In this document: in pieces, positions 1 through 64,000 of the stretch
How the letters are laid out: every line of letters starts with the position of its first letter
Position numbering within the stretch: position 1 is the first letter of the stretch
NCBI GenBank assembly: GCA_964199315.1
Contig: OZ116702.1
Location: forward strand, 32,674,001-32,738,000
Length of the DNA stretch: 64,000 nt
From: Orbicella franksi
Lineage: Eukaryota
Direction of reading: 5' to 3'
Notes under the pieces: model-generated
What the model saw: the letters and a program-made list of their open reading frames with translations, nothing else
What the model was told of the DNA's origin: nothing
The model's database searches: none
Translations under genes and position numbers: made by a program

Positions 1-234
1 TGGTATCCTATTTCATTTGCGTAATCAGTTTGTTTGTAGTGGGTGAAATGATAAAGAAATAAACGATTTATGATCGTTTACCTGTGGGCTTGTATTCAGC
101 ATTCCTTTTTTCCGTTTTTTCCATGTGCAAATACGTTACAGTGTTTATGTGATGTTAGAAGTTTTCGAACGAAACGTTTTGCAATATTCAGAGAGCTCTC
201 AAAAGCGTACAAGCGAGACCTAATCACGGTTTTG

Positions 235-740
235 GAAGCAATCTTGACTGATGGGCCCCTGACGGTAGCCAACAGTGTCAGAAATTACAGTGTTTGTATG
301 GGAATCTGATCGCAAATAAGTTTCTTAAATATTGAATTTTGAACAATTTATGAATAGCAAAGTTAAGAAACTAAACAAAGGATAGCAATGACCAAATATG
401 AGGCATGTAGCTGTGCTAGAAAGTGTCCGGAAGCGTTTTTGATTTTCCACACACTTGTCTACGACTTTTTTCTGCGAACTTTGCATTGTACGCGAATTAT
501 GGTAAAGTTCGCGACACTTTGCGGGAAAAAAAATTGTAGACAAATGTGTAGAGTATTGAACTGGACTCATTCCAGCACAGCTATATCCCTGAAATTCGGT
601 TAATGCAATCCTTTGTCGAGTATCTCAACTCTTGTTCATAAATTCTTCAGAATTAGATTTGTAAGAAAATTATGTCATGGGATTCCCATACAAACACTGT
701 AATTCCTGATGCGTGTTGTCTGCCCGTCAAGATGGCTTCC
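235..740. repeat. Palindromic non-autonomous element (inverted arms)
   Basis: The arm at about 241-350 (aattacagtgtttgtatgggaatc...aatattgaatttt) recurs as its reverse complement at about 670-735. A third copy lies at about 24615-24720. Confidence 0.6.
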
Positions 741-2388
741 AATACAAAACCGTTTCAGTTAACGTCTAGTTCCCAGAGGCTGGCCATTTTAATATTGATG
801 AACCCTTGTCAGGCGATGAGGAAATACTCTATGGCTACTTTTGAAGGGATCTTATACACACAGCGTGATAATTGTCGAAGGACACCTGTGAAGTTACTTA
901 AAATACCCGGTTTTGTTTTGTTTTGCTTTTAGCTTTCCGTTATTGCACAGCAAAATGGGGCTTGTTTTTCAGATCGTTCGAATATTAAAGTAACACGGCG
1001 TTGGCGAGACTGCGAGAACATCAACGCCACTGTGAAAACTGATGTGGAACTAGTAACGTATTGAAAAAGGGGTAAGGTTCTAATCATATTTAGTTCGATA
1101 CTTCTACCGTTTGTTTTTATTTTTATGTCGGTTTATGAGTTAAAAACGGTTTCCCGCTGTCAGAAAATTGCATGCATAGATGCCAAGTTTAATTGGTATG
1201 GTAATTGTGTTCTGGTGTTTATTTGAACAGAACAATACAATTCAGCAAGTGATAATATTTTGCTTGGCAGCCCAGTTTCCACTTTATATAATGTTTGAGA
1301 AACAAATTCAATGTAGGTGAAAACTAAATTTTCAATTTCTGAAAACGGCTGTCATTGAAAAACGCTTTTTAAATTCATTCTGCAATGAAAACAGCTCTGA
1401 TGGAGTCCCATTTTATAAGTTAGTTACTTATTTGTTTGTTTGTTTGTTTACATATTTTATTTATTTTTTATTTATTTATCTATCTTTTTATCTATCTATT
1501 TATTTTAAGCTTTTTAAGATTCACAAACTTAAGTACGTTCGATTTTCACTTATTTGCCTTTTCTGGAAAATAAAGCTTGAAATACAAATTTGAACAAAAA
1601 CTGCATCGATTATTTTACCAAAACGGACGGCATACAGACGAAAATTCATATTGTTTGCTTTTTTCTCGTTTGCTGTGTTAATTATGAATACGACTGTTTC
1701 CTGGGAAGAAAATACCATCTGCTACCTCTAGACATGCAAAACTGAGTCAAATCAAGCCGAAATTGCCCAAATGAAATTGCGTTCCGAGAGAAGAAAAATA
1801 ATGGCTGTGAACCATTTTAACACAATGAAGTGTGATTTCAACATAATGCTGTATTGTTGAAGCGAATTGGAAACGTGTCAAATTGTTCTGTTGCACCGGT
1901 CGCCGATTTTCAAACAAAATATTCGTTTATTCATTTTCTTCCTTGCTTTGTCAATTTAAGTTATCTTATTTACGCAAGTACTGTGTTAGAATGTAAAATG
2001 TTTTGAATTTGCGGGCACTACAGTTTAATTGCTTTCATTTTCACGTTGTGAGCTTTCATGGAAAACTGTGCATCGTTTTTCTCTGAGTATTACTTAATCT
2101 GAGGTAGACTTCGAGGTATTTATATATTTCTGGCGGAAGATGTTTATCGCAGGAAGCTGAAGCCTATTTTTCCTGAAAGGATTTTTAACGCGCAGCTGTT
2201 GAAACATACGTGGACGGAAGAGGAAACAGTCACCCCTTGAGGAAACTATAGTGTTTGGACACCGTCAACGGTGAAGTTGAAAATTAACAACGAAAGGAAT
2301 GAGAGAATTGAAGTTATTTAACTTAGCCACGCAAAGAAAGAACTGACTTTTTGGAGGACTCTTAAGGAGGGCAACTTAATACGCAAGA

Positions 2389-3432
2389 ATGAGTGGAGAG
2401 TCTGGCCTGAGTTTGGCCTCTTCAAACCAAACTACAAACCAAAGCAATACTTTTATAGTGAATCTTGTTTACTCTCGTACAGAGTTAGCATCTGGATGTA
2501 CACTGGCGATTCTCAGTCCAATAACTGTGACTACAAACGTTTTACTGCTCACAGCCATCTTCAAAGATCCACTGAAATATTTCAAGAAACCAACGCGTTA
2601 TTTTGTCCTCGGTCTTTCCGGGGCGGATTTGTTATGCGGCTTGTTTGTGGAACCGTTTTTCGCCTTGTACTATTTCGGCCGTTTCTTCAGGGCAAGCGGT
2701 GAATTTCAAGCCATTTCACGGACGCTTTTTCTGATCGGCTCGGTTATTTCGACGGCGTCGTTAAATGCTTCATTCGTCATGGTACTCATGTTATCCGCCG
2801 CACAGTTCATCGCCATTGAATATCCTTACAGATACAAGACTTGGATCAAAAAGAAGTTTGTGCTGCCGTCGGTTTTAGCAACCTGGTTTTATTTCATTTT
2901 GTTCAGCCTGTTGTCTATCCTAGGCGTTGATAGAGACTTATTTTTCAAACTGAATTTAACCATCCACGCCTCACTGATCTCGGTGATTCTCGCAATTCTT
3001 CAAATCTTGACCTACAAGGCCTTCAGAGTACACTCCGAGCATCAAAAGATCAAGAGTATTGCCTCGTCATTATCGCGGTCTTCGCAAATTGATTCCCCAC
3101 AGAATGGCAACGGAAGAAAGTTGCTAATGAAAAAATCTTTTCGCTGTCGCGGGCTTGACAGACATTTTATGGTTATGACATTCTACCTGTCTGCTATCCT
3201 ACTCTTTTCAGCTTTCCCACATATTGGCGTGTTTTATGCCTTTTTGTACAAACAGCCACAGAGCATGTCAGAAGAACTAAATCTGAACGTTTTATTAAGA
3301 ATAACCGATCTTTTGCTTTTTGTCAAGGTTGCGGCAGATGCGTTCATATTTGCATGGCGACTTCCGACTTACAGAAAATCGTTAGACTTTTTAATAACTG
3401 GAAAACTACCACAACTTGAAACAGGCGTGTAA
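2389..3432 (+). CDS. Orphan rhodopsin-class (class A) GPCR, 347 aa, single exon
   Basis: Uninterrupted ORF with 7 hydrophobic segments. TM1 Asn (TTNVLLL), TM2 LSGADL, TM4 Trp, TM5 Tyr and TM6 Pro (AFPH) are present, with a helix-8-like WRLPTYRKSL and N-terminal N-glycosylation sequons (NQT, NQS). Confidence 0.93.
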   Translation: MSGESGLSLASSNQTTNQSNTFIVNLVYSRTELASGCTLAILSPITVTTNVLLLTAIFKDPLKYFKKPTRYFVLGLSGADLLCGLFVEPFFALYYFGRFFRASGEFQAISRTLFLIGSVISTASLNASFVMVLMLSAAQFIAIEYPYRYKTWIKKKFVLPSVLATWFYFILFSLLSILGVDRDLFFKLNLTIHASLISVILAILQILTYKAFRVHSEHQKIKSIASSLSRSSQIDSPQNGNGRKLLMKKSFRCRGLDRHFMVMTFYLSAILLFSAFPHIGVFYAFLYKQPQSMSEELNLNVLLRITDLLLFVKVAADAFIFAWRLPTYRKSLDFLITGKLPQLETGV

Positions 3433-3509
3433 GTTAGTTTTAAAATGACGTCGATTACTCTCAACTGGAGCAGCTTTTGAAAAAAAAAAGGAAGAAGAAG
3501 AAGCTCGTA

Positions 3510-3690
3510 GGCCACGTTCGATACATCAAAATTCTTGCATGGCTCCGAGGCTTTCAGGACAAACTTCTATATATGGCAGTGCCGGTTTTCTTTGTTTGGG
3601 AATTGAGGGACAAAAGAAACTAGAAAAATTGGCAATTTTGTCCTGAAATTCTCGGAGCCATGTTAGAATATTGATATATCGAACGTGGCC
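3510..3690. mobile_element. MITE with long terminal inverted repeats
   Basis: 5' ggccacgttcgatacatcaaaattcttgcatggctccgag pairs with 3' ctcggagccatgttagaatattgatatatcgaacgtggcc; no ORF. Confidence 0.75.
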
Positions 3691-4229
3691 AATTGTCGCA
3701 TTTGTAATTAACGAACAGATTACACTGATTAAAAAAAATTATGTATTTGGTTGTGATTTTTAGTTTCACGGTTCGGCGCATGGCTAAGCTTTGACGTGAT
3801 CATCAAGTTACCTAAATTTTTCGCTCCTTTACTGCCAACTTGAAGTTCACCAATATATGACGTAATCGCAGACGATATTTGGGCAAGCATTATAGGGCCC
3901 CGTGCACTCTACCCCTGGAGGGCCAGTACAAAACGTGGACCCCTCCACCTAAACCCCCTTTTGGACCCCCATCTGGGCCTAATCTGGACCTCGAATCTGG
4001 ATCCTATCTGGACGGACAATACCACGGATTAACACAGAAAATGCCGAATTAAGTATTGAACCACGAATTTATTATTCGGGCCGAATATTTTAATCTGGAC
4101 GAACGCCCGAGTTTTGTATTCGCATCCGACTGGTTCGTAAACAAAGGAAATGATTGCAAAAGGAATTCTTATGAGAAATGACACTTTCACGACTTAACTT
4201 TCAAAGGAAAATTTCCCGCAAAAGTCATT

Positions 4230-4423
4230 AGGGACCTTAACGTTGAATTACAAGCACGAAATTGAGTACGGATAAGAGACTGAGTACGGGTACGATTTTC
4301 AAATTCAGCTAAATTCCAAACCAGCGATGTTTCCAGAGCCTTCGCTCTTTATGTTGGTTTTAGGTAGAGAAGGTAGCTCATGGGATGAGGCACTCTGTCT
4401 CGTACTCAAATATCAAGTGCCCT
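4230..4423. mobile_element. Degenerate MITE
   Basis: Imperfect inverted ends: agggacctt...ttgagtacg and cgtactcaaa...gtgccct. Confidence 0.45.
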
Positions 4424-4829
4424 GTTAACTCGCTTTGATTGCTTTATCTCGCGTTACTGTTTGCACATGCGCCGAGCCGTGAAACCATTGACCATCCCTT
4501 GTCAACTCGTAGATTCCACAGGATTTCGTTGTTGTCTTTTCCGTATTTTCGTGTTTATTTTTTCTTTGAAAACTGAGAAGCAACATGGATAGTACTGAAA
4601 ATTCTGGAAGACAACAATTAAGCCGCAAGTGTTTCACATAAACTTAGATCTTTGTCAAGTTGAAGTTGATATTTACCGCCGTAGCGAGTTGGTGAAGCTG
4701 AGGTTTCCAGCATTCAATAGCTCTTTGCTCTGACGAGGTAACGTACTAACAACTTAACCTCCAGGACCTTCTCCTCGACGATTTTCAAAACGAATGATGA
4801 AGCAAATAATGCAAATTAGCATAACATGG

Positions 4830-4993
4830 TTAAAAATCGCAACTGGCAGGAGTTGGCTATTTACAAACGTGGCCGAGGAGTTGAACTAGGGTCTACCGAG
4901 AAACAACTCCAGCTCAGTGGTCAGAGCGGGACTTGAACCCGCGACCTCCGGATTTCAAGTCCGGCGCCCTAACCACTCGGCTACGCTGTCTCC
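4830..4993 (-). mobile_element. tRNA-derived SINE (tRNA-like head plus body)
   Basis: The minus strand has an A box (TAGCCGAGTGG), a perfect 5-bp stem CCGGA/TCCGG around CTTGAAA, and a B box/T arm GCGGG-TTCAAGT-CCCGC. The acceptor stem does not pair, and the sequence runs on into a non-tRNA body. Confidence 0.8.
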
Positions 4994-5380
4994 CATACGA
5001 GGACAAGGCTCTAGGTTGAGGCACTTACGCACGAAACATCAGCGTCACAAACTCGCCATGGTGGTTAATCTACCTTTACTAACCAAGTTGATGAATAGCT
5101 AAGTCCTTCACTTGTGCGCCGAGCCCAGCCTAACCGTTCTAGTAAACTAATATCTTAGATATTTCACGCACAGTCGAATTCCTATAAAACAGAGCCTAAA
5201 ATGTGTCTAACTTCAAGAGGTGATTGCCTCACAGTCCCCCTAACCCTTGGACACCTTTGTTCTCAATCTCTTAAACTTGCGACCAGGCGTTCTTTATTCA
5301 AAGAAAAACGCCTGATCAAAGGCTACAAACTCTTCAAAGAAACCACAAGAACTTGATGATTGATTAATATTGATTAGCAT

Positions 5381-5725
5381 TAGAGCGGTTTTCAATTGAG
5401 TGTCGTAAAACCAAAACCAAAGCAATCATATTTACCAATTAGACAACTCAGCCAATCCCAAACCCTAGTACAGTGGAACCCCGCCTTACGGCCACCCCGT
5501 TAATACGGCCACCTCGTTATTATGGCCACCTCGTTATTACGGCCACTTTATTCCGGTCCGAACAAAGTCTCAGTCAGTCATTTGCTTATTTAAAGAACTC
5601 TCTTAATACGGCCACCCCGTTAGTACAGTCAGATTTTTGTGGCTGGTTGGTGACCGGATTAACGGGGTTACACTGTAACTGACCAAAACCAAAACCAAAG
5701 TAATTGCCTGATTACTTTCGACACA
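5381..5725. mobile_element. Older MITE (ends ttttcaattgagtgtcg / tttcgacac) interrupted by a younger MITE
   Basis: ccaaaaccaaag motifs and inverted gtgtcg/cgacac ends flank the 5471-5675 insertion. Confidence 0.5.
5471..5675. mobile_element. Tc1/mariner-type MITE
   Basis: TA target duplication (5469-5470 and 5676-5677), TIRs CAGTGGAACCCCG / CGGGGTTACACTG, and internal repeats of (t)acggccacc. Confidence 0.8.
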
Positions 5726-5962
5726 TTTTAATGAGTAGTATTCATCCAAATGCCTTCTAACTTTCTAACATCAAACTCAAGTCAAAAGGACTCCACATTC
5801 GACGACTAACACATTCACACTGCTGTTTGGAGCAATTTCAGACGAGCTGGATAATACGTTCTCTGTAATACGAGTGTTTCTCTTTACTTGCTGTACAATA
5901 TTGTAAAAAGCTGTTTGCTCGAACGACAAATTAATGAACTGGTCACTGGGTGTGAAACGCCA

Positions 5963-8900
5963 TTATGGCATCGAGGAAGGTCGCGCAGGGTTTGGAGAAG
6001 AGCGTGCAAACGAGGGTACAGAGGGCGCGGCTGTGGAAAACGCGCCAAAAAATTCGGAGGCGAAGCCGGTGACGTCATCAGGTTTTCGAAGCAGTAGGAA
6101 CTGTAGAAAGTCAGCTAGAAGGGCTCGTAGTTCTGGGTGTCGTCGCATGTAAGTAGCATGATCATCAGCCAACTCCGCCTAGAAACACAATCAAAGCCTG
6201 ATAGTAAAAAATCTTTGGAAAGCATTAGACAGGCTTTGGCGCGGGCATTACCCGATTCGTTTGCACCTCGTACGTCCATATAAAACAAGGCAACTGTAAA
6301 CTTAAAAAGAACCCTTTAAATCCACGACAAAAGTAGCTTGTTGATTCCACTCTGAAAACACATCAAATGTTTTCCATCCACACTATGCCGGAGAAATTTG
6401 GAAACGCAACAGTCAACAGTCACTGTGGAGTTGTGGTCAGGGAAATCACATGATTATCGTAAGGTCATCGTCCTCAAAGGCCTCGTTTTCAAAATGTGTT
6501 TCGTCCACACTAAAACGCAAAGCCGCCGTTTTCAAATTCCTCCGGTTTAAAGAGCGTTGTTTTCGAAAAGCTCCGTTTTCGTGACGGATTAGTGTGGACG
6601 GGACCTTAAAGTCTTCCGCCGAGTTTGCGGGTGCTTTGAATTGCTTACACTTTTTTTTTTGTTCACTTTCTCTCGCACTCTTTTTGTTCAGTTTCTCTCT
6701 GTGTCAATTTACAGATGCTGAGAATAAGAGAGTTTCAAGGACCAGAGGTATCATTACCTTACGGTCTAAAAAACGTGAGAACAGTTGCATATCTTCCTCC
6801 CACTTTAGAGGTTTGACTGCTGGTGTCTCTTCTGATACTTCTGTGTCTGAAAAAGACGGAAATTAATGAACTGCTATTGAAAAATAACAATAAAAAACAG
6901 AAACCTAGAGTCCTGTGACAATCGCCGGGAACTCTATTAAAGGGTCATGCCCTGTAATCTGGGTCATTTCTTATCGTTAACGAGCGCAAAAGAACATTTT
7001 CAATATGCCAGTTCTGGTAGATACGTACCATTGACAAGAACTTCCAAAAAACATTTCTTAGCATCAAACTGAATTATTTCTAAGTCCTAATGAAATCGAT
7101 TACTGATAGTTTGAACGGTATTGAATCATTGGCGTTCAACGCGCCTATTTTTCTTTTCCACCGAGCCAGATCAAACTATTCTGAATAATGTACCTGTATT
7201 TTGATGTTCCTCCGGTAGTCTAAGTAAGGTCATGGTCACCCCTGAGCCCAGCTGTGTTCGACTTGCCAGGTACCTGGAAAATACACAGATAAACAATTAG
7301 CTTACAATAATTCTGAAGTGCACTCCTTGGCTATAAACTCTAACGCCTAGTACAGAGAGAAGAGACAATCACTTTACAATAATCTGCAATAATCTACAAT
7401 AATCCTGAAGTGCACTTATTGGGAATTTTTACCATCAGTAACATAAAAGATAGAAAATTAACATTTTCGCACACAACTGTCTATGTAACCACATAATAAC
7501 TCACCCAGTTGACAGGAGGAAAGATTCCCAGGTTGTGGGTGACTCCTCTACCGAGTGGATTGCTCTGCGCAGTCCGGTCACAGCAACTTGATGCATACCA
7601 ATTTTCTGCAAAGACTTCCCGAGCATTTTCTGTCAGGGAACAATGCACACTGTCAAACTACATTGAAAAATTTTAAGGTCTTTAAACATCAATCTGCAAC
7701 TCTGAAAAGAAATCATTTAACATTTATTCGCACTGTAAGCAAGAGAGGGAGAGAAAGTCGGTATTGTGTTCATCCGCCTCACGCTCTTCGCTCAGATTTT
7801 GAGCGTCACAGACAATTTTCTCCTTCCAAGTTCAGCTCTTGCAGCGTGATTTGTGAGTAAATCTAGTTGAGAGATGATTGTACAAGATTTTTCTTCAACT
7901 CACACTCGCTACAATGTATCATCCGTGCTCAATCAAATCAGCTTAAATTACGCAAGAAATGAAAGCATCTTTAGTCAAACAAGCAACTATCTCTAAAAAT
8001 TTGAGCTGGCTCAAATAAATGCTAGAAGATAGCAGTTGATCAGAGCATAACTTGGAGAGTTTGAACTATTGTTGACTTTCGTTAACTATTGTTTCTTTTG
8101 AAGACAACGGTACCCTCACTGACAAAACCAAATCAATATTTATCTTAGAGTCACGTTACCCAGAAAATAACTTTCAGTCAAACTTTCACAAGATTTAATT
8201 CTCCTTTAACATATAAATACATGTAATACATGCACTGTCTCCAGATTGTGTAAGGGTGCATTCCTTTGGGTGATCTGGATTAAGATCACTCAGATCATGG
8301 TACATCAAAAGAACCAATTATTCCCCTCTGGTCATGGATTTATCACCTCCATGATCTGAGTGATCTGAGTGATCTTGGATCACTGATCCTGATCCAGATC
8401 ACCCAAAAGGAACGCATCCTAAAAAGAAACCTAGAAAACCCAGAGGAAAAAGCTCTAAACAGGACAAATTCTGGCTGCAGGATTCATTTTGGTATGGAAA
8501 GGGAAAGTACTCTGTGAAATGGGTTCTTACATAGGATGAGGTACAAAGACTGGTGGTTGAATCAAAAGCGATAAACATCAAGTCATCTGGAACACCTCTC
8601 TTGACCATAATTCTTTGAAGCAACAAGTTTGAGCCTAAAAAGTACAAACAGATTCATCATTAAATTAAAAACTACAGAAGACAAAATATAATACAGAACA
8701 ATGAAAATTTTGATAGACATGCTATACAGAAAGAGCAAGTCAGGTTTTTTTTTTGAAAGTACTGACTTGGTCCCTGCTGCCTTAACATAAATTTCTTCCC
8801 ATGTGATGCTTCGCAGTAACTTTATAACTACAGCTGTAGTAAGCAAACAGCTAACATTACTGAATAGCAGACCTCCCTTAATACCTGAATAATAATATTA

Positions 8901-11900
8901 AAAGATACTGACCTTCAGATATGAAACCCTGAAATTGTTCCTTTTTGTAATATTTATCAGTCCTTTGTGTTTCCTATGAAAAAATAAAGAGCACATGTAC
9001 AAGTATTAATCAGCAAGCCTATACCCATCAAGTAATCATATTTACCACATAAAATAACCCAAGAATTTGCCCTAAGTTGAATTTGATTCCAGAACTCCTT
9101 CCTCTGAGGAACCAAACACCATCACTAGGAAATTACTGGAACCACACTAGTAACAAGTAACACTAGTAAATTTCCAGTCGATAAGAAATGCCTTTAGTTA
9201 CCCTCTGGAAAACATCACAGTCAGGTTGACAACACAACAGACCTCTCCTTGTGATTCAGTCTTTTTCACAGAATATGTCCCATCCTCATCAAGAACGATC
9301 AAAGTCTTTTTATCTAGTGGGTTATCTGGTATCTAAAAAGGTCAGAAAAAGGCTATGTTAGGTTTTTTGTAAGTTAACTTTACAACTTCCTGTATTTTGT
9401 TAAATGTGTATTTTGTAATTTCACTGATGATGATGGCGATGATGCAAAATCAAGCATTTTTCTGCAAATTAATTTCTCCCCAAAATTTCCACATAATTTG
9501 TTCTTTTTTCCGCACCCTGTCAGATGGCATGAAAATCTAAACTCTTAGTATTAACTATTATGACCAATACTAATCACTGTGATCTCACCAATCAGAGAAC
9601 AAAATACATGTAAAAGAAAATAAAACTTGACATCCTAATTTCACAAGAGACCATAAAGTGATATCAGCATTATGGAAAAACTACATGTAACAACCATAAT
9701 ATTCAATCGCTCTGTCATAAACACTTAATAAATTTCACAGTTGAGGAGATCAGGGACCTTACCTTGACATATTCATAGTGGGTTTGTTCAAATGTCTGAA
9801 GTGACCTTCCAACATATGCTGCAATACATAGAAGGCAAAAAAAATGTAGTAAGCAAGACTGTTGTATGGAACTAAATCATGCATGTACATGTAGTCTGTC
9901 CAGATGCTGACTGTGGCGTGATTCATTGACTAATGGTTAGGAATCTGGATAGAGGTGTAATACACTAACCTGTCACAGATGTGCCAATTGGTACTTGATC
10001 TACAGATCCATGACTGTTGGCATGAACCAGGTAGCACGGCTCTCCTCTCCATGTGGCATTTTCTACAGTCACTGTCATTTCACCTATTTCCTAGTGTGGA
10101 CAGTAACAACAAAATGATTTAATTGTTATATGGAGTTGCTCCTACATGCACTTCTCCAACAGTCTTGTGCAGCTCAATGACTGGAAATTTTAAGAAATTT
10201 ATTGTTCCTCCAAAGCCCCAGTGGCAAACCTCATTAAAAGATGTACACCTACAAATGAAACTGTTTCTCGCCAAAAGTAGCTGGGCAGGCAACATTGCAA
10301 AATTGATAATTTCAGAGGGTAACTGTACCCTGTTAATCATAAATAAAGGACTGCTGTTTTCACAACGTTTGAGCAAAGAAACAAACACAGCTACATGCAC
10401 AGATTTTCATCTCATCAACCCTGATTAACGTGAAAAGAAATATAATGTTTGTTGTGCATGGTGTTGTGAATATCAGACTAATGCAATGTACTTACTCTGC
10501 CAGTTTGAGAGGTGGTAATCAATGAATCCGAAAACAACAATGAGTTCCATACATCATCATCTGTATATAGAACATTAAAGAGTAACTAGAACTGCGACCT
10601 GATCCTCAAGGTATTGTTAGGAGGGAAGGGTAGGTAGGTGTCACGGACTAGATCTAAGAAACCTTGACCCTGTACCAGCCCTTAAATGCTGCTCTGTAAA
10701 TGTGAGTTTAAAGAAACGTTTATGTAATACTATGTACAAGTACAATGTATGTATCCCCCGTGAGAAAGCTTGCAGGATATTAAAATTCATGTCAAACATA
10801 CTAAAAGATAATGATCTTTCAAGGATCCTTAAGAATCTGACTACAAAGGTTTTTTTTATGATATCGAGTTCCTATAATGAAAATCATAGTAGAGAACTTT
10901 GCGGTATAATTATTTACTCCTCCAGATCGTAAGGATTTGACAAAGATTTTATCAGAACCTTAACACACTTCTACATGTATGCTGGAATTAGCCAAGATCC
11001 CTTGAAACCTTTGGGGATTACCAATGAAAATCCTCAAAGATCCTCACCAAGATCTTCTGATTTTCACCGGCTGATAAATTTAATTTCAATAATAATACAG
11101 CCTTAAAGGCCAGACTAAAGCTAATATCTCGTCAAGAGGTTTGATTATGACATTTAATACATGTATCTTATTGATAATACTACAGGTACTATGTTCTATC
11201 AACTAGAGTGTAGAGAAAGGGCACTTTTTTAGGACTAAAACCTTTGAAAACCAAACCCTGCCCAGTTCATGGCACGTCACTTACAACTGAATTCTTCACC
11301 AAGTATTCTGATGATCAGTCATGTACTGTACAACTTTACACAAGTGTATGTTGACATCTGGTTGAAGCAAGAAAGTGGTAAGTCACCTCACAAAAGCAAT
11401 ATATTCCAGACCATGGTTTTCATAGTTTATCAGTACAATTGTTGTTAGAGGAATATATCTAGACAGTTTGAAAATTACTCATCTTCAAATTCTGAATTGA
11501 CAAACGTTTCTTTGTATTCCATCAAAATCCTGCATGGCTTATTGCAATCGTTAAATGATCATGTACTATTTTACAGTACTGTTTTCTATCCACTCAGGAT
11601 CAATCAAATACAATATCAGGGCTTGTTGCTAGTTAATGAGTAAAACATGTTTCAGACTGCTTTACATGCCATGAATTAGATATGCAAAATCTTTCGCAAT
11701 ATCATGTTGCCTTAATTGCTTCCAGCAGGCCAGAGTCTAAAATTTGGATTCTTTGCAAATTTTGTAACAAACCCTAAATAGAGTACAGTAGATGTTTTTG
11801 AACAGCTGTTACTTCCACCATAAAACATGACACAACAACAAGGGGAATTATGCAGTATCTACAATTCCAGATTCTTCAATAAGCTCTCCAAAAAGCATCT

Positions 11901-13820
11901 TGAACAAAATATAAACATAACCCGACCATATTATCAGAATCTGATGGTATAATCTCCCACCGATACGGATTTGTTTCCAAATCTGGATGGGAGTCACGGA
12001 AGTTAATTTTGATGTTGATATTGGCCTTGCTCCAAGGACTTCTATCTCATTTCGCAGCTTCCTTCCCAAACTAAAAGTTCAAAATTTTTATCTCGCACTT
12101 GAGGGTCACAGGTTTGCCAGCTACAAGCCTGTTAAGTGTCAGCTGCATCGATCAGATTACATGTACATTTACTTCTGATCATTTTAAAGCATGCAAATTG
12201 CACTTATCCATCTCGCCAAACAAAAGAATCCAGTTTTTTGGCTCTGTAGGGCATCTTTGTTACATCAAGTTGCATTGTGCACGTACCAAACAACACAAAA
12301 ACATTCTTTCATGTAGGATGATATCACCTTCTTAGCCATGCAAGCCATTTACACAGGATGAAACTCGCTGGTAACCACACTAAACAGATAGGTTTCCCAA
12401 CCCAGAAAATAAATTAAAACTTTCACTACTTTCACATTTTTGTGACGTCCACAAAAGACCTGACAACATATGGAATCCTACGTAATAATATTTTATTAGA
12501 ATTTCCTTTTGGTAATAAAAACTGCACAGAGTATAATTTTCCACAAAACAAAAAATAATGTTCAGATGAGAAAATATGAGACAGCGTTAAGTGGTAATCT
12601 TGAATAATTACACGTATTATTAAGTACTAAAACCCACGTTCAACATTACTTGAACGATCTTGTTTTGTTTTTAATCCCAACAAAAAAAGCATTTACTTTG
12701 CCCCCCCAAAAATTAAAGTATTTTAAGAACTTGAGAACGGATCAGCCTCCTCTGTTTCTATTTTGGGCAAAGGTGAAATGTGTTGATATTAAAAAAGCAA
12801 AAAAAAAAATTCAAGTTTTCACGAGAAAACAGAAACACGACCCACTGGAAGATGGAAATATTGCGTCAGGAACCAGATAGAATTACCACATTGAACATAA
12901 TTATTTCCATGTTGATGTTTAAACAAGTGTTCTTGATTTGAAGCGACGAAAATACGCACCGGCGTAACTTCATGTCGGGCAGAAATTTGCATCAGAATTC
13001 ATTTCCCTTATCTCACAAACAAAGCTTCATATATGCAATACCTTTATTTTGATACGCAAGGGAGTTAAAACTTTTCCGTCCAAGCAGAAAACTTGACTGG
13101 ATTTTTTTTGTGTGTGTAATCAATATTGACTTCCCTGTCATATTTGACGACATTCAATCTTCTCGTAAAAATTCTGCAGAAAATCACATCGAGCAAAACT
13201 ATCAGTTTCGATCAACTTGCTTAAGGCTAAATACACCCATCGGTTCGACAAACAATTTCAACCACATGAACGCGGGGCATATATAAACATAAGTTACACT
13301 TGTATAAGCTTAAAGAACACAGAAATTAGGCTTAAAAGGTTTAAATGCACGGGTAATTATTTCACTGACTGCGATATTTTGCAATAACCCCTAAGCTAGA
13401 TTGATGTCATTTCGTAAGCGCTGATTGTTGATTATTGTATTCTCCTGTGGATAAAGGCAATTTGAATAACTGGTAAGACTCATAACAGGCAGGATGAACG
13501 TCAAAACAACCCAAGCTGGTCGGTGGTTAATTCATAAGCCCTCTTCTACACTGACCAAAACAAGCAGAAACACTCATTTAACAACTCACCTATGCTCGAA
13601 AGAAATTCTACGGCCTGTTCGTTCGCCACGACCAAGGAAGCGGGAACGTTCTCTGCGCTAAAAATATACAAAAGCAACAGGGCAAGTTAGTTTACATAGT
13701 TCATTTTCCACTGATAAATGACTGAACATAGTCTAAACGACAACTGTAAGCGAAAACCGAACGCGAAACTGGCGCTTCACACCAGTTTTACACTCGCCTG
13801 TGCCCGTTTTCCGCCTCCAT
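5963..13820 (-). CDS. CATIP: Ciliogenesis-associated TTC17-interacting protein (C2orf62 homologue), 12 exons
   Basis: Phase-consistent exons: 13820-13798, 13657-13590, 10560-10496, 10090-9970, 9818-9763, 9332-9243, 8973-8913, 8634-8531, 7629-7505, 7273-7194, 6846-6758, 6178-5963. Recognised motifs: [81 protein letters not shown]. Confidence 0.93.
6350..6607. mobile_element. PIF/Harbinger-like MITE family A, copy 1
   Basis: Shares ccggagaaattt(g)gaaacgc, ttttcgaaaagctccgttttcgtgacggattagtgtggacgg and the ggacc-TTA end with the copies at about 25.2 kb and 53.8 kb. Confidence 0.75.
8254..8419. mobile_element. MITE in a CATIP intron
   Basis: TIRs GGGTGCATTCCTTTGGGTGATCTGGAT / ATCCAGATCACCCAAAAGGAACGCATCC, flanked by TAA (Harbinger-like TSD). 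Confidence 0.8.
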
Positions 13821-13979
13821 TTGCACTTGTAAAGAAGCTGAGCTGGTGGCAATTATCTGGCTGAAGTGTTGCTCCTCATGTTAGGGAAACCGGAGAAAGA
13901 AAGGCGAACATCATTATACAACTCGGTCAAACCGCTTTTCCATATCAATAACAAATTCCCGCGCGAGGAATTGACACTC

Positions 13980-13993
13980 GTTGCCTCGACAAC
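13980..13993. promoter_or_regulatory. Candidate RFX X-box upstream of CATIP
   Basis: GTTGCCTCGACAAC resembles the 14-bp X-box GTTGCCATG(G/A)CAAC and lies about 160 bp 5' of the ATG of a ciliary gene. Confidence 0.45.
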
Positions 13994-15236
13994 CGCATAC
14001 GTCATTGATTTGATAACAAGAGTGACAAGACGAGATGACAAGATGGCCCACTTCGATAACGGTGTTGTTTTGTCTACGAGTTTTTACGGGTTGGAAATAA
14101 ACAATCAAAGATATTACGGTTTTTGTAATTACTGATTTTTCTTCCTGACAGAATTTACCGATAACACAAATTACAGATGTTGTCACTGGTTGTCACGCAA
14201 GTCACGCAACGTTTTTCGCCAAAAAAAGTTGAGGGAAGTGTTGCGTGACCATCCAAAGTAAGTCATATTTTACACGAGTTTATATCTTCATCCATCAAAT
14301 AAATGGAATTTTCTTACAGTTTTGATATTGTGAGCTTTGTGTAAGAGTCATAGCCAGTTGAATACAAAATATGCAAAAAATGATCCCAAAGAAACTTTAT
14401 TTATTGCAATTTATTATTACAGAGTCATTATAATCTAAATGTGAGCTATATTCTACTGCTATTGAATGCGACCAACGACATACATGTATCACAATAAACT
14501 CAATATTACTAATTACTCAAAACCAAAATATTGTTCACTGCAACCTATGACCCATGCTGGACAGCTATTGAAGAGAAAAGTTTACTGTTGTATATTGTTA
14601 AATGTGTCAGAAAAAAAAAAACACAAATGACCTTAATAAAATTTAAACGTGGAATTATATTGCCAAATCAACAGAAACTGTGATATTATTCAGGAGTGAC
14701 GCAACAAGACCTCAAGGGTGATGTGATCATACCTCAAAATCACACGGCATAAACAATGATATTGGTTTGTTCAAGGTGCTAATCAGGTGATAATATCTTA
14801 AAAAGATATCAAATGAAACTCAAACTACAAAAATAGTCTTTGAGAGGGCCTCTACAATACAACTAAGATGAAAAAATTGTATAGCGATTGTCAGGGTTAG
14901 AGACTACACCTTACTTTAAAGGTACAATTTAATACATTCTCCATCTTTTGACCTTTTCTTTCCCAATTTAAAAAGTTCTCTTCAAATCGCCATCTTTCAG
15001 ATAATTTGCATATGTTTCACACATTTTGCTATGTTTTAACAGTATTATATTGTTTCAGTAGCCACACCCTTAATTGTCCCACTGATTCAGTGTAGGGAGT
15101 TTTTGACATTTTTTTGACATATAGTAATCAAAAACTCTGGATCTGAAATAGTTTGGCAAAATGCCATTAGGTCATTTGAAAGCATTTTACAGTGCTATTA
15201 ACATATAAATAAAGGCATCTTTTGTTAACACTTAAG

Positions 15237-18200
15237 TTATCCTTCTGTTTCGGTGTATGAGTTTGTCTTGTGTTTGGGAATGAAGCAGAACTTTCCCGGC
15301 ACAGGACCTAACAACATCTCACTGCCAAGAGATGAAAAGAGAAAATCAAATTGTTAGTAAAATGTACAAGGTAACTAACAGTTAATTAAGCATTTGCAGT
15401 ATGCAATTTTGGGGAATTTATACCAGATTGTTAACCATAGGAAATTCAATAAAAGGGAAAACCAAATACCTACAACCTAACAATATCAACATTGGGCTAG
15501 TATTGACAAGATTCATGCTATACAGACAATTTCAGTGGTGTCTTGCAGTGTGGCATGTCGCAAATGTTTTAGTGCACTGATTGAAAGGTGTTACAAAAGG
15601 AACCATTGTGCAGGGATATTACAACAAATACATTGATTTAATGTATTTGTTTTACATGTCTGCACAATCAAGCCTTTGTAAGTCATGTAACACCTTTCAC
15701 TCAATGTGCTAATTTGCTTGTCACACCTTAAGTGCTTTTAACACTAGTGGTGGATCCAATGTACATATTTTTTGTTCTTTTTTTTCTTTAAAGCATAATA
15801 CCTTTTACCCATTGTACTGTAACAGCTGAGCGAGTGAGAATATTAAGAACTAGCCAGATTAGCCAAAGAAGTTTAATGCTTTTTTTCCTTTTCCTAGCCG
15901 TTTTTACACATTAAATTATATGCCTGTTGCATATTGTATCTCAGTGAAGTTATTGAATTTTTTATTTGGTTTGTTGTTGTTGTGGTTGCTATTGTTGTTT
16001 CTGCTCAGTCTGGTTTAATACAAGTTGCAAGAAAACTGTTTCTTACAAAATTATTATCAGAAATTGTATTTCTTAACATTAAAATGTAGTTTGTTATTAC
16101 ATGTACTTAATAGGTCTCATATGACCTTGTGACGATCCTAACATGGTGACATGAAAACAAAAACAACTAACATACCAGACACTACAGAGTCAGACATAAT
16201 TTTTCACAGATGTGTCCTAGAGAATTAATAATAATTCAATTGCCGTGCAATAAACGGTAATTTCTACCTTATTTTGACCCAGTCAGCACAATCACTGCTT
16301 GACAACAAAGTTTCCAGATCATTTCGGCCATAATAAGGTGGAGGTCTTTCATTGATTCGCTGAGGAAGCCTCTCCAGCAGACCAACAGGAATGTAACTGT
16401 AGAGAACAATTAATTAGGTAAAGGTAAAGGTAAAGGTAAAGGTAAGCTTTATTTAGCCAGGGTGGCCCATTCAGTGACAAGGCTGATATCCAGAGGAGCC
16501 CTGGTTTCTAAAGATTTCTCTAGATTTCTAAATCTATAAAGAAATGTCTTAAGGCTTTCAAATATGATTTTTACACTTACCGACATTGGAATGACAACCA
16601 CTCAAGAAGAAATCTCCTGGTGTTTTCAACTCCCTAAAAGAAAGATTTAAGAACAAAACTATTGATAACTCATTACCCAATAGAAGTAACTCTCATTTTG
16701 AGAAATTTTCAAGACTCAAGTATTGACGAAGAAATGTGAAAGGAAAAAAGAGATTTAACTAAGTTATGTAAGTGGCCTTAAACCTAACATCTGTATGTTC
16801 CTCATTTTAAAAGATCAGTGGTCATTTAATATATGTTAACATACCATTGAGTCAGAACCCCAGTGTTCCAAACCAAAATTGACAAAATCTCGCAGCATAT
16901 CAAAGCGTTCACTGGATGAAATGTCCCAATGCCTAAAACACAGGAAATGCTAAGTAGACTTAAGCTATCACAAATAATAATACATATACAAGGAAGTTTA
17001 CATCTGTCAAAATATTAATTATCAAAAGTCATTCTTTCTCGGAATGCCTAATCTGGATCTGGTTTAAAAAACTTTTGCTACTAAAGAACATTAAAACTAG
17101 TGGTTTAAACTTAAAACTTGCCTGTTTTCCTTTATCTCTGTAAATATCCAAGGCTTAATTAAGGCCCCTCTGAAAAGCAAATTAAAATTATTCAAAAAAA
17201 ACTTTTAAATCTTTACAAAGCCAAGACCCACAAGTGCTCAAGAAATTATAGTAAAAGTTTTCCTTTTAATTAAGAATTGAGACAGCAATTTACTTATAGA
17301 GGATAGTATCGTTCTTAAAATCAAGGGAACACTAATTAAAAGTATGTTTTACCTTGCTATCATCAAACCAGACACACCGGTTTGTTCCTTTCGAATAATA
17401 GCATCTTCATAGGAAAGGATGTCTCCATTGCCTGTCAAATTTATCCAGAAACAAGTTACTCTTAGAAATACTACCAAATAATTATAACCCAACACTAAAA
17501 TGGAAAAATCTAACATATTCCAGACTCCCCCCACCCTACTCCCTTCTGACAAACCAGTTTAATTTTCATCAAAGATGAAGGGGGAGTCTGGGACCAACAA
17601 CTTATTTGACCAACAAATATGGGGAACTTTCAACAATTACTGCTTGCAAGCATGGTCTAATGGATCTGAAGACCGACTACAAAGTCAGCAATGAGGTGTT
17701 GAAATCTAGGTAGTACGAATAAGAAAAAAACATTGTAGTGGTATGGGAGTAGTATGTTAAATATTGTGCAATTGATATAGGATCCTGGCAGAGGTAGAGT
17801 AGGGTTAGGGACTAAAAGAGGTAACGCAGGGTTAGGAACTGGTGTGGTGTGCATGTTAGGGCAGGGTGGTGTGGTGTGCATGTTATTCTTTTTAAGAACA
17901 CCCCAAAAAAGTGAGGAAAAAAATACCTGGTTTGAAAAGTTGAAAGCAGAGGTCAAAATTGAACAACAACAGATACAAACAAATGACAGAAATGTTTCCA
18001 AGTCACCTACCAAACAATGGCATCGGGCAAGCAGCCTTGGCACACTCATTAATGTATTCCCAATCTGACAACCTTGTATATCGCTGTTCTCTTGAGCGAC
18101 CATGGAGCTAGACAAGAAGAGAGAACAGACGAGTGTAGTTTACAATATTAATAATGTTTTTTTAGATTTGTCTTTCCTGAATGATACTTTTTTACTGACT

Positions 18201-19020
18201 GAGTAGTTTCTGTAATTATACATATTTCCTCTGAGGGGGGGAGTTGTTGGACTCCCTATCCTTGTTCCACCGAGTCTTGAACTTGCAATCACAAAATTTC
18301 CCCACCTATGAAATGTTCTGATTTTAAAACTGTCTTTTAATGCTAAGTAGAAGTTTTAAAGTTCTTGAACAAAAAATACATCACATTCAAGAACTAATAA
18401 ACTAGCAACTAAAAAAATCAAGAGTCCAAGTTATCAAGTTTATGAAAACAAAACAATGGATTTTTTCCCCTATTAAGGACCACAGAGAAAGGAAGAGATG
18501 TTGATAAGTCTAGAAAATTGACATTTGAGTGGACAAACTCAACTGACTGCACATTGACTTACAGTAACAAGAGTTACATCCCATAACTTGAGGTTGGAGA
18601 CGAGTTTGTGCGCATTCCATGCAGTCTTCTTATCACTGATGCCCGTTCTCATCTTTACTGTCAGAGGGATGTCAAGGACCTTAAACAGCCATGAGAGATC
18701 AACATAAAATTTGCAAGTTCAGTAAAATCAAACATTGACAAGCAAGCAGAATCAGATTTTTTAAAGTTGTGAGCAATGATCTGGATGACATGTGCTCACT
18801 GCACCTCTTTTTGTTACTTTTTAAAGTATTTTACGTCTAATAATTACACACAGTGTGAATGGTATACAGAACAAATCAAAGTTACACTCTTCACTTAGTG
18901 ATGATACATCAGGTTTTATTATCTGTCATTCTGTCTTTGTATATTAATAAATTAAAGTGTTCCCAATTAATAGAAGGGTGTTTCCTCTCGGCTAGATAAA
19001 TATTGACACATAAGTAAAGT

Positions 19021-19082
<62 letters not shown>

Positions 19083-22000
19083 GTGTTCATGCATGTATTT
19101 ACATACTTACGTAGTTCATACCCCTGACAATCTGTTCAAACTTTCCAAATCTCCCCATCAGAGCACTGCCAGCTCCCTGAAAGGAAACATTATTGAAAAC
19201 ATTTCATTCAAGACCAAAATGTAATTTATTGTTACAGTCATCACCATGTGAACTCCTCAATGCAGTCCTATAGTAACCTTACATGCAGCACTGAGTGAAG
19301 CTGGTGTACTTAAGAGATGGGGGAAAGCGTTGGTAAGAGCTGGAAAGTATAGACTGCCAAGTCCTGTACACATCTGCCATTCATTTGGTGGGTGTGTAAT
19401 CTAACATCAACCAACTACAGAAGACATTGCCACAAATCTCCAACCAAATCAAGCTTAGAAAATAATATGGTATGAGAAATACTTATTGTAAGTTACAATG
19501 TAATTAGACTGGATGGGCAAATATTGGACTCTGTTAATTTGTTAATGGCTTCAATTAAACTAACTTAAAGTCTATTTGCCATCATCTTGAAAATACTAAT
19601 AAATTAAAGCTATACCTGCTTAAAGACTAAGTCAATGGGGCAGCCAATATTGATGTCAACAAAGTCAATAGGAACTTCATTCTGAAGAAGCTCAGCACAT
19701 CTTGTCATGGTGTCAGGGAAAGAGCCGCACAGCTGCAATAAAAAATAATTCAGTAAATGAAATATTTATTTCTCAGAGGATGTGAAAATGTCAATGTAAA
19801 CTAAATGGTGTCAAAGTAAAAACTAAGTGAATCATCTTCCATTATGAATAAACAAAAATAAACTGTGCCAAGCATTTAGCTACCAATTCAACATTTATTT
19901 GCCCCAAGTCTGATCACATATAGAAAACAATCATCAGCTATACACATGCAGTGATAAATTAATAAAAATTACTATTTTGATCTTAATCACATATCTACCA
20001 ATGAATTCTCAGAATTTAATGTGAAAGAAATATTTGGCAAATTATAGGAAAGGGGAAGATGTTAGAGTATTAATTTAGAAATAGATGTTACATTCAACTC
20101 TAACCTGTGCACCAAAAATGTCCTCAGAGCTGTGACGCTTTAGTAGGGCCCATTCTGACATGCTAGCCTAATCGGGCAGATAGAATGCAATTATTGTCAC
20201 AGGCTTAAATCAATTATAAGTTTAACAAATTGACATCAGTTTTTCATGCTTCTGTCCTGTTATTGATCACAAATTTTGCACTAACATTGTCCAAAAAAAA
20301 CTGTGGATCCACGAGCCAATAGTACCACTCAAAGTTTAACTCAAAGTTCAGAAAGTGATTTAAAATACAGTAAGCCTAAAATCATTCATCATGAAGGCAA
20401 AACCAAGAGAATGGATAAGTTTGCAAACTGATAGTCTTAAAAGATTTTCCGAAATGAATAGGAACAATTAACTATTTGAGCACACTTTTAAAACCAATAA
20501 AGTAAATTAAACTAAAATAATCTGAAAGTAATATAATTTGCAAAAATAATAAACATATAACAAAACAGAATGATATTAAAATAAAATGAAATTGACCCAC
20601 CTGAAGAAGCTTTGTACACATGGCCATTTCACTGCAAGTTACATCTGCACCAAACTGCTTACAGATCCTCCGGAATGGTAGATTTCCAACCTGTAGGTGT
20701 TAACAACAAAACTAATAAGGGTTGGTGACAGTTGAGCCAAGTAGCTCCTAAATATATTACTTTGGACTCAATATCATACACTGACTAGGAGTATTAAACA
20801 AAATATTTCTTATCCTCTAAGAAATCCCACTGCATTGCTGTCAAATGGCCTTTAGTTTGTAATTCATCGACACCTATTTAGACTACACCTGGGTGGAGAG
20901 AGACACTGTTAAAGTAATTTAGGTTGGAGGTTGGGTGCTTGAGACATCCAGGACTGAGGAGCTTCCACTATTGGCAGCCAGCATCAAGATGGAGATCATG
21001 ACAGCCTCTAAGAGGAGCCTCCAAGCTCAAGAAAATGCTAATGCTCAAGAAAACACTGAATAAATGATCACCAGTCAGACCATGTTTTTTTTTTAAATGA
21101 TGTACATGATGAAACAACAAGTCTGTCAACTTACAGTTGTGAGTGGTGCTAAATAGAGCTTGTCAGCAAAATTAATCTGAAAGAGAGAATTGATTAAAAC
21201 ATAAGTAAGCTCATTAACCTAGATGAGAAGAATTACATTTGATATCTAAATTATTTATTACTAACAGTGCTTTGCACAATACCATTGCCACTTGAGAATG
21301 TTTTTGATTAAATTTTGGCATATTTTTGATGATGTTTTCTCAACTTTGTGCTAGCTTCTGTTTGAAGCAGCCGATCAAAACATGGGAAATGTCAAGGGCA
21401 GTGATGTTAAATTGTCAAATTCCTCATTCTCTCTTGTGGAAATTTCAAAAGTCTCGACTTGCCAAAGTTTGAAACCAGTGGTATGTTGTTGCAGTTTGAT
21501 TGCTCATTTAAAATAGAAGCCATCAGAAGTTGTCCAAACATTGACAAAAAGTTGCAAAAAACTAATCAAAAATTTTCCTTTCTTGGCGATGGTAAAACAT
21601 ATAGCAATGCCATTATTTTAGGACAGCAATGAAAAATAGCAATAGCAATGTTCTGATTGGCTAATGAAATGTATAAAGATAGTAACAGTGGGACTTGAAA
21701 GGATTAGACATCTTAAGCTTGAGTTAAATCATGGCATTCATTGGTTAATTTAGCGTGGGAATTTTTCCTCTTTCATAAACTCTACAAGATTCAGGGGAAA
21801 CCTGAGTCACTTGTGCCAGGGTAATGAGTTCTCAGATACAGATGTTTTCACATCACCGGTATATCCAATGTCATATTTCTCTTAAGAACTGAAGGCGTAA
21901 TGCCATCCATTTGACAGTTATATTTAATTTACCTTTTTCTTTTCTTCTGGTCTAAGCTTGATAACATCCTCATCAGTCACAGCTCCTTCAGATTTTTCAC

Positions 22001-23313
22001 AAATCTTAGACAAACTTCCAAGTTCACTATTTGGTTTACCTTCAGCTTTCACTTTTGCAAGGTGCTTCAAGAAAGTGTCTGAATTGGTAAACTCATACTT
22101 CTTTTTCCGTAATGCAAACATCAGCTCCTTACTTAAAACAGTCTTTGTCCTTAAAGGTGCAGTCTCCTCATACAACTCTTTGTTCACAATGTTTTTAAAA
22201 CTCTTCGAAATGTGATTCTTTCCATATCTACAAGTCACCCCATAGGTGCATTTACCAAATTTCTCAAAGTTTATGCAAGTTTCTCCAATGTCAGGAGGTT
22301 TATAATTTTTCACATACTCTTTAATATCATGCAGATATCTGCATTTGTCATCCCCGTACCCGCATTCTTCACCCTTGGCAATACTGGTACATAACTGTTG
22401 TTTGAAATCTAGTTTTGCCGCTCTTGGTCTGTTTTTGTTCATGCCACGCTTTTTCTTCTTTTTAGCTGGTGGTTCTCCGGATTCACCTTCTTCGTTGTCT
22501 TCATTTGTTGATTGCGTTTCAGTGTCTTTGCTAGGTTCACTTTCATCTAAACTGATCTTACTTGTGGCACGTTTTGAAGTTTTCTTTAAATACCTGGTAT
22601 TAAAATATTATGCAAAAAAGTGTGGTTATTTTTGAGCGACTATTTTTACCACGCGAATAAAGGTCATCATTAACATTACACTAAGCAAAATTCTAACAAG
22701 GCAAGATCTATGACCTCACATTTTGAATCTATTTCTTATCAACTGATATTTTCATTTCTGTGAAAAACATCTGTCATAGTCGCTGACTGCCCAAAAACAA
22801 GCTAGAGTACGTTGTCTACACACTAGGTGATACCTCGCACTACATTCCTGGAGCAACACACCCCATTCAATGTAACCTCTCAATCAATGTTTCCAGAGAT
22901 ATCTTTTTTCAAATAAGTATAATATGGAAGATTTTTCTTGATCATCTTCCAATGTTACTCCACCCCAATGCATTGACTCTAACTAATATCTTTTGTGAAG
23001 GATTTTGTTTCCAAGCAGTGGAGACAAAATGCAACCACAACCACTAAATTCAGAATTTCTAAAAATCCAATAACACAAAAATTAGCATGATTTGTTTGAG
23101 AGAACTCTACAGCTGATTCCACGTGTAACTCTTGTAATCATTAAACATAAAACACACTCACTGCGTCTTAATAGGTGCAACTCCAGGTCTTAATTTTACA
23201 TCGGCATCCTTCGATATAGCTTCTGGTTGCAACTGCTTCTCTTCCTCAGTACTAGAAACAGAGTTTTCTCCGTTTTCCCCCGCTGATGGAAATCCGGCAA
23301 CTTCGTCCGCCAT
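15237..23313 (-). CDS. DUS3L: tRNA-dihydrouridine(47) synthase [NAD(P)+]-like, 15 exons
   Basis: Phase-consistent exons: 23313-23162, 22593-21933, 21176-21135, 20690-20601, 20167-20105, 19732-19616, 19176-19111, 18679-18563, 18107-18011, 17431-17353, 17169-17122, 16932-16845, 16633-16581, 16396-16268, 15321-15237. Two CCCH fingers; [62 protein letters not shown]. Confidence 0.97.
16417..16504 (-). mobile_element. 3' tail of a LINE (L2/CR1-like), 5'-truncated
   Basis: The minus strand ends ...ccctggctaaataaagct followed by a (TACCTT)n tail; the polyA signal plus short tandem tail is typical of L2-type ends. Confidence 0.65.
18955..19081 (+). mobile_element. LINE-like 3' end with (TTGA)n microsatellite tail
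   Basis: ...gacacataagtaaagttt followed by about 15 TTGA units (19022-19081). Confidence 0.6.
20830..20970 (-). mobile_element. Decayed SINE fragment
   Basis: Contains ctgggtggagagagacactg, the conserved core also seen in the SINE copy at about 51.1 kb. Confidence 0.45.
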
Positions 23314-23969
23314 ATTGAAGCAACCTCATTCCCAGTACACCTCTTGCTATAAGCAGGACCCAGGCTATCGAGCTTGGCCGCGGCAAAACGACGTTGGTGA
23401 CAATCATTCACCGTTCAAGGTTCGAAATCCGCATGGAATTTACTAATTTTTTTTGGAACTTGACTAAAAGAGTTCTGAGAATTTAAAAACGAGATAACGA
23501 GGACTTGTTGATACCTGATTTGTCAAAAAAATTGTTTGTGTGTAAGGAAACCGCACCTTTCCTCTTTTCTCGTTTTTTCCCGGGATGATAGGAAAACCAT
23601 TCTTTATACCATTTGCTTTTTTCACACCATTCTCATGTTCTTTGGTGAAATACGCGTACGCAGTCTTTCCCATCGGAAATGAAATGGCGCAGTCCTTTCC
23701 ACTCAGAAGTTCTTTAAATTTTTAAATACTGACAAATGATTGTACACACTCATTCCGTCCCATTTTGCTCGTTAATTGAGCAGTTGTACAGTTCCAATTT
23801 AGCGCAAAATTCTCACTGATGTTTCCACACAAATGAAAAGCGCCCCTCACTTGACTGCGATCAACCGTCTTTTTCAGCTTTCCTTTTTCGGGGCATTTCA
23901 TTCACGATTAATAAGTGCGACCCAAAAAATTTCCAGTGGTGTAGAAAGTTAAATTTGATTTCTCACCAG

Positions 23970-24195
23970 GGGTCCGTTTCTAGAAAGTCCCGGAAACTTT
24001 TCAGGCCCGTTAAGCCATTTTTAGTCCATCTGTCTAGAAACGGAGAAGTGTATGCGCCTGAAACTTCTTGTATGAAGGGAACTTCTCTTCACATTAAGAA
24101 TATGTGAATAAAACAGCTCTGTAATCGTAAAGTTTGAGATTTTGCTATTGCTTTACGGGCCCGAAAAGTTTCCGGGGCATTCGAGAAACGGGCCC
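23970..24195. mobile_element. MITE family B, copy 1
   Basis: TIRs GGGTCCGTTTCTAGAAAGTCCCGGAAACTTTTC / GAAAAGTTTCCGGGGCATTCGAGAAACGGGCCC, with CAG on both flanks. Confidence 0.8.
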
Positions 24196-24609
24196 CAGAA
24201 CCGGTTTTTACACATTACCTTTAGGTACCACCAATGGCTATAAATTCACAAGCAAAATAACTCTTGTACAGTAATTGTTTTGTGCTAAATAGTTTTCAAG
24301 ACTGGTTTGAAACCTTTATCCTTTTCAAAACTGCAACTCTTTTTTCCTTATAACTCGCCTACACAAGGGAGTTGCACTATCAAATAGGTGGGTTTTAAAC
24401 ACTTTATTATAATATCTAAAAATATCTACAATAACATCAGTATCACACGAGTTTGCTTAACAACATTCACTGGCTTGAAAAAAAAGGAATAAAAAAGCGA
24501 CAATGGATGAAAACTGAAAAGCTAAAAAATCATGGAACATCAATGAGCTGCAGTAACCACGAGCTAAACAGTTTGTCTAAAGAACAAATAGACCTCAGTT
24601 ATCACGGTT

Positions 24610-24900
24610 TTCGACGCCATCTTGACGGGTAGACAAAGCGGTCAAAAATTACAGTGTTTGTATGGGAATCCGATGGCAAACAACTTTTTCCAATATTGAA
24701 TTTTACGCAATTTGTAAATCGAAACGTCAAAATACTAGATAGAAGATTGTATTCACCAATAGGATGTTGCTTGGCTAGAAGACGATCATTTTTTCTAATT
24801 TTCCATACATTTGTCTGTAATTTTTTTTCCCGCGAACCGCGTCTACCCAGCCAAATGTATGGAAAATTAGAGAAGACAAATGTATGGACAATTAGAAAAA
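24610..24900. repeat. Dispersed repeat related to the 235-740 element
   Basis: gccatcttgacggg...aattacagtgtttgtatgggaatc...aatattgaatttt matches the arms at 241-350 and 670-735. It also has an internal duplication of caaatgtatgga(a/c)aattagaa. Confidence 0.6.
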
Positions 24901-25196
24901 TTAACTGAGTGCCTTCTAGCCAAGCTACATCCTTCAAACGATATGAACTCACCAGTCGCAAGAACTGTGGAGAAAATGAAAATGGTCTGCAAAAATCCCT
25001 TCATTTTGTGTCCTTCTCTAACTCCGAACTCAATCAAAGAGTCATCAAAGAAGACTCAACAAAAGTGGTCTGCACGTCCACTTCACAAGCACTGGCACGA
25101 AAGTTATTGAACGTCATTCAAACTTCAGCTTCTGATTGGCTGAATGATGCCAGTCCGCGCGCTTGGCGCGTTCCCCTGGTCCCCCATAAAAGACAA

Positions 25197-25450
25197 ACAG
25201 GACGCCGGAGAAATTTTGAAACGCAGCTTTATTTCTATGGTTAGGCCTACCGTCCACACTAATCCGACACGAAAACGGAGCTTTTCGAAAACGTCCTTCA
25301 AACCGGAGGAATTTGAAAACGGCGGCTTGTCGTTGTAGTGTGAACAGCAAACATATTGAAAACGGAGCTTTTTGAAAACGACGACGTTGCAACATACATG
25401 TGATTTCCCTGTCATTGCTGCGTTTTTAAATTCCTCCGGCGTAGTGTGAC
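25197..25450. mobile_element. PIF/Harbinger-like MITE family A, copy 2
   Basis: Inverted ends acgccggagaaattttgaaacgcagc / gctgcgtttttaaattcctccggcgt; the body matches the other family A copies. Confidence 0.8.
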
Positions 25451-26450
25451 TTAAAAATTATTTTACAAGCCGAAACAGTTGGTAAATATTGTACAATCTG
25501 TTAGGCAACGAATTGGTAATTTATACATTTAAGTCCTTGGCTATAAAACACAATATCATTTGCAGGTATTGGGGAAAACATTATTCTTGTCGAGGGGAAG
25601 TTGGGCAATTTTTTTCAGCAAATATATTTTTTTCATCATGACAATTGGAGAGGACTTTTTACCTCTTTACAGTTTCCAAGAATATTTTTTATTTCACATG
25701 CTTTAGGTTTTTTTTTATCACACAGCTGGCTTGATATTTTGTATCTTGGTTTCACTATACATATTAAGATATTTTCTCCACTTCTCCTTTCCAAGAAATA
25801 TCCAGTTCTCCTCTCTCACAAAAATTAAACAGCTCTTCCTCAGTGCTTATAAATTCCTCTACAGTGAGCTTTGAAGTATACTTTTAATTTAAAAATTCAG
25901 CTTAAGTTACTGTTTATCTTTCAAAGACAATTCGAATTCTAGCACATACAATATAATGCAATATTGATAATGTCAAAATTTTCACAATATAATATATTCA
26001 TGTGTAGTAAATTTTGCACCACCGGCAATTTTTTTCCCATTTTCATTTACTAATATCTACAGAAAATTATGTTTTATGGAACAAATAAACAAATAAAACC
26101 TTTGAAACTAAAATACTGACCACCAAAACAGTATGATAAAAATTCATAGATATCATTTCCATCTGTAAAACAACTCAAAAGAATTAAGTAAAATTCCTTC
26201 ACATTTACCATTTGTCAAATTAGTGAAGAAAAATAATTGATGTTGTTTTTTGTTTTTTCATATAGGTAAAAACAGTCTACCTCATAAATGACTATACCGC
26301 ATTGTATTAAAAACATGGATATGCATAATATATGACATATTCCCCTGGGGCAGGAAATTAAGGATTTGATTGCATAAATAATCAGCAATCAAAGCCAAAA
26401 CAGAATTAAGCTAAGTGAAATTATATTATCCACCGTAAATAATTCTAAAT

Positions 26451-27761
26451 CTATAGATGGAAGATAATTTCAGGTATTTGTCCAGCGGATACAGAAGTAC
26501 CATTTGGGCTGTTATGTTCAATAAATGTAAATGTTACACCCTCTGTCACCACAGTCGCGAATCCATCCCTTCCACTTTGAGAACAAGGTCCCTGCATGAG
26601 CAGGTTAATTGTGTACACTACATTTTTCTCAATCAAATGGGCGCTATCAAATAAGATGTCGTGAAGTGTAGAGCCTGTATCAGATGAAAAAGCACTTTTA
26701 CGCTCAGCCAGGACTTTGGTTTGTTTCAAAAGTTCCACACTGCTTGTATAGTCCCCTTCCATTTTGCTCGCTCCGTACACCGCTATCCCTTTCACATAAA
26801 TAGGTCGGTCGACCATGAATTTTATCGCGTCGCATTTTCTTGTGTCGCAGAACCAGTCGTTTCCACAACAGCTTTTGAATCGAGAACATCTCAAAGTTTC
26901 CTTTAGCATCGTTCCTCTGGGAGTTCGTGGAATTTTAGAGAATTGAAGTTTTGTTTCCATGCTAGAGAAGAAGTACAAAAATATGTTGGTTGTTTCTTCG
27001 TATGACAGCATACCTGATCTTGCAACTTCGTCGGCGAATTCTAACGGAGACATCAAAGGAAACCTTATAAATTTCATGGCCTGAGAAGACACTACCCTCT
27101 TATTGTCAGCAGTCGCTTCAATACCTTGCCGAAAGCATTCATTCTCGGACCAAGAATTGACGGCTTTGAACATTTGAATTTCTTTGGCCGATATTGTGTT
27201 TCGTTGTACAAGAAGCGACAAGGTTTCTACATCAAGGTCTGGAAATGCCTCCGACTCTAACACTTGAGTTGTATACGAGTCTATCATCTCCCAGCATCTT
27301 TCTTGAAGTGTCTCTTTTCCCAAATACCTGGCATGACAGAGAACCGTTAAGGCATTCTCCGGGTTCAAACTCGCCTCAACAAAATTTATGCATTTGGCTG
27401 CAAGAAAAGGTAACATGTACTTTTCTGCCAAATAAAGCACACCTAGGGCATTATCTAGAGTCAAAACTGCTTCGTCTGTGTACACGAAACGCAGAAGTTC
27501 CATGAAGCACTCGACCTCGGAGTCACCAACGGCTACGTCGGACTCTTGCTCGGCCATTCGACCGTAAAACATGGCGAAAAACACCGGACTACTTATGGCC
27601 AAAACGTATTTATGGCCCGGAATGCGAACTTTATCTTTGCCCACCAAGAAGTGCACATCGCTAAGTATCTCGTTGTTAAACATGAGCTCGTTTCTTTCTC
27701 GCACTGTCGCTGCTTTGAGCTGGCATTTCTCGAAACTTGGAATCTCACTCGCGGACGCCAT
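26451..27761 (-). CDS. BTB/POZ-BACK-PHR domain protein (BTBD1/2/3/6 family), 436 aa, single exon
   Basis: BTB (SDVHFLVG...HKYVLAISSPVFFAMFYG...LYLAEKY), BACK (FIRFPLM) and C-terminal PHR (RCSRF...CDAIKF...GQIPEIIF) domains in an intact ORF. Confidence 0.95.
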   Translation of the reverse strand: MASASEIPSFEKCQLKAATVRERNELMFNNEILSDVHFLVGKDKVRIPGHKYVLAISSPVFFAMFYGRMAEQESDVAVGDSEVECFMELLRFVYTDEAVLTLDNALGVLYLAEKYMLPFLAAKCINFVEASLNPENALTVLCHARYLGKETLQERCWEMIDSYTTQVLESEAFPDLDVETLSLLVQRNTISAKEIQMFKAVNSWSENECFRQGIEATADNKRVVSSQAMKFIRFPLMSPLEFADEVARSGMLSYEETTNIFLYFFSSMETKLQFSKIPRTPRGTMLKETLRCSRFKSCCGNDWFCDTRKCDAIKFMVDRPIYVKGIAVYGASKMEGDYTSSVELLKQTKVLAERKSAFSSDTGSTLHDILFDSAHLIEKNVVYTINLLMQGPCSQSGRDGFATVVTEGVTFTFIEHNSPNGTSVSAGQIPEIIFHL

Positions 27762-30714
27762 CTTTGTTGTTGTTCGACGTTGTGGTCGGGAATTTTTTGA
27801 ATGAACAAAAGATTATGTAACCTCGCTTTGATTTCTGGGTAAGTAATTAATGAATGTCACGCAATATTGCTCGACACACGATCCTCTGAAACAGAACGAA
27901 AGTCACGATGGACGACTTGATAAAGATAATCATGTGATATCCTTCAATTTCCATCTGATGGATAGTGAAAATCCATAAATTGCATTTGAGAAGCCATCTT
28001 TGAGAGAACGATTCCCAAAAGCTTACGAGGGCGGTGGCTTTTCACCCACACAAATTCTCCGCCGTGAAAAGAATGACAGTCTTTGTACGACTTTGTACGA
28101 TTCTAATTTATACGGTCGGTTTATTTAAAGTAAAAAGGCGTTGCCTATTGTCTAGAAAACCGGTTAGTCGACTAACCGCAAGGACCTAAAAATATGGGTC
28201 ACTTGGAAAATAGAAGACGAAAATATTCGATTCTGTGTTTTCTTGGGCAATCATCGATCATCACTGCTAAAATAATTATTCAAGTGTTCCCAGTCACTTG
28301 TTTCCAAATTTCGCCGCTTTTTCAGCGAAATCAAAATTCAAATTTACGGCATATTTACGAATTTACAAATATCTCCAGGACACGAAATATTCTGTCTCCC
28401 CACAATAACCCGTTTCTTTTACATGGAAATATTTTTCACTTAAACGATATTTTACGTGTCCGGGTCGAACGTAGCAATAATATTAAAGCAAGTGGGAGAT
28501 TTGATTTACACGAAACATTTTACGTGGTAGACTTGTCGTAAGCTTGCCGCATTCGACAAGGTTGGACCGTCTATTAAAATCATCACGTTTTTTCGCACCT
28601 GAGGCGCATTAAGCTGCCACGCTCATCGACTACTGGCCTGTTTTGCACTGTGCCTGCGATACACTACAGCAGGCCCTTCCATTATATTGTTCGGAGCTCC
28701 TTCCTCACAGTTCTTACAAAGGAAGCGCTTTGGACTCCCCTCGGGCTTTGACTCAAGAGAGTTATTTCAATCAGTAACGAGTTACTTCAATCCCAACCCA
28801 GTTTACGTTGTATCGTTATTAGGTCTTTCAGCCGGTAAGCAGGTTTTCTTTTAATTTAATTTTAATTTTCTTTAGTCCGGTGCATGGTCGTTAGTACTAC
28901 GCAACTATCTATATTGGCCTCGAAATAAAGCGTAAAAGAGTTTGTTTACACAGCTGAAAACGTTTTCCCCTACCCGATGATTTGCCATATTCTCATCCTC
29001 ATTTCAGATAAACTTCATGTTGCTGGCATTTTGCTGTTACGCTCGGTTCTTGGAAAACACCAATTGAAATTTGTCAACCAGGAATTAAAATACTGCATAT
29101 CACTCCATTGCTGATTATTTTAAGTTATTCTTTCAAGAAAACTGAAAATTAAAAAAAGCGATTTGAGCTCAATACAAATCCTTGAAACAGGTCACGTTCA
29201 TAAAATGGTTATGTAACAGTTAATTAATGGTCTCCGTATACTACCTGGGTTATCTGCTAAATTGACATTTTCAGTGCTCGTTACTTGTCATTGCAGGAAA
29301 TACCAAGCGTCTTTGAAAGTCTGATCTTCAATTTGTCAAAGGGTCCAGTTTTCTTTAAAAAAAAACAAACAAACATGGAGTAACTTCCTCCAGTAAGATA
29401 GATTAAGACCGGTCGGGTTTTGCTCCTGAAGTCCACCGCGCGATTGGAAAAGTTAAAAATTATGCAAGCCCCTCCCTATAGATGGTTTTTCCTTTGCTTC
29501 ACATTCAGTATATTCGCGTCGCTCTGGAAAAAGTCCTCAAAAGTGACTGAAGTTTCATATTCTATTTCCCTCCGCCAGAAAATATTTAATTTTAGTTCAA
29601 GAGCCAAGCGCGGGCGGAAAACGTGGAAGTCTATATTTTAATCTCTTGTAACGCAAAAGGTTTTCGATAGGTTTTAACACCCTTTCATTCCTTGATTGGA
29701 TTTAGTGATCTTATTCAAGTACATCTTCAATTTGAAGTTGAGTTAGAGGGTTATTGCATTAAAGGTAGAAATTTACGATATTTGTTCCTAACGGGGGTGT
29801 AAGGCCATGCTGTAAACATGACACATTTTTAATTAACACTATCTCAGTCAAATGGAAATTTGCGTAAAGATGATTTAAATTCCACCATACTGTGAAGAAC
29901 AATCGAGTCTCTTTCGTATTTCAAATGCATTACAAGTTTTAAATTCTCGTTTTCCTTCGCGTGCAACACTTTGACAAGTTATCGTAATTGCTTTCTCCAT
30001 TAAGTAATAAGACCATCAACATTTATCTGATAATTACTCATCCTTGTTCTCAAAGACATTTTAAAGTGCATAAGTTATTTGCGATAAGTGAATTATCAAG
30101 AAAAGACATTCAGCCTCTCGTTTAAAATGAGAGTGTTTGTAAAAAATCACTTTAACTCTCCGCACGTGAAAGGAACTGACGGTGCTGTTTATCTTTAAAC
30201 TTTCCGAAGTCTCTTGTTTAAAGGTAATCTGTTAGGTTCACGTTTTAGGACCTGCGTTTTTGATGAAACAAATTTGTCGTAAAAAAGGAATTTTCGTTAC
30301 TGAGCCCGGACCCTCGAGAAATGTCTAAAAACATTCTAAAGTGACACGACAGTGATTTTAAAATATGAAATGAATGGTGGCCGCTTCTCCTGAATTATGT
30401 GCCTGTAATTTTGCTGTTATCAGATCGCTCCGCCAAGTTTGACAGACCAATAGTTAAAGTAGTGGATTATTTAGGGTCGTGTTTGCCTTAGAAGTCAAAA
30501 CATTTGCAAACTTCAGCCCCACCTACGCCAGATAAATATACCTGAAACCGTCAGAAATGTTCTTCCCTGAGATAAACAGCGGTTGACGTTACATATACAG
30601 AAGCCTTTATAAGAGAACGGGTGTTACAGAGTTAGGAGGGGGGTGTTCTTGAGTCAGAGCCGGCCGAATCTAACGACAAGCGAAAAAAAGTTGATTTATA
30701 AATCTCGAGAAGAA

Positions 30715-33700
30715 ATGCCTTCTTTAAAGGTAAGAATTCATCTTGCATGGTCGCACAGAAGCGTGATGCTGTATTCAAAGCTATGAAAAGTGATGCGGGA
30801 GGCGAGGTGGCCTCATGGACGGATCGAGCGGTCCGGGTTCAAGCCCTGGCCGAGGACATTATGTTGTGTTCTTGGGCGAGACACTTAAGTCTCACAGCGG
30901 GTATCGACGAATTTAATGCTGGGGGTATCCCTGCGACGGACTAGCATCCCATCCTATCTTGTTATTATTATTGTTCAGGGAGGAGTAGAAATACTCTTAG
31001 TCACTTCATGCTACAGAAACCGGAGATAAGCGTCGACCTGATGGGCCACTTGGCTCGTATGCAGACTTTTTTTCTTACCTATAAAAGTAATGTTTAACGG
31101 TAAGGGCCTTGTACGCGCAGCACTATCAGAGCAAGTAGCTAACTCGCTAGTTGCCGGTACAGGTCGCCTTTAATGGATCTTAGGTTGACTGATTGCGGAA
31201 ACGTGGAATAAACCATAGCTTTGACATGAAAACTCTCGCGAAAGAGGTTCCTCAGCACCTGTAGGTTATTTAGTGTCTTTTAACAGCTAGCGCTGCTAAA
31301 ATACACCCAAACACGCTGCCGATTACTGATGCAAAAACTAGTTACATATAGCTTTTGCGACAAACCATACGCTTCGCGCTCCAGTGTAGATTAAGAGCTT
31401 AAAAAAAAGCCAAATTAAACATAAGATCGAACTATTTCTCTGAGTATTATGAAAACCGATCCGATTAAATCGTAGCACCGTGATTATTAAATAAAACCCA
31501 ACAGCTGGTGTCCAACATGACCAACATGGGTCCAACATCTCAGTACGGGATGGTAGACATGGTAGTTTGACCGCTTTATTGAAAAATGTTGTTACTTGTG
31601 AGAGGACAGAATCAGAGGTCCACACTGACAAAAAGTTTAAAACAGAAATTATAACTGAAGAAAATCATAACGGAAGAAAAAAGTAATTGTGACTATTAAA
31701 ATTGTGGGTATTAGGCCGAGAAATAGGATTGCAGCGCTCTTTGATCACATGTACACCTGAATAAAACCGTCATAGCAAGCTTAGGGTATTAATTTTAATT
31801 AACATGATATCTTCCGGCCTCTTCTTAACTTTAATATGTTCAACCTACATGCCAATCAGGAAATGGGAAGAGATTCTCGATAACAGACGAATGTAAATGA
31901 AGTTTGACACCCATGTCTTTTGCTCTCTGCCTGAAGTGTTGCCTATGTGTGGTTTCATTGAATAAACTCAGATTATATTGTTATGTACTGTACTGTTAAT
32001 CAAGTTTTATAAACAAGAACTATGCAGTATCTGCTCGGCTATCATGTTACTGATGTTGTTCAGTTTACGGATTTTCCTGCCAGGGTTTGAGGTGGTGGTG
32101 AGGGATGGGGTGATTGGGGTGGGAGAAACCCTTGGAACGAGGTTAGATACACATTTTAGTCAGGCGCAGCGAAAATCAAGTCATAACTTTACATTCACAG
32201 TCAGTCTAATCCATTTTTATGTATCTAGCTCCTCCATGACGTTGTTTCGAGTTTTTCGTTGGATGTTTCGTTCACTGCGTAGCTGACGGTGCCTTGCGTG
32301 AAGGTGTCACACAGGAAACCTAAAACGTCGCGCGTGTTGAATCATCGCGTGACAAGACTAGAGCGTTCTGAAATACCAACCTGGAGAAAATGTCTACCTA
32401 CAGGTCACACGAGCAAGACACGAGCAAGACAACTGACTGCGATAACAGCTATTTAAATGTTACATAACGTTCCTTAATTAATGGCAAAATCGTCAAAAAC
32501 GCGAAGACCTACAGGTTTCCCATACATTAAACTGCTTTTCCTCACCTTGTCCAGTACAAACTTGAGTTTCATTTAATAATGACACCAATATGTTGACAAT
32601 CCGATAAAAATGTATTGTGCCGTCCGCGTGTTCAAATATAGACTTGACATATACCTCTAACGCCGATGATACCTTGACTATTGCAAGCAAAGCCCGTTTG
32701 AGAACTGTAAGAAAGCCATCATAAAACTTCACTTGCAAGTGCGTGCAATGAAGCGACAGAATAAGTCAAAATGGAAAGATCCATTAATGATTAAGGAGGT
32801 TTTATACTTTCACTGCTGTAGCAAGGGGCGCGCCTGATCTCAATGATAGTTTGCATGTTTTCGTTACAGAGTTGTAATACACGACATTGCATAGGGGAAG
32901 AGGGAGAATAGGAAAGAAAAAGAGTCTGGTGTAGAAAGTGTATTAACTATGTCACTTAAGTTTTTTGTATTATAGATCGTTCAGGGAGCAACCTCAAAAT
33001 TCGGAGGTCTCTTCATTACTTTCAGACTCAGATTTTTGCGTTGTTCTTGGGAGAGGAAATGCGCTGGCAACATCCTCGTTTTGTTACTTCACACCGAAAC
33101 CGAAACCAGTATTGTTAAGCCGGTTTCGTGCTTAGGGATTTCAACAATAATAATTGTCACAAGTTGTTAATTTATAACATCTTTTCTCTCTCCCTCTTTC
33201 AGAGGATTCCATTCCTTCTAGCTATCATTCTTACGCTGACCGAAGTGACTGCGGGCTTTCCCCAGCCGATTGACGTGTTAGGTCCAAGTGAGGAGGAACA
33301 TGTGTTTCCGCCTTTGGAATCAACTAATGGCACTTTAAAGTAAATAAACTTTCATTTCTAAGGGAGATGTAGTATCGGCTAGACTAGACTGATCACAGGT
33401 ATTAAAAATTAGCACTTTCTCGTGATAAAACGTAAGTCATAATCCAGGTAACGGTCTAACTGTATACTGCGTTCACTAGTGGTCAGTTTTAATTCTTACA
33501 AATTTAGTTGATGTAAGGAAAGAGCGACCAAGAAAATAGGTCCGCAATGCATACTTCGATTTCGTGCATGCCAAGCTGATCGTGTATACATTGTATTTTT
33601 CAGCATACTCTAACCTGGAAAAAATACATAATGAATCTGTCCGCCATAAAACATGTGTACATGCAGTCTACGTACACTTGTACTGTTTACTTGAAACATT

Positions 33701-34304
33701 GTTTCGTTTGGATCGGAAGCAATGTGCTGTTTTCAATAGAATAGTATTAAATAGCAGCGTGACGGCATATAACCTCATACGCAAAAGTTCTTTGGGCTAT
33801 CTTCCTCCCAAGATTGCGTGACGTGCTCAAAGAGCGTTTGCGAAGGAGGCTAGTATGCATATGATTTGGTCAGTTAAGCAACGAACAGCATAGGAAGCTA
33901 CTGATGCTTTGCGGACCTATTTTCTTGTTTGATTTGACCGTACAAATTCAAGCTTTGTTAGAATCTAGCAATACATTCCCGACTTTCTTTTGTACAGCTC
34001 CCGCTCTCATGTTGCAAAACGATTCCTAGACGACACTCGCGCCTGCCAAGAGATCTACTCACGACTGGACCCCCAGAAATACTTCAACAGTAAAGATACC
34101 TTCATTCCCAGGTTTGCCTACAGCGTCAAATGTGAAGGCACTCCAAGCGACCCTCCGGCCTGCGGTGTGACGGGTGGGAGGATGCGCTGTTTGACAAGAA
34201 CAGGACGCGTGGAATTCATGCGTATACCGAGCGGGATTGGACAATGCCTCAGGCGCAGGCGCGTGGTGATTTCCGACGTGCCTGTAGGATGCTACTGTGT
34301 GTAA
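30715..34304 (+). CDS. Secreted cystine-knot prepro-ligand (IL-17/Spaetzle/Trunk-PTTH-like), about 152 aa, 3 exons
   Basis: join(30715-30729, 33203-33339, 33998-34304); phases 0 and 2 are consistent. Signal peptide MPSLKRIPFLLAIILTLTEVTAG, propeptide, KR site, and a mature domain with 7 Cys ending VPVGCYCV. Exons 2-3 are well supported. The 15-nt exon 1 is inferred from its strong donor (AAG|gtaaga) and is less certain. Confidence 0.8.
30797..31080 (+). mobile_element. tRNA-derived SINE with internal deletion
   Basis: A box remnant (ggtggcctcatgg), B box (gggttcaagccc), body gactagcatcccatcc...gtagaaatactc...catgctacagaaaccgg, and a LINE-like tail ttggctcgtatgcagacttt. Confidence 0.8.
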
Positions 34305-36100
34305 GCTACCTAAAGCGTCCAGGAGCACTCCCCTTACTTAATTTCCCTTAAAATGTCACTATTTAATGAAATGTTCAATGTAAAGTTCCTGAGACCAAAA
34401 GCGGCTCCTGTTATCTAAGGTATACAGAGTAGCGAAGTTAAGCAAGTGTCACACATTTTGCCAACTCAATTTAGATTAAATTAAAAGCGTCTATCACATC
34501 ATTTAGTTTCATTTTCTTGTAAACTACTGTTTTAGTGGACACGCATCACACTTATGTCTATAGTCGCCAAGTTTGAAATCCTTCCGGCGTTATTTACAGA
34601 CGCTTTTAATGAAGCTTCCGTCGCATGAAAGTAGAATAAAGTCCCTGGTTTCTTGAATGAAGCCATTTTGTAAAGACACGTAGAGGCTGCACATTCCATT
34701 GCCGTACAGCGAAATCTTAATCCGTGTGAGTTTGACGGAGAACACGGCGTTGTCAGCCTCGGAATCCACCTCTCATGCAGCTAATGGTCTTTTACAACTT
34801 CACGCATGCGCTTGGCCTTCCTGGTGGAAAGGTACCAAACTTCAAAACTGAATCGGGATAAATATCCTAAAATTTAACCTTTCAAAATGCTAAAAACTGT
34901 AAGTACCTGGGGAAAGATTAAACCAAATCGTAGCATTCAAGACGTCTAAGTAAAACGGAAGTAATGCTCCGTAGCTTTCATTTGATTGGTCACAAATGAG
35001 GGTTTTGTGTGCAGATTCAATCTCGCTCTCAGGGTCTCATCTTCCAGCCCTCCCAGAGCGGAAGGGAGACCCTGGGAACAAGGTTGGTGTAGACTCAAAT
35101 GTTTTTTACTCTGGATTTCGATAGCACAGCTTACACGAGGTTTCAAACAGATGGGAAAACACAAAACTTTGTGCCCCTCTAACTCGTTGATAGCCTGACA
35201 GAGAACCTAATTTGTTCATTTAAACTTCGACCGTCCAAACCCAAGAAAGTTACTCGGTTACGGATGTTTCAACCTTATGTTTAATGATCCTTTACATTAT
35301 TTCATGAATCAAGTACTAACTATACGTTACATGAAAAAAGAATCAACTACTCCTTTTTAGTAGCATTTCATATGCAGGCGAATTAATAATCAGGTGACAT
35401 TTCGAGTTTCACTCTTATAGTTAATACGAAAGTAACCTTCGGTTACCGTTCTAAGGCCAAATAGAACAAGAACGAGAGTCGATAAAAATAACGGACCCAC
35501 GAGAGGTAGACTTCTACAGACTTATATTTCAGCGCCTGGTTAAACGAGCTGCGACTGCGCGAGAGCCGTAATGAAGTCCTTGTCAAACCAGAGCGCGCGT
35601 TAGTTAGCGGTCAAACTGGAGCGAGAGTTCGTTCTTTCACCAATTCTTGTTTTCGTTCTATTTTTGCCCATCTAAACCTACAAAACTTACATACATTCTA
35701 AGAACTCGTTTTACAAGCACTCATTTTATACGTTACTTCAAGTTAAAAATAGTGTATGTTTCACATACTCTTATAAAACTAGACTATCATTTTAAACTGT
35801 TAAACTTCTAGTTTATATTATAACCTACAATACATAGCTATGGTGAAAATACTTTAAACTTCAAGCAGGCCTTATTGTACTTTAAAACTAAGCTCTAATA
35901 GACATTAATAACCTAAGACACTCTCACTACCGCAATGAATTCCTGTACTTCAACACCGAAAAATAAGAAACGCACACCAATCAGAATAATTAATCCTAAG
36001 TATGCAAATGCATGACCTCGCATTGCAAGGAACCTTCTTGCGGATCACGCTCTTTAGTGAAAGCGCCCAGGTAGTTCCTGGTAGTACATCTGACTCAGAG

Positions 36101-39100
36101 TTAAATCTCGAAAAACTGCTCCACGCGTCCATAAACATCCACCCTCCAGCGGTAAGGCTGCCAGTTGTCAGTGTCATGCGCACGGACAACTCTGACTGCT
36201 TGCTCTTCGAAACCAATCTCTGCGCGAACATTCAACGGCGTTCCATCTTCACGAGTTAAGGTGAACGCATCGAGGTTTAGCACAGACGCAATCTGCGAAA
36301 TACAAAGAAATGCAAACTGGTCACAACGTGTCGTTCCCCAACGTCTGAGAACAGAAGAAGTACGAGCTATTGGTCGAAATCTGGCAGAGTAAAAACACTC
36401 AATACATCAGTTTTGTTTCTCGTAACCCAATCAGAAAAGTGCGAGCAGCTATCACACAGAATGTTTTTTTTGGAAACTTTACATCACGTTCTCAAGCGCA
36501 CGGAGGCCACGGAATTTTTTTTTAGGCGGGGAGGAGGGAGCGGGGAACGTTATTTGAGGAAGATGAGTGGTAGAGTTTTAGAGGTATACCGGACTCCTTT
36601 GCCCCAAGTGACCAATAAAAAAGGTACAAAGAGTGTAGAAGGTTGTCATACATTGCCATGATGCTCTCTTCCCAGGTTGCCGTAGGATGTACTTGGTCTT
36701 TCTCGGATGGTAAAAACCAAATTCCCTTCGCTGTCCTTTATGTGAAGCTTCGTAAGATCTGAGATTAACAAAATCGAGTTCTAATTAGCAAATATACTCT
36801 CTTCATGTATTACCTTGTATATTTTTTAATGTTAGTTATTAATTAGTAAATTAATTAATTAATTAATTAATTAAATCATTAATTAAACAAACAACAAGCA
36901 AATAGATATTAAATAAGAGACCGACATTCCTCGAAAAGTGAAAGCAGTTAAACTACACGAGAAAGAGGTTTGATGTTTATGGTGTAGAAAAAGTTCAAAT
37001 TCGCAAAATAATGTAATAATATCTTGTTAATTATTGGTAGCCAGTGGAGTTCCTTCACGGTGACAAGTCATGTGCTCCAGTAAACAGCAATGCCTTGCAG
37101 TTTTTAGGTTTGGTGAGAATTAAGCCAAGACTTTATTGACTTGTATATTGAGCAATGTTTGCCATAATTCTCTGTCATACAGTTGGAGTCTTAACAGGGC
37201 TGTGCTCTAAAAGTGCCTGAGTGCCACAGGTGACTACCTTCTGCCTTTGAGCGACTGGAAAAACTTACTTTTTTCATATAAGCTTAAGTGCTATCTGTTC
37301 CTATTTAGGGTCAAGTAATAAGTTTACCTGTTATGGAGTACAACCATTCTGGGGTAGCAAAGGCTCCTGAAAGGGGCTGGGTGCTAGACATGTCTGCATC
37401 ACCAAGTAGCTGACCTACAGTTGAACAAAGAAAACGATGTTATCATAAAGACCTACGGCTTATAGGCAGAGGGTGGCATGGGCAGGGCAAGAGGGGAGGG
37501 GAGAGAACAACCTCAATACTCATTTAGGATGACGACAGATCTCAACAATGTGAATACAAACTTTCTGAATGAGGAAGTACAAGACTGAGACTATGCAGCC
37601 CGGTTGTCTTATAAATCTTAGACTTTCGACTATTATTTTCTTTGGAGTTTCTCCTGTCAATCCAAAACTATAAATAATTTGTGTTTTCAAGTATTTCAAT
37701 GCAAGTTTGTAAATTAAAATTTATTTCATCACTCAGAGTTCATCTCCACTAAGGGAAGGTTTTTGGTTATTTTGAACAACCAGGAGAATTCCACGCACGT
37801 ACAGAAACAAGACATCAGTGAATACAAAATACTGCACCTATGAACTGGCCAACATTGAAATCTTCGCCTTTCAGAAGGTTGATGTCATTGTCATTAACAT
37901 CAGCGTTTTCCTCAATTTCGTTCAAAACTCTGTCCAAGTCCTGACCTTCAAGGCTGAGAAATAGCTCTGATAAACAAAAGAGAGCACACGGAGATGATCT
38001 CAATTATGGCCATTGATCTTTGACAGGAAGTACCATACAAGTTTAAAGATCTCACTCAATTTGCTTTCTTCAAAAGTGTTAAAAACTATGTTCTATCTCA
38101 ACAATATCAAACGTAAGTTTCCACAATTCTTCTAGCTCTTCCCTTCAGTAATCCGTCATTCTACTCCCATGTTTTTTTTAATGTTCACTCAGACGAGATG
38201 GAGGATAGCTCCATAACCTCTCTGTTCTATTAGCCTCCATGCACAAACTATATAACAATGTCACCTTTAATTGTTTTATATGAATCTTTTTTTCTTTTTT
38301 ATGCTAATATTGTAATTTCAAAATGTAAGTGGAAAATAAAGCGAAGTTGAAGTTGAAGTTGGAAATTATTAGCTGCTCTGATGTTATTATTGTATGCATT
38401 ATAAAAGTAAATTACAACATGAACATGCAACACCAGTCACTGCAATTATGCTGATGGGTAATACCCACGAGGTGCTAATCAGTATTTTAATTGAGGGTGT
38501 CCTTTCATGTTGTTGAAATCTTTACTGTGTCATGAAGGGTGATTTCCAGATTTCCATAACCCGTTTCAGACTGATCTTTGTAAAATCTGTACTCCACACC
38601 ATAGCCTGAAGCTGTATTTGACAGCATTTCGTCAACTCAAATAACTCTTCTTTACTCACACATCCAGTGGTACATTCTGTAAAATGTTAGGTAAAGAGGC
38701 ACCATCTCGGCCATTTTCTAGGTATAAAACAGCTCAAGAACTATACCCTTTGGAAGGAAATCATCCCCATTAAAGCCAGGGTCAGAGAGGGGGAGGGGGT
38801 TACTTTCAACAAGGAAAGCTATGAGCAAAAACAACCTGGTCAACTCAAAAGATCCCTCCCCAGTAAAATCACGCAAAATGTAAGAGAACAGTAAGGAGAA
38901 TTTTGATGCTTTGTTCTTACCACTTTGCAATGACTGCAGTTGCTCTTCTGCAGACAGGTCTAGGCCTTGCCATGGCCCTCCTATAAACATGGCAGCTTCA
39001 ACCCCAAGTAGATCTGGCTCCTGGATGTCCCTGCTACTGTCATCATAGCCATCACGGGCTTTGCTGTCACTGTTGTTGTCGACGTCATCATCATCATCAT

Positions 39101-42100
39101 TGTCCATCTCCTCCTCCTGATCATCATTGCAATTTCCTGCCTCACAGTCAGTTGTCAAGGCATCTGAAGACTGTTCTGACACTAGGGATTCCATATCACT
39201 GTCAGTTATCTCAGAGCTGAAGCTACCATCTTCGTCAAGCCAAATATCCTCTCGAGAGGGGAGTGGAATGTTTGAGACACATGGCACTGCAAATGTAAAG
39301 TACATTTTTGATCAATATGCTTTAGAAAGATTCTGTCATAACAAAAAAACCTCTAATAGTTATCCTACATCACGGGTGGACCTGAGGGGGGGGGGGAATT
39401 CAAGGAGTGGGCACCCCCCTCCCTAGGATGAAGCCTTCTTCTTTGTATTTGCTTTTAGAATTTGTTTACCTCACCAGTCAGTTAACGCCATTCCTTAGTG
39501 GTGCGTCCCCTCCTAAGAAAAATCCTGGATCCCCCCTGTACATGTATGCCTGAATGGGCAGAATCAGTGCAGCAGTGAATTTGGAAGAGTCTAAAATATT
39601 GTCCGCAATACTTCTGTTATTTACTCACTTTGTGTCAGTTTGACTTTCGACTAACTATACTTGAAATAAATGCTTAATGGACTTATTTACAACTTAACTT
39701 TGGCAAGTAGGGGCCTGTTTCTCGAGGGTCCAAAAAGTTTTCGCACTCGAAAAGCTGTAGCAAACTCTCAAACTTTTTGACTGTAGAGCTGTTTTATTCA
39801 TGTATTTTTAATACAAACAAAGGTTCTCTTCATACAAGAAGTGTCAGGCGTATACACCTCTCTGTCTCTAAATACCGATTAACTAAAAATGGCTTTTTGG
39901 GCCTGAAAAGATTCTGGGGCTTTCGAGAAACAGGCCCCTGGTGTTTAATCAAAAATGGCACTTAATACTGTAAGTTAATAAAACAATACAATATGATAAT
40001 ACTAACCTGTCACAAACACTGGATGCTGTAGAAGTTCTGCAGCTGTAGCTCTCTCTGATGGTTCAAGAACAAAACCTTGGTTGAAAAAATCCTCAACTTC
40101 AGGGCTGCATGGAGGAGATTGTGGAGGCCGAGATGCTGTCCCAATCTGTGAGGAGATATAGAAAGATGACGAATGATACATTAATTGAATTTCAATGACT
40201 GTCAATGTTGCAGAGAACAAGAAGACATTCCTCAAACAGACTTCAGAACTTTTTTCCCTCAAAGGCAAGGACTAATCCAATCCAATCCAAGGACTATTCG
40301 TAGACTTTAAAAAAAAAAAACAACTAGCAATATTCAAGGACTTGTTCCTTCAGTCAAATGCAAAACTTGGGTAGATTGGGGGGGGGGGGGGGGTAGAGGA
40401 CACAAAACACAGAATGTTCAGAAGCCCATTATACTTCACAGTCAGAGTTTATCATTTTTAACTGCTGTATTGTCAAAATCCTTTTGTTTTAGGCTTGCAA
40501 TGTTTTTCTTCACTTTCACTTATATCAATATTATAATTATGTTAGCATCAATGTCTTATTTTATGAGGATTACCTTGAACAACAAAGAGCCATAAGAGAA
40601 CTCCATCCAGGGAGGTTTACCCACCAACATTTGATAAAGTAAGCACATCAATTCCCAAATATCTGCACTGAATGAGTGCTGTTCACTGCGACAGACCTGG
40701 TGGGAAATATAAGATATATGTAAGTTCTGACCCTTCTTTCCAGCTTTAGTAGCATTAGACATGACTAGGAGTATTTCTACTCTTCCCTAAATGGGAAGCT
40801 AGACACCCTTTCACCCTGCGTGGGGTACAGGTTTGTAAGTATTCCTCTCTATTTCCTTCTGTCTTGGACTTCTCTCTGAAGATGCCACAAGTTAAAACCT
40901 GCTTTCCTCTCTATCCAGTCCACCATCCACAAAGTTCTTGCTTCCGTGGAGGTTTGACCAAAATGGTCATGGGTGTCAAAGAGACCTTCTCTCCCTTCAG
41001 CTTACTGAGTTTTAAGACTTCAGTGTATAATTTCTGAAATCATTCTCCTCCACTGAATGGGTGATTCACCCATCTAACCTCGCCATTGGCCCATTAGCTG
41101 GGTATTTACAGGATGTACAACAGGCCTTCATGGTTACCACAGTAAATCAGAGGACCAATTCTCACCCCAAATCACCCTGCCAAGTAATCTCCACTTTAAT
41201 GGATGACCACTTACATGTACCACAACTAAGAAAAAGGGTTGGAATTTGATAGCCTGAAGGCCAAACAGGGATTTGAAAAAAGCAAGCCTCTTATCTGAAC
41301 ATGAACAGTACAACAAAAACAGTTCAATCACATTTACCTCTGGGGCCATGAAGGCTTCTGTACCTCTTGGGGAATTGTCCTGTTGATAGCCATCACACCA
41401 GATTGTTGTTCCAAAGTCTGCAAGCTTCACCTTCTCTCCTGTGGCATCTAAAAGAACATTTCCGCCTGTTCACAGATTTAAAAAAAATACTTTCAATTGC
41501 TGTTTTCCTGTGACATCCAGCAAATAAAAACAGAGCATGGTAATAGCAAACAAGATTTGGTGATTTCCAAGACATCCACATCACCGATGGAAATAAAACT
41601 TCACTGTCTCCAGACTGGAGACAAAATACATGCATGCCAACTGACCTTTAATATCACGGTGCAGCAATCTTCGAGAGTGCATAAACTCCACAGCAGAAGT
41701 AACTTTGCCCAGGATATAGACTGCATGGCCCTCATAAAGTTTTCCATACTCTTCCACAGAGCCCCCTAATGGAGAGATTATGATAGATGTACCACAAAAA
41801 TAACAGTTACTGCTTACTATCTAAGCATCAAAGAGGGTTGTACTGGGGAATATTGGCTTGAGGTAGTGGCAATATGGACCTTGATCCAAAACAGAAATGA
41901 CCAAGGGCCAATATTCCTCAGTAATACTCATGCAAACTATCAGTTTGTAAGACTACGTGGTTTATTATATGTCACTTGGGCCAAAATACACTGCTTATGC
42001 CCCTTTCCACAGAAATCTCCGCAATCTCTGTGGCCTAAAACTTGCCAAGACTCTTGGAAAGATCTTGTCCAAAATTGTGCACTGGGACTTTTGACGCATC

Positions 42101-45100
42101 ATTCACATTTCTTACATGTATACCTATTTCCAAGCAGAAAAGTGACTTAAGTATTTGATTGTCAATCGAAAAATTGCCCTCTAAATCCATTTTGTTCATA
42201 GCACCTGACGAAAAATAAAATTTGTGTACCATCAATGGCGCATTTACTTGGGACTTAAACATGCCAGTTCAATGTCTTTTGTGTGGGAATCCCACAGGGC
42301 GACAGCCTGGTACAAACAATGTTCACAGGTATGGAGAAGTTTATAAGGGAACAAGAAGATCTGTTAGATTTTATAACCGCGCTTTTAAAATTTAACTGTT
42401 TTCTTAGCACTACAGTCACAACGGAGTGCACATTCCAAACCAATCCTTGACGATTCATTGATTACTGTAGACACCACATCACTTGATCAACACAAACTGT
42501 ATTATTACACCATCAGTCGTAGCTGTTGTGAAATCTCCGATGACATAATAGTCTTAATCTGAAACTTTCTTTGGGATATGTATGGGCATGAAGATATGAA
42601 CACTATTAACAACAGCTTTCTTTCTTAAAACTCAAAATTAAATTTAATTGTTTTTTCCCTCGAGTAAAGGGTTAGCAAAGAAGTCACATGAGTCACATAA
42701 TTCAAGAATTGCGTTATCCACGGCTATCTTTAGCACGGTGGTTACTTTCCTACCAATGACGTAATCCTTGCATGTTCTGACATGTTCTTTGCTTGGCTTG
42801 CAAATATTTAATTTTCCTTCTGATCTATGAACTCACTGTGATGAAACAGCCAAAGAATTTATTTCATTTGCCTAAAACCACAAGAAATAATCGCAAAATT
42901 GCATATAAATTAATGACCGTCACTTCTGGCAAAATAAACTTGCAAAGTAAACACGATCTTATTTGTCACGTAGCGAAAGTGAAAGCTGCAACCTCAGCGC
43001 ATTCCATGGCTGACATAATACCTTCTTTACACGTATTTATTGTTCCCTTTGAATCCAACACTTCGATAAAACCAAAAGAAAATATATTTTACCCACAGCA
43101 AAGACAAAAATATCCGCAAAATTGTCCGTACTTTAATGTTTCATCAGCTTTTGGCGAATAAACATCACACATTGTGTGACTCACAATTTGGCCGAGAGGG
43201 AGTTTGGGTCTGGTCACCGACAAAAAAAAAATAATAATAATAATAAACCAAGGGTGGAACATGAACCGTGCTCAGCCCATGGCTGCGTGGTTTAAAATGC
43301 ATTTTTCTAATGACTTCCCCTATTGCTAGTAAATTACTTATTAAACAAAGCTATGCCATCATCATCATCATTTATTTGCCACATATAGTAATAATACTGA
43401 AAAAGCGGCGAGGAGACCCCCAAAAGAAGCCACCTGGCTTATAATGGAGGCCACCTCAGAAGTTCATATGTGAAGTTAAAATAACAGTCTCAATGAAAGT
43501 ACTTTAATAAGGCTATACAATTTTTTTGTATGACCGTAGCTTTCACAGTGTAAATGTAGCCTGAAATAAGGACCCAACTATTTTAAAAAACTACCTTCCA
43601 TATATTCCATAAAGATAACCACAGCATCTTCGTGTTTCACAGCACCATATAGCTCCAGTATGTTAGGATGCTGTCCGGAGATGCTGCCCCATGTGTCTAT
43701 TTCCATCTGCTGAAATTGCCTCAAAGGAATCTAAAAATAAATGTTAAGAAAGATCCAAGTTTCACTAACAAATCAATGGGAACAATAAATGGTTGTTATT
43801 ATCTTGGCATATGGATGAAATACAGTGGAATACCAATTTTTCAAGCCTTCAAGGGAAACGAAAATTGGTTAGAAAAATCAGATAGTTCAAGAAATCGGGG
43901 GTAAAATTATAGTGTTTTACTGAGGAGAGGGAAACGACTTTTGCTTTGACTTTTCAGTAGGTTGGAAAAAATGAGGGATTGAGATATCAGGATTCCACTG
44001 TAATTAACATTTGAAAGGAATTTATTTTAACAGCAAAAAATTAATAGACGTCACTGTTAGTGACAATCTTACCTTCTTAATAGCAAACAAAAATCCAGTT
44101 TTTGCATCTTCACAAAAATAACAGCGCCCACAAGAGCCTCCTCCGATGTATTTCACTCGCCTCCAATGAAAATCCTCAACATAGCTTCCATCTTCACCAA
44201 CACTGAGTACATGCTGAAAAAAACAACATAAAAAGTTGAATGAAATATCAAGATATAAGTTACGAAACTGTACACTCTGGAACAACAAATTGTGCTACTA
44301 GATACACCGAAACAACAACATCAAATGATCTCTATTTTTTCAATACAAAATATTTAACATTATATATAACACAATGTTTAATTTCTGATGATCTTGTTTT
44401 AATGAGATGAGCTGTTTACTTAGGCTTTCAAGTTAACCTCCTCCTCATCGTTGGACAAGAGACATGTAGGAACAATTTACAATTTACAGTTTAGTTCAAG
44501 GGAGACCCAAAAAAAAAAATGAAAATTACTAAATAAATTCGTCCCCACCCTATGCAAAAACATATCAAGGAAACATATGAAACGTATCAAGGAAGCAGGT
44601 GTGGGAAGAGAATATTCTGAAATCTTTGAACTTTCCTCAATGTTACTGTACAAAGCAGATATATACAGTCAAAACAAATATTACAAGGAAGGCAGATGGC
44701 AGAAAGGAGCTGATATTCACATGATTACCTGATCTAGTGGCCAGATAACTTCCCCTTTTTCCTCCTGAGTAATAGGCTTCACCGTCTGCCTAATATCAGG
44801 CATACATGCTGCACTGAGGGGTGCGGTAGACTCCACTTTCCCATCACTTACATGCTGCTCAAGCCTAACTTGAGCATTAACAGTTGGCCCTCTGGCGACT
44901 TGGGCATCTGGTGATCTTTCCCTTGTCAACAGGTCAGACTGTTGCTCTGTGGCAAGCAGAACGTCTGGAGGTCTGTCAACATGGTACTGGTTCCACACCC
45001 CTGAGGACTCACCTAACGATTCTTCTATTGAAGATGTCAGACTTCCTTCACTGATCAGGGACTGATGATTCAGATTGTCGGCATCATTGGTATCGTGGAC

Positions 45101-47096
45101 CTCTGATCTTGAACTGAAATCTGCCTGACACAGTTGTGCCATAAAATGCTGATCAACATGATCGCCTTTCTCAGGACTTGAGGTGGGTGTTGCTGGTGGG
45201 CTGGGCCTGAAGAATAACTCATCAAGCTTGTAAGGCCACTTCCTGTTGTTTGGTATTCTGTTTTCCTTCAAATATTCCCTGATGGCGTCACACTTTTGAA
45301 CAACACAAGCTCCCATTGGGAGGTGGCATCTTGACGCATGGTAAAGGAGGGATTCTTTAAAGCAAATGCATTTTTTGCAACCTCCTAACACACGCATGTG
45401 GCAGTTCTGGGAGTGGCTGAGGTATTCCTGGATTTCCCGACAAGAAGCTTCACCACATTTCTTCCACTCATTCTCTGAATTTAAGAAGCGGCGGCAGCTG
45501 AAAGCTTTTTGCAAATGCTGTTCTGTTTCACGAAGATCAGTTTCTGGATGGCACTAAAAAAGAACACAGTTTGTAGTTATCAGAAGAGAATTACTTTTTA
45601 ATTAATATGTGAGTGTATATTGGTAATAATTTGACCAGATTGGTGGAATGTACACCACAAATATATGAAGGGGGACTAACTCACTTCCTCATCTTGACAC
45701 CATTTGCTTGTTGTATTGTATAAAAGAGTTGAATTGAATTGAGTTATTTCAGCTGTCCCTTGAAATTGACAATATCAACAAAGTTGGATGTCACAAGTTT
45801 ATCCATGGTAATTATCAATGATTACTTAGCTTAAGTTTGCGACACAAACACCAAGTTATTATACCTGATCACTCAAGAATAATCCACCAGCCACCTCAGA
45901 CTGCAGGTCATTAGATTGCTTTTGTAACTCACATGATGCTTCAGCAAACATTCTGGCTCCAGTCACATCAATCCTGAGGCCCTAAGATTTTATGCACAAG
46001 ACTGATTAGAAACTAAGAGAAACAAGAAATATTGCTAGTCTATTGTAACATAACAAGCTTAGATGTAACATTTTGGAACTTGAGAAACATTATGGAATTA
46101 TTACCATTGAGGCTGGAAGCTTAACCTGTGAAATGTGGCGCTTTGGTCTCCCTGGGGAGTACCCCAAGTAACTTTGTTGAAGCACATGACCCTAGACAGG
46201 GGTAGAATGAGGTGTGACTTCTGGAATGATACCATATTTTCGACAAAGACATTGGTTTCAAAATAATTACATCCAAGACAGCTACATTATTGTAGATTAT
46301 TATAGCATCAGCTTGGCCTAACCTGGGCAGCTGACCTCTTAGCGCCGTCACAAGATGGTGCACTAACCAAAATGTTTTCAGTTATTGGAGGACTCTGTTC
46401 CTGCTCTTGATGATCGTCTTGTCCACTTTCTTTAGTTTCTCCCAAGTCTTCCACTTCACACTGACCATCACCTTGACAACCACCAGTAGGCAAATTACGC
46501 TTTCTGTCATCTTCACCATCATCTCCACCGCCACTGCTGCTATGGTGGTAGCTGGCACTTCCCTGCTTTGTTTTGGAGACCTGCGCAGCTGGTTTCCCTT
46601 CATCTGTGGGTGTCTGGCCTACTTTCTGGTTTGAAGTGCTAGTTTTATCTTTGCTGTTTCCAGTGTCTGAAGGGACTTTTGTTGGAGTACTCATGGAGTC
46701 TTGATTATGTGGGCAGTCTCCACCTTGATGGCTCTCCTCTTCTGGTTGCTGTTCCTGTTCTTCACTGTTGTCCACACTACACTGGCTATCTCCCTGGCAA
46801 CCACCAGGAGGAACATTTCTCCTCGGCCCATCATCTCCATCATCCCCACCACTGCCACTACTGCTGCGGCAGTAGCTGTTACTTCCGGTTGGGCTTTTGG
46901 AGGCCTGCGCAGCAGGTTTCCCAGTATCTGGGATGGCCTGGCCTCCTTTCTGTCCTGAATCACTACTATTTCCTTGAGTGGTTTCTGCTTCTGAAGGTCC
47001 TTCTTCTCTTGACTTGACGGCTCCTGGCTGGTAGCAGAGTGAGTCAAAACATGTATGCTCCTCAGGTACTTTCATCGTTTTTCCAGTCAATGGCAC
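36101..47096 (-). CDS. MAP3K14: NF-kB-inducing kinase (NIK)-like MAP3K with an N-terminal TAZ zinc finger; 5' end unresolved
   Basis: Phase-consistent exons: 47096-46323, 45981-45865, 45553-44729, 44213-44073, 43730-43595, 41765-41646, 41465-41338, 40696-40574, 40145-40007, 39286-38921, 37966-37838, 37414-37328, 36758-36652, 36292-36101. Kinase motifs GGGSCG, AIKK, HRDIKGGN, DFG and APE are intact. NIK-like features: SYVEDFHW (cf. EYREEVHW), EDAKTGF, LYGAV, EEQLQSLQSELFL (cf. EQELQQLEIELFL), and a C-terminal domain AFTLTREDGTP...WRV (cf. AFSLVTKDGQP...WRV). Confidence 0.88.
39371..39538. mobile_element. MITE in a kinase intron
   Basis: Imperfect inverted ends cacgggtggacc / ggatcccccctg, with TACAT on both flanks. 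Confidence 0.6.
39711..39937. mobile_element. MITE family B, copy 2
   Basis: TIRs GGGCCTGTTTCTCGA / TCGAGAAACAGGCCC; the body is the reverse complement of the 23970-24195 element. Confidence 0.75.
40762..40830 (-). mobile_element. SINE fragment (same family as 30797-31080)
   Basis: catgactaggagtatttctactc is the reverse complement of the gtagaaatactc-tagtca body motif. Confidence 0.5.
43355..43460 (-). mobile_element. LINE-like 3' tail
   Basis: The minus strand reads gaggtggcctccattataagccaggtggcttctttt...aaataaatgatgatgatg (AATAAA plus short tandem tail). Confidence 0.55.
46400..46955 (-). repeat. Intragenic tandem duplication (324-nt / 108-aa period) in the NIK-like exon
   Basis: ctgcgcagc(t/a)ggtttccc at 46581 and 46905. 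Two copies of the peptide GKPAAQ.SK...SSSG..GDDG.D...RN.P.GGCQGD.QC.V. Confidence 0.85.
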
Positions 47097-47590
47097 CTGA
47101 AAGTTTACACTGTCAATGGAAACAAAATAAGTTTTTAGTCATTCAAATTTTCCAAAGAGCATATCTGACCCACCAATCTCCAACTGTACAAAATTTACAA
47201 CGGCCAACTCTAACAACAACTTGCACCATAATTTAACTTGCTGAACAATTTCTATATGTTAAATGATTGTTTAGTTTGTGGTCTATAACTTCTGGACACA
47301 AAATTACTTATCTCCTCATAAGCCTTCAGTCAATCAACTCACATTACAAACTTCTCTTCAATCATATTTCTTCTATTTAACAATTAGATGTAAATAATAA
47401 CAATTTTCTTTTCTCAGAAAATTTGTTCCGTTAAAGGAACATGTGTAAAATAAATCATTGGAGTTGTCTAACAAAGAAAATACCTACATCGTATAAATTA
47501 TTTGAGAAAGTTTAATTTCTGTAATAAAGACCAACAACAATCGCGAAGGAAAACAGTCATTTCTCAGAAACCGACCAGTCAAGCTTTAAA

Positions 47591-47601
47591 GGGAAATTCC
47601 C
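47591..47601. promoter_or_regulatory. kappaB (NF-kB) consensus site
   Basis: GGGAAATTCCC matches GGGRNWYYCC on both strands and lies in the 5' region of the NIK-like gene. Confidence 0.45.
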
Positions 47602-47965
47602 AAATTAAAAAAATTCCCCACCAAAAAACTTGTTCAAAAATTCCACGTTCTAATGCAAAAACCTGGGAGAAAATTACACACAAGGAAAAGAAAGTAGTGT
47701 TAAATGCTTGTGTGCTGGAATTAAAAGCGTGCATATGTGTGCACGTGTCAGCGTTAGCAAATATTTTCGCAGACATGAGTTTGTTCTTACTCTTCTTCGC
47801 CTAATTCCGTTCCTTTGTTCGACGAAATCCCTGTTGCACCAGCGGTCAAAAAGGATGGAACTGCTGAAAAAGGCAAGAAGGAAAAATACGGAGGTGAAAT
47901 TACGTGAAACAGGAAACAATTTAACTTAAGCTTAACTTCCATTGTTATTTTGAAACGTGCGAAAT

Positions 47966-48580
47966 TCAATTACAGTGTAGTATTTTTAATTGCATACACC
48001 TACCATATCCCTGGAAAAAGCCAATGTCTTTCCTCTTTAAAGCAACCGCTATGTTCAGATTTTCGCCTCCAAATTTCGCTACCAAAGGTATAATGTCCTG
48101 AATTCCAAGCGACGAGATCTTGTACTTGTCTTGCAAATCGAAAGGATGATTTTTCAATGGCGGAGTGTGTGCTGTGTTTTCGACGGTCTTAGCCGACTCG
48201 CTTTCAAATGCAAAGTCACGATCATCGATTTCGATAAAAAGATTAGTATTTTTCAGTTCGCTTTTGCCACTGCTAAAAATATAAGGGTTGCCAACGTCAT
48301 CGTCACCATCGTGCACCTCAGATGAGAGCGAAGAGTTTCTCCAGCTAGACACAATACTTCCTGTTTGCGTGGTAAGAAGAACCAAGAACTGAATTGCAGC
48401 GTAGAAGGCTTCAACGAACAAACCCAACAGTAACAAGGGATTGTGATTGATCAAGAAGGATACATTAAGGATGAAACTGCTAATAGTTTGCTCTGTTATG
48501 GACCAACGACCCCTTGGGATGGAAGCCATATTGACAATAAAGCAAAGCTGGCTTTTGCCTGCTCTTATTCCAACTGTCAT
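47966..48580 (-). CDS. Putative first coding exon of the NIK-like gene, or an upstream ORF (hydrophobic stretch, then acidic region)
   Basis: 204-codon ORF with ATGs at 48580 and 48529, the segment LLLLGLFVEAFYAAIQFLVLL, donor sites after 48004 and 48000, and a 73-nt exon at 47863-47791 downstream. No family recognised. Confidence 0.45.
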   Translation of the reverse strand: MTVGIRAGKSQLCFIVNMASIPRGRWSITEQTISSFILNVSFLINHNPLLLLGLFVEAFYAAIQFLVLLTTQTGSIVSSWRNSSLSSEVHDGDDDVGNPYIFSSGKSELKNTNLFIEIDDRDFAFESESAKTVENTAHTPPLKNHPFDLQDKYKISSLGIQDIIPLVAKFGGENLNIAVALKRKDIGFFQGYGRCMQLKILHCN

Positions 48581-48608
48581 GTGATCAATGACGAGTTGTC
48601 ACGTGAAG

Positions 48609-48618
48609 GGGGAATCCC
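48609..48618. promoter_or_regulatory. kappaB (p50-type) consensus site
   Basis: GGGGAATCCC lies about 30 nt upstream of the ATG at 48580, next to a CACGTG E-box. Confidence 0.45.
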
Positions 48619-50012
48619 AGGATCGAAGGATCTCGTAAAATGTTAACCTTACCGTTCTCACGTGACGTCATCACATTCTTTAATCCAAAACTAAAGAGCC
48701 GCCAAAGTTTTTATCCTTATCAAGCATAAGAGGTACTAATTTTATATTTTTTTTTACAACTTTCCAACTCAATAGCGTCCTTCGTCTGGAAACCAGCGCA
48801 TTTTGAATTTCAGTTACGGCGGTGCGTGACGTAAAGGTCGAAAAATATGTATTTACAGGATTTATCTCGCGATTTTTAGCCATTTAAGACGTTAAAGTAT
48901 TTGGAAAAGTGCTTATTTAAATATTTGTTTGTTCAGTGCAGTTAATCAGTGGCCTAGATAGCCAAAGTATATAAGTTCCAGCTGTTAACACTATTTTCCA
49001 GTACTACAGAGGAACACCAACATCGCGACTCCATACTAGGCTTTGTAAATTTGGGCGGAACGTTTCGACGAATATCTCAACTTTAGGACAACGCACACAC
49101 CTTAAACTTAGAGAACTGTCTTCTTTATTTATCTTCTGTGATATCATAATTTTTTGACTTTATCCACGGAATGGTTTTTTGATTTCATTTTTTATTACGC
49201 GACAGTGAAAACGCTTTACATTATACAGCTTCAAACGAAGAAAAAACACCAGACAGGACTCGACCGACATTTCGTCGCAAATTATCTTGAACCATTTAAA
49301 ATGCGTTATTTTTTAAAATTAATATTATTCGAGCGATCTGATTTTATAGCTACACAGCACTGAAACAGAGCCTGGCTGGCCTGTGGTGACATGCTTTGCA
49401 GCATTCCCAAAGTGAAGGGTCTTTTCATACTTGTTCTTTCTTATTCTTAATGTCATTGCTAATATAACAGAAATCCTCTTGATTTCAGGGGAATTGCTTG
49501 TAATTTTCGTGCACGTTACGAGTGAAATTCGCGAGGGACGCAAGAGAACTAATTTCTAAGATTTGGCGCAAAAATTTGGGCAGTTTTTTCACGGTCCTGT
49601 CTGAGTAAATGTTCAAGCAGTTCAACGAAACATTTCGAATACGAGTTACGCTGAGCGGAAGAAAGGCTGCCTATATCAGTTTTAAAACAAAACGCTAAAA
49701 CTGTTTGCTTTATTGGAGTCTTGGTTTAGAACACAACATGAGATGATGTTAGTGATAACCTTAGCCTTTTGACGTCTTTTTCAAGAGCATGTGTGACTGT
49801 AGAGAGCTCTGTATGCTTGCAACAAAGTATTAGAGATTTTTTCTCTCTATTTGAAATGCCTTCACAGAAAACTAAAATCAGATTGGGCTCCTTTTGGTCC
49901 AGTACAATTCCATGCGAAATTCCAGAGTTATCGAAAATGGCAGTTGTTTCTACAGCCTTTCTTTACACTTTCCCACCGCACCTCGTCTGATAACAAGCCC
50001 AAAATTCTCAAT

Positions 50013-53000
50013 TTAATTTAATGTCAAGTTTACGAGGTTAGAATTGATGTATGACATTTCCCAGCACTCTTGACAATAGGGATTTCTTCTGGAGTGGAAT
50101 ATTCTAAATCCTTGTCTCTCAAGCCATTTTGCTATACTGTAGTACCGTCGCAGAGATTCTGGAGTGTGTATGATCACGTGATACTCTACCTCGAGTTGCC
50201 TTACGTACTTTCGTAAAGTTCCTTCAGCCAGCATGTGACGTAAGCACTTCCATTCATCAGATTCGATGTCTATTTTCAAAATGTCGATTTCTCTCTGTGG
50301 GAAAAAAAAGTTAGTCAAAGTAAAGATGAGACCTTCTCAACAACTTAATTTCCTTTGACTGACTGACTGCCTGCATGACTGCCTGAACATCTGACTGACT
50401 GGCTGCCTGACAGGCAAACTGTCAGACTGTCAGACTGCCAGACTGCCAGGTTGCTAGACTGCCAGCACGCCTGACTGACTGGCTGCCTGACTGCCAGACT
50501 GCCAGACTGCCTGCCGTACTGACTGTTCGTCTGACTGTCAGGCAACCTGAGAACCTGACTGCTAGACTGTCTACTTTACTGACTGACTGACTGACTGACT
50601 GACCGCCCTCCTGACTAACTGCCTGTCTAACTGATTTTCTGACCACTTGTTCATCACCTGAGCGTGTCCTAGATCCTGTATGATTGCCGCCAGTGTTCTT
50701 GTTTTCCACGTGCTCTTGTCAAGCGTGTCTGCAGAGAGAGGATTTTTGGCTCCTTCTTGATTAACATCTGACAGTCCAAGGTTGTAGAACATCACGCCAG
50801 TGCTGTGATCATGATCTTCCTTTCCCATGGAAGGATCAAACGCTGACACTGTGCAACCGTATTCGGCCATCTTTTCGTCGAAGGAAAAATCGTATCCTGT
50901 TCTATAAGAAGTAATAGTAGGAAAAACTTTGGATTAAAGGTGTTACAATCTAACCGTTATAATCTCAGTACCCTAGGGATTGTGGGGGCAGGGGAGGGGG
51001 TGTCAGGGCCTTATGTATCTTGAAATGAGGTGTTAGGAGGGTCACTACTCCCCCCGGATGGAAATAAGACTATCGTAGTGTTGCCAGTGTTGTCACGTTG
51101 ACCTAACAATTTACCTGTACCCATTTCACACATCTGGGTGGAAAGAGAGGCCTATCGTGAGAGCAAAGCTGTCTTGCTCAAGAACGCAATACAGTGAGCA
51201 GCTTGACCAGGGCTTAAACCTGCACCTCTCGATTGGAAGTATGACGCCTTAGTTATGTCTTTCCCCATCCCCTCTCTCTTCGTTAGACCCAATAGTCAAA
51301 CAAATGTTTGAGTAGAAGCATATTTCGAATGTGCCCGAAGGACCGAAAATTATACGTGTATGCTATTGAAAACACAATTTAGGATCAGTAAAGGGTTTAT
51401 TCGCGTTCGCGCTGTTGTTGGAAGTAAACTGTTATTTAACGGCGCGCTCTTAAAATGGAACTACCATTATTAGGCTAAAATCGTTTGTCATCTTGGAAAA
51501 AAATCTTCTATTAGTCATAATTCTCTTACCCAAATGAGTATACGACACACCATCCTGGATTTAACTCAACTTCCTCGTCAAAGCAAACGTACCACATGCC
51601 ATCAGGACCCATCGGGCGAGGGGCTCCATGAGGTCCCTGCGGTAAGCCCCCTATGCGGCGTACGTCAGCGCACACGGCACCCTGAGTTGAAAGGGTCTTC
51701 ATGAGCCTCTTCATTTCGTTCCCAGAGGGAGGTTCCTCGACATACGTAAATATGCTTGCTGTTGGTAGCGGAGATCTAGGCGTCTCAGAAGGCTTAAACA
51801 ACGGAAATGAGCTTCCTTCGTATCCTGATAGGCCAGTCGTATTCTTGAATCCTGTGTTATAAGATCATGATAAACCTTATTTTGCTTTGGCTTTTGTTTT
51901 ATAGCAATCACTAGAAAATCCTTTTAATGGCAGTTGTAATATAAAGCAAGACCACAATAATCTTTGCATGATCAACTCCAGCCGAACCTAGCGCAGGAAA
52001 ATATGTAACCGGAGGCAAGCGCGGGAAAATACACAAAAACCAGGTCACGAGTGGTTTTCGTCTACTTCTGATTGGCTGAAAAAAGAAAGAAAGTTGGCTC
52101 TGATTCGCTACAGTACGTTGCATGTTCATGGTAAGCCGAGAGGAAACAAACAATGTACAGGAAAAAAAACTCTCGAATGGTCTTCTTTTGATTTCTTCGC
52201 GTAGCGCTCTCACCACCGCCTTTCTGTCTGCAAGCAACTCGATTGAAGTACGAAGTTCGAAAAGAAATCTTTTAAAACTTTTTACACTTTTACACGGTCT
52301 TAGCACTCAAATTATACGTTGTTTCTTTCGTTGACCTTCAAACTTACCGATAGTTTCTTCGTTGCTTCTTCTCGTCTCATAAACATTGCCACTCAAAAAC
52401 AGGTGGACCTGGTAAATAACGGAAAGATCAGACAATGTAATTTACTTAAAGAAACTAGTGATTTTGAGGAGCTTGAAGCTTGAACGTTAGTGCTGAATTT
52501 TAATCCTTACATCGCAAAATAAACACAACTGAATAACTCTCCTTTCCGGCTTCGAAGATATAGCTCAGTCCTGAAAGGTTTTCGCGGATTATCCTACGAT
52601 ATACCAGTCGCATAAAGAGGTTGTTTATTTACAAGACAGTGCTTAATTTGTCTGGACGGGGTTAAAAACGGATAATAAATTACATCAAAATATTTAAAAT
52701 TCTCTCTTCATCCGTTTAATTCTCATTACAACACGCGGAGTCTGAACTAGAAATCGAGAAATTACCCACAATATTTTGGCCCAACGTAGGCTTGTAGCAG
52801 GGTGATGTTTGTTCGTAGATTTCGGGGTACATCAAGTGAAATTCCTCCGAGACATATTCGCATTCCTGCTCAGACTGTTCTTTGTTCGTATTATCCTTGT
52901 ATAAATATAAGTTTCAAAGTCAACCAAGTTTTGTTACAATAAACAAGTTAAGAGGAAAACAGCAAACTTCCCGATCAAGTTCAGGTAGGCAACGCTTGTT

Positions 53001-53437
53001 TTAAGGGAGCGTCATTATCAGTTATTTTGAAGTTATTCTGACAAATTTTCTCCGTATTTCTGTAAAAAATTTGACCTCCTGCCCGTCCTTCAAATCAGAC
53101 GAGTCTCACGTTCAGGACGGTTTTCCGTCTCTATTATGAAATCGGCAGTTCTCGTTCATCATACCCCATCCTGCTCAAAATACTGTACGGTCATGTTACG
53201 ACACTACAATGCTCACCAACTTGAAAAAACAACCAAGTACAAATCATATTCAAGTTAGCTTAGCCCGAGGTCTGCGATGACACTACACAAAACTTACGGA
53301 GAACTGTAATTAATTGTAATTAGGATTACACTCACCATGCTGGGGGGAGGGGCTAGTAACATGGTTATGACTGCAATAGACACCATTACACAGCCCACAA
53401 TCCATCGTCGACGGCGATAATAGCGATCAAGAAACAT
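50013..53437 (-). CDS. METTL24: Methyltransferase-like protein 24 family (Methyltransf_22/FkbM-like), type II membrane protein, 5 exons
   Basis: Phase-consistent exons: 53437-53336, 52408-52348, 51851-51530, 50901-50658, 50294-50013. N-terminal RRRRW plus a TM anchor. Motifs RRIGG...DGMWYVC, CVVYSFG.GYDFSFD, GCTVSAFDPS, IDILKIDIE..EW, RQLEVEYH. The symbol marks the family; one-to-one orthology is not established. Confidence 0.85.
50355..50635. repeat. Degenerate (GACT/GCCT)n simple repeat in an intron
   Basis: Runs of ctga/ctgcc/gact tetramers. Confidence 0.85.
51030..51250 (-). mobile_element. Decayed tRNA-derived SINE
   Basis: The minus strand has a B-box-like ggtttaagccctgg, then gttcttgagcaagac and ccacccagatgtgtgaaatgggtac. 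Confidence 0.6.
51985..52110. repeat. gcgcgggaaaa-type dispersed repeat
   Basis: The units agcgcaggaaaat and agcgcgggaaaat are related to the array at 57240-57500. Confidence 0.5.
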
Positions 53438-53804
53438 GCTGCGGAATAAATGGCAATAACAAAAAAAATATGAAAACCTTTAAGCGCGTACGGGGCGTTG
53501 ATAAAACACCCTGAGGGTTGTCATGTCACGGACATGTCACGGATCCTTGGCCGTCACTGTTTTACTCTACCTATATATGTCCTTCGTACGAGCGTTCTTT
53601 CCCATCCAAACAAGGGCGAAGCTAAAACCACGCAATTACGTTTTTGACTTCGCGTGTTTTCTTGTACTTAGCGCGAGATGAAGAAATTCCAATTACGCCA
53701 CCCCGGCGCAAAGGGTCACAGAAACCCATAAAATGGGGACTTTAGTGCCACATGGCTTAAAGAGGTCTAACGGAGTAATTAGTACGTTGTTTTCATGAGT
53801 TTTA

Positions 53805-54218
53805 GGCCCCGTTCAACACTACACCGTGGGGAATTTAAAAACAGAGCTTTCACTCTGAAAACGCCGGAGGAGTTTAAAAGCGCAACAATAACCGGTCATT
53901 TTGAATTTGTGGTTAAGGAAACCTCGGTCAATGAAATCACGTTATTATCGTGATGTCATGATCGCTTACGAAAAGCTTCGTTTTCAAAATGTTTTCTGTC
54001 CACACTAAAACACAGAGTCGGCGTTTTCAAATTCCTCCGGTTTGAAGGGCGTTTTCGAAAAGCTCCGTTTTCGTGACGGATCAGTGTGGACGGTAGGCCT
54101 AACCGTAGAAATAAAGCTCCGTTTTCGTGACGGATTAGTGTGGACGGGAGGCCTAACCGTAGAAATAAAGCTGCGTTTTCAAATTCCTCCGGCGTGGTGT
54201 GGACAGGCGTTAGGGGCG
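53805..54218. mobile_element. PIF/Harbinger-like MITE family A, copy 3 (near full length, internal 54-bp duplication)
   Basis: TTA-ggccccgtt...cacta start and gtgtggacaggcg end; gtgtggacgg(t/g)aggcctaaccgtagaaataaagct occurs twice. Confidence 0.8.
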
Positions 54219-56105
54219 CAAGCATTTGCACTGAAGTGAGAGTACCTACATGGCCGGCATAGCTGGCGGGATTTCCGAGGTGTGAAGGGTTTTTTTTTTT
54301 TTCGGCGGCGGAGTTTTCGCAAGGTGCGTACTCGCCGCAAAAGAAATCTGGAAATCCCGCCAAACAGCCCAGGTTGTGTGGCAGATCGATAGAGGTCTGT
54401 TATATTGCATTAGTAAAGCATGTTATACTTAGCAAAAATAAAAACAAAGTGGTGTGCATATAACATTGGAAGTTTCTTTCCAAAGATTTGGATAAATAGT
54501 ATCTTCCTTCATCTCTCCCTTTGGGGTGATTGCTGTTGTTTTCATTAAGAAGTCATCACAAAGCTTTTTGCCCAGGACAACACGAGCGATAACTGTTGCT
54601 GTAACTTACCTTTGATTGTTTTGGTGCTCAAACCAAGTTTTATAATCCTTTCATTTCAATTTCTCTGATTTCTATTTTCTGTGCCACGTGCCCAAGCTCG
54701 ATTTCCTTAACTGTTATGCCCTCCGTGGACGTGTTTCGGCTGAAAATGACGCACCAAACCCGGCTTCCTTCACGCGAGCTCTCGGATCCCGCTAGAAATA
54801 TTCACAAATCTCTCTTCCAGATAAGTAGCCTTAAGCAGTCAGTAGTTAGTCTGCAGCGACGGTAGTCCCAGCTTGATCAGTAACAAAGGCTGTGTTTAGC
54901 AACTGAAAAGACAGGTTTGGCAGGCCGCGGAGCTCAAAGGATTTCTCCGGTCCTTTGTTTAAAGTAAAATGGCACCTGTACCATCAAATGTTGTCAATCG
55001 CAAACAAAGAGAGAACAGAACAAGACCAGCAGACATTCAGTCTAACAACAGGTGCCATTGAGAAGAAAGCTACTGTAAAAGTACTATCCATATTTTTCAT
55101 TTTTTTTGTGTTTTTGTTTTTCAATTTTCCCTAAGTTATACGTTGTTATTAAACTTCTGGAAAATTCACTGACTGCTGATTGCGAGGCGTTAAAATACAT
55201 TTCTCTACATTGCTTTACTTCAGGGTTTCTGCTAGGTCACGTTCACCATAATGTGAATCAAAACGATGCGCTTTTTGCACCGAAAACACATCACAAACTT
55301 CGCATCCACACCACCGTACGTTTTCATAGTTTTCTCCGTCTACACTAAAACACTCGAAAAAGATGATACGCCATAGAAGGACGTCATCACCGTCAATTGA
55401 AAACGAACATGTGATCGTTTTGAAAGCCTCTATTGTTGTTGACAAAATTAATACGATAGGGGCCCTTCTTCAAATGTCTTTACTCTCGACAGTGTTTCAG
55501 CTCGTTTTAGTGTGCACCGGTGAGTGGGTGAGTGCAAATGCAACAAACATGTTTTCAAACGACAGGACAGTTTTTAAAGTTCGATAAGTCTGTTCCAATT
55601 CAGTTGAACCTGCAGTCCACATTATGTTTTTAATGCAAGGACATCAAGTCCATCCCCCGTCCCCAGCTAGAAGATTTCTCAAGATCTAGAAGACTCCTCT
55701 ATTTAGTATGTTACTAATGAGGCATTTTTATTTAAGATATTATTCTCAAGTTTGTAGCTTATCTAAAAATGTTAAAATGTACAGGCTTTTGATTGCTGTT
55801 ACTTATTACTTGACAAAACATTTTGTTGTGAAAATATTTCTCTTATGGCCATTGACCACACTAACTGAGCAGTGCTTTGCATCAGGTTAGCATAATTATG
55901 GTATATAAAAGCATATTTACACTGAAATTATCAATATTATTATATTAACTGGTAATTAGCTTGACACTTCATGCAGTTAAACTGAAATATTTAATTTTTT
56001 TTAAAGAGACCATCTTTTAAGTTGGCCACTGATTTGTACCAGGTCAGGATAACAAAATCCAAAAATATTATGTCCATTATATTATAAATCTGGTAAACAA
56101 TTTCT

Positions 56106-56483
56106 TTATTTAGCACGGATATTCCAATATTCATCAGAGTCATTTTCCACCTCTTCAGGCATGTGCAGTAAGGTAATGATGACGTCATCATCTCTTTTCT
56201 GGAACAACATTTTGCCTTCAAAGTGAACCAAGTTCTGTTTCCGAGCCCGCAGTAACATTCCTACTACTTTATTCGATATTCTGGTGTATCTTTCAAACAA
56301 GCGACCAAAAGTGACGCAGACAGTTCCATCTGGTTGCTCACGACCCATCTGTAAAATAACTCTGCATAAATCTCTCACTTCCTGACTGATGTGGGCACCG
56401 GCGAATCGTCCACGAGCTTCTGTTTTCGACCCTGCTAAAGGGCGTCCATATTCTCGGCTATGCCGGCTTGGAGGAGCTGCCAT
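56106..56483 (-). CDS. ABRA: Actin-binding Rho-activating protein (STARS)-like, Costars domain, 125 aa
   Basis: YGRPLAGSKTE.RG, VTFGRLFERYTRISNKVVGMLLRARK..LVHFEG.ML.Q.RDDDV.ITLL matches the ABRA C-terminus. The YGRP block distinguishes it from ABRACL. Confidence 0.9.
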   Translation of the reverse strand: MAAPPSRHSREYGRPLAGSKTEARGRFAGAHISQEVRDLCRVILQMGREQPDGTVCVTFGRLFERYTRISNKVVGMLLRARKQNLVHFEGKMLFQKRDDDVIITLLHMPEEVENDSDEYWNIRAK

Positions 56484-57094
56484 TTTCCTGACGAGTTAAA
56501 TCACACTTTACTTTCACAAACTTCGACATGCAAAGTTTGGAAAATTTGCAAGGCAATACGCTCAAGGGTGAAGGCCATTTCATACTGTCAGTTGATTACC
56601 CAGACGTTTCCTTAATTCATCCTTTTAGTTTCAAGGGAACACATCAAGGAAAATAAGATAAATACGTTACAAAAACAGATCTCCTTGAATTGCTGTTTAT
56701 TACTTCAGCAGATCGAAGTCTGTTCCTCTGTCTGGATGTCTTAATGCTCCCATAAAGAACATAAGCTGTCCTAACTTACTTACGATCTATTTACCTTTCC
56801 AATGAATGATCGAGTCACTTCAGGTGAAGCTCTGTCGTTCCTGAAGTTTTGAACAGAACGACGAACAGAGGAGAACTACACAATCGTCCGCCATCTTTGT
56901 TTGTTGTAACTGCCTCGTTCCCAATCCTCTGTGCGTGCAATCAGCGGTCCCGTCTTGGAGGAGAGTCCCTGCGAACAGAGCGCCTTTTTCGATCTCCCTA
57001 AGAAGGGAATCCTCTTACCGATTTTCCTAGAAAGATCAACGGAGACTCTGTTCGCAGGGTAAGGTCTATTTGGTGGCCTATTTCATGGCAGCGG

Positions 57095-57104
57095 CCAATT
57101 TTGG
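57095..57104. promoter_or_regulatory. CArG box (SRF site) upstream of the ABRA-like gene
   Basis: CCAATTTTGG is an exact CC(A/T)6GG, about 610 bp 5' of the ATG. Confidence 0.4.
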
Positions 57105-57239
57105 ATGACAGATATTTAGCTACGGTGATCATAGTTCGATGTGTTCTATGACCAATAAGAGAAAGGGCCAATCACGTCGCGAATGAAATCTAAGCCATGA
57201 TAATGATCTTTCATTTATTCACTTGCAATTCAAGTCAGT

Positions 57240-57500
57240 TGTGATATGGGCTTAACGGTTTTTTTTTTTTTCACGCTTAGCGTCGGTTTCTTGTGTTTTC
57301 CCGTTCTTGGCGTAGGTATTTTTTTTGTGTTTTCCCGCGCTAGGCGCAGTCTTTTTGTGTGTATTTTTTTTTGTTTGTATTTTCCCGTACTTGGCGCAGG
57401 TATGTTTTTTTGTTTTCTTGCCCTTGGCATCGGCTCTAAGTTGTTTTTCAGCGGTTCGCGCCAATTGCATATTTTTAGGTACTTGCTGTCGGCTAAATTA
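57240..57500. repeat. Degenerate tandem repeat (ttttcccgcgct/tggcg units)
   Basis: Repeated ttttcccg(c/t)..ttggcg units of about 35-45 bp; these generate spurious Lys- or Phe-rich ORFs. Confidence 0.65.
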
Positions 57501-57809
57501 TTTTTGGTTCAAATCTGATTAGTTTATTACACCAGAGTCAGCTATCGACGGAATGCTTCTTTCTCTGATTACGGTCAGTTTCTACAACAAGTGTAGGATC
57601 ATACAATGGAGAAAACACTAGGCACTTTATCCATAAGGGATCTTTACAGAAGAGATGCTCTTATAAACGTTTTAGGCTGTAAACTATGAGAACTTTCAGT
57701 GCAAATATAAGTTTTTCGACATATATAATAACAGCTAGTTTCATGAATGATCAACCGAGGCTATTCCTGTTTCAAATACCGTCTTTCTGGTGCACTAGAA
57801 ATCCAGGGC

Positions 57810-59756
57810 TTACTTATTTTCTTCACTTTGAGCCAGTGAAGCCTTCAGAAAATCTCTAGGAATGCTGACCACCGTGCGCTGAAGGTGTACTGTAGCTCGA
57901 GGCATGTCGTTTTCCATTCCCCACTCGTTCGATTCCGCTGAGTAACTCTCTACACTTTTGAAACTCTCTCCATTGCAGCTTCTTCCGAACACGTAAATCC
58001 TTCCACTAACAGTGGCTACACCCGCAGCGAATCTCGGGATATGCATACTGGCAATTTGAGTCCAGACTCTTGCGCGCGTGTCATACATTTCACAGGAACT
58101 CAATGCGTTGTGTCCGAGAATATCTGTGCTTCCACCGAGCACGAAAAGTTTATTTTGGATGGCGACGCAGCAAGCGAAAGCTCTGGCGGTATTGAGAGAA
58201 ACTATCGCATCCCAGCGATTCTATATACTATATATATCTTCTTGTTCTTTTTTTAAAGTACAATTTTATGAATAGCTGTATTTTATATGTAAATGCTGAT
58301 CGCCAGTTAATACCAGTGATCCAGTGATCACTGTTTGGCGTTTCAGGTTAAATAAAGTCTTTTACTTTTTATTCTCCTTCGGGTCGTACATTTCGGCGGT
58401 GTTAAGAAATTCGCCGTTTTCTTGTAGTCCACCAAACGCAAACACATGGTCTTTTTCTGCGACCGCACAGAGCGCGCATCGACTGGAACCAAGTGGAGCG
58501 ATCATCTCCAAAGTGTCCGTTTCAGGAAAATAATTCTGAACATCTTTTAATGCTTTATTGTCACTTCCACCGACAACATAAAGACATCCAGAGTGAACTG
58601 CTACTACTGGGAATGCCGCTCGCTTCTTTAAACTCGCAACAGACCACCATTTGTTTGTTTTCACGTCTAGTCTCTCAACAGCAGACGTGGCGCGGTCGCT
58701 GAAAACCTGCTTAGTTTCGTCATAAAATCTCCCACGATATAAACAAAGTCGTTACACTCGGTTATTCCATGACCCCAACGTTTGCAGAGTAGGGAATCTT
58801 CTGCTTCTGTCAAAACAGGTGCCAACTGATACCAGATACGTTCGAGCGTGTTGTAGCAGAGAGTCGAAGACGTGGAACCCTCCTGATAAATCCCTCCGCA
58901 GTTTATGACTAATTGCACGTCCCATTGAAGGCATTTTCTGGGCGTAATGGGTGGAGTCGCTTCCAAACTGTCCGGGGACATTAGAGAAAGGACTTTCATA
59001 GCATTCAGTAGAATATCAATGCATGATCTATTGGCTTTAACAAGGTCTTCTCCAACAATTGTATGGAGGTAGTGGTTAGACACGGAAGTCAATCGAATGT
59101 GTTGAAAAAGCCGAGAAAAGTGAATGCTTCGAGTTTTAGCGTCGTGTTTGACCCAGTTAAGTGTTTGCCTCGTTAACATCTTCCTCTCGGTCTATAACGA
59201 TGCCATCGTCTGAAATAAACTCTTCTATTTGCCCAGAGGTGAGTCTCAGAAAAGCTTCTGTTTTGGACACTTGCCTAAAGTTTTCGTTGATGAAGGCCTT
59301 CGAAACTGTTCTCAGATTTAAACAACGGTTTTTATCTGCAAATTGAAAAGTTCTCACACTGTTTTCTAGATCAAGTTCGTTTTGGAAAAACTCGCAGCCT
59401 AAATCCTTGAGTCTAACGAGGTCCAAAATAATGGCAGCTCTGATTGAGCCTTGGACATTTGATGACGTTAACTCCACGAATCCTGTGTACAAATACTGCA
59501 ATAATTCTTCTGTAACGTTCAGCGAGACTTCAGGAAGCACAGCAGAAACTTTCTATTTCTTTTTCTTGTGGCCTTGCTGTGCCAAGAGCTTTCAAAAGTA
59601 TGAGCTGTTAGCGGCGAGAATGTTACGGTGGGCGTAAAATTTCTGTCCTTCGACTAGCAGCGTCGCGTGACAGTAGATTTGGTCTTTCCGAAAATTATTT
59701 AAGGCTTTAGCCAAGTTTCCTGAGTAAGATGAGGATTCCTTTTCTTCCCGTGCCAT
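57810..59756 (-). pseudogene. Kelch-like (BTB-BACK-Kelch) pseudogene
   Basis: ATG at 59756. BTB domain (FYAHRNILAANSSYF) with in-frame stops at 59594-59592 (TGA) and 59555-59553 (TAG). Frameshifts near 59165 and 58670, Kelch repeats (LYVVGG, VFAFGG, LFVLGG) and an insertion at 58223-58370. Confidence 0.85.
58218..58375 (+). mobile_element. 5'-truncated retroelement 3' end inserted in the Kelch gene
   Basis: 148-bp insert ending ...cgtttcaggttaaataaagtcttttacttttt, flanked by a 5-bp direct repeat ATTCT (58218-58222 and 58371-58375). Removing it restores YDPKE-NRWDAIVSL. Confidence 0.7.
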
Positions 59757-62228
59757 TTTGAGACAACACTTTTCAAGGTAAAAATATTTCAGATCTCGAT
59801 GACCTAGCGGGCTGTAATCACCTAACGATATCTATTCAGGTACAGCGCAACACAAACAAATAACTTCACATTATGTTTCGACAAAAACGTAATTACTCTT
59901 GCGTATTAAAAAAATGTTTTACAAAGTTATTTGTAATTTGAATTGTTTTCAGATTTTGTCTCTGTGAAAAAGAGTTTAATAGAAGTACAATTGTCGAACA
60001 GTTAACTGGCTATTTCATTTTTCAAATATTCTGCATTCGCGAAAAAAGGTTTAATTAGCTGTCATAATTCTTTCTCAAGTAGACACTTTAACAATTTAAT
60101 CCTAAAAGTCACAGTCGCCATAATCCTCAGGGGTTTCATTCAACAAGGAAATAAATACCTAGTGTCTCTCTTTTTCCAAGTTATTTATTTATCCGTAAAA
60201 GTGGATTAAGGCGAAAAGTGGGGAGCTTTTGTTCGGAAACGTAATCGATTTTTGTGTTGACGCAAAGCAACAAATAGCTGAAGCGTGAAGTTTGAAACGT
60301 GACTTGGAAGTAATCTTCTGGGCAAAGACCAAAACGCGTATGCAATTAACAGCTTACAATGCTTAAAGTTGGTTCACGCAGGTCAATCTTTAAACCCTGA
60401 AAAAAAGAATATTACATTGACAAAGGGACTTATATGTTGCACATAAGCAGCAAAGTGTTTTCATGGCTTCGGTCATCACCACTCCCTTGTCAAGACTTTC
60501 GTTCTACTGAAACTCTCAAGCCGCTGAAGGCGGCACGAAATTTCTCATTTAATTTAGCTTCCTTGGCTCGTTATCCAAAACTTAGCAGTATATTAAGGAA
60601 TAAACGTTGCGAATCACTTAAAGCATTCTAGTTGAGTCTGAGCAATTTTTTTTTGTTTATTAAAAAATACAGGTCCGCAATGCATACATTAGCTCTATTT
60701 TCGCTAAATTGTGCCGTCGCCAATAAATAAAAAATTGCATCAGCCAACACAATGACTAACACAACTGCGGAGGAATTTTAAATTTAGTTTAGGCATATTC
60801 ACTTATAGCTGATATCTTTTATCTTTCGAGGACATTCCGTTATTCTAGCCTGGAATATAGTCTCGTGACGCCATAGAATCTTGGAGTATTCAAGGCACAC
60901 GACATACCTGATTCACACTTGGAGTATTTAAGTTTATATGAGCATGGACAAGTGATGTATTCAAGTCGAATACGGACTCAAGAATCCAAGAGTATTTCGG
61001 TAAAGCGCACGCAATATACGTGATGTCCTCGTGGAAAATTCAAGAGTATTCAAGGATGCACACTTGACGTATTCGAGTTGAATTGCGTAGGATTCTAATA
61101 GAGTATTGGAGATGTGCCCGCCCGCTTGGCCAATTCGTATTTGGCCCAGTTCGGACTTGAACATTTGGCTTTTTGCGCAAGCTGAATTTCTCTCATCCTC
61201 AGCTGTAACACGAACTACGCGGACCACAGACGCCTATCTCGATTTTTCCTCTTTTCACTACAAACATCAATCGCTTCTCCAAACAACCATAAGGTATATA
61301 AGCATTAACACCGTAAAGGAATTGAACATCATTGGAATGCGCAAGTCAACAGGTTGCGTATCACGGTCCCTATTGGAAGTTAAGATTATTCTGGGCGTTT
61401 CTTTAGCTCCTTAATATCCACATCATGAACAACGCAAAAATTCCTTAGTTTGTTTGTAACCTACGGTATGCAACAACTGCGCAGGCGTACTGGTAATCTG
61501 TTCAAGTAAATGATGGAGTCTTGCTGAAGACTTCAGCTATTCAGTTCTTTTTTCAGACGCAGACATTGTTTCCCTGCAGGAATGATTTGCCATGCAGTAA
61601 ATGCTCAGTTCAAGCCGTATGTCTGCTATTCAGAAAACTCGCCTGACCTAGAATGAGTGGTTCATGGCAAAAGTCCACGCATAAAATAACTTTGCGGGAC
61701 TCAGCACCATTTACAGCATTCTAATCACTCTTTGCCTTAAAAGAGTATTAACACTAAGCCATAACAGCAACACAGAAGTCTAGATGTCTCGGAAGGGCCT
61801 TCGTCTGCCAATTCCTTTGCGAAACTTTAATTGATGTAGTATTCGAGGTCTCGACTGAGTCGCAAAGAATTCTTTTAATTCTAAAAGCGGGAACTTTGTT
61901 TTATTGCGGTTTTTGGTATTACTGGAAAAGTTCAAAGTTTAGGTGCAAAGTTTGCTCCTAGATCGACAGTTTCATTTTATTAGAATTACTACGTCGTCAA
62001 TAGGCGTGGCCTGTTTTAGCGCCGTGAGAAAAAAACTGCTTCTCGCCGTTGTTTTGTAAGTTGTCTAACATGTGTGGGCCCTTACGCTTTTCATAATTTA
62101 ACCCTTTAGATTTTAGGGTCAATCCCGATTCAATTAAAGCGCTTCTTATTTTTAAATCCGAGGTTAAAATGCTACTGTGTGTTCAAGCTATTTGAAAAGC
62201 AATATTTATACATTCTTGTGCTACTTTT

Positions 62229-62450
62229 TGTACAAGGTAGTACTAGCTTTTAAGTCTGTGGATGAAACCCTAGTGAAAGCTATTGGGTAGCACTTTCATG
62301 TGGTACTGTTTATTATGCTGTACAAGGTGGCTCTAACTTTTAAGTCTATGGATGAAACCCTAGTGTGTGACCATTCAAATGAAAGCTATTGAGCAGTCCT
62401 TTCATGTGGTACTGTTTATTATGCTGTACAAGGTGGTTCTACATTTCAAG
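62229..62450. repeat. About 106-bp tandem repeat (about 2.3 units)
   Basis: tgtacaagg recurs at 62229, 62319 and 62425; the unit contains ggatgaaaccctagtg...gaaagctattg...tttcatgtggtactgtttattatgc. Confidence 0.8.
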
Positions 62451-63368
62451 TCCGTTCACCAATGTTATGAAAGCTTTAGGGTATAGTACTTTCATGTGAC
62501 CACTTAGCGAGTCCAAATTTCAAAAAGAATCTGTCCGGTTGGTAAAAAAAAGCAGTCATATTTTCATCGGCTTCTAATTAATCAAGTGGGGTCACAGCAG
62601 TTAGCAGTCTATCGTACACTGTTTTCATTATAAAGAAAACATTTCTGTCAGTGACATAAACCAAGCCAGTTTCCATAGACATACCGAGTGCATTTTTGAA
62701 GGTATTTAAACGAGCAAAATCTATCGATCCGTTTATAGAATAAAATTCGTTTGTCCGTATTCCTCCACGAACCCGTTTATAAAAGTATAAAAAAAAACCG
62801 AGGGAACCAACCCGGGGAACTTAAATTGCGCTGGTGTTTTTCACTCCTGAATTATGGTATACTTCGCCTGAGCATGTTTACGAACTTCCCAAAATGTATA
62901 CAGCACAGTTTGTGGTGGATTGTAATGTCCAATTTTCCAACATTTTTAAAGTATTCATTCTTCCAGGATTTCATCAGTTGTTTCTTTTTTTCAAATACTT
63001 CAATGTATCCATGGTGTTTGTCACAGATGAGACCAAGATGACACAACGGCGCCTAATTTATCAGTCCTGCAATCAAAACAGAATCTCAGCGATCCACGTT
63101 ATACACAGCAGTCTGATGGGATAGGCCAGTGCGAAATAGCACTGTTAAGCACTCTAGCAAGAAGCTATAGCGGCGTGCTAATGTCGAGCCGTGTTTTACA
63201 TTTGATTGTTATCATAGAACGCTTTCCAGGTAAATTAGATTACAGGAGTTCACAGAAATGTCCTTGGATTTATTGCAGCTCGGAGTGATTCTTCAACACC
63301 AAATATGATACTCATAAAATTTGACCCTTTGAAAACATGATATAAAGTGGTTGTGATATGACATTTAC

Positions 63369-63681
63369 CAGGGAAATGAGGCCTATCGATTGATTCAAAA
63401 GGGCGTGGCCTGATGGCGCGATCGCGCTTAAACATACGACAGGTGTCTGTAGAACGCGCTTTTGAGCGTGAAAGAAACGTTTCATAGCCCGCCTTTGGAG
63501 CGGGAAATTGTTCAAAGGACTGTGTAAGGTGGCTAACATTACTCAAGGAGCACATTTCTGCTTGTTTTTGTAACGCGTGTCCGAATTCATCACACTCGTC
63601 AAATCCGTTTATCGAGGCCGCATTTGGAATGTCCCGTAAAATAATAATAAAGACTTTAATATCCTCAAGCAGACGTTGATG
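63369..63681 (-). CDS. Possible internal coding exon of an unidentified gene
   Basis: Good acceptor (cccttatctttag) and donor (CCTG|gtaaat) flank 104 open codons (HQRLLEDIKVFIIILRDIP...DRPHFP). No recognised domain, and no partner exons were confirmed. Confidence 0.3.
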
Positions 63682-64000
63682 CTAAAGATAAGGGCAATCT
63701 TCTGCCAATCTCCCATTGGCATTATCTTTAATATGGGAGGTCTGTAAGTAGAGTACCTGTGTCGCGCTTATGCGGTGTCACAACTCCATGTCAGCGTTGA
63801 CTTACAAGAGCTCTTATCCAACACAGCATGTTTAACTCGCCTCATTTAGTTTACTGTAACTGTGCCTCGGCGCCGTTGCTTTACTGCCCGAGTGTTCACT
63901 CCATGTGGAACTGCTCCATTCCAAACCCACCGTCCGTATACAGAGCGTCTTTAGATGCAGTGGCCACACACAGTGGCGCGAGCGTGCAAGAGGAAAACAC

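Follow-up and report, generated by a model that had tools for sequence, protein, structure and literature searches.

A TAZ2-like zinc-finger domain and a MAP3K-type kinase in one spliced gene of corals and sea anemones

Introduction

The TAZ domains of the CBP/p300 co-activators are docking modules for activation domains, and the plant BTB-TAZ proteins carry a TAZ module in another protein context. MAP3Ks other than the one described here carry non-catalytic domains of their own. To our knowledge, vertebrate NIK (MAP3K14) has no TAZ domain.

Our subject is a coral gene in which a TAZ2-like domain and a MAP3K lie in one spliced, expressed mRNA. It is a real and new domain architecture, common to sea anemones and corals. 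The initial annotation had called it unusual and novel-looking, which agrees with a literature search that found no paper on a TAZ plus kinase architecture or on the gene; the order is, however, shared by sea anemones and other corals. All coordinates below are positions in the window, the whole stretch of 64,000 nucleotides that was analysed, and the gene lies on its minus strand.

Structure and expression of the gene

The gene has 15 exons over about 12.4 kb (48529-36101, minus strand) and was modelled as one open frame of 1302 aa, uninterrupted throughout and with GT-AG at all modelled splice sites. The order of the product is an N-terminal region, acidic repeats, the TAZ2-like bundle, a 180-aa linker, the kinase, a very acidic tail and a C-terminal domain. 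The parts of the gene are:

48004-48529, minus: exon 1, coding part, aa 1-175; predicted from its match to the N-terminus of Desmophyllum P0006, a GTAGGT donor and the open frame
48580, minus: alternative ATG of exon 1
47791-47863, minus: exon 2 (73 nt); donor end from an RNA contig that continues from 47109 to 47791, acceptor at 47863 predicted from AG and frame continuity
46323-47109, minus: exon 3, aa 201-462; RNA pieces over 46322-47109
45865-45981, minus: exon 4, aa 463-501; RNA joints on both sides, matches Desmophyllum P0006
44729-45553, minus: exon 5 (825 nt, phase 0 at both ends), aa 502-776, the TAZ domain and the 180-aa acidic linker; both ends from RNA joints
40007-44213, minus: kinase domain, aa ~795-1035, in six exons (44213-44073, 43730-43595, 41765-41646, 41465-41338, 40696-40574, 40145-40007)
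38921-39286, minus: exon 12, the very acidic tail; predicted from frame and GT-AG sites, with acidic tails also present in P0017, P0163 and P0251
36101-37966, minus: exons 13-15 (37966-37838, 36758-36652, 36292-36101); a conserved C-terminal domain of ~100 aa, then TAA

Exon 5 is stop-free over its 275 codons, with an AG acceptor before 45553 and a GT donor after 44729. The two RNA joints on either side of it (45553 to 45865, and 44213 to 44729, both GT-AG on the minus strand) were seen in three runs (X1, X12 and X2) from three studies, and they place the TAZ exon between the upstream exons and the first kinase exon in spliced RNA. This is what the initial annotation had proposed, namely a TAZ exon in frame upstream of the kinase and spliced to the kinase exons. 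A single polyA contig of 3121 nt runs from 47109 to 41336 and covers seven exons. The first four kinase exons are connected by RNA joints, with the contig continuing into 40696, and the last two come from homology and GT-AG sites. In 14 RNA runs, 0.40-0.55 of the sampled words from 43500-46000 are present, and the exonic share of that stretch is 0.49.

The transcripts were taken from Logan contigs, which are blind to rare isoforms, and an isoform that skips the phase-0/phase-0 TAZ exon may exist beside the mRNA that contains exon 5. Exon 1, the acceptor of exon 2 and the part from the donor of exon 10 to exon 15 are based on homology and splice consensus rather than on reads. A raw-read run of a related species (X21) had only 7 reads at the locus and is uninformative. 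There is no second copy of the TAZ-kinase gene in the genome, where exon 5 is single-copy and no kinase elsewhere exceeds 36% identity with that of Actinia. One highly covered intron had no match in an Rfam search, and its coverage was traced to a dispersed repeat.

The zinc-finger domain

The domain and its three sites lie within exon 5 as follows, with site residues numbered from the start of that exon:

45269-45523, minus: TAZ2-like zinc-finger domain, aa ~512-596, exon-5 residues 11-95; from Pfam, the family profile and the AF2 model
45440-45508, minus: degenerate zinc site 1, Lys16 in place of His, then C20-x12-C33-x4-C38
45368-45415, minus: zinc site 2, H47-x3-C51-x7-C59-x2-C62; spacing equal to that of p300 TAZ2 (aligned to 3t92)
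45290-45340, minus: zinc site 3, H72-x3-C76-x6-C83-x4-C88; two residues longer than in p300 TAZ2

The spacings that had been read from the DNA, C-x12-C-x4-C, HxxxC-x7-C-x2-C and HxxxC-x6-C-x4-C, are thus present in the translated exon. The Pfam zf-TAZ model (PF02135) matches the window's sequence over nearly its full length (profile positions 4-72 of 72) at 22.7-22.9 bits and E=1.4e-4, just below the gathering cut-off of 25. Among the kinase-linked relatives, 12 of 14 match zf-TAZ individually; P0002 (36.0), P0015 (27.1) and P0005 (25.1) pass the cut-off, and P0017 (20.1) and P0006 (19.9) stay below 25 bits. The profile of the 14 relatives, built without any CBP sequence, finds p300/CBP TAZ2 chains at E=1.6e-12 (3t92). 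Its best 15 matches are all CBP/p300 TAZ2, and TAZ1 chains follow at about 2e-3; the family profile points to TAZ2 rather than TAZ1.

The AF2 model of the domain (pLDDT 86, pTM 0.77) superposes on TAZ2, as the initial annotation had suggested checking. In a Foldseek search of the PDB, ranks 1-13 were all CBP/p300 TAZ2, with a probability of 0.95-1.00, TM by target of 0.38-0.71 and rmsd of 2.7-2.9 A. Because the AF2 alignment included CBP-type TAZ2 sequences, this structural agreement does not count as evidence separate from the sequence match. By sequence profile and predicted fold taken together, then, the domain is of the TAZ2 type, which upholds the original assignment. It resembles CBP/p300 TAZ2 in the predicted four-helix bundle, in site 2 with its H-x3-C-x7-C-x2-C spacing and GGC turn, and in the H-x3-C...C-x4-C of site 3. 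It differs in lacking the site-1 His, in a first loop that is 6 positions longer in the profile alignment, in the 2 additional residues of site 3, and in lying within a kinase instead of an acetyltransferase and being followed by the family motifs LD.LFF and PSPP.TP.

In the relatives, the TAZ region is 33-65% identical to that of the window, with conservation of the eleven Cys/His ligands and of many positions on the surface. At sites 2 and 3, none of the eight ligands varies among the 12-14 relatives with sequence there (site 2 12/12 and 14/14, site 3 14/14). The three Cys of site 1 are found in 10/10, while its His position is occupied by K, Q, N, E, L, S or A and never by His; the earlier observation that Lys replaces the first-site His is therefore correct here and extends to the family, in which no relative has the His. 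The domain hence has two canonical HCCC sites and one CCC site rather than three HCCC sites. We considered His13, His52 and His77 as a substitute fourth ligand of site 1 and rejected them, since none is conserved. As a separate observation, P0002 and P0004 carry a tandem duplication of the site-2/site-3 half alone.

The net charge of the domain is +3, compared to +13 for the CBP TAZ2 of the same genome, which weakens a simple analogy with the binding of acidic activation domains. It is the sole basic segment of a protein that is acidic elsewhere. The genome also contains a cluster of four open frames that begin with a TAZ (G000:C9:2.33-2.51 Mb) and, like the plant proteins, show that a lone TAZ module can be transferred to new protein contexts. 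Unlike the kinase-linked family, three of the four (L003-L005) have a His placed four positions ahead of the first Cys, and none of the four has a kinase; the profile match between the two groups is weak (hhalign probability 41%).

The kinase domain

The spliced model contains the motifs GGGSCG (aa 800), FAIKK (819), HRDIKG (904), ADFG (924) and MAPEV (948), and by this motif set the kinase is catalytically complete. Its exons are colinear with Actinia P0017 (46% identity over 266 aa), and Pkinase (PF00069) matches the Actinia orthologue at E=2.4e-51 and P0251 at 6.7e-53. In both the PDB and Swiss-Prot, MAP3Ks give the best matches, and the domain is an anthozoan MAP3K-type serine/threonine kinase. 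Word-index protein searches (P0017 470-1020 and 740-1020, and the exon alignment) returned generic STE11, STE20 and Nek kinases along with the orthologues P0163 and P0251, and the ESM Atlas search gave generic kinase clusters only.

Which MAP3K is closest depends on the orthologue that is used. In the PDB, the Actinia orthologue scores 128.7 bits with MAP3K8 (COT/Tpl2), 122.4 with NIK and 122.3 with MAP3K2, and the Acropora-type orthologue scores 128.1 with MAP3K2, 125.5 with MAP3K8 and 111.4 with NIK. The catalytic loop of the family, HRD-I/V-K-G-A/G-N, is of the MAP3K2 type (HRDIKGANIL), in contrast to HGDVKADN in the solved NIK chains. The family can be aligned without gaps to NIK and to MAP3K8 from the VAIK lysine to LYGAV, and it shares GTE..MAPEV in the activation segment with NIK. 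Upstream of the glycine loop only NIK alignments extend, by ~20-40 residues and in a region where AF2 gives pLDDT <50, with a Y-x4-HW that aligns with NIK alone; neither MAP3K8 nor MAP3K2 aligns there. The first kinase exon alone (47 aa) ranks NIK first, weakly (E=0.006 over 40 residues, D..Y.E..HW aligned). In the Foldseek search of Swiss-Prot, NIK is at rank 8, yet with the highest identity (34%). The class was judged from such pairwise match scores and motifs, leaving out MAFFT alignments of exon fragments that misaligned the first two kinase exons at their ends. On these grounds the scores of MAP3K8, MAP3K2 and NIK are much the same, nothing but the short segment ahead of the glycine loop speaks for NIK, and the label 'NIK-like' in the initial annotation is not established. 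The kinase half of Acropora digitifera is entered in RefSeq as 'MAP3K2-like'. MAP3K2/3 differ in carrying a PB1 domain beside the kinase (precomputed Pfam), and corals have a separate MAP3K2-like gene with PB1 (P0072, Acropora palmata, PF00564), so the TAZ-kinase is a different gene.

Conservation of the domain order

The TAZ-then-kinase order is found in the Actinia tenebrosa protein XP_031568983.1 (P0017), with TAZ at 478-548 and Pkinase at 764-1010. At the loci L011 and L009 the TAZ exon is likewise followed by kinase exons (57-80% identity), and kinase exons also lie downstream at L010 and at the P0015 locus. In the Acropora-type transcript ORF P0251 the end of the linker is joined to the kinase. 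Altogether, the same order recurs in at least five other taxa, each time on an independent contig, with three or four further assemblies among them. The public models mostly split the gene; KAJ7391779.1 of Desmophyllum breaks off behind the TAZ, and XP_015766137.1 of Acropora digitifera comprises the kinase half alone.

The conservation extends beyond the two domains. The linker motifs LP..W.Y.LD.LFF.PSPP.TP (45182-45253), WNQYHVDRPPD (44963-44995) and I/V-LWPL at the linker end are conserved across P0001-P0016, and the C-terminal part is 57-62% identical to the C-terminus of P0251. The C-terminal domain of ~100 aa had no Pfam match, and its best ESM Atlas score was 0.79. The exon 12 tail has a net charge of -32 over 122 aa and includes hydrophobic patches such as EDIWLDEDGSF. 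A scan of the protein for TRAF-type motifs turned up nothing beyond degenerate, short matches to [PSAT]x[QE]E, one of them TQEE at aa 763, directly ahead of I/V-LWPL; these are too weak to support a claim.

Discussion

We consider, with moderate confidence, that the TAZ module is most likely a docking or regulatory domain of the anthozoan kinase in which it lies, by analogy with the PB1 domain of MAP3K2/3 and the non-catalytic domains of other MAP3Ks. Like CBP/p300 TAZ2, the module would have short helical peptides of amphipathic character as its ligands. The kinase may feed NF-kB, JNK/p38 or some other pathway. The charge pattern, with a basic TAZ (+3) in an acidic protein and a tail of -32, is in keeping with this explanation. 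These peptides could come from a substrate or a regulator, which would in this way be brought to the kinase. Alternatively they could be part of the protein's own acidic tail, in which case the kinase would be closed until a signal releases it. A predicted complex of the TAZ domain (130 aa and 3 Zn) with the first 70 residues of the tail had a score of 0.00 and a pLDDT of ~41 for the partner, and counts neither way. The points against this explanation are that the domain carries much less positive charge than CBP TAZ2, that site 1 has no His and that the window's sequence scores below the Pfam gathering value.

A different reading gives the domain no outside ligand, and takes it as an internal structural or autoinhibitory element, with the bundle packing on the linker, the kinase or the tail, or else as a decaying relic. 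The loss of the site-1 His in every relative, the low charge and the duplicated half domain in P0002 and P0004 would all fit with this, and the tail, with its strong negative charge and hydrophobic patches like those of activation domains, is suited to binding in cis. No computation favours a contact between TAZ and tail, however, and decay is argued against by the conservation of the eleven ligands and the surface positions at 33-65% identity, and we regard this reading as unlikely. It could also be asked whether there is a fusion at all. A chance Cys/His pattern, or the TAZ exon of a neighbouring or overlapping gene joined by an artefact of the assembly or gene model, would agree with the public models that split the locus and with the low Pfam score. 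Against this, spliced contigs from three studies span both exon borders at GT-AG sites, the order recurs on independent contigs in the other taxa and the family profile reaches TAZ2 with a strong E-value, which makes it extremely improbable that the fusion is not real.

The kinase itself could be read as the cnidarian orthologue of NIK, with a TAZ that docks on the acidic activation domains of NF-kB, p53 or STAT so that these factors, or their inhibitory parts, are phosphorylated. NIK is among the three best matches of solved structure, it has the top identity among the Swiss-Prot fold matches, its alignment alone continues upstream of the glycine loop, and the first kinase exon ranks it first. 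The gap-free stretch from the VAIK lysine to LYGAV and the GTE before APE are shared as well, these two features being seen in NIK, MAP3K8 and the present family. The structure matches of the TAZ domain include CBP/p300 TAZ2 complexes with peptides of p53, p63, p73, STAT1 and C/EBP epsilon, and Mansfield et al. can be cited in favour. Against this, NIK does not come first in any whole-domain comparison, lying 14-17 bits under MAP3K2 and MAP3K8 for the Acropora-type orthologue, the loop is HRD-I/V-K-G and not HGDVKAD, RefSeq chose the MAP3K2-like name and the TAZ is weakly basic. Given this balance, we find orthology with NIK quite unlikely.

A related idea, to which we give little credence, is that the TAZ-bearing MAP3K is the anthozoan functional counterpart of a NIK/Tpl2-type kinase of the NF-kB pathway, with the TAZ docking directly on an acidic or amphipathic segment of a p100-like NF-kB or another transcription factor. 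If true, a MAP3K would be coupled to a transcription factor with no adaptor protein in between.

The presence of a conserved and expressed TAZ domain within a catalytically complete MAP3K shows that part of the machinery for binding transcription factors was taken up by a signalling kinase of the cytoplasmic type in corals and sea anemones. The gene is a concrete candidate for research on cnidarian immunity and stress. Workers on sea-anemone NF-kB reported that no basal animal had yielded them a NIK-like kinase (PMC5700166), and this gene is one of few MAP3Ks there with NIK/Tpl2-like traits, with orthology unproven. Since the gene is divided into two halves in most models and its TAZ falls short of the Pfam threshold in several species, searches by domain architecture would miss it, and the present finding corrects the public annotation of the split gene.

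The part of the protein before the TAZ domain has features of its own. Exon 1 encodes a hydrophobic segment at aa 32-50 (Kyte-Doolittle 19-residue maximum 2.15), and the product of exon 3, as read from the translation, is an acidic Ser/Gly-rich low-complexity region with a repeat of ~100 aa that occurs twice.

Splicing of the TAZ exon to the kinase

A TAZ2-like module within a MAP3K is a genuine new domain architecture, so far known only from hexacorallian anthozoans plus further assemblies. The TAZ exon (45553-44729, minus strand) is, by translation, a single open exon of 275 codons, preceded by a polypyrimidine tract and AG and followed directly by GTAATC; it is single-copy in the window's genome. 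In fourteen RNA runs, 0.40-0.55 of the words sampled from 43500-46000 are present; exons make up 0.49 of this stretch. Three RNA runs from three studies were aligned to 41300-47200 to read the splice joints, all of which have GT..AG ends on the minus strand.

RNA joints read from RNA contigs (a slash separates the two sides)
47109...46322/45980, minus strand
45865/45553, minus strand
44729/44213, minus strand
44073/43730, minus strand
43594/41764, minus strand
41645/41464, minus strand

A single 3121-nt contig from a polyA library covers all six of these joints, with overhangs reaching into 47791 upstream and 40694 downstream, and the frame stays open from the last residues of the TAZ exon (...VIWPLDQ) into the start of the kinase (HVLSVGEDGSY...IGGGSCG). 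The joints from three studies and the continuous frame show that the TAZ exon is spliced to the kinase exons, as the initial annotation had proposed. Unspliced RNA contigs are also present, at a depth of 6-11 compared to 53-266 for the spliced form, and are pre-mRNA or DNA carry-over. The apparent RNA depth of 10,000-50,000 at 42350-43100, in the intron 43594-41766, is due to a dispersed repeat of ~750 bp, with at least 40 scored copies at ~92% identity on many chromosomes (of 1557 first-look candidates); an Rfam search of this repeat gave no match.

Zinc ligands and TAZ2 identity

Translation confirmed the Cys/His spacings that had been described for the exon, and all three sit within its first 95 residues.

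Zinc sites read from the translation
Site 1: C20-x12-C33-x4-C38, with Lys16 in place of the TAZ-domain His
Site 2: H47-x3-C51-x7-C59-x2-C62
Site 3: H72-x3-C76-x6-C83-x4-C88

Across the kinase-linked family, sites 2 and 3 keep all eight of their ligands without exception, and site 1 all three of its Cys. The suspected replacement of the first-site His extends to every relative: the position is K, Q, N, E, L, S or A in the family, never His, and the family alignment holds no substitute conserved His near site 1. Given this ligand conservation and the absent His, the domain is a bundle of TAZ2 type in which two zinc sites are canonical HCCC and the third, site 1, is CCC. In two coral-type relatives (P0002 and P0004) the site-2/site-3 half of TAZ only has a tandem duplicate, plus an LD.FFF motif, thus the module is partly duplicated in some lineages.

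The sole meaningful Pfam match to the exon is zf-TAZ, over profile positions 4-72 of 72, with 22.7 bits (E=1.4e-4), slightly short of the curated cut-off of 25 bits. Searching PDB with the single window sequence gave weak matches to p300 TAZ2 (E~0.02). A family profile built from 14 kinase-linked sequences, 12 of which match zf-TAZ individually, and with CBP sequences left out, found p300/CBP TAZ2 structures at E=1.6e-12 and TAZ1 structures far more weakly, at about 2e-3. This profile and the predicted fold bear out the TAZ2-type assignment. For the first 130 exon residues, AlphaFold2 gives a model of mean pLDDT 86 in which the helices of the TAZ bundle are visible, and the top 13 Foldseek entries are all CBP/p300 TAZ2 (TM by target up to 0.71, rmsd 2.7-2.9 A). 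This match is in line with the sequence evidence, though the two are not independent, as the folding alignment contained CBP-type sequences.

Relatives and gene model

An HMMER search with the whole TAZ exon as query, exhaustive over 1.84 billion representative proteins, gave 32 matches in all, 17 with E below 1e-10. Most are fragments of one exon each, taken from assemblies of corals or anemones; two carry names. Desmophyllum pertusum KAJ7391779.1 (474 aa) has the N-terminal region and TAZ, with 71% identity in TAZ; Actinia tenebrosa XP_031568983.1 (1174 aa, "uncharacterized, partial") has zf-TAZ at 478-548, absent from its precomputed Pfam list, and Pkinase at 764-1010. Among genomic loci, L011 has the TAZ exon followed on the same strand by the full set of six kinase exons (58-80% identity), and L009 has TAZ together with kinase exons one and two. 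At L010 the TAZ exon diverges more, and kinase exons lie 4-5 kb downstream of it; at the locus of the relative P0015 a Pkinase exon lies about 9 kb downstream. In an Acropora-type transcript, the ORF P0251 (602 aa) covers the end of the linker exon, the kinase, the tail and the C-terminal domain. In public annotation the gene is mostly broken up: the Desmophyllum model ends after TAZ, and Acropora digitifera XP_015766137.1 ("MAP3K2-like") is the kinase C-lobe and tail only.

Combining the RNA joints, the Actinia, Desmophyllum and Acropora-type proteins and splice consensus gave a model of 15 coding exons, all GT-AG, with one 1302-aa ORF from 48529 to 36101; exon 1, the exon 2 acceptor and the exon 10 donor through exon 15 come from inference and not from RNA.

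Regions of the modelled protein
aa 1-175: conserved N-terminal region, hydrophobic segment 32-50
aa 176-501: acidic, Ser/Gly-rich, two-fold internal repeat
aa ~512-596: TAZ
aa 597-776: acidic linker; motifs LP..W.Y.LD.LFF.PSPP.TP, WNQYHVDRPPD, TRGP, PLSA.C.P and I/V-LWPL kept in all relatives
aa ~795-1035: kinase domain, every catalytic motif present
aa 1039-1160: very acidic tail, net charge -32
last ~100 aa: conserved C-terminal domain

The C-terminal domain (exons 14-15, 36101-36758) matches nothing in Pfam, and its Atlas matches do not exceed 0.79. Its identity to P0251 is 57-62%, with the motif DLTK...RERP..YG.LGR..HGN...DGTPL.V.AEIG..EQA.RV.RAHDTD.WQP.RWRV. An acidic repeat of ~100 aa, GKPAAQ.SK ... 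SSSG.GGDDG.D..R.RN.P.GGCQGD.QC, occurs twice in exon 3 (46323-47109); Desmophyllum and Actinia have a similar motif, single. Residues 32-50 (48380-48436) are strongly hydrophobic, LLLLGLFVEAFYAAIQFLV, with a Kyte-Doolittle 19-residue mean of 2.15, and the Desmophyllum model shares such a segment. A role as membrane anchor or hairpin is possible, with exon 1 joined to the gene by inference only.

Kinase class

The best PDB matches of the Actinia kinase are MAP3K8 (128.7 bits), NIK (122.4) and MAP3K2 (122.3), with STE20 kinases next, about 6 bits lower (116.5); those of the Acropora-type kinase are MAP3K2 (128.1), MAP3K8 (125.5) and NIK (111.4). With the first kinase exon alone against PDB, NIK comes out on top (E=0.006). 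Foldseek of the AF2 kinase model against Swiss-Prot puts MAP3Ks on top, mouse NIK having rank 8 and the highest identity (34%, rmsd 2.4 A). Both NIK and MAP3K8 align ungapped with the TAZ-kinase family from the VAIK lysine to LYGAV and have in common with it the GTE before APE, and NIK alone aligns with the 20-40 residues preceding the glycine loop. The catalytic loop of the family, HRD-I/V-K-G-A/G-N, is of the same type as in MAP3K2 and unlike the HGDVKADN of NIK. A MAP3K2/3 orthologue is ruled out because corals have a separate PB1-bearing MAP3K2-like gene (P0072). By these matches, the TAZ-kinase is a MAP3K with some NIK/Tpl2-like traits. The initial "NIK-like" label is not established; NIK is not the top whole-domain PDB match, and NIK orthology is unproven. 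The sea-anemone NF-kB work (PMC5700166) reports a search for a NIK-like kinase in basal animals that came up empty, and an Aplysia immunome study detected neither NIK nor Tpl2 (PMC9334734).

Possible role of the TAZ module

Domain order, splicing, conservation in relatives, an intact catalytic core and a predicted TAZ2-type fold with two full zinc sites are in hand, and the interpretation in the initial annotation is partly supported overall. The TAZ probably serves as a docking or regulatory module of the kinase for amphipathic peptides, whose bearers could be substrates or regulators. Alternatively, it could bind the acidic tail of its own protein, in which patches of the EDIWLDEDGSF type are similar to activation-domain motifs. 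By analogy only, the kinase might dock directly, as proposed, on the activation domains of NF-kB, p53 or STAT; the low positive charge of the TAZ calls for caution here, its net charge being +3 (relatives 0 to +9), compared to +13 for TAZ2 of CBP in the window's genome. Full-text literature searches found no paper on a TAZ domain within a kinase, nor on the present gene.

Other loci and sequence features

The CBP/p300 locus of the window's genome (G000:C9:28495552-28521670) contains TAZ1 (L001), TAZ2 (L002) and, about 9 kb away, another open frame resembling TAZ2 (L006, 116 aa), apparently a partial copy of the TAZ2 exon. On the same contig, G000:C9:2336082-2511527 holds a cluster of four genes (L003, L004, L005, L007), each TAZ-first in one long open frame (375-555 aa), with Ser/Thr/Pro-rich sequence after TAZ and without a kinase. 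L003-L005 have a His four residues ahead of the first Cys, and the kinship of the cluster to the kinase-linked TAZ is only distant (hhalign probability 41%).

Directly upstream of the presumed first exon, ~130 bp from the ATG at 48529, lies the palindrome TGATGACGTCACGTGA (48658-48673, minus strand), a full CRE (TGACGTCA, 48663-48670) overlapping an E-box (CACGTG, 48660-48665), which may be a promoter element. Three further minus-strand open frames in the window were judged by eye: a long BTB-Kelch-like one at 57813-59831, a short, conserved-looking one at 56109-56495, and one of 453 codons with a BTB-like start at 26454-27812.
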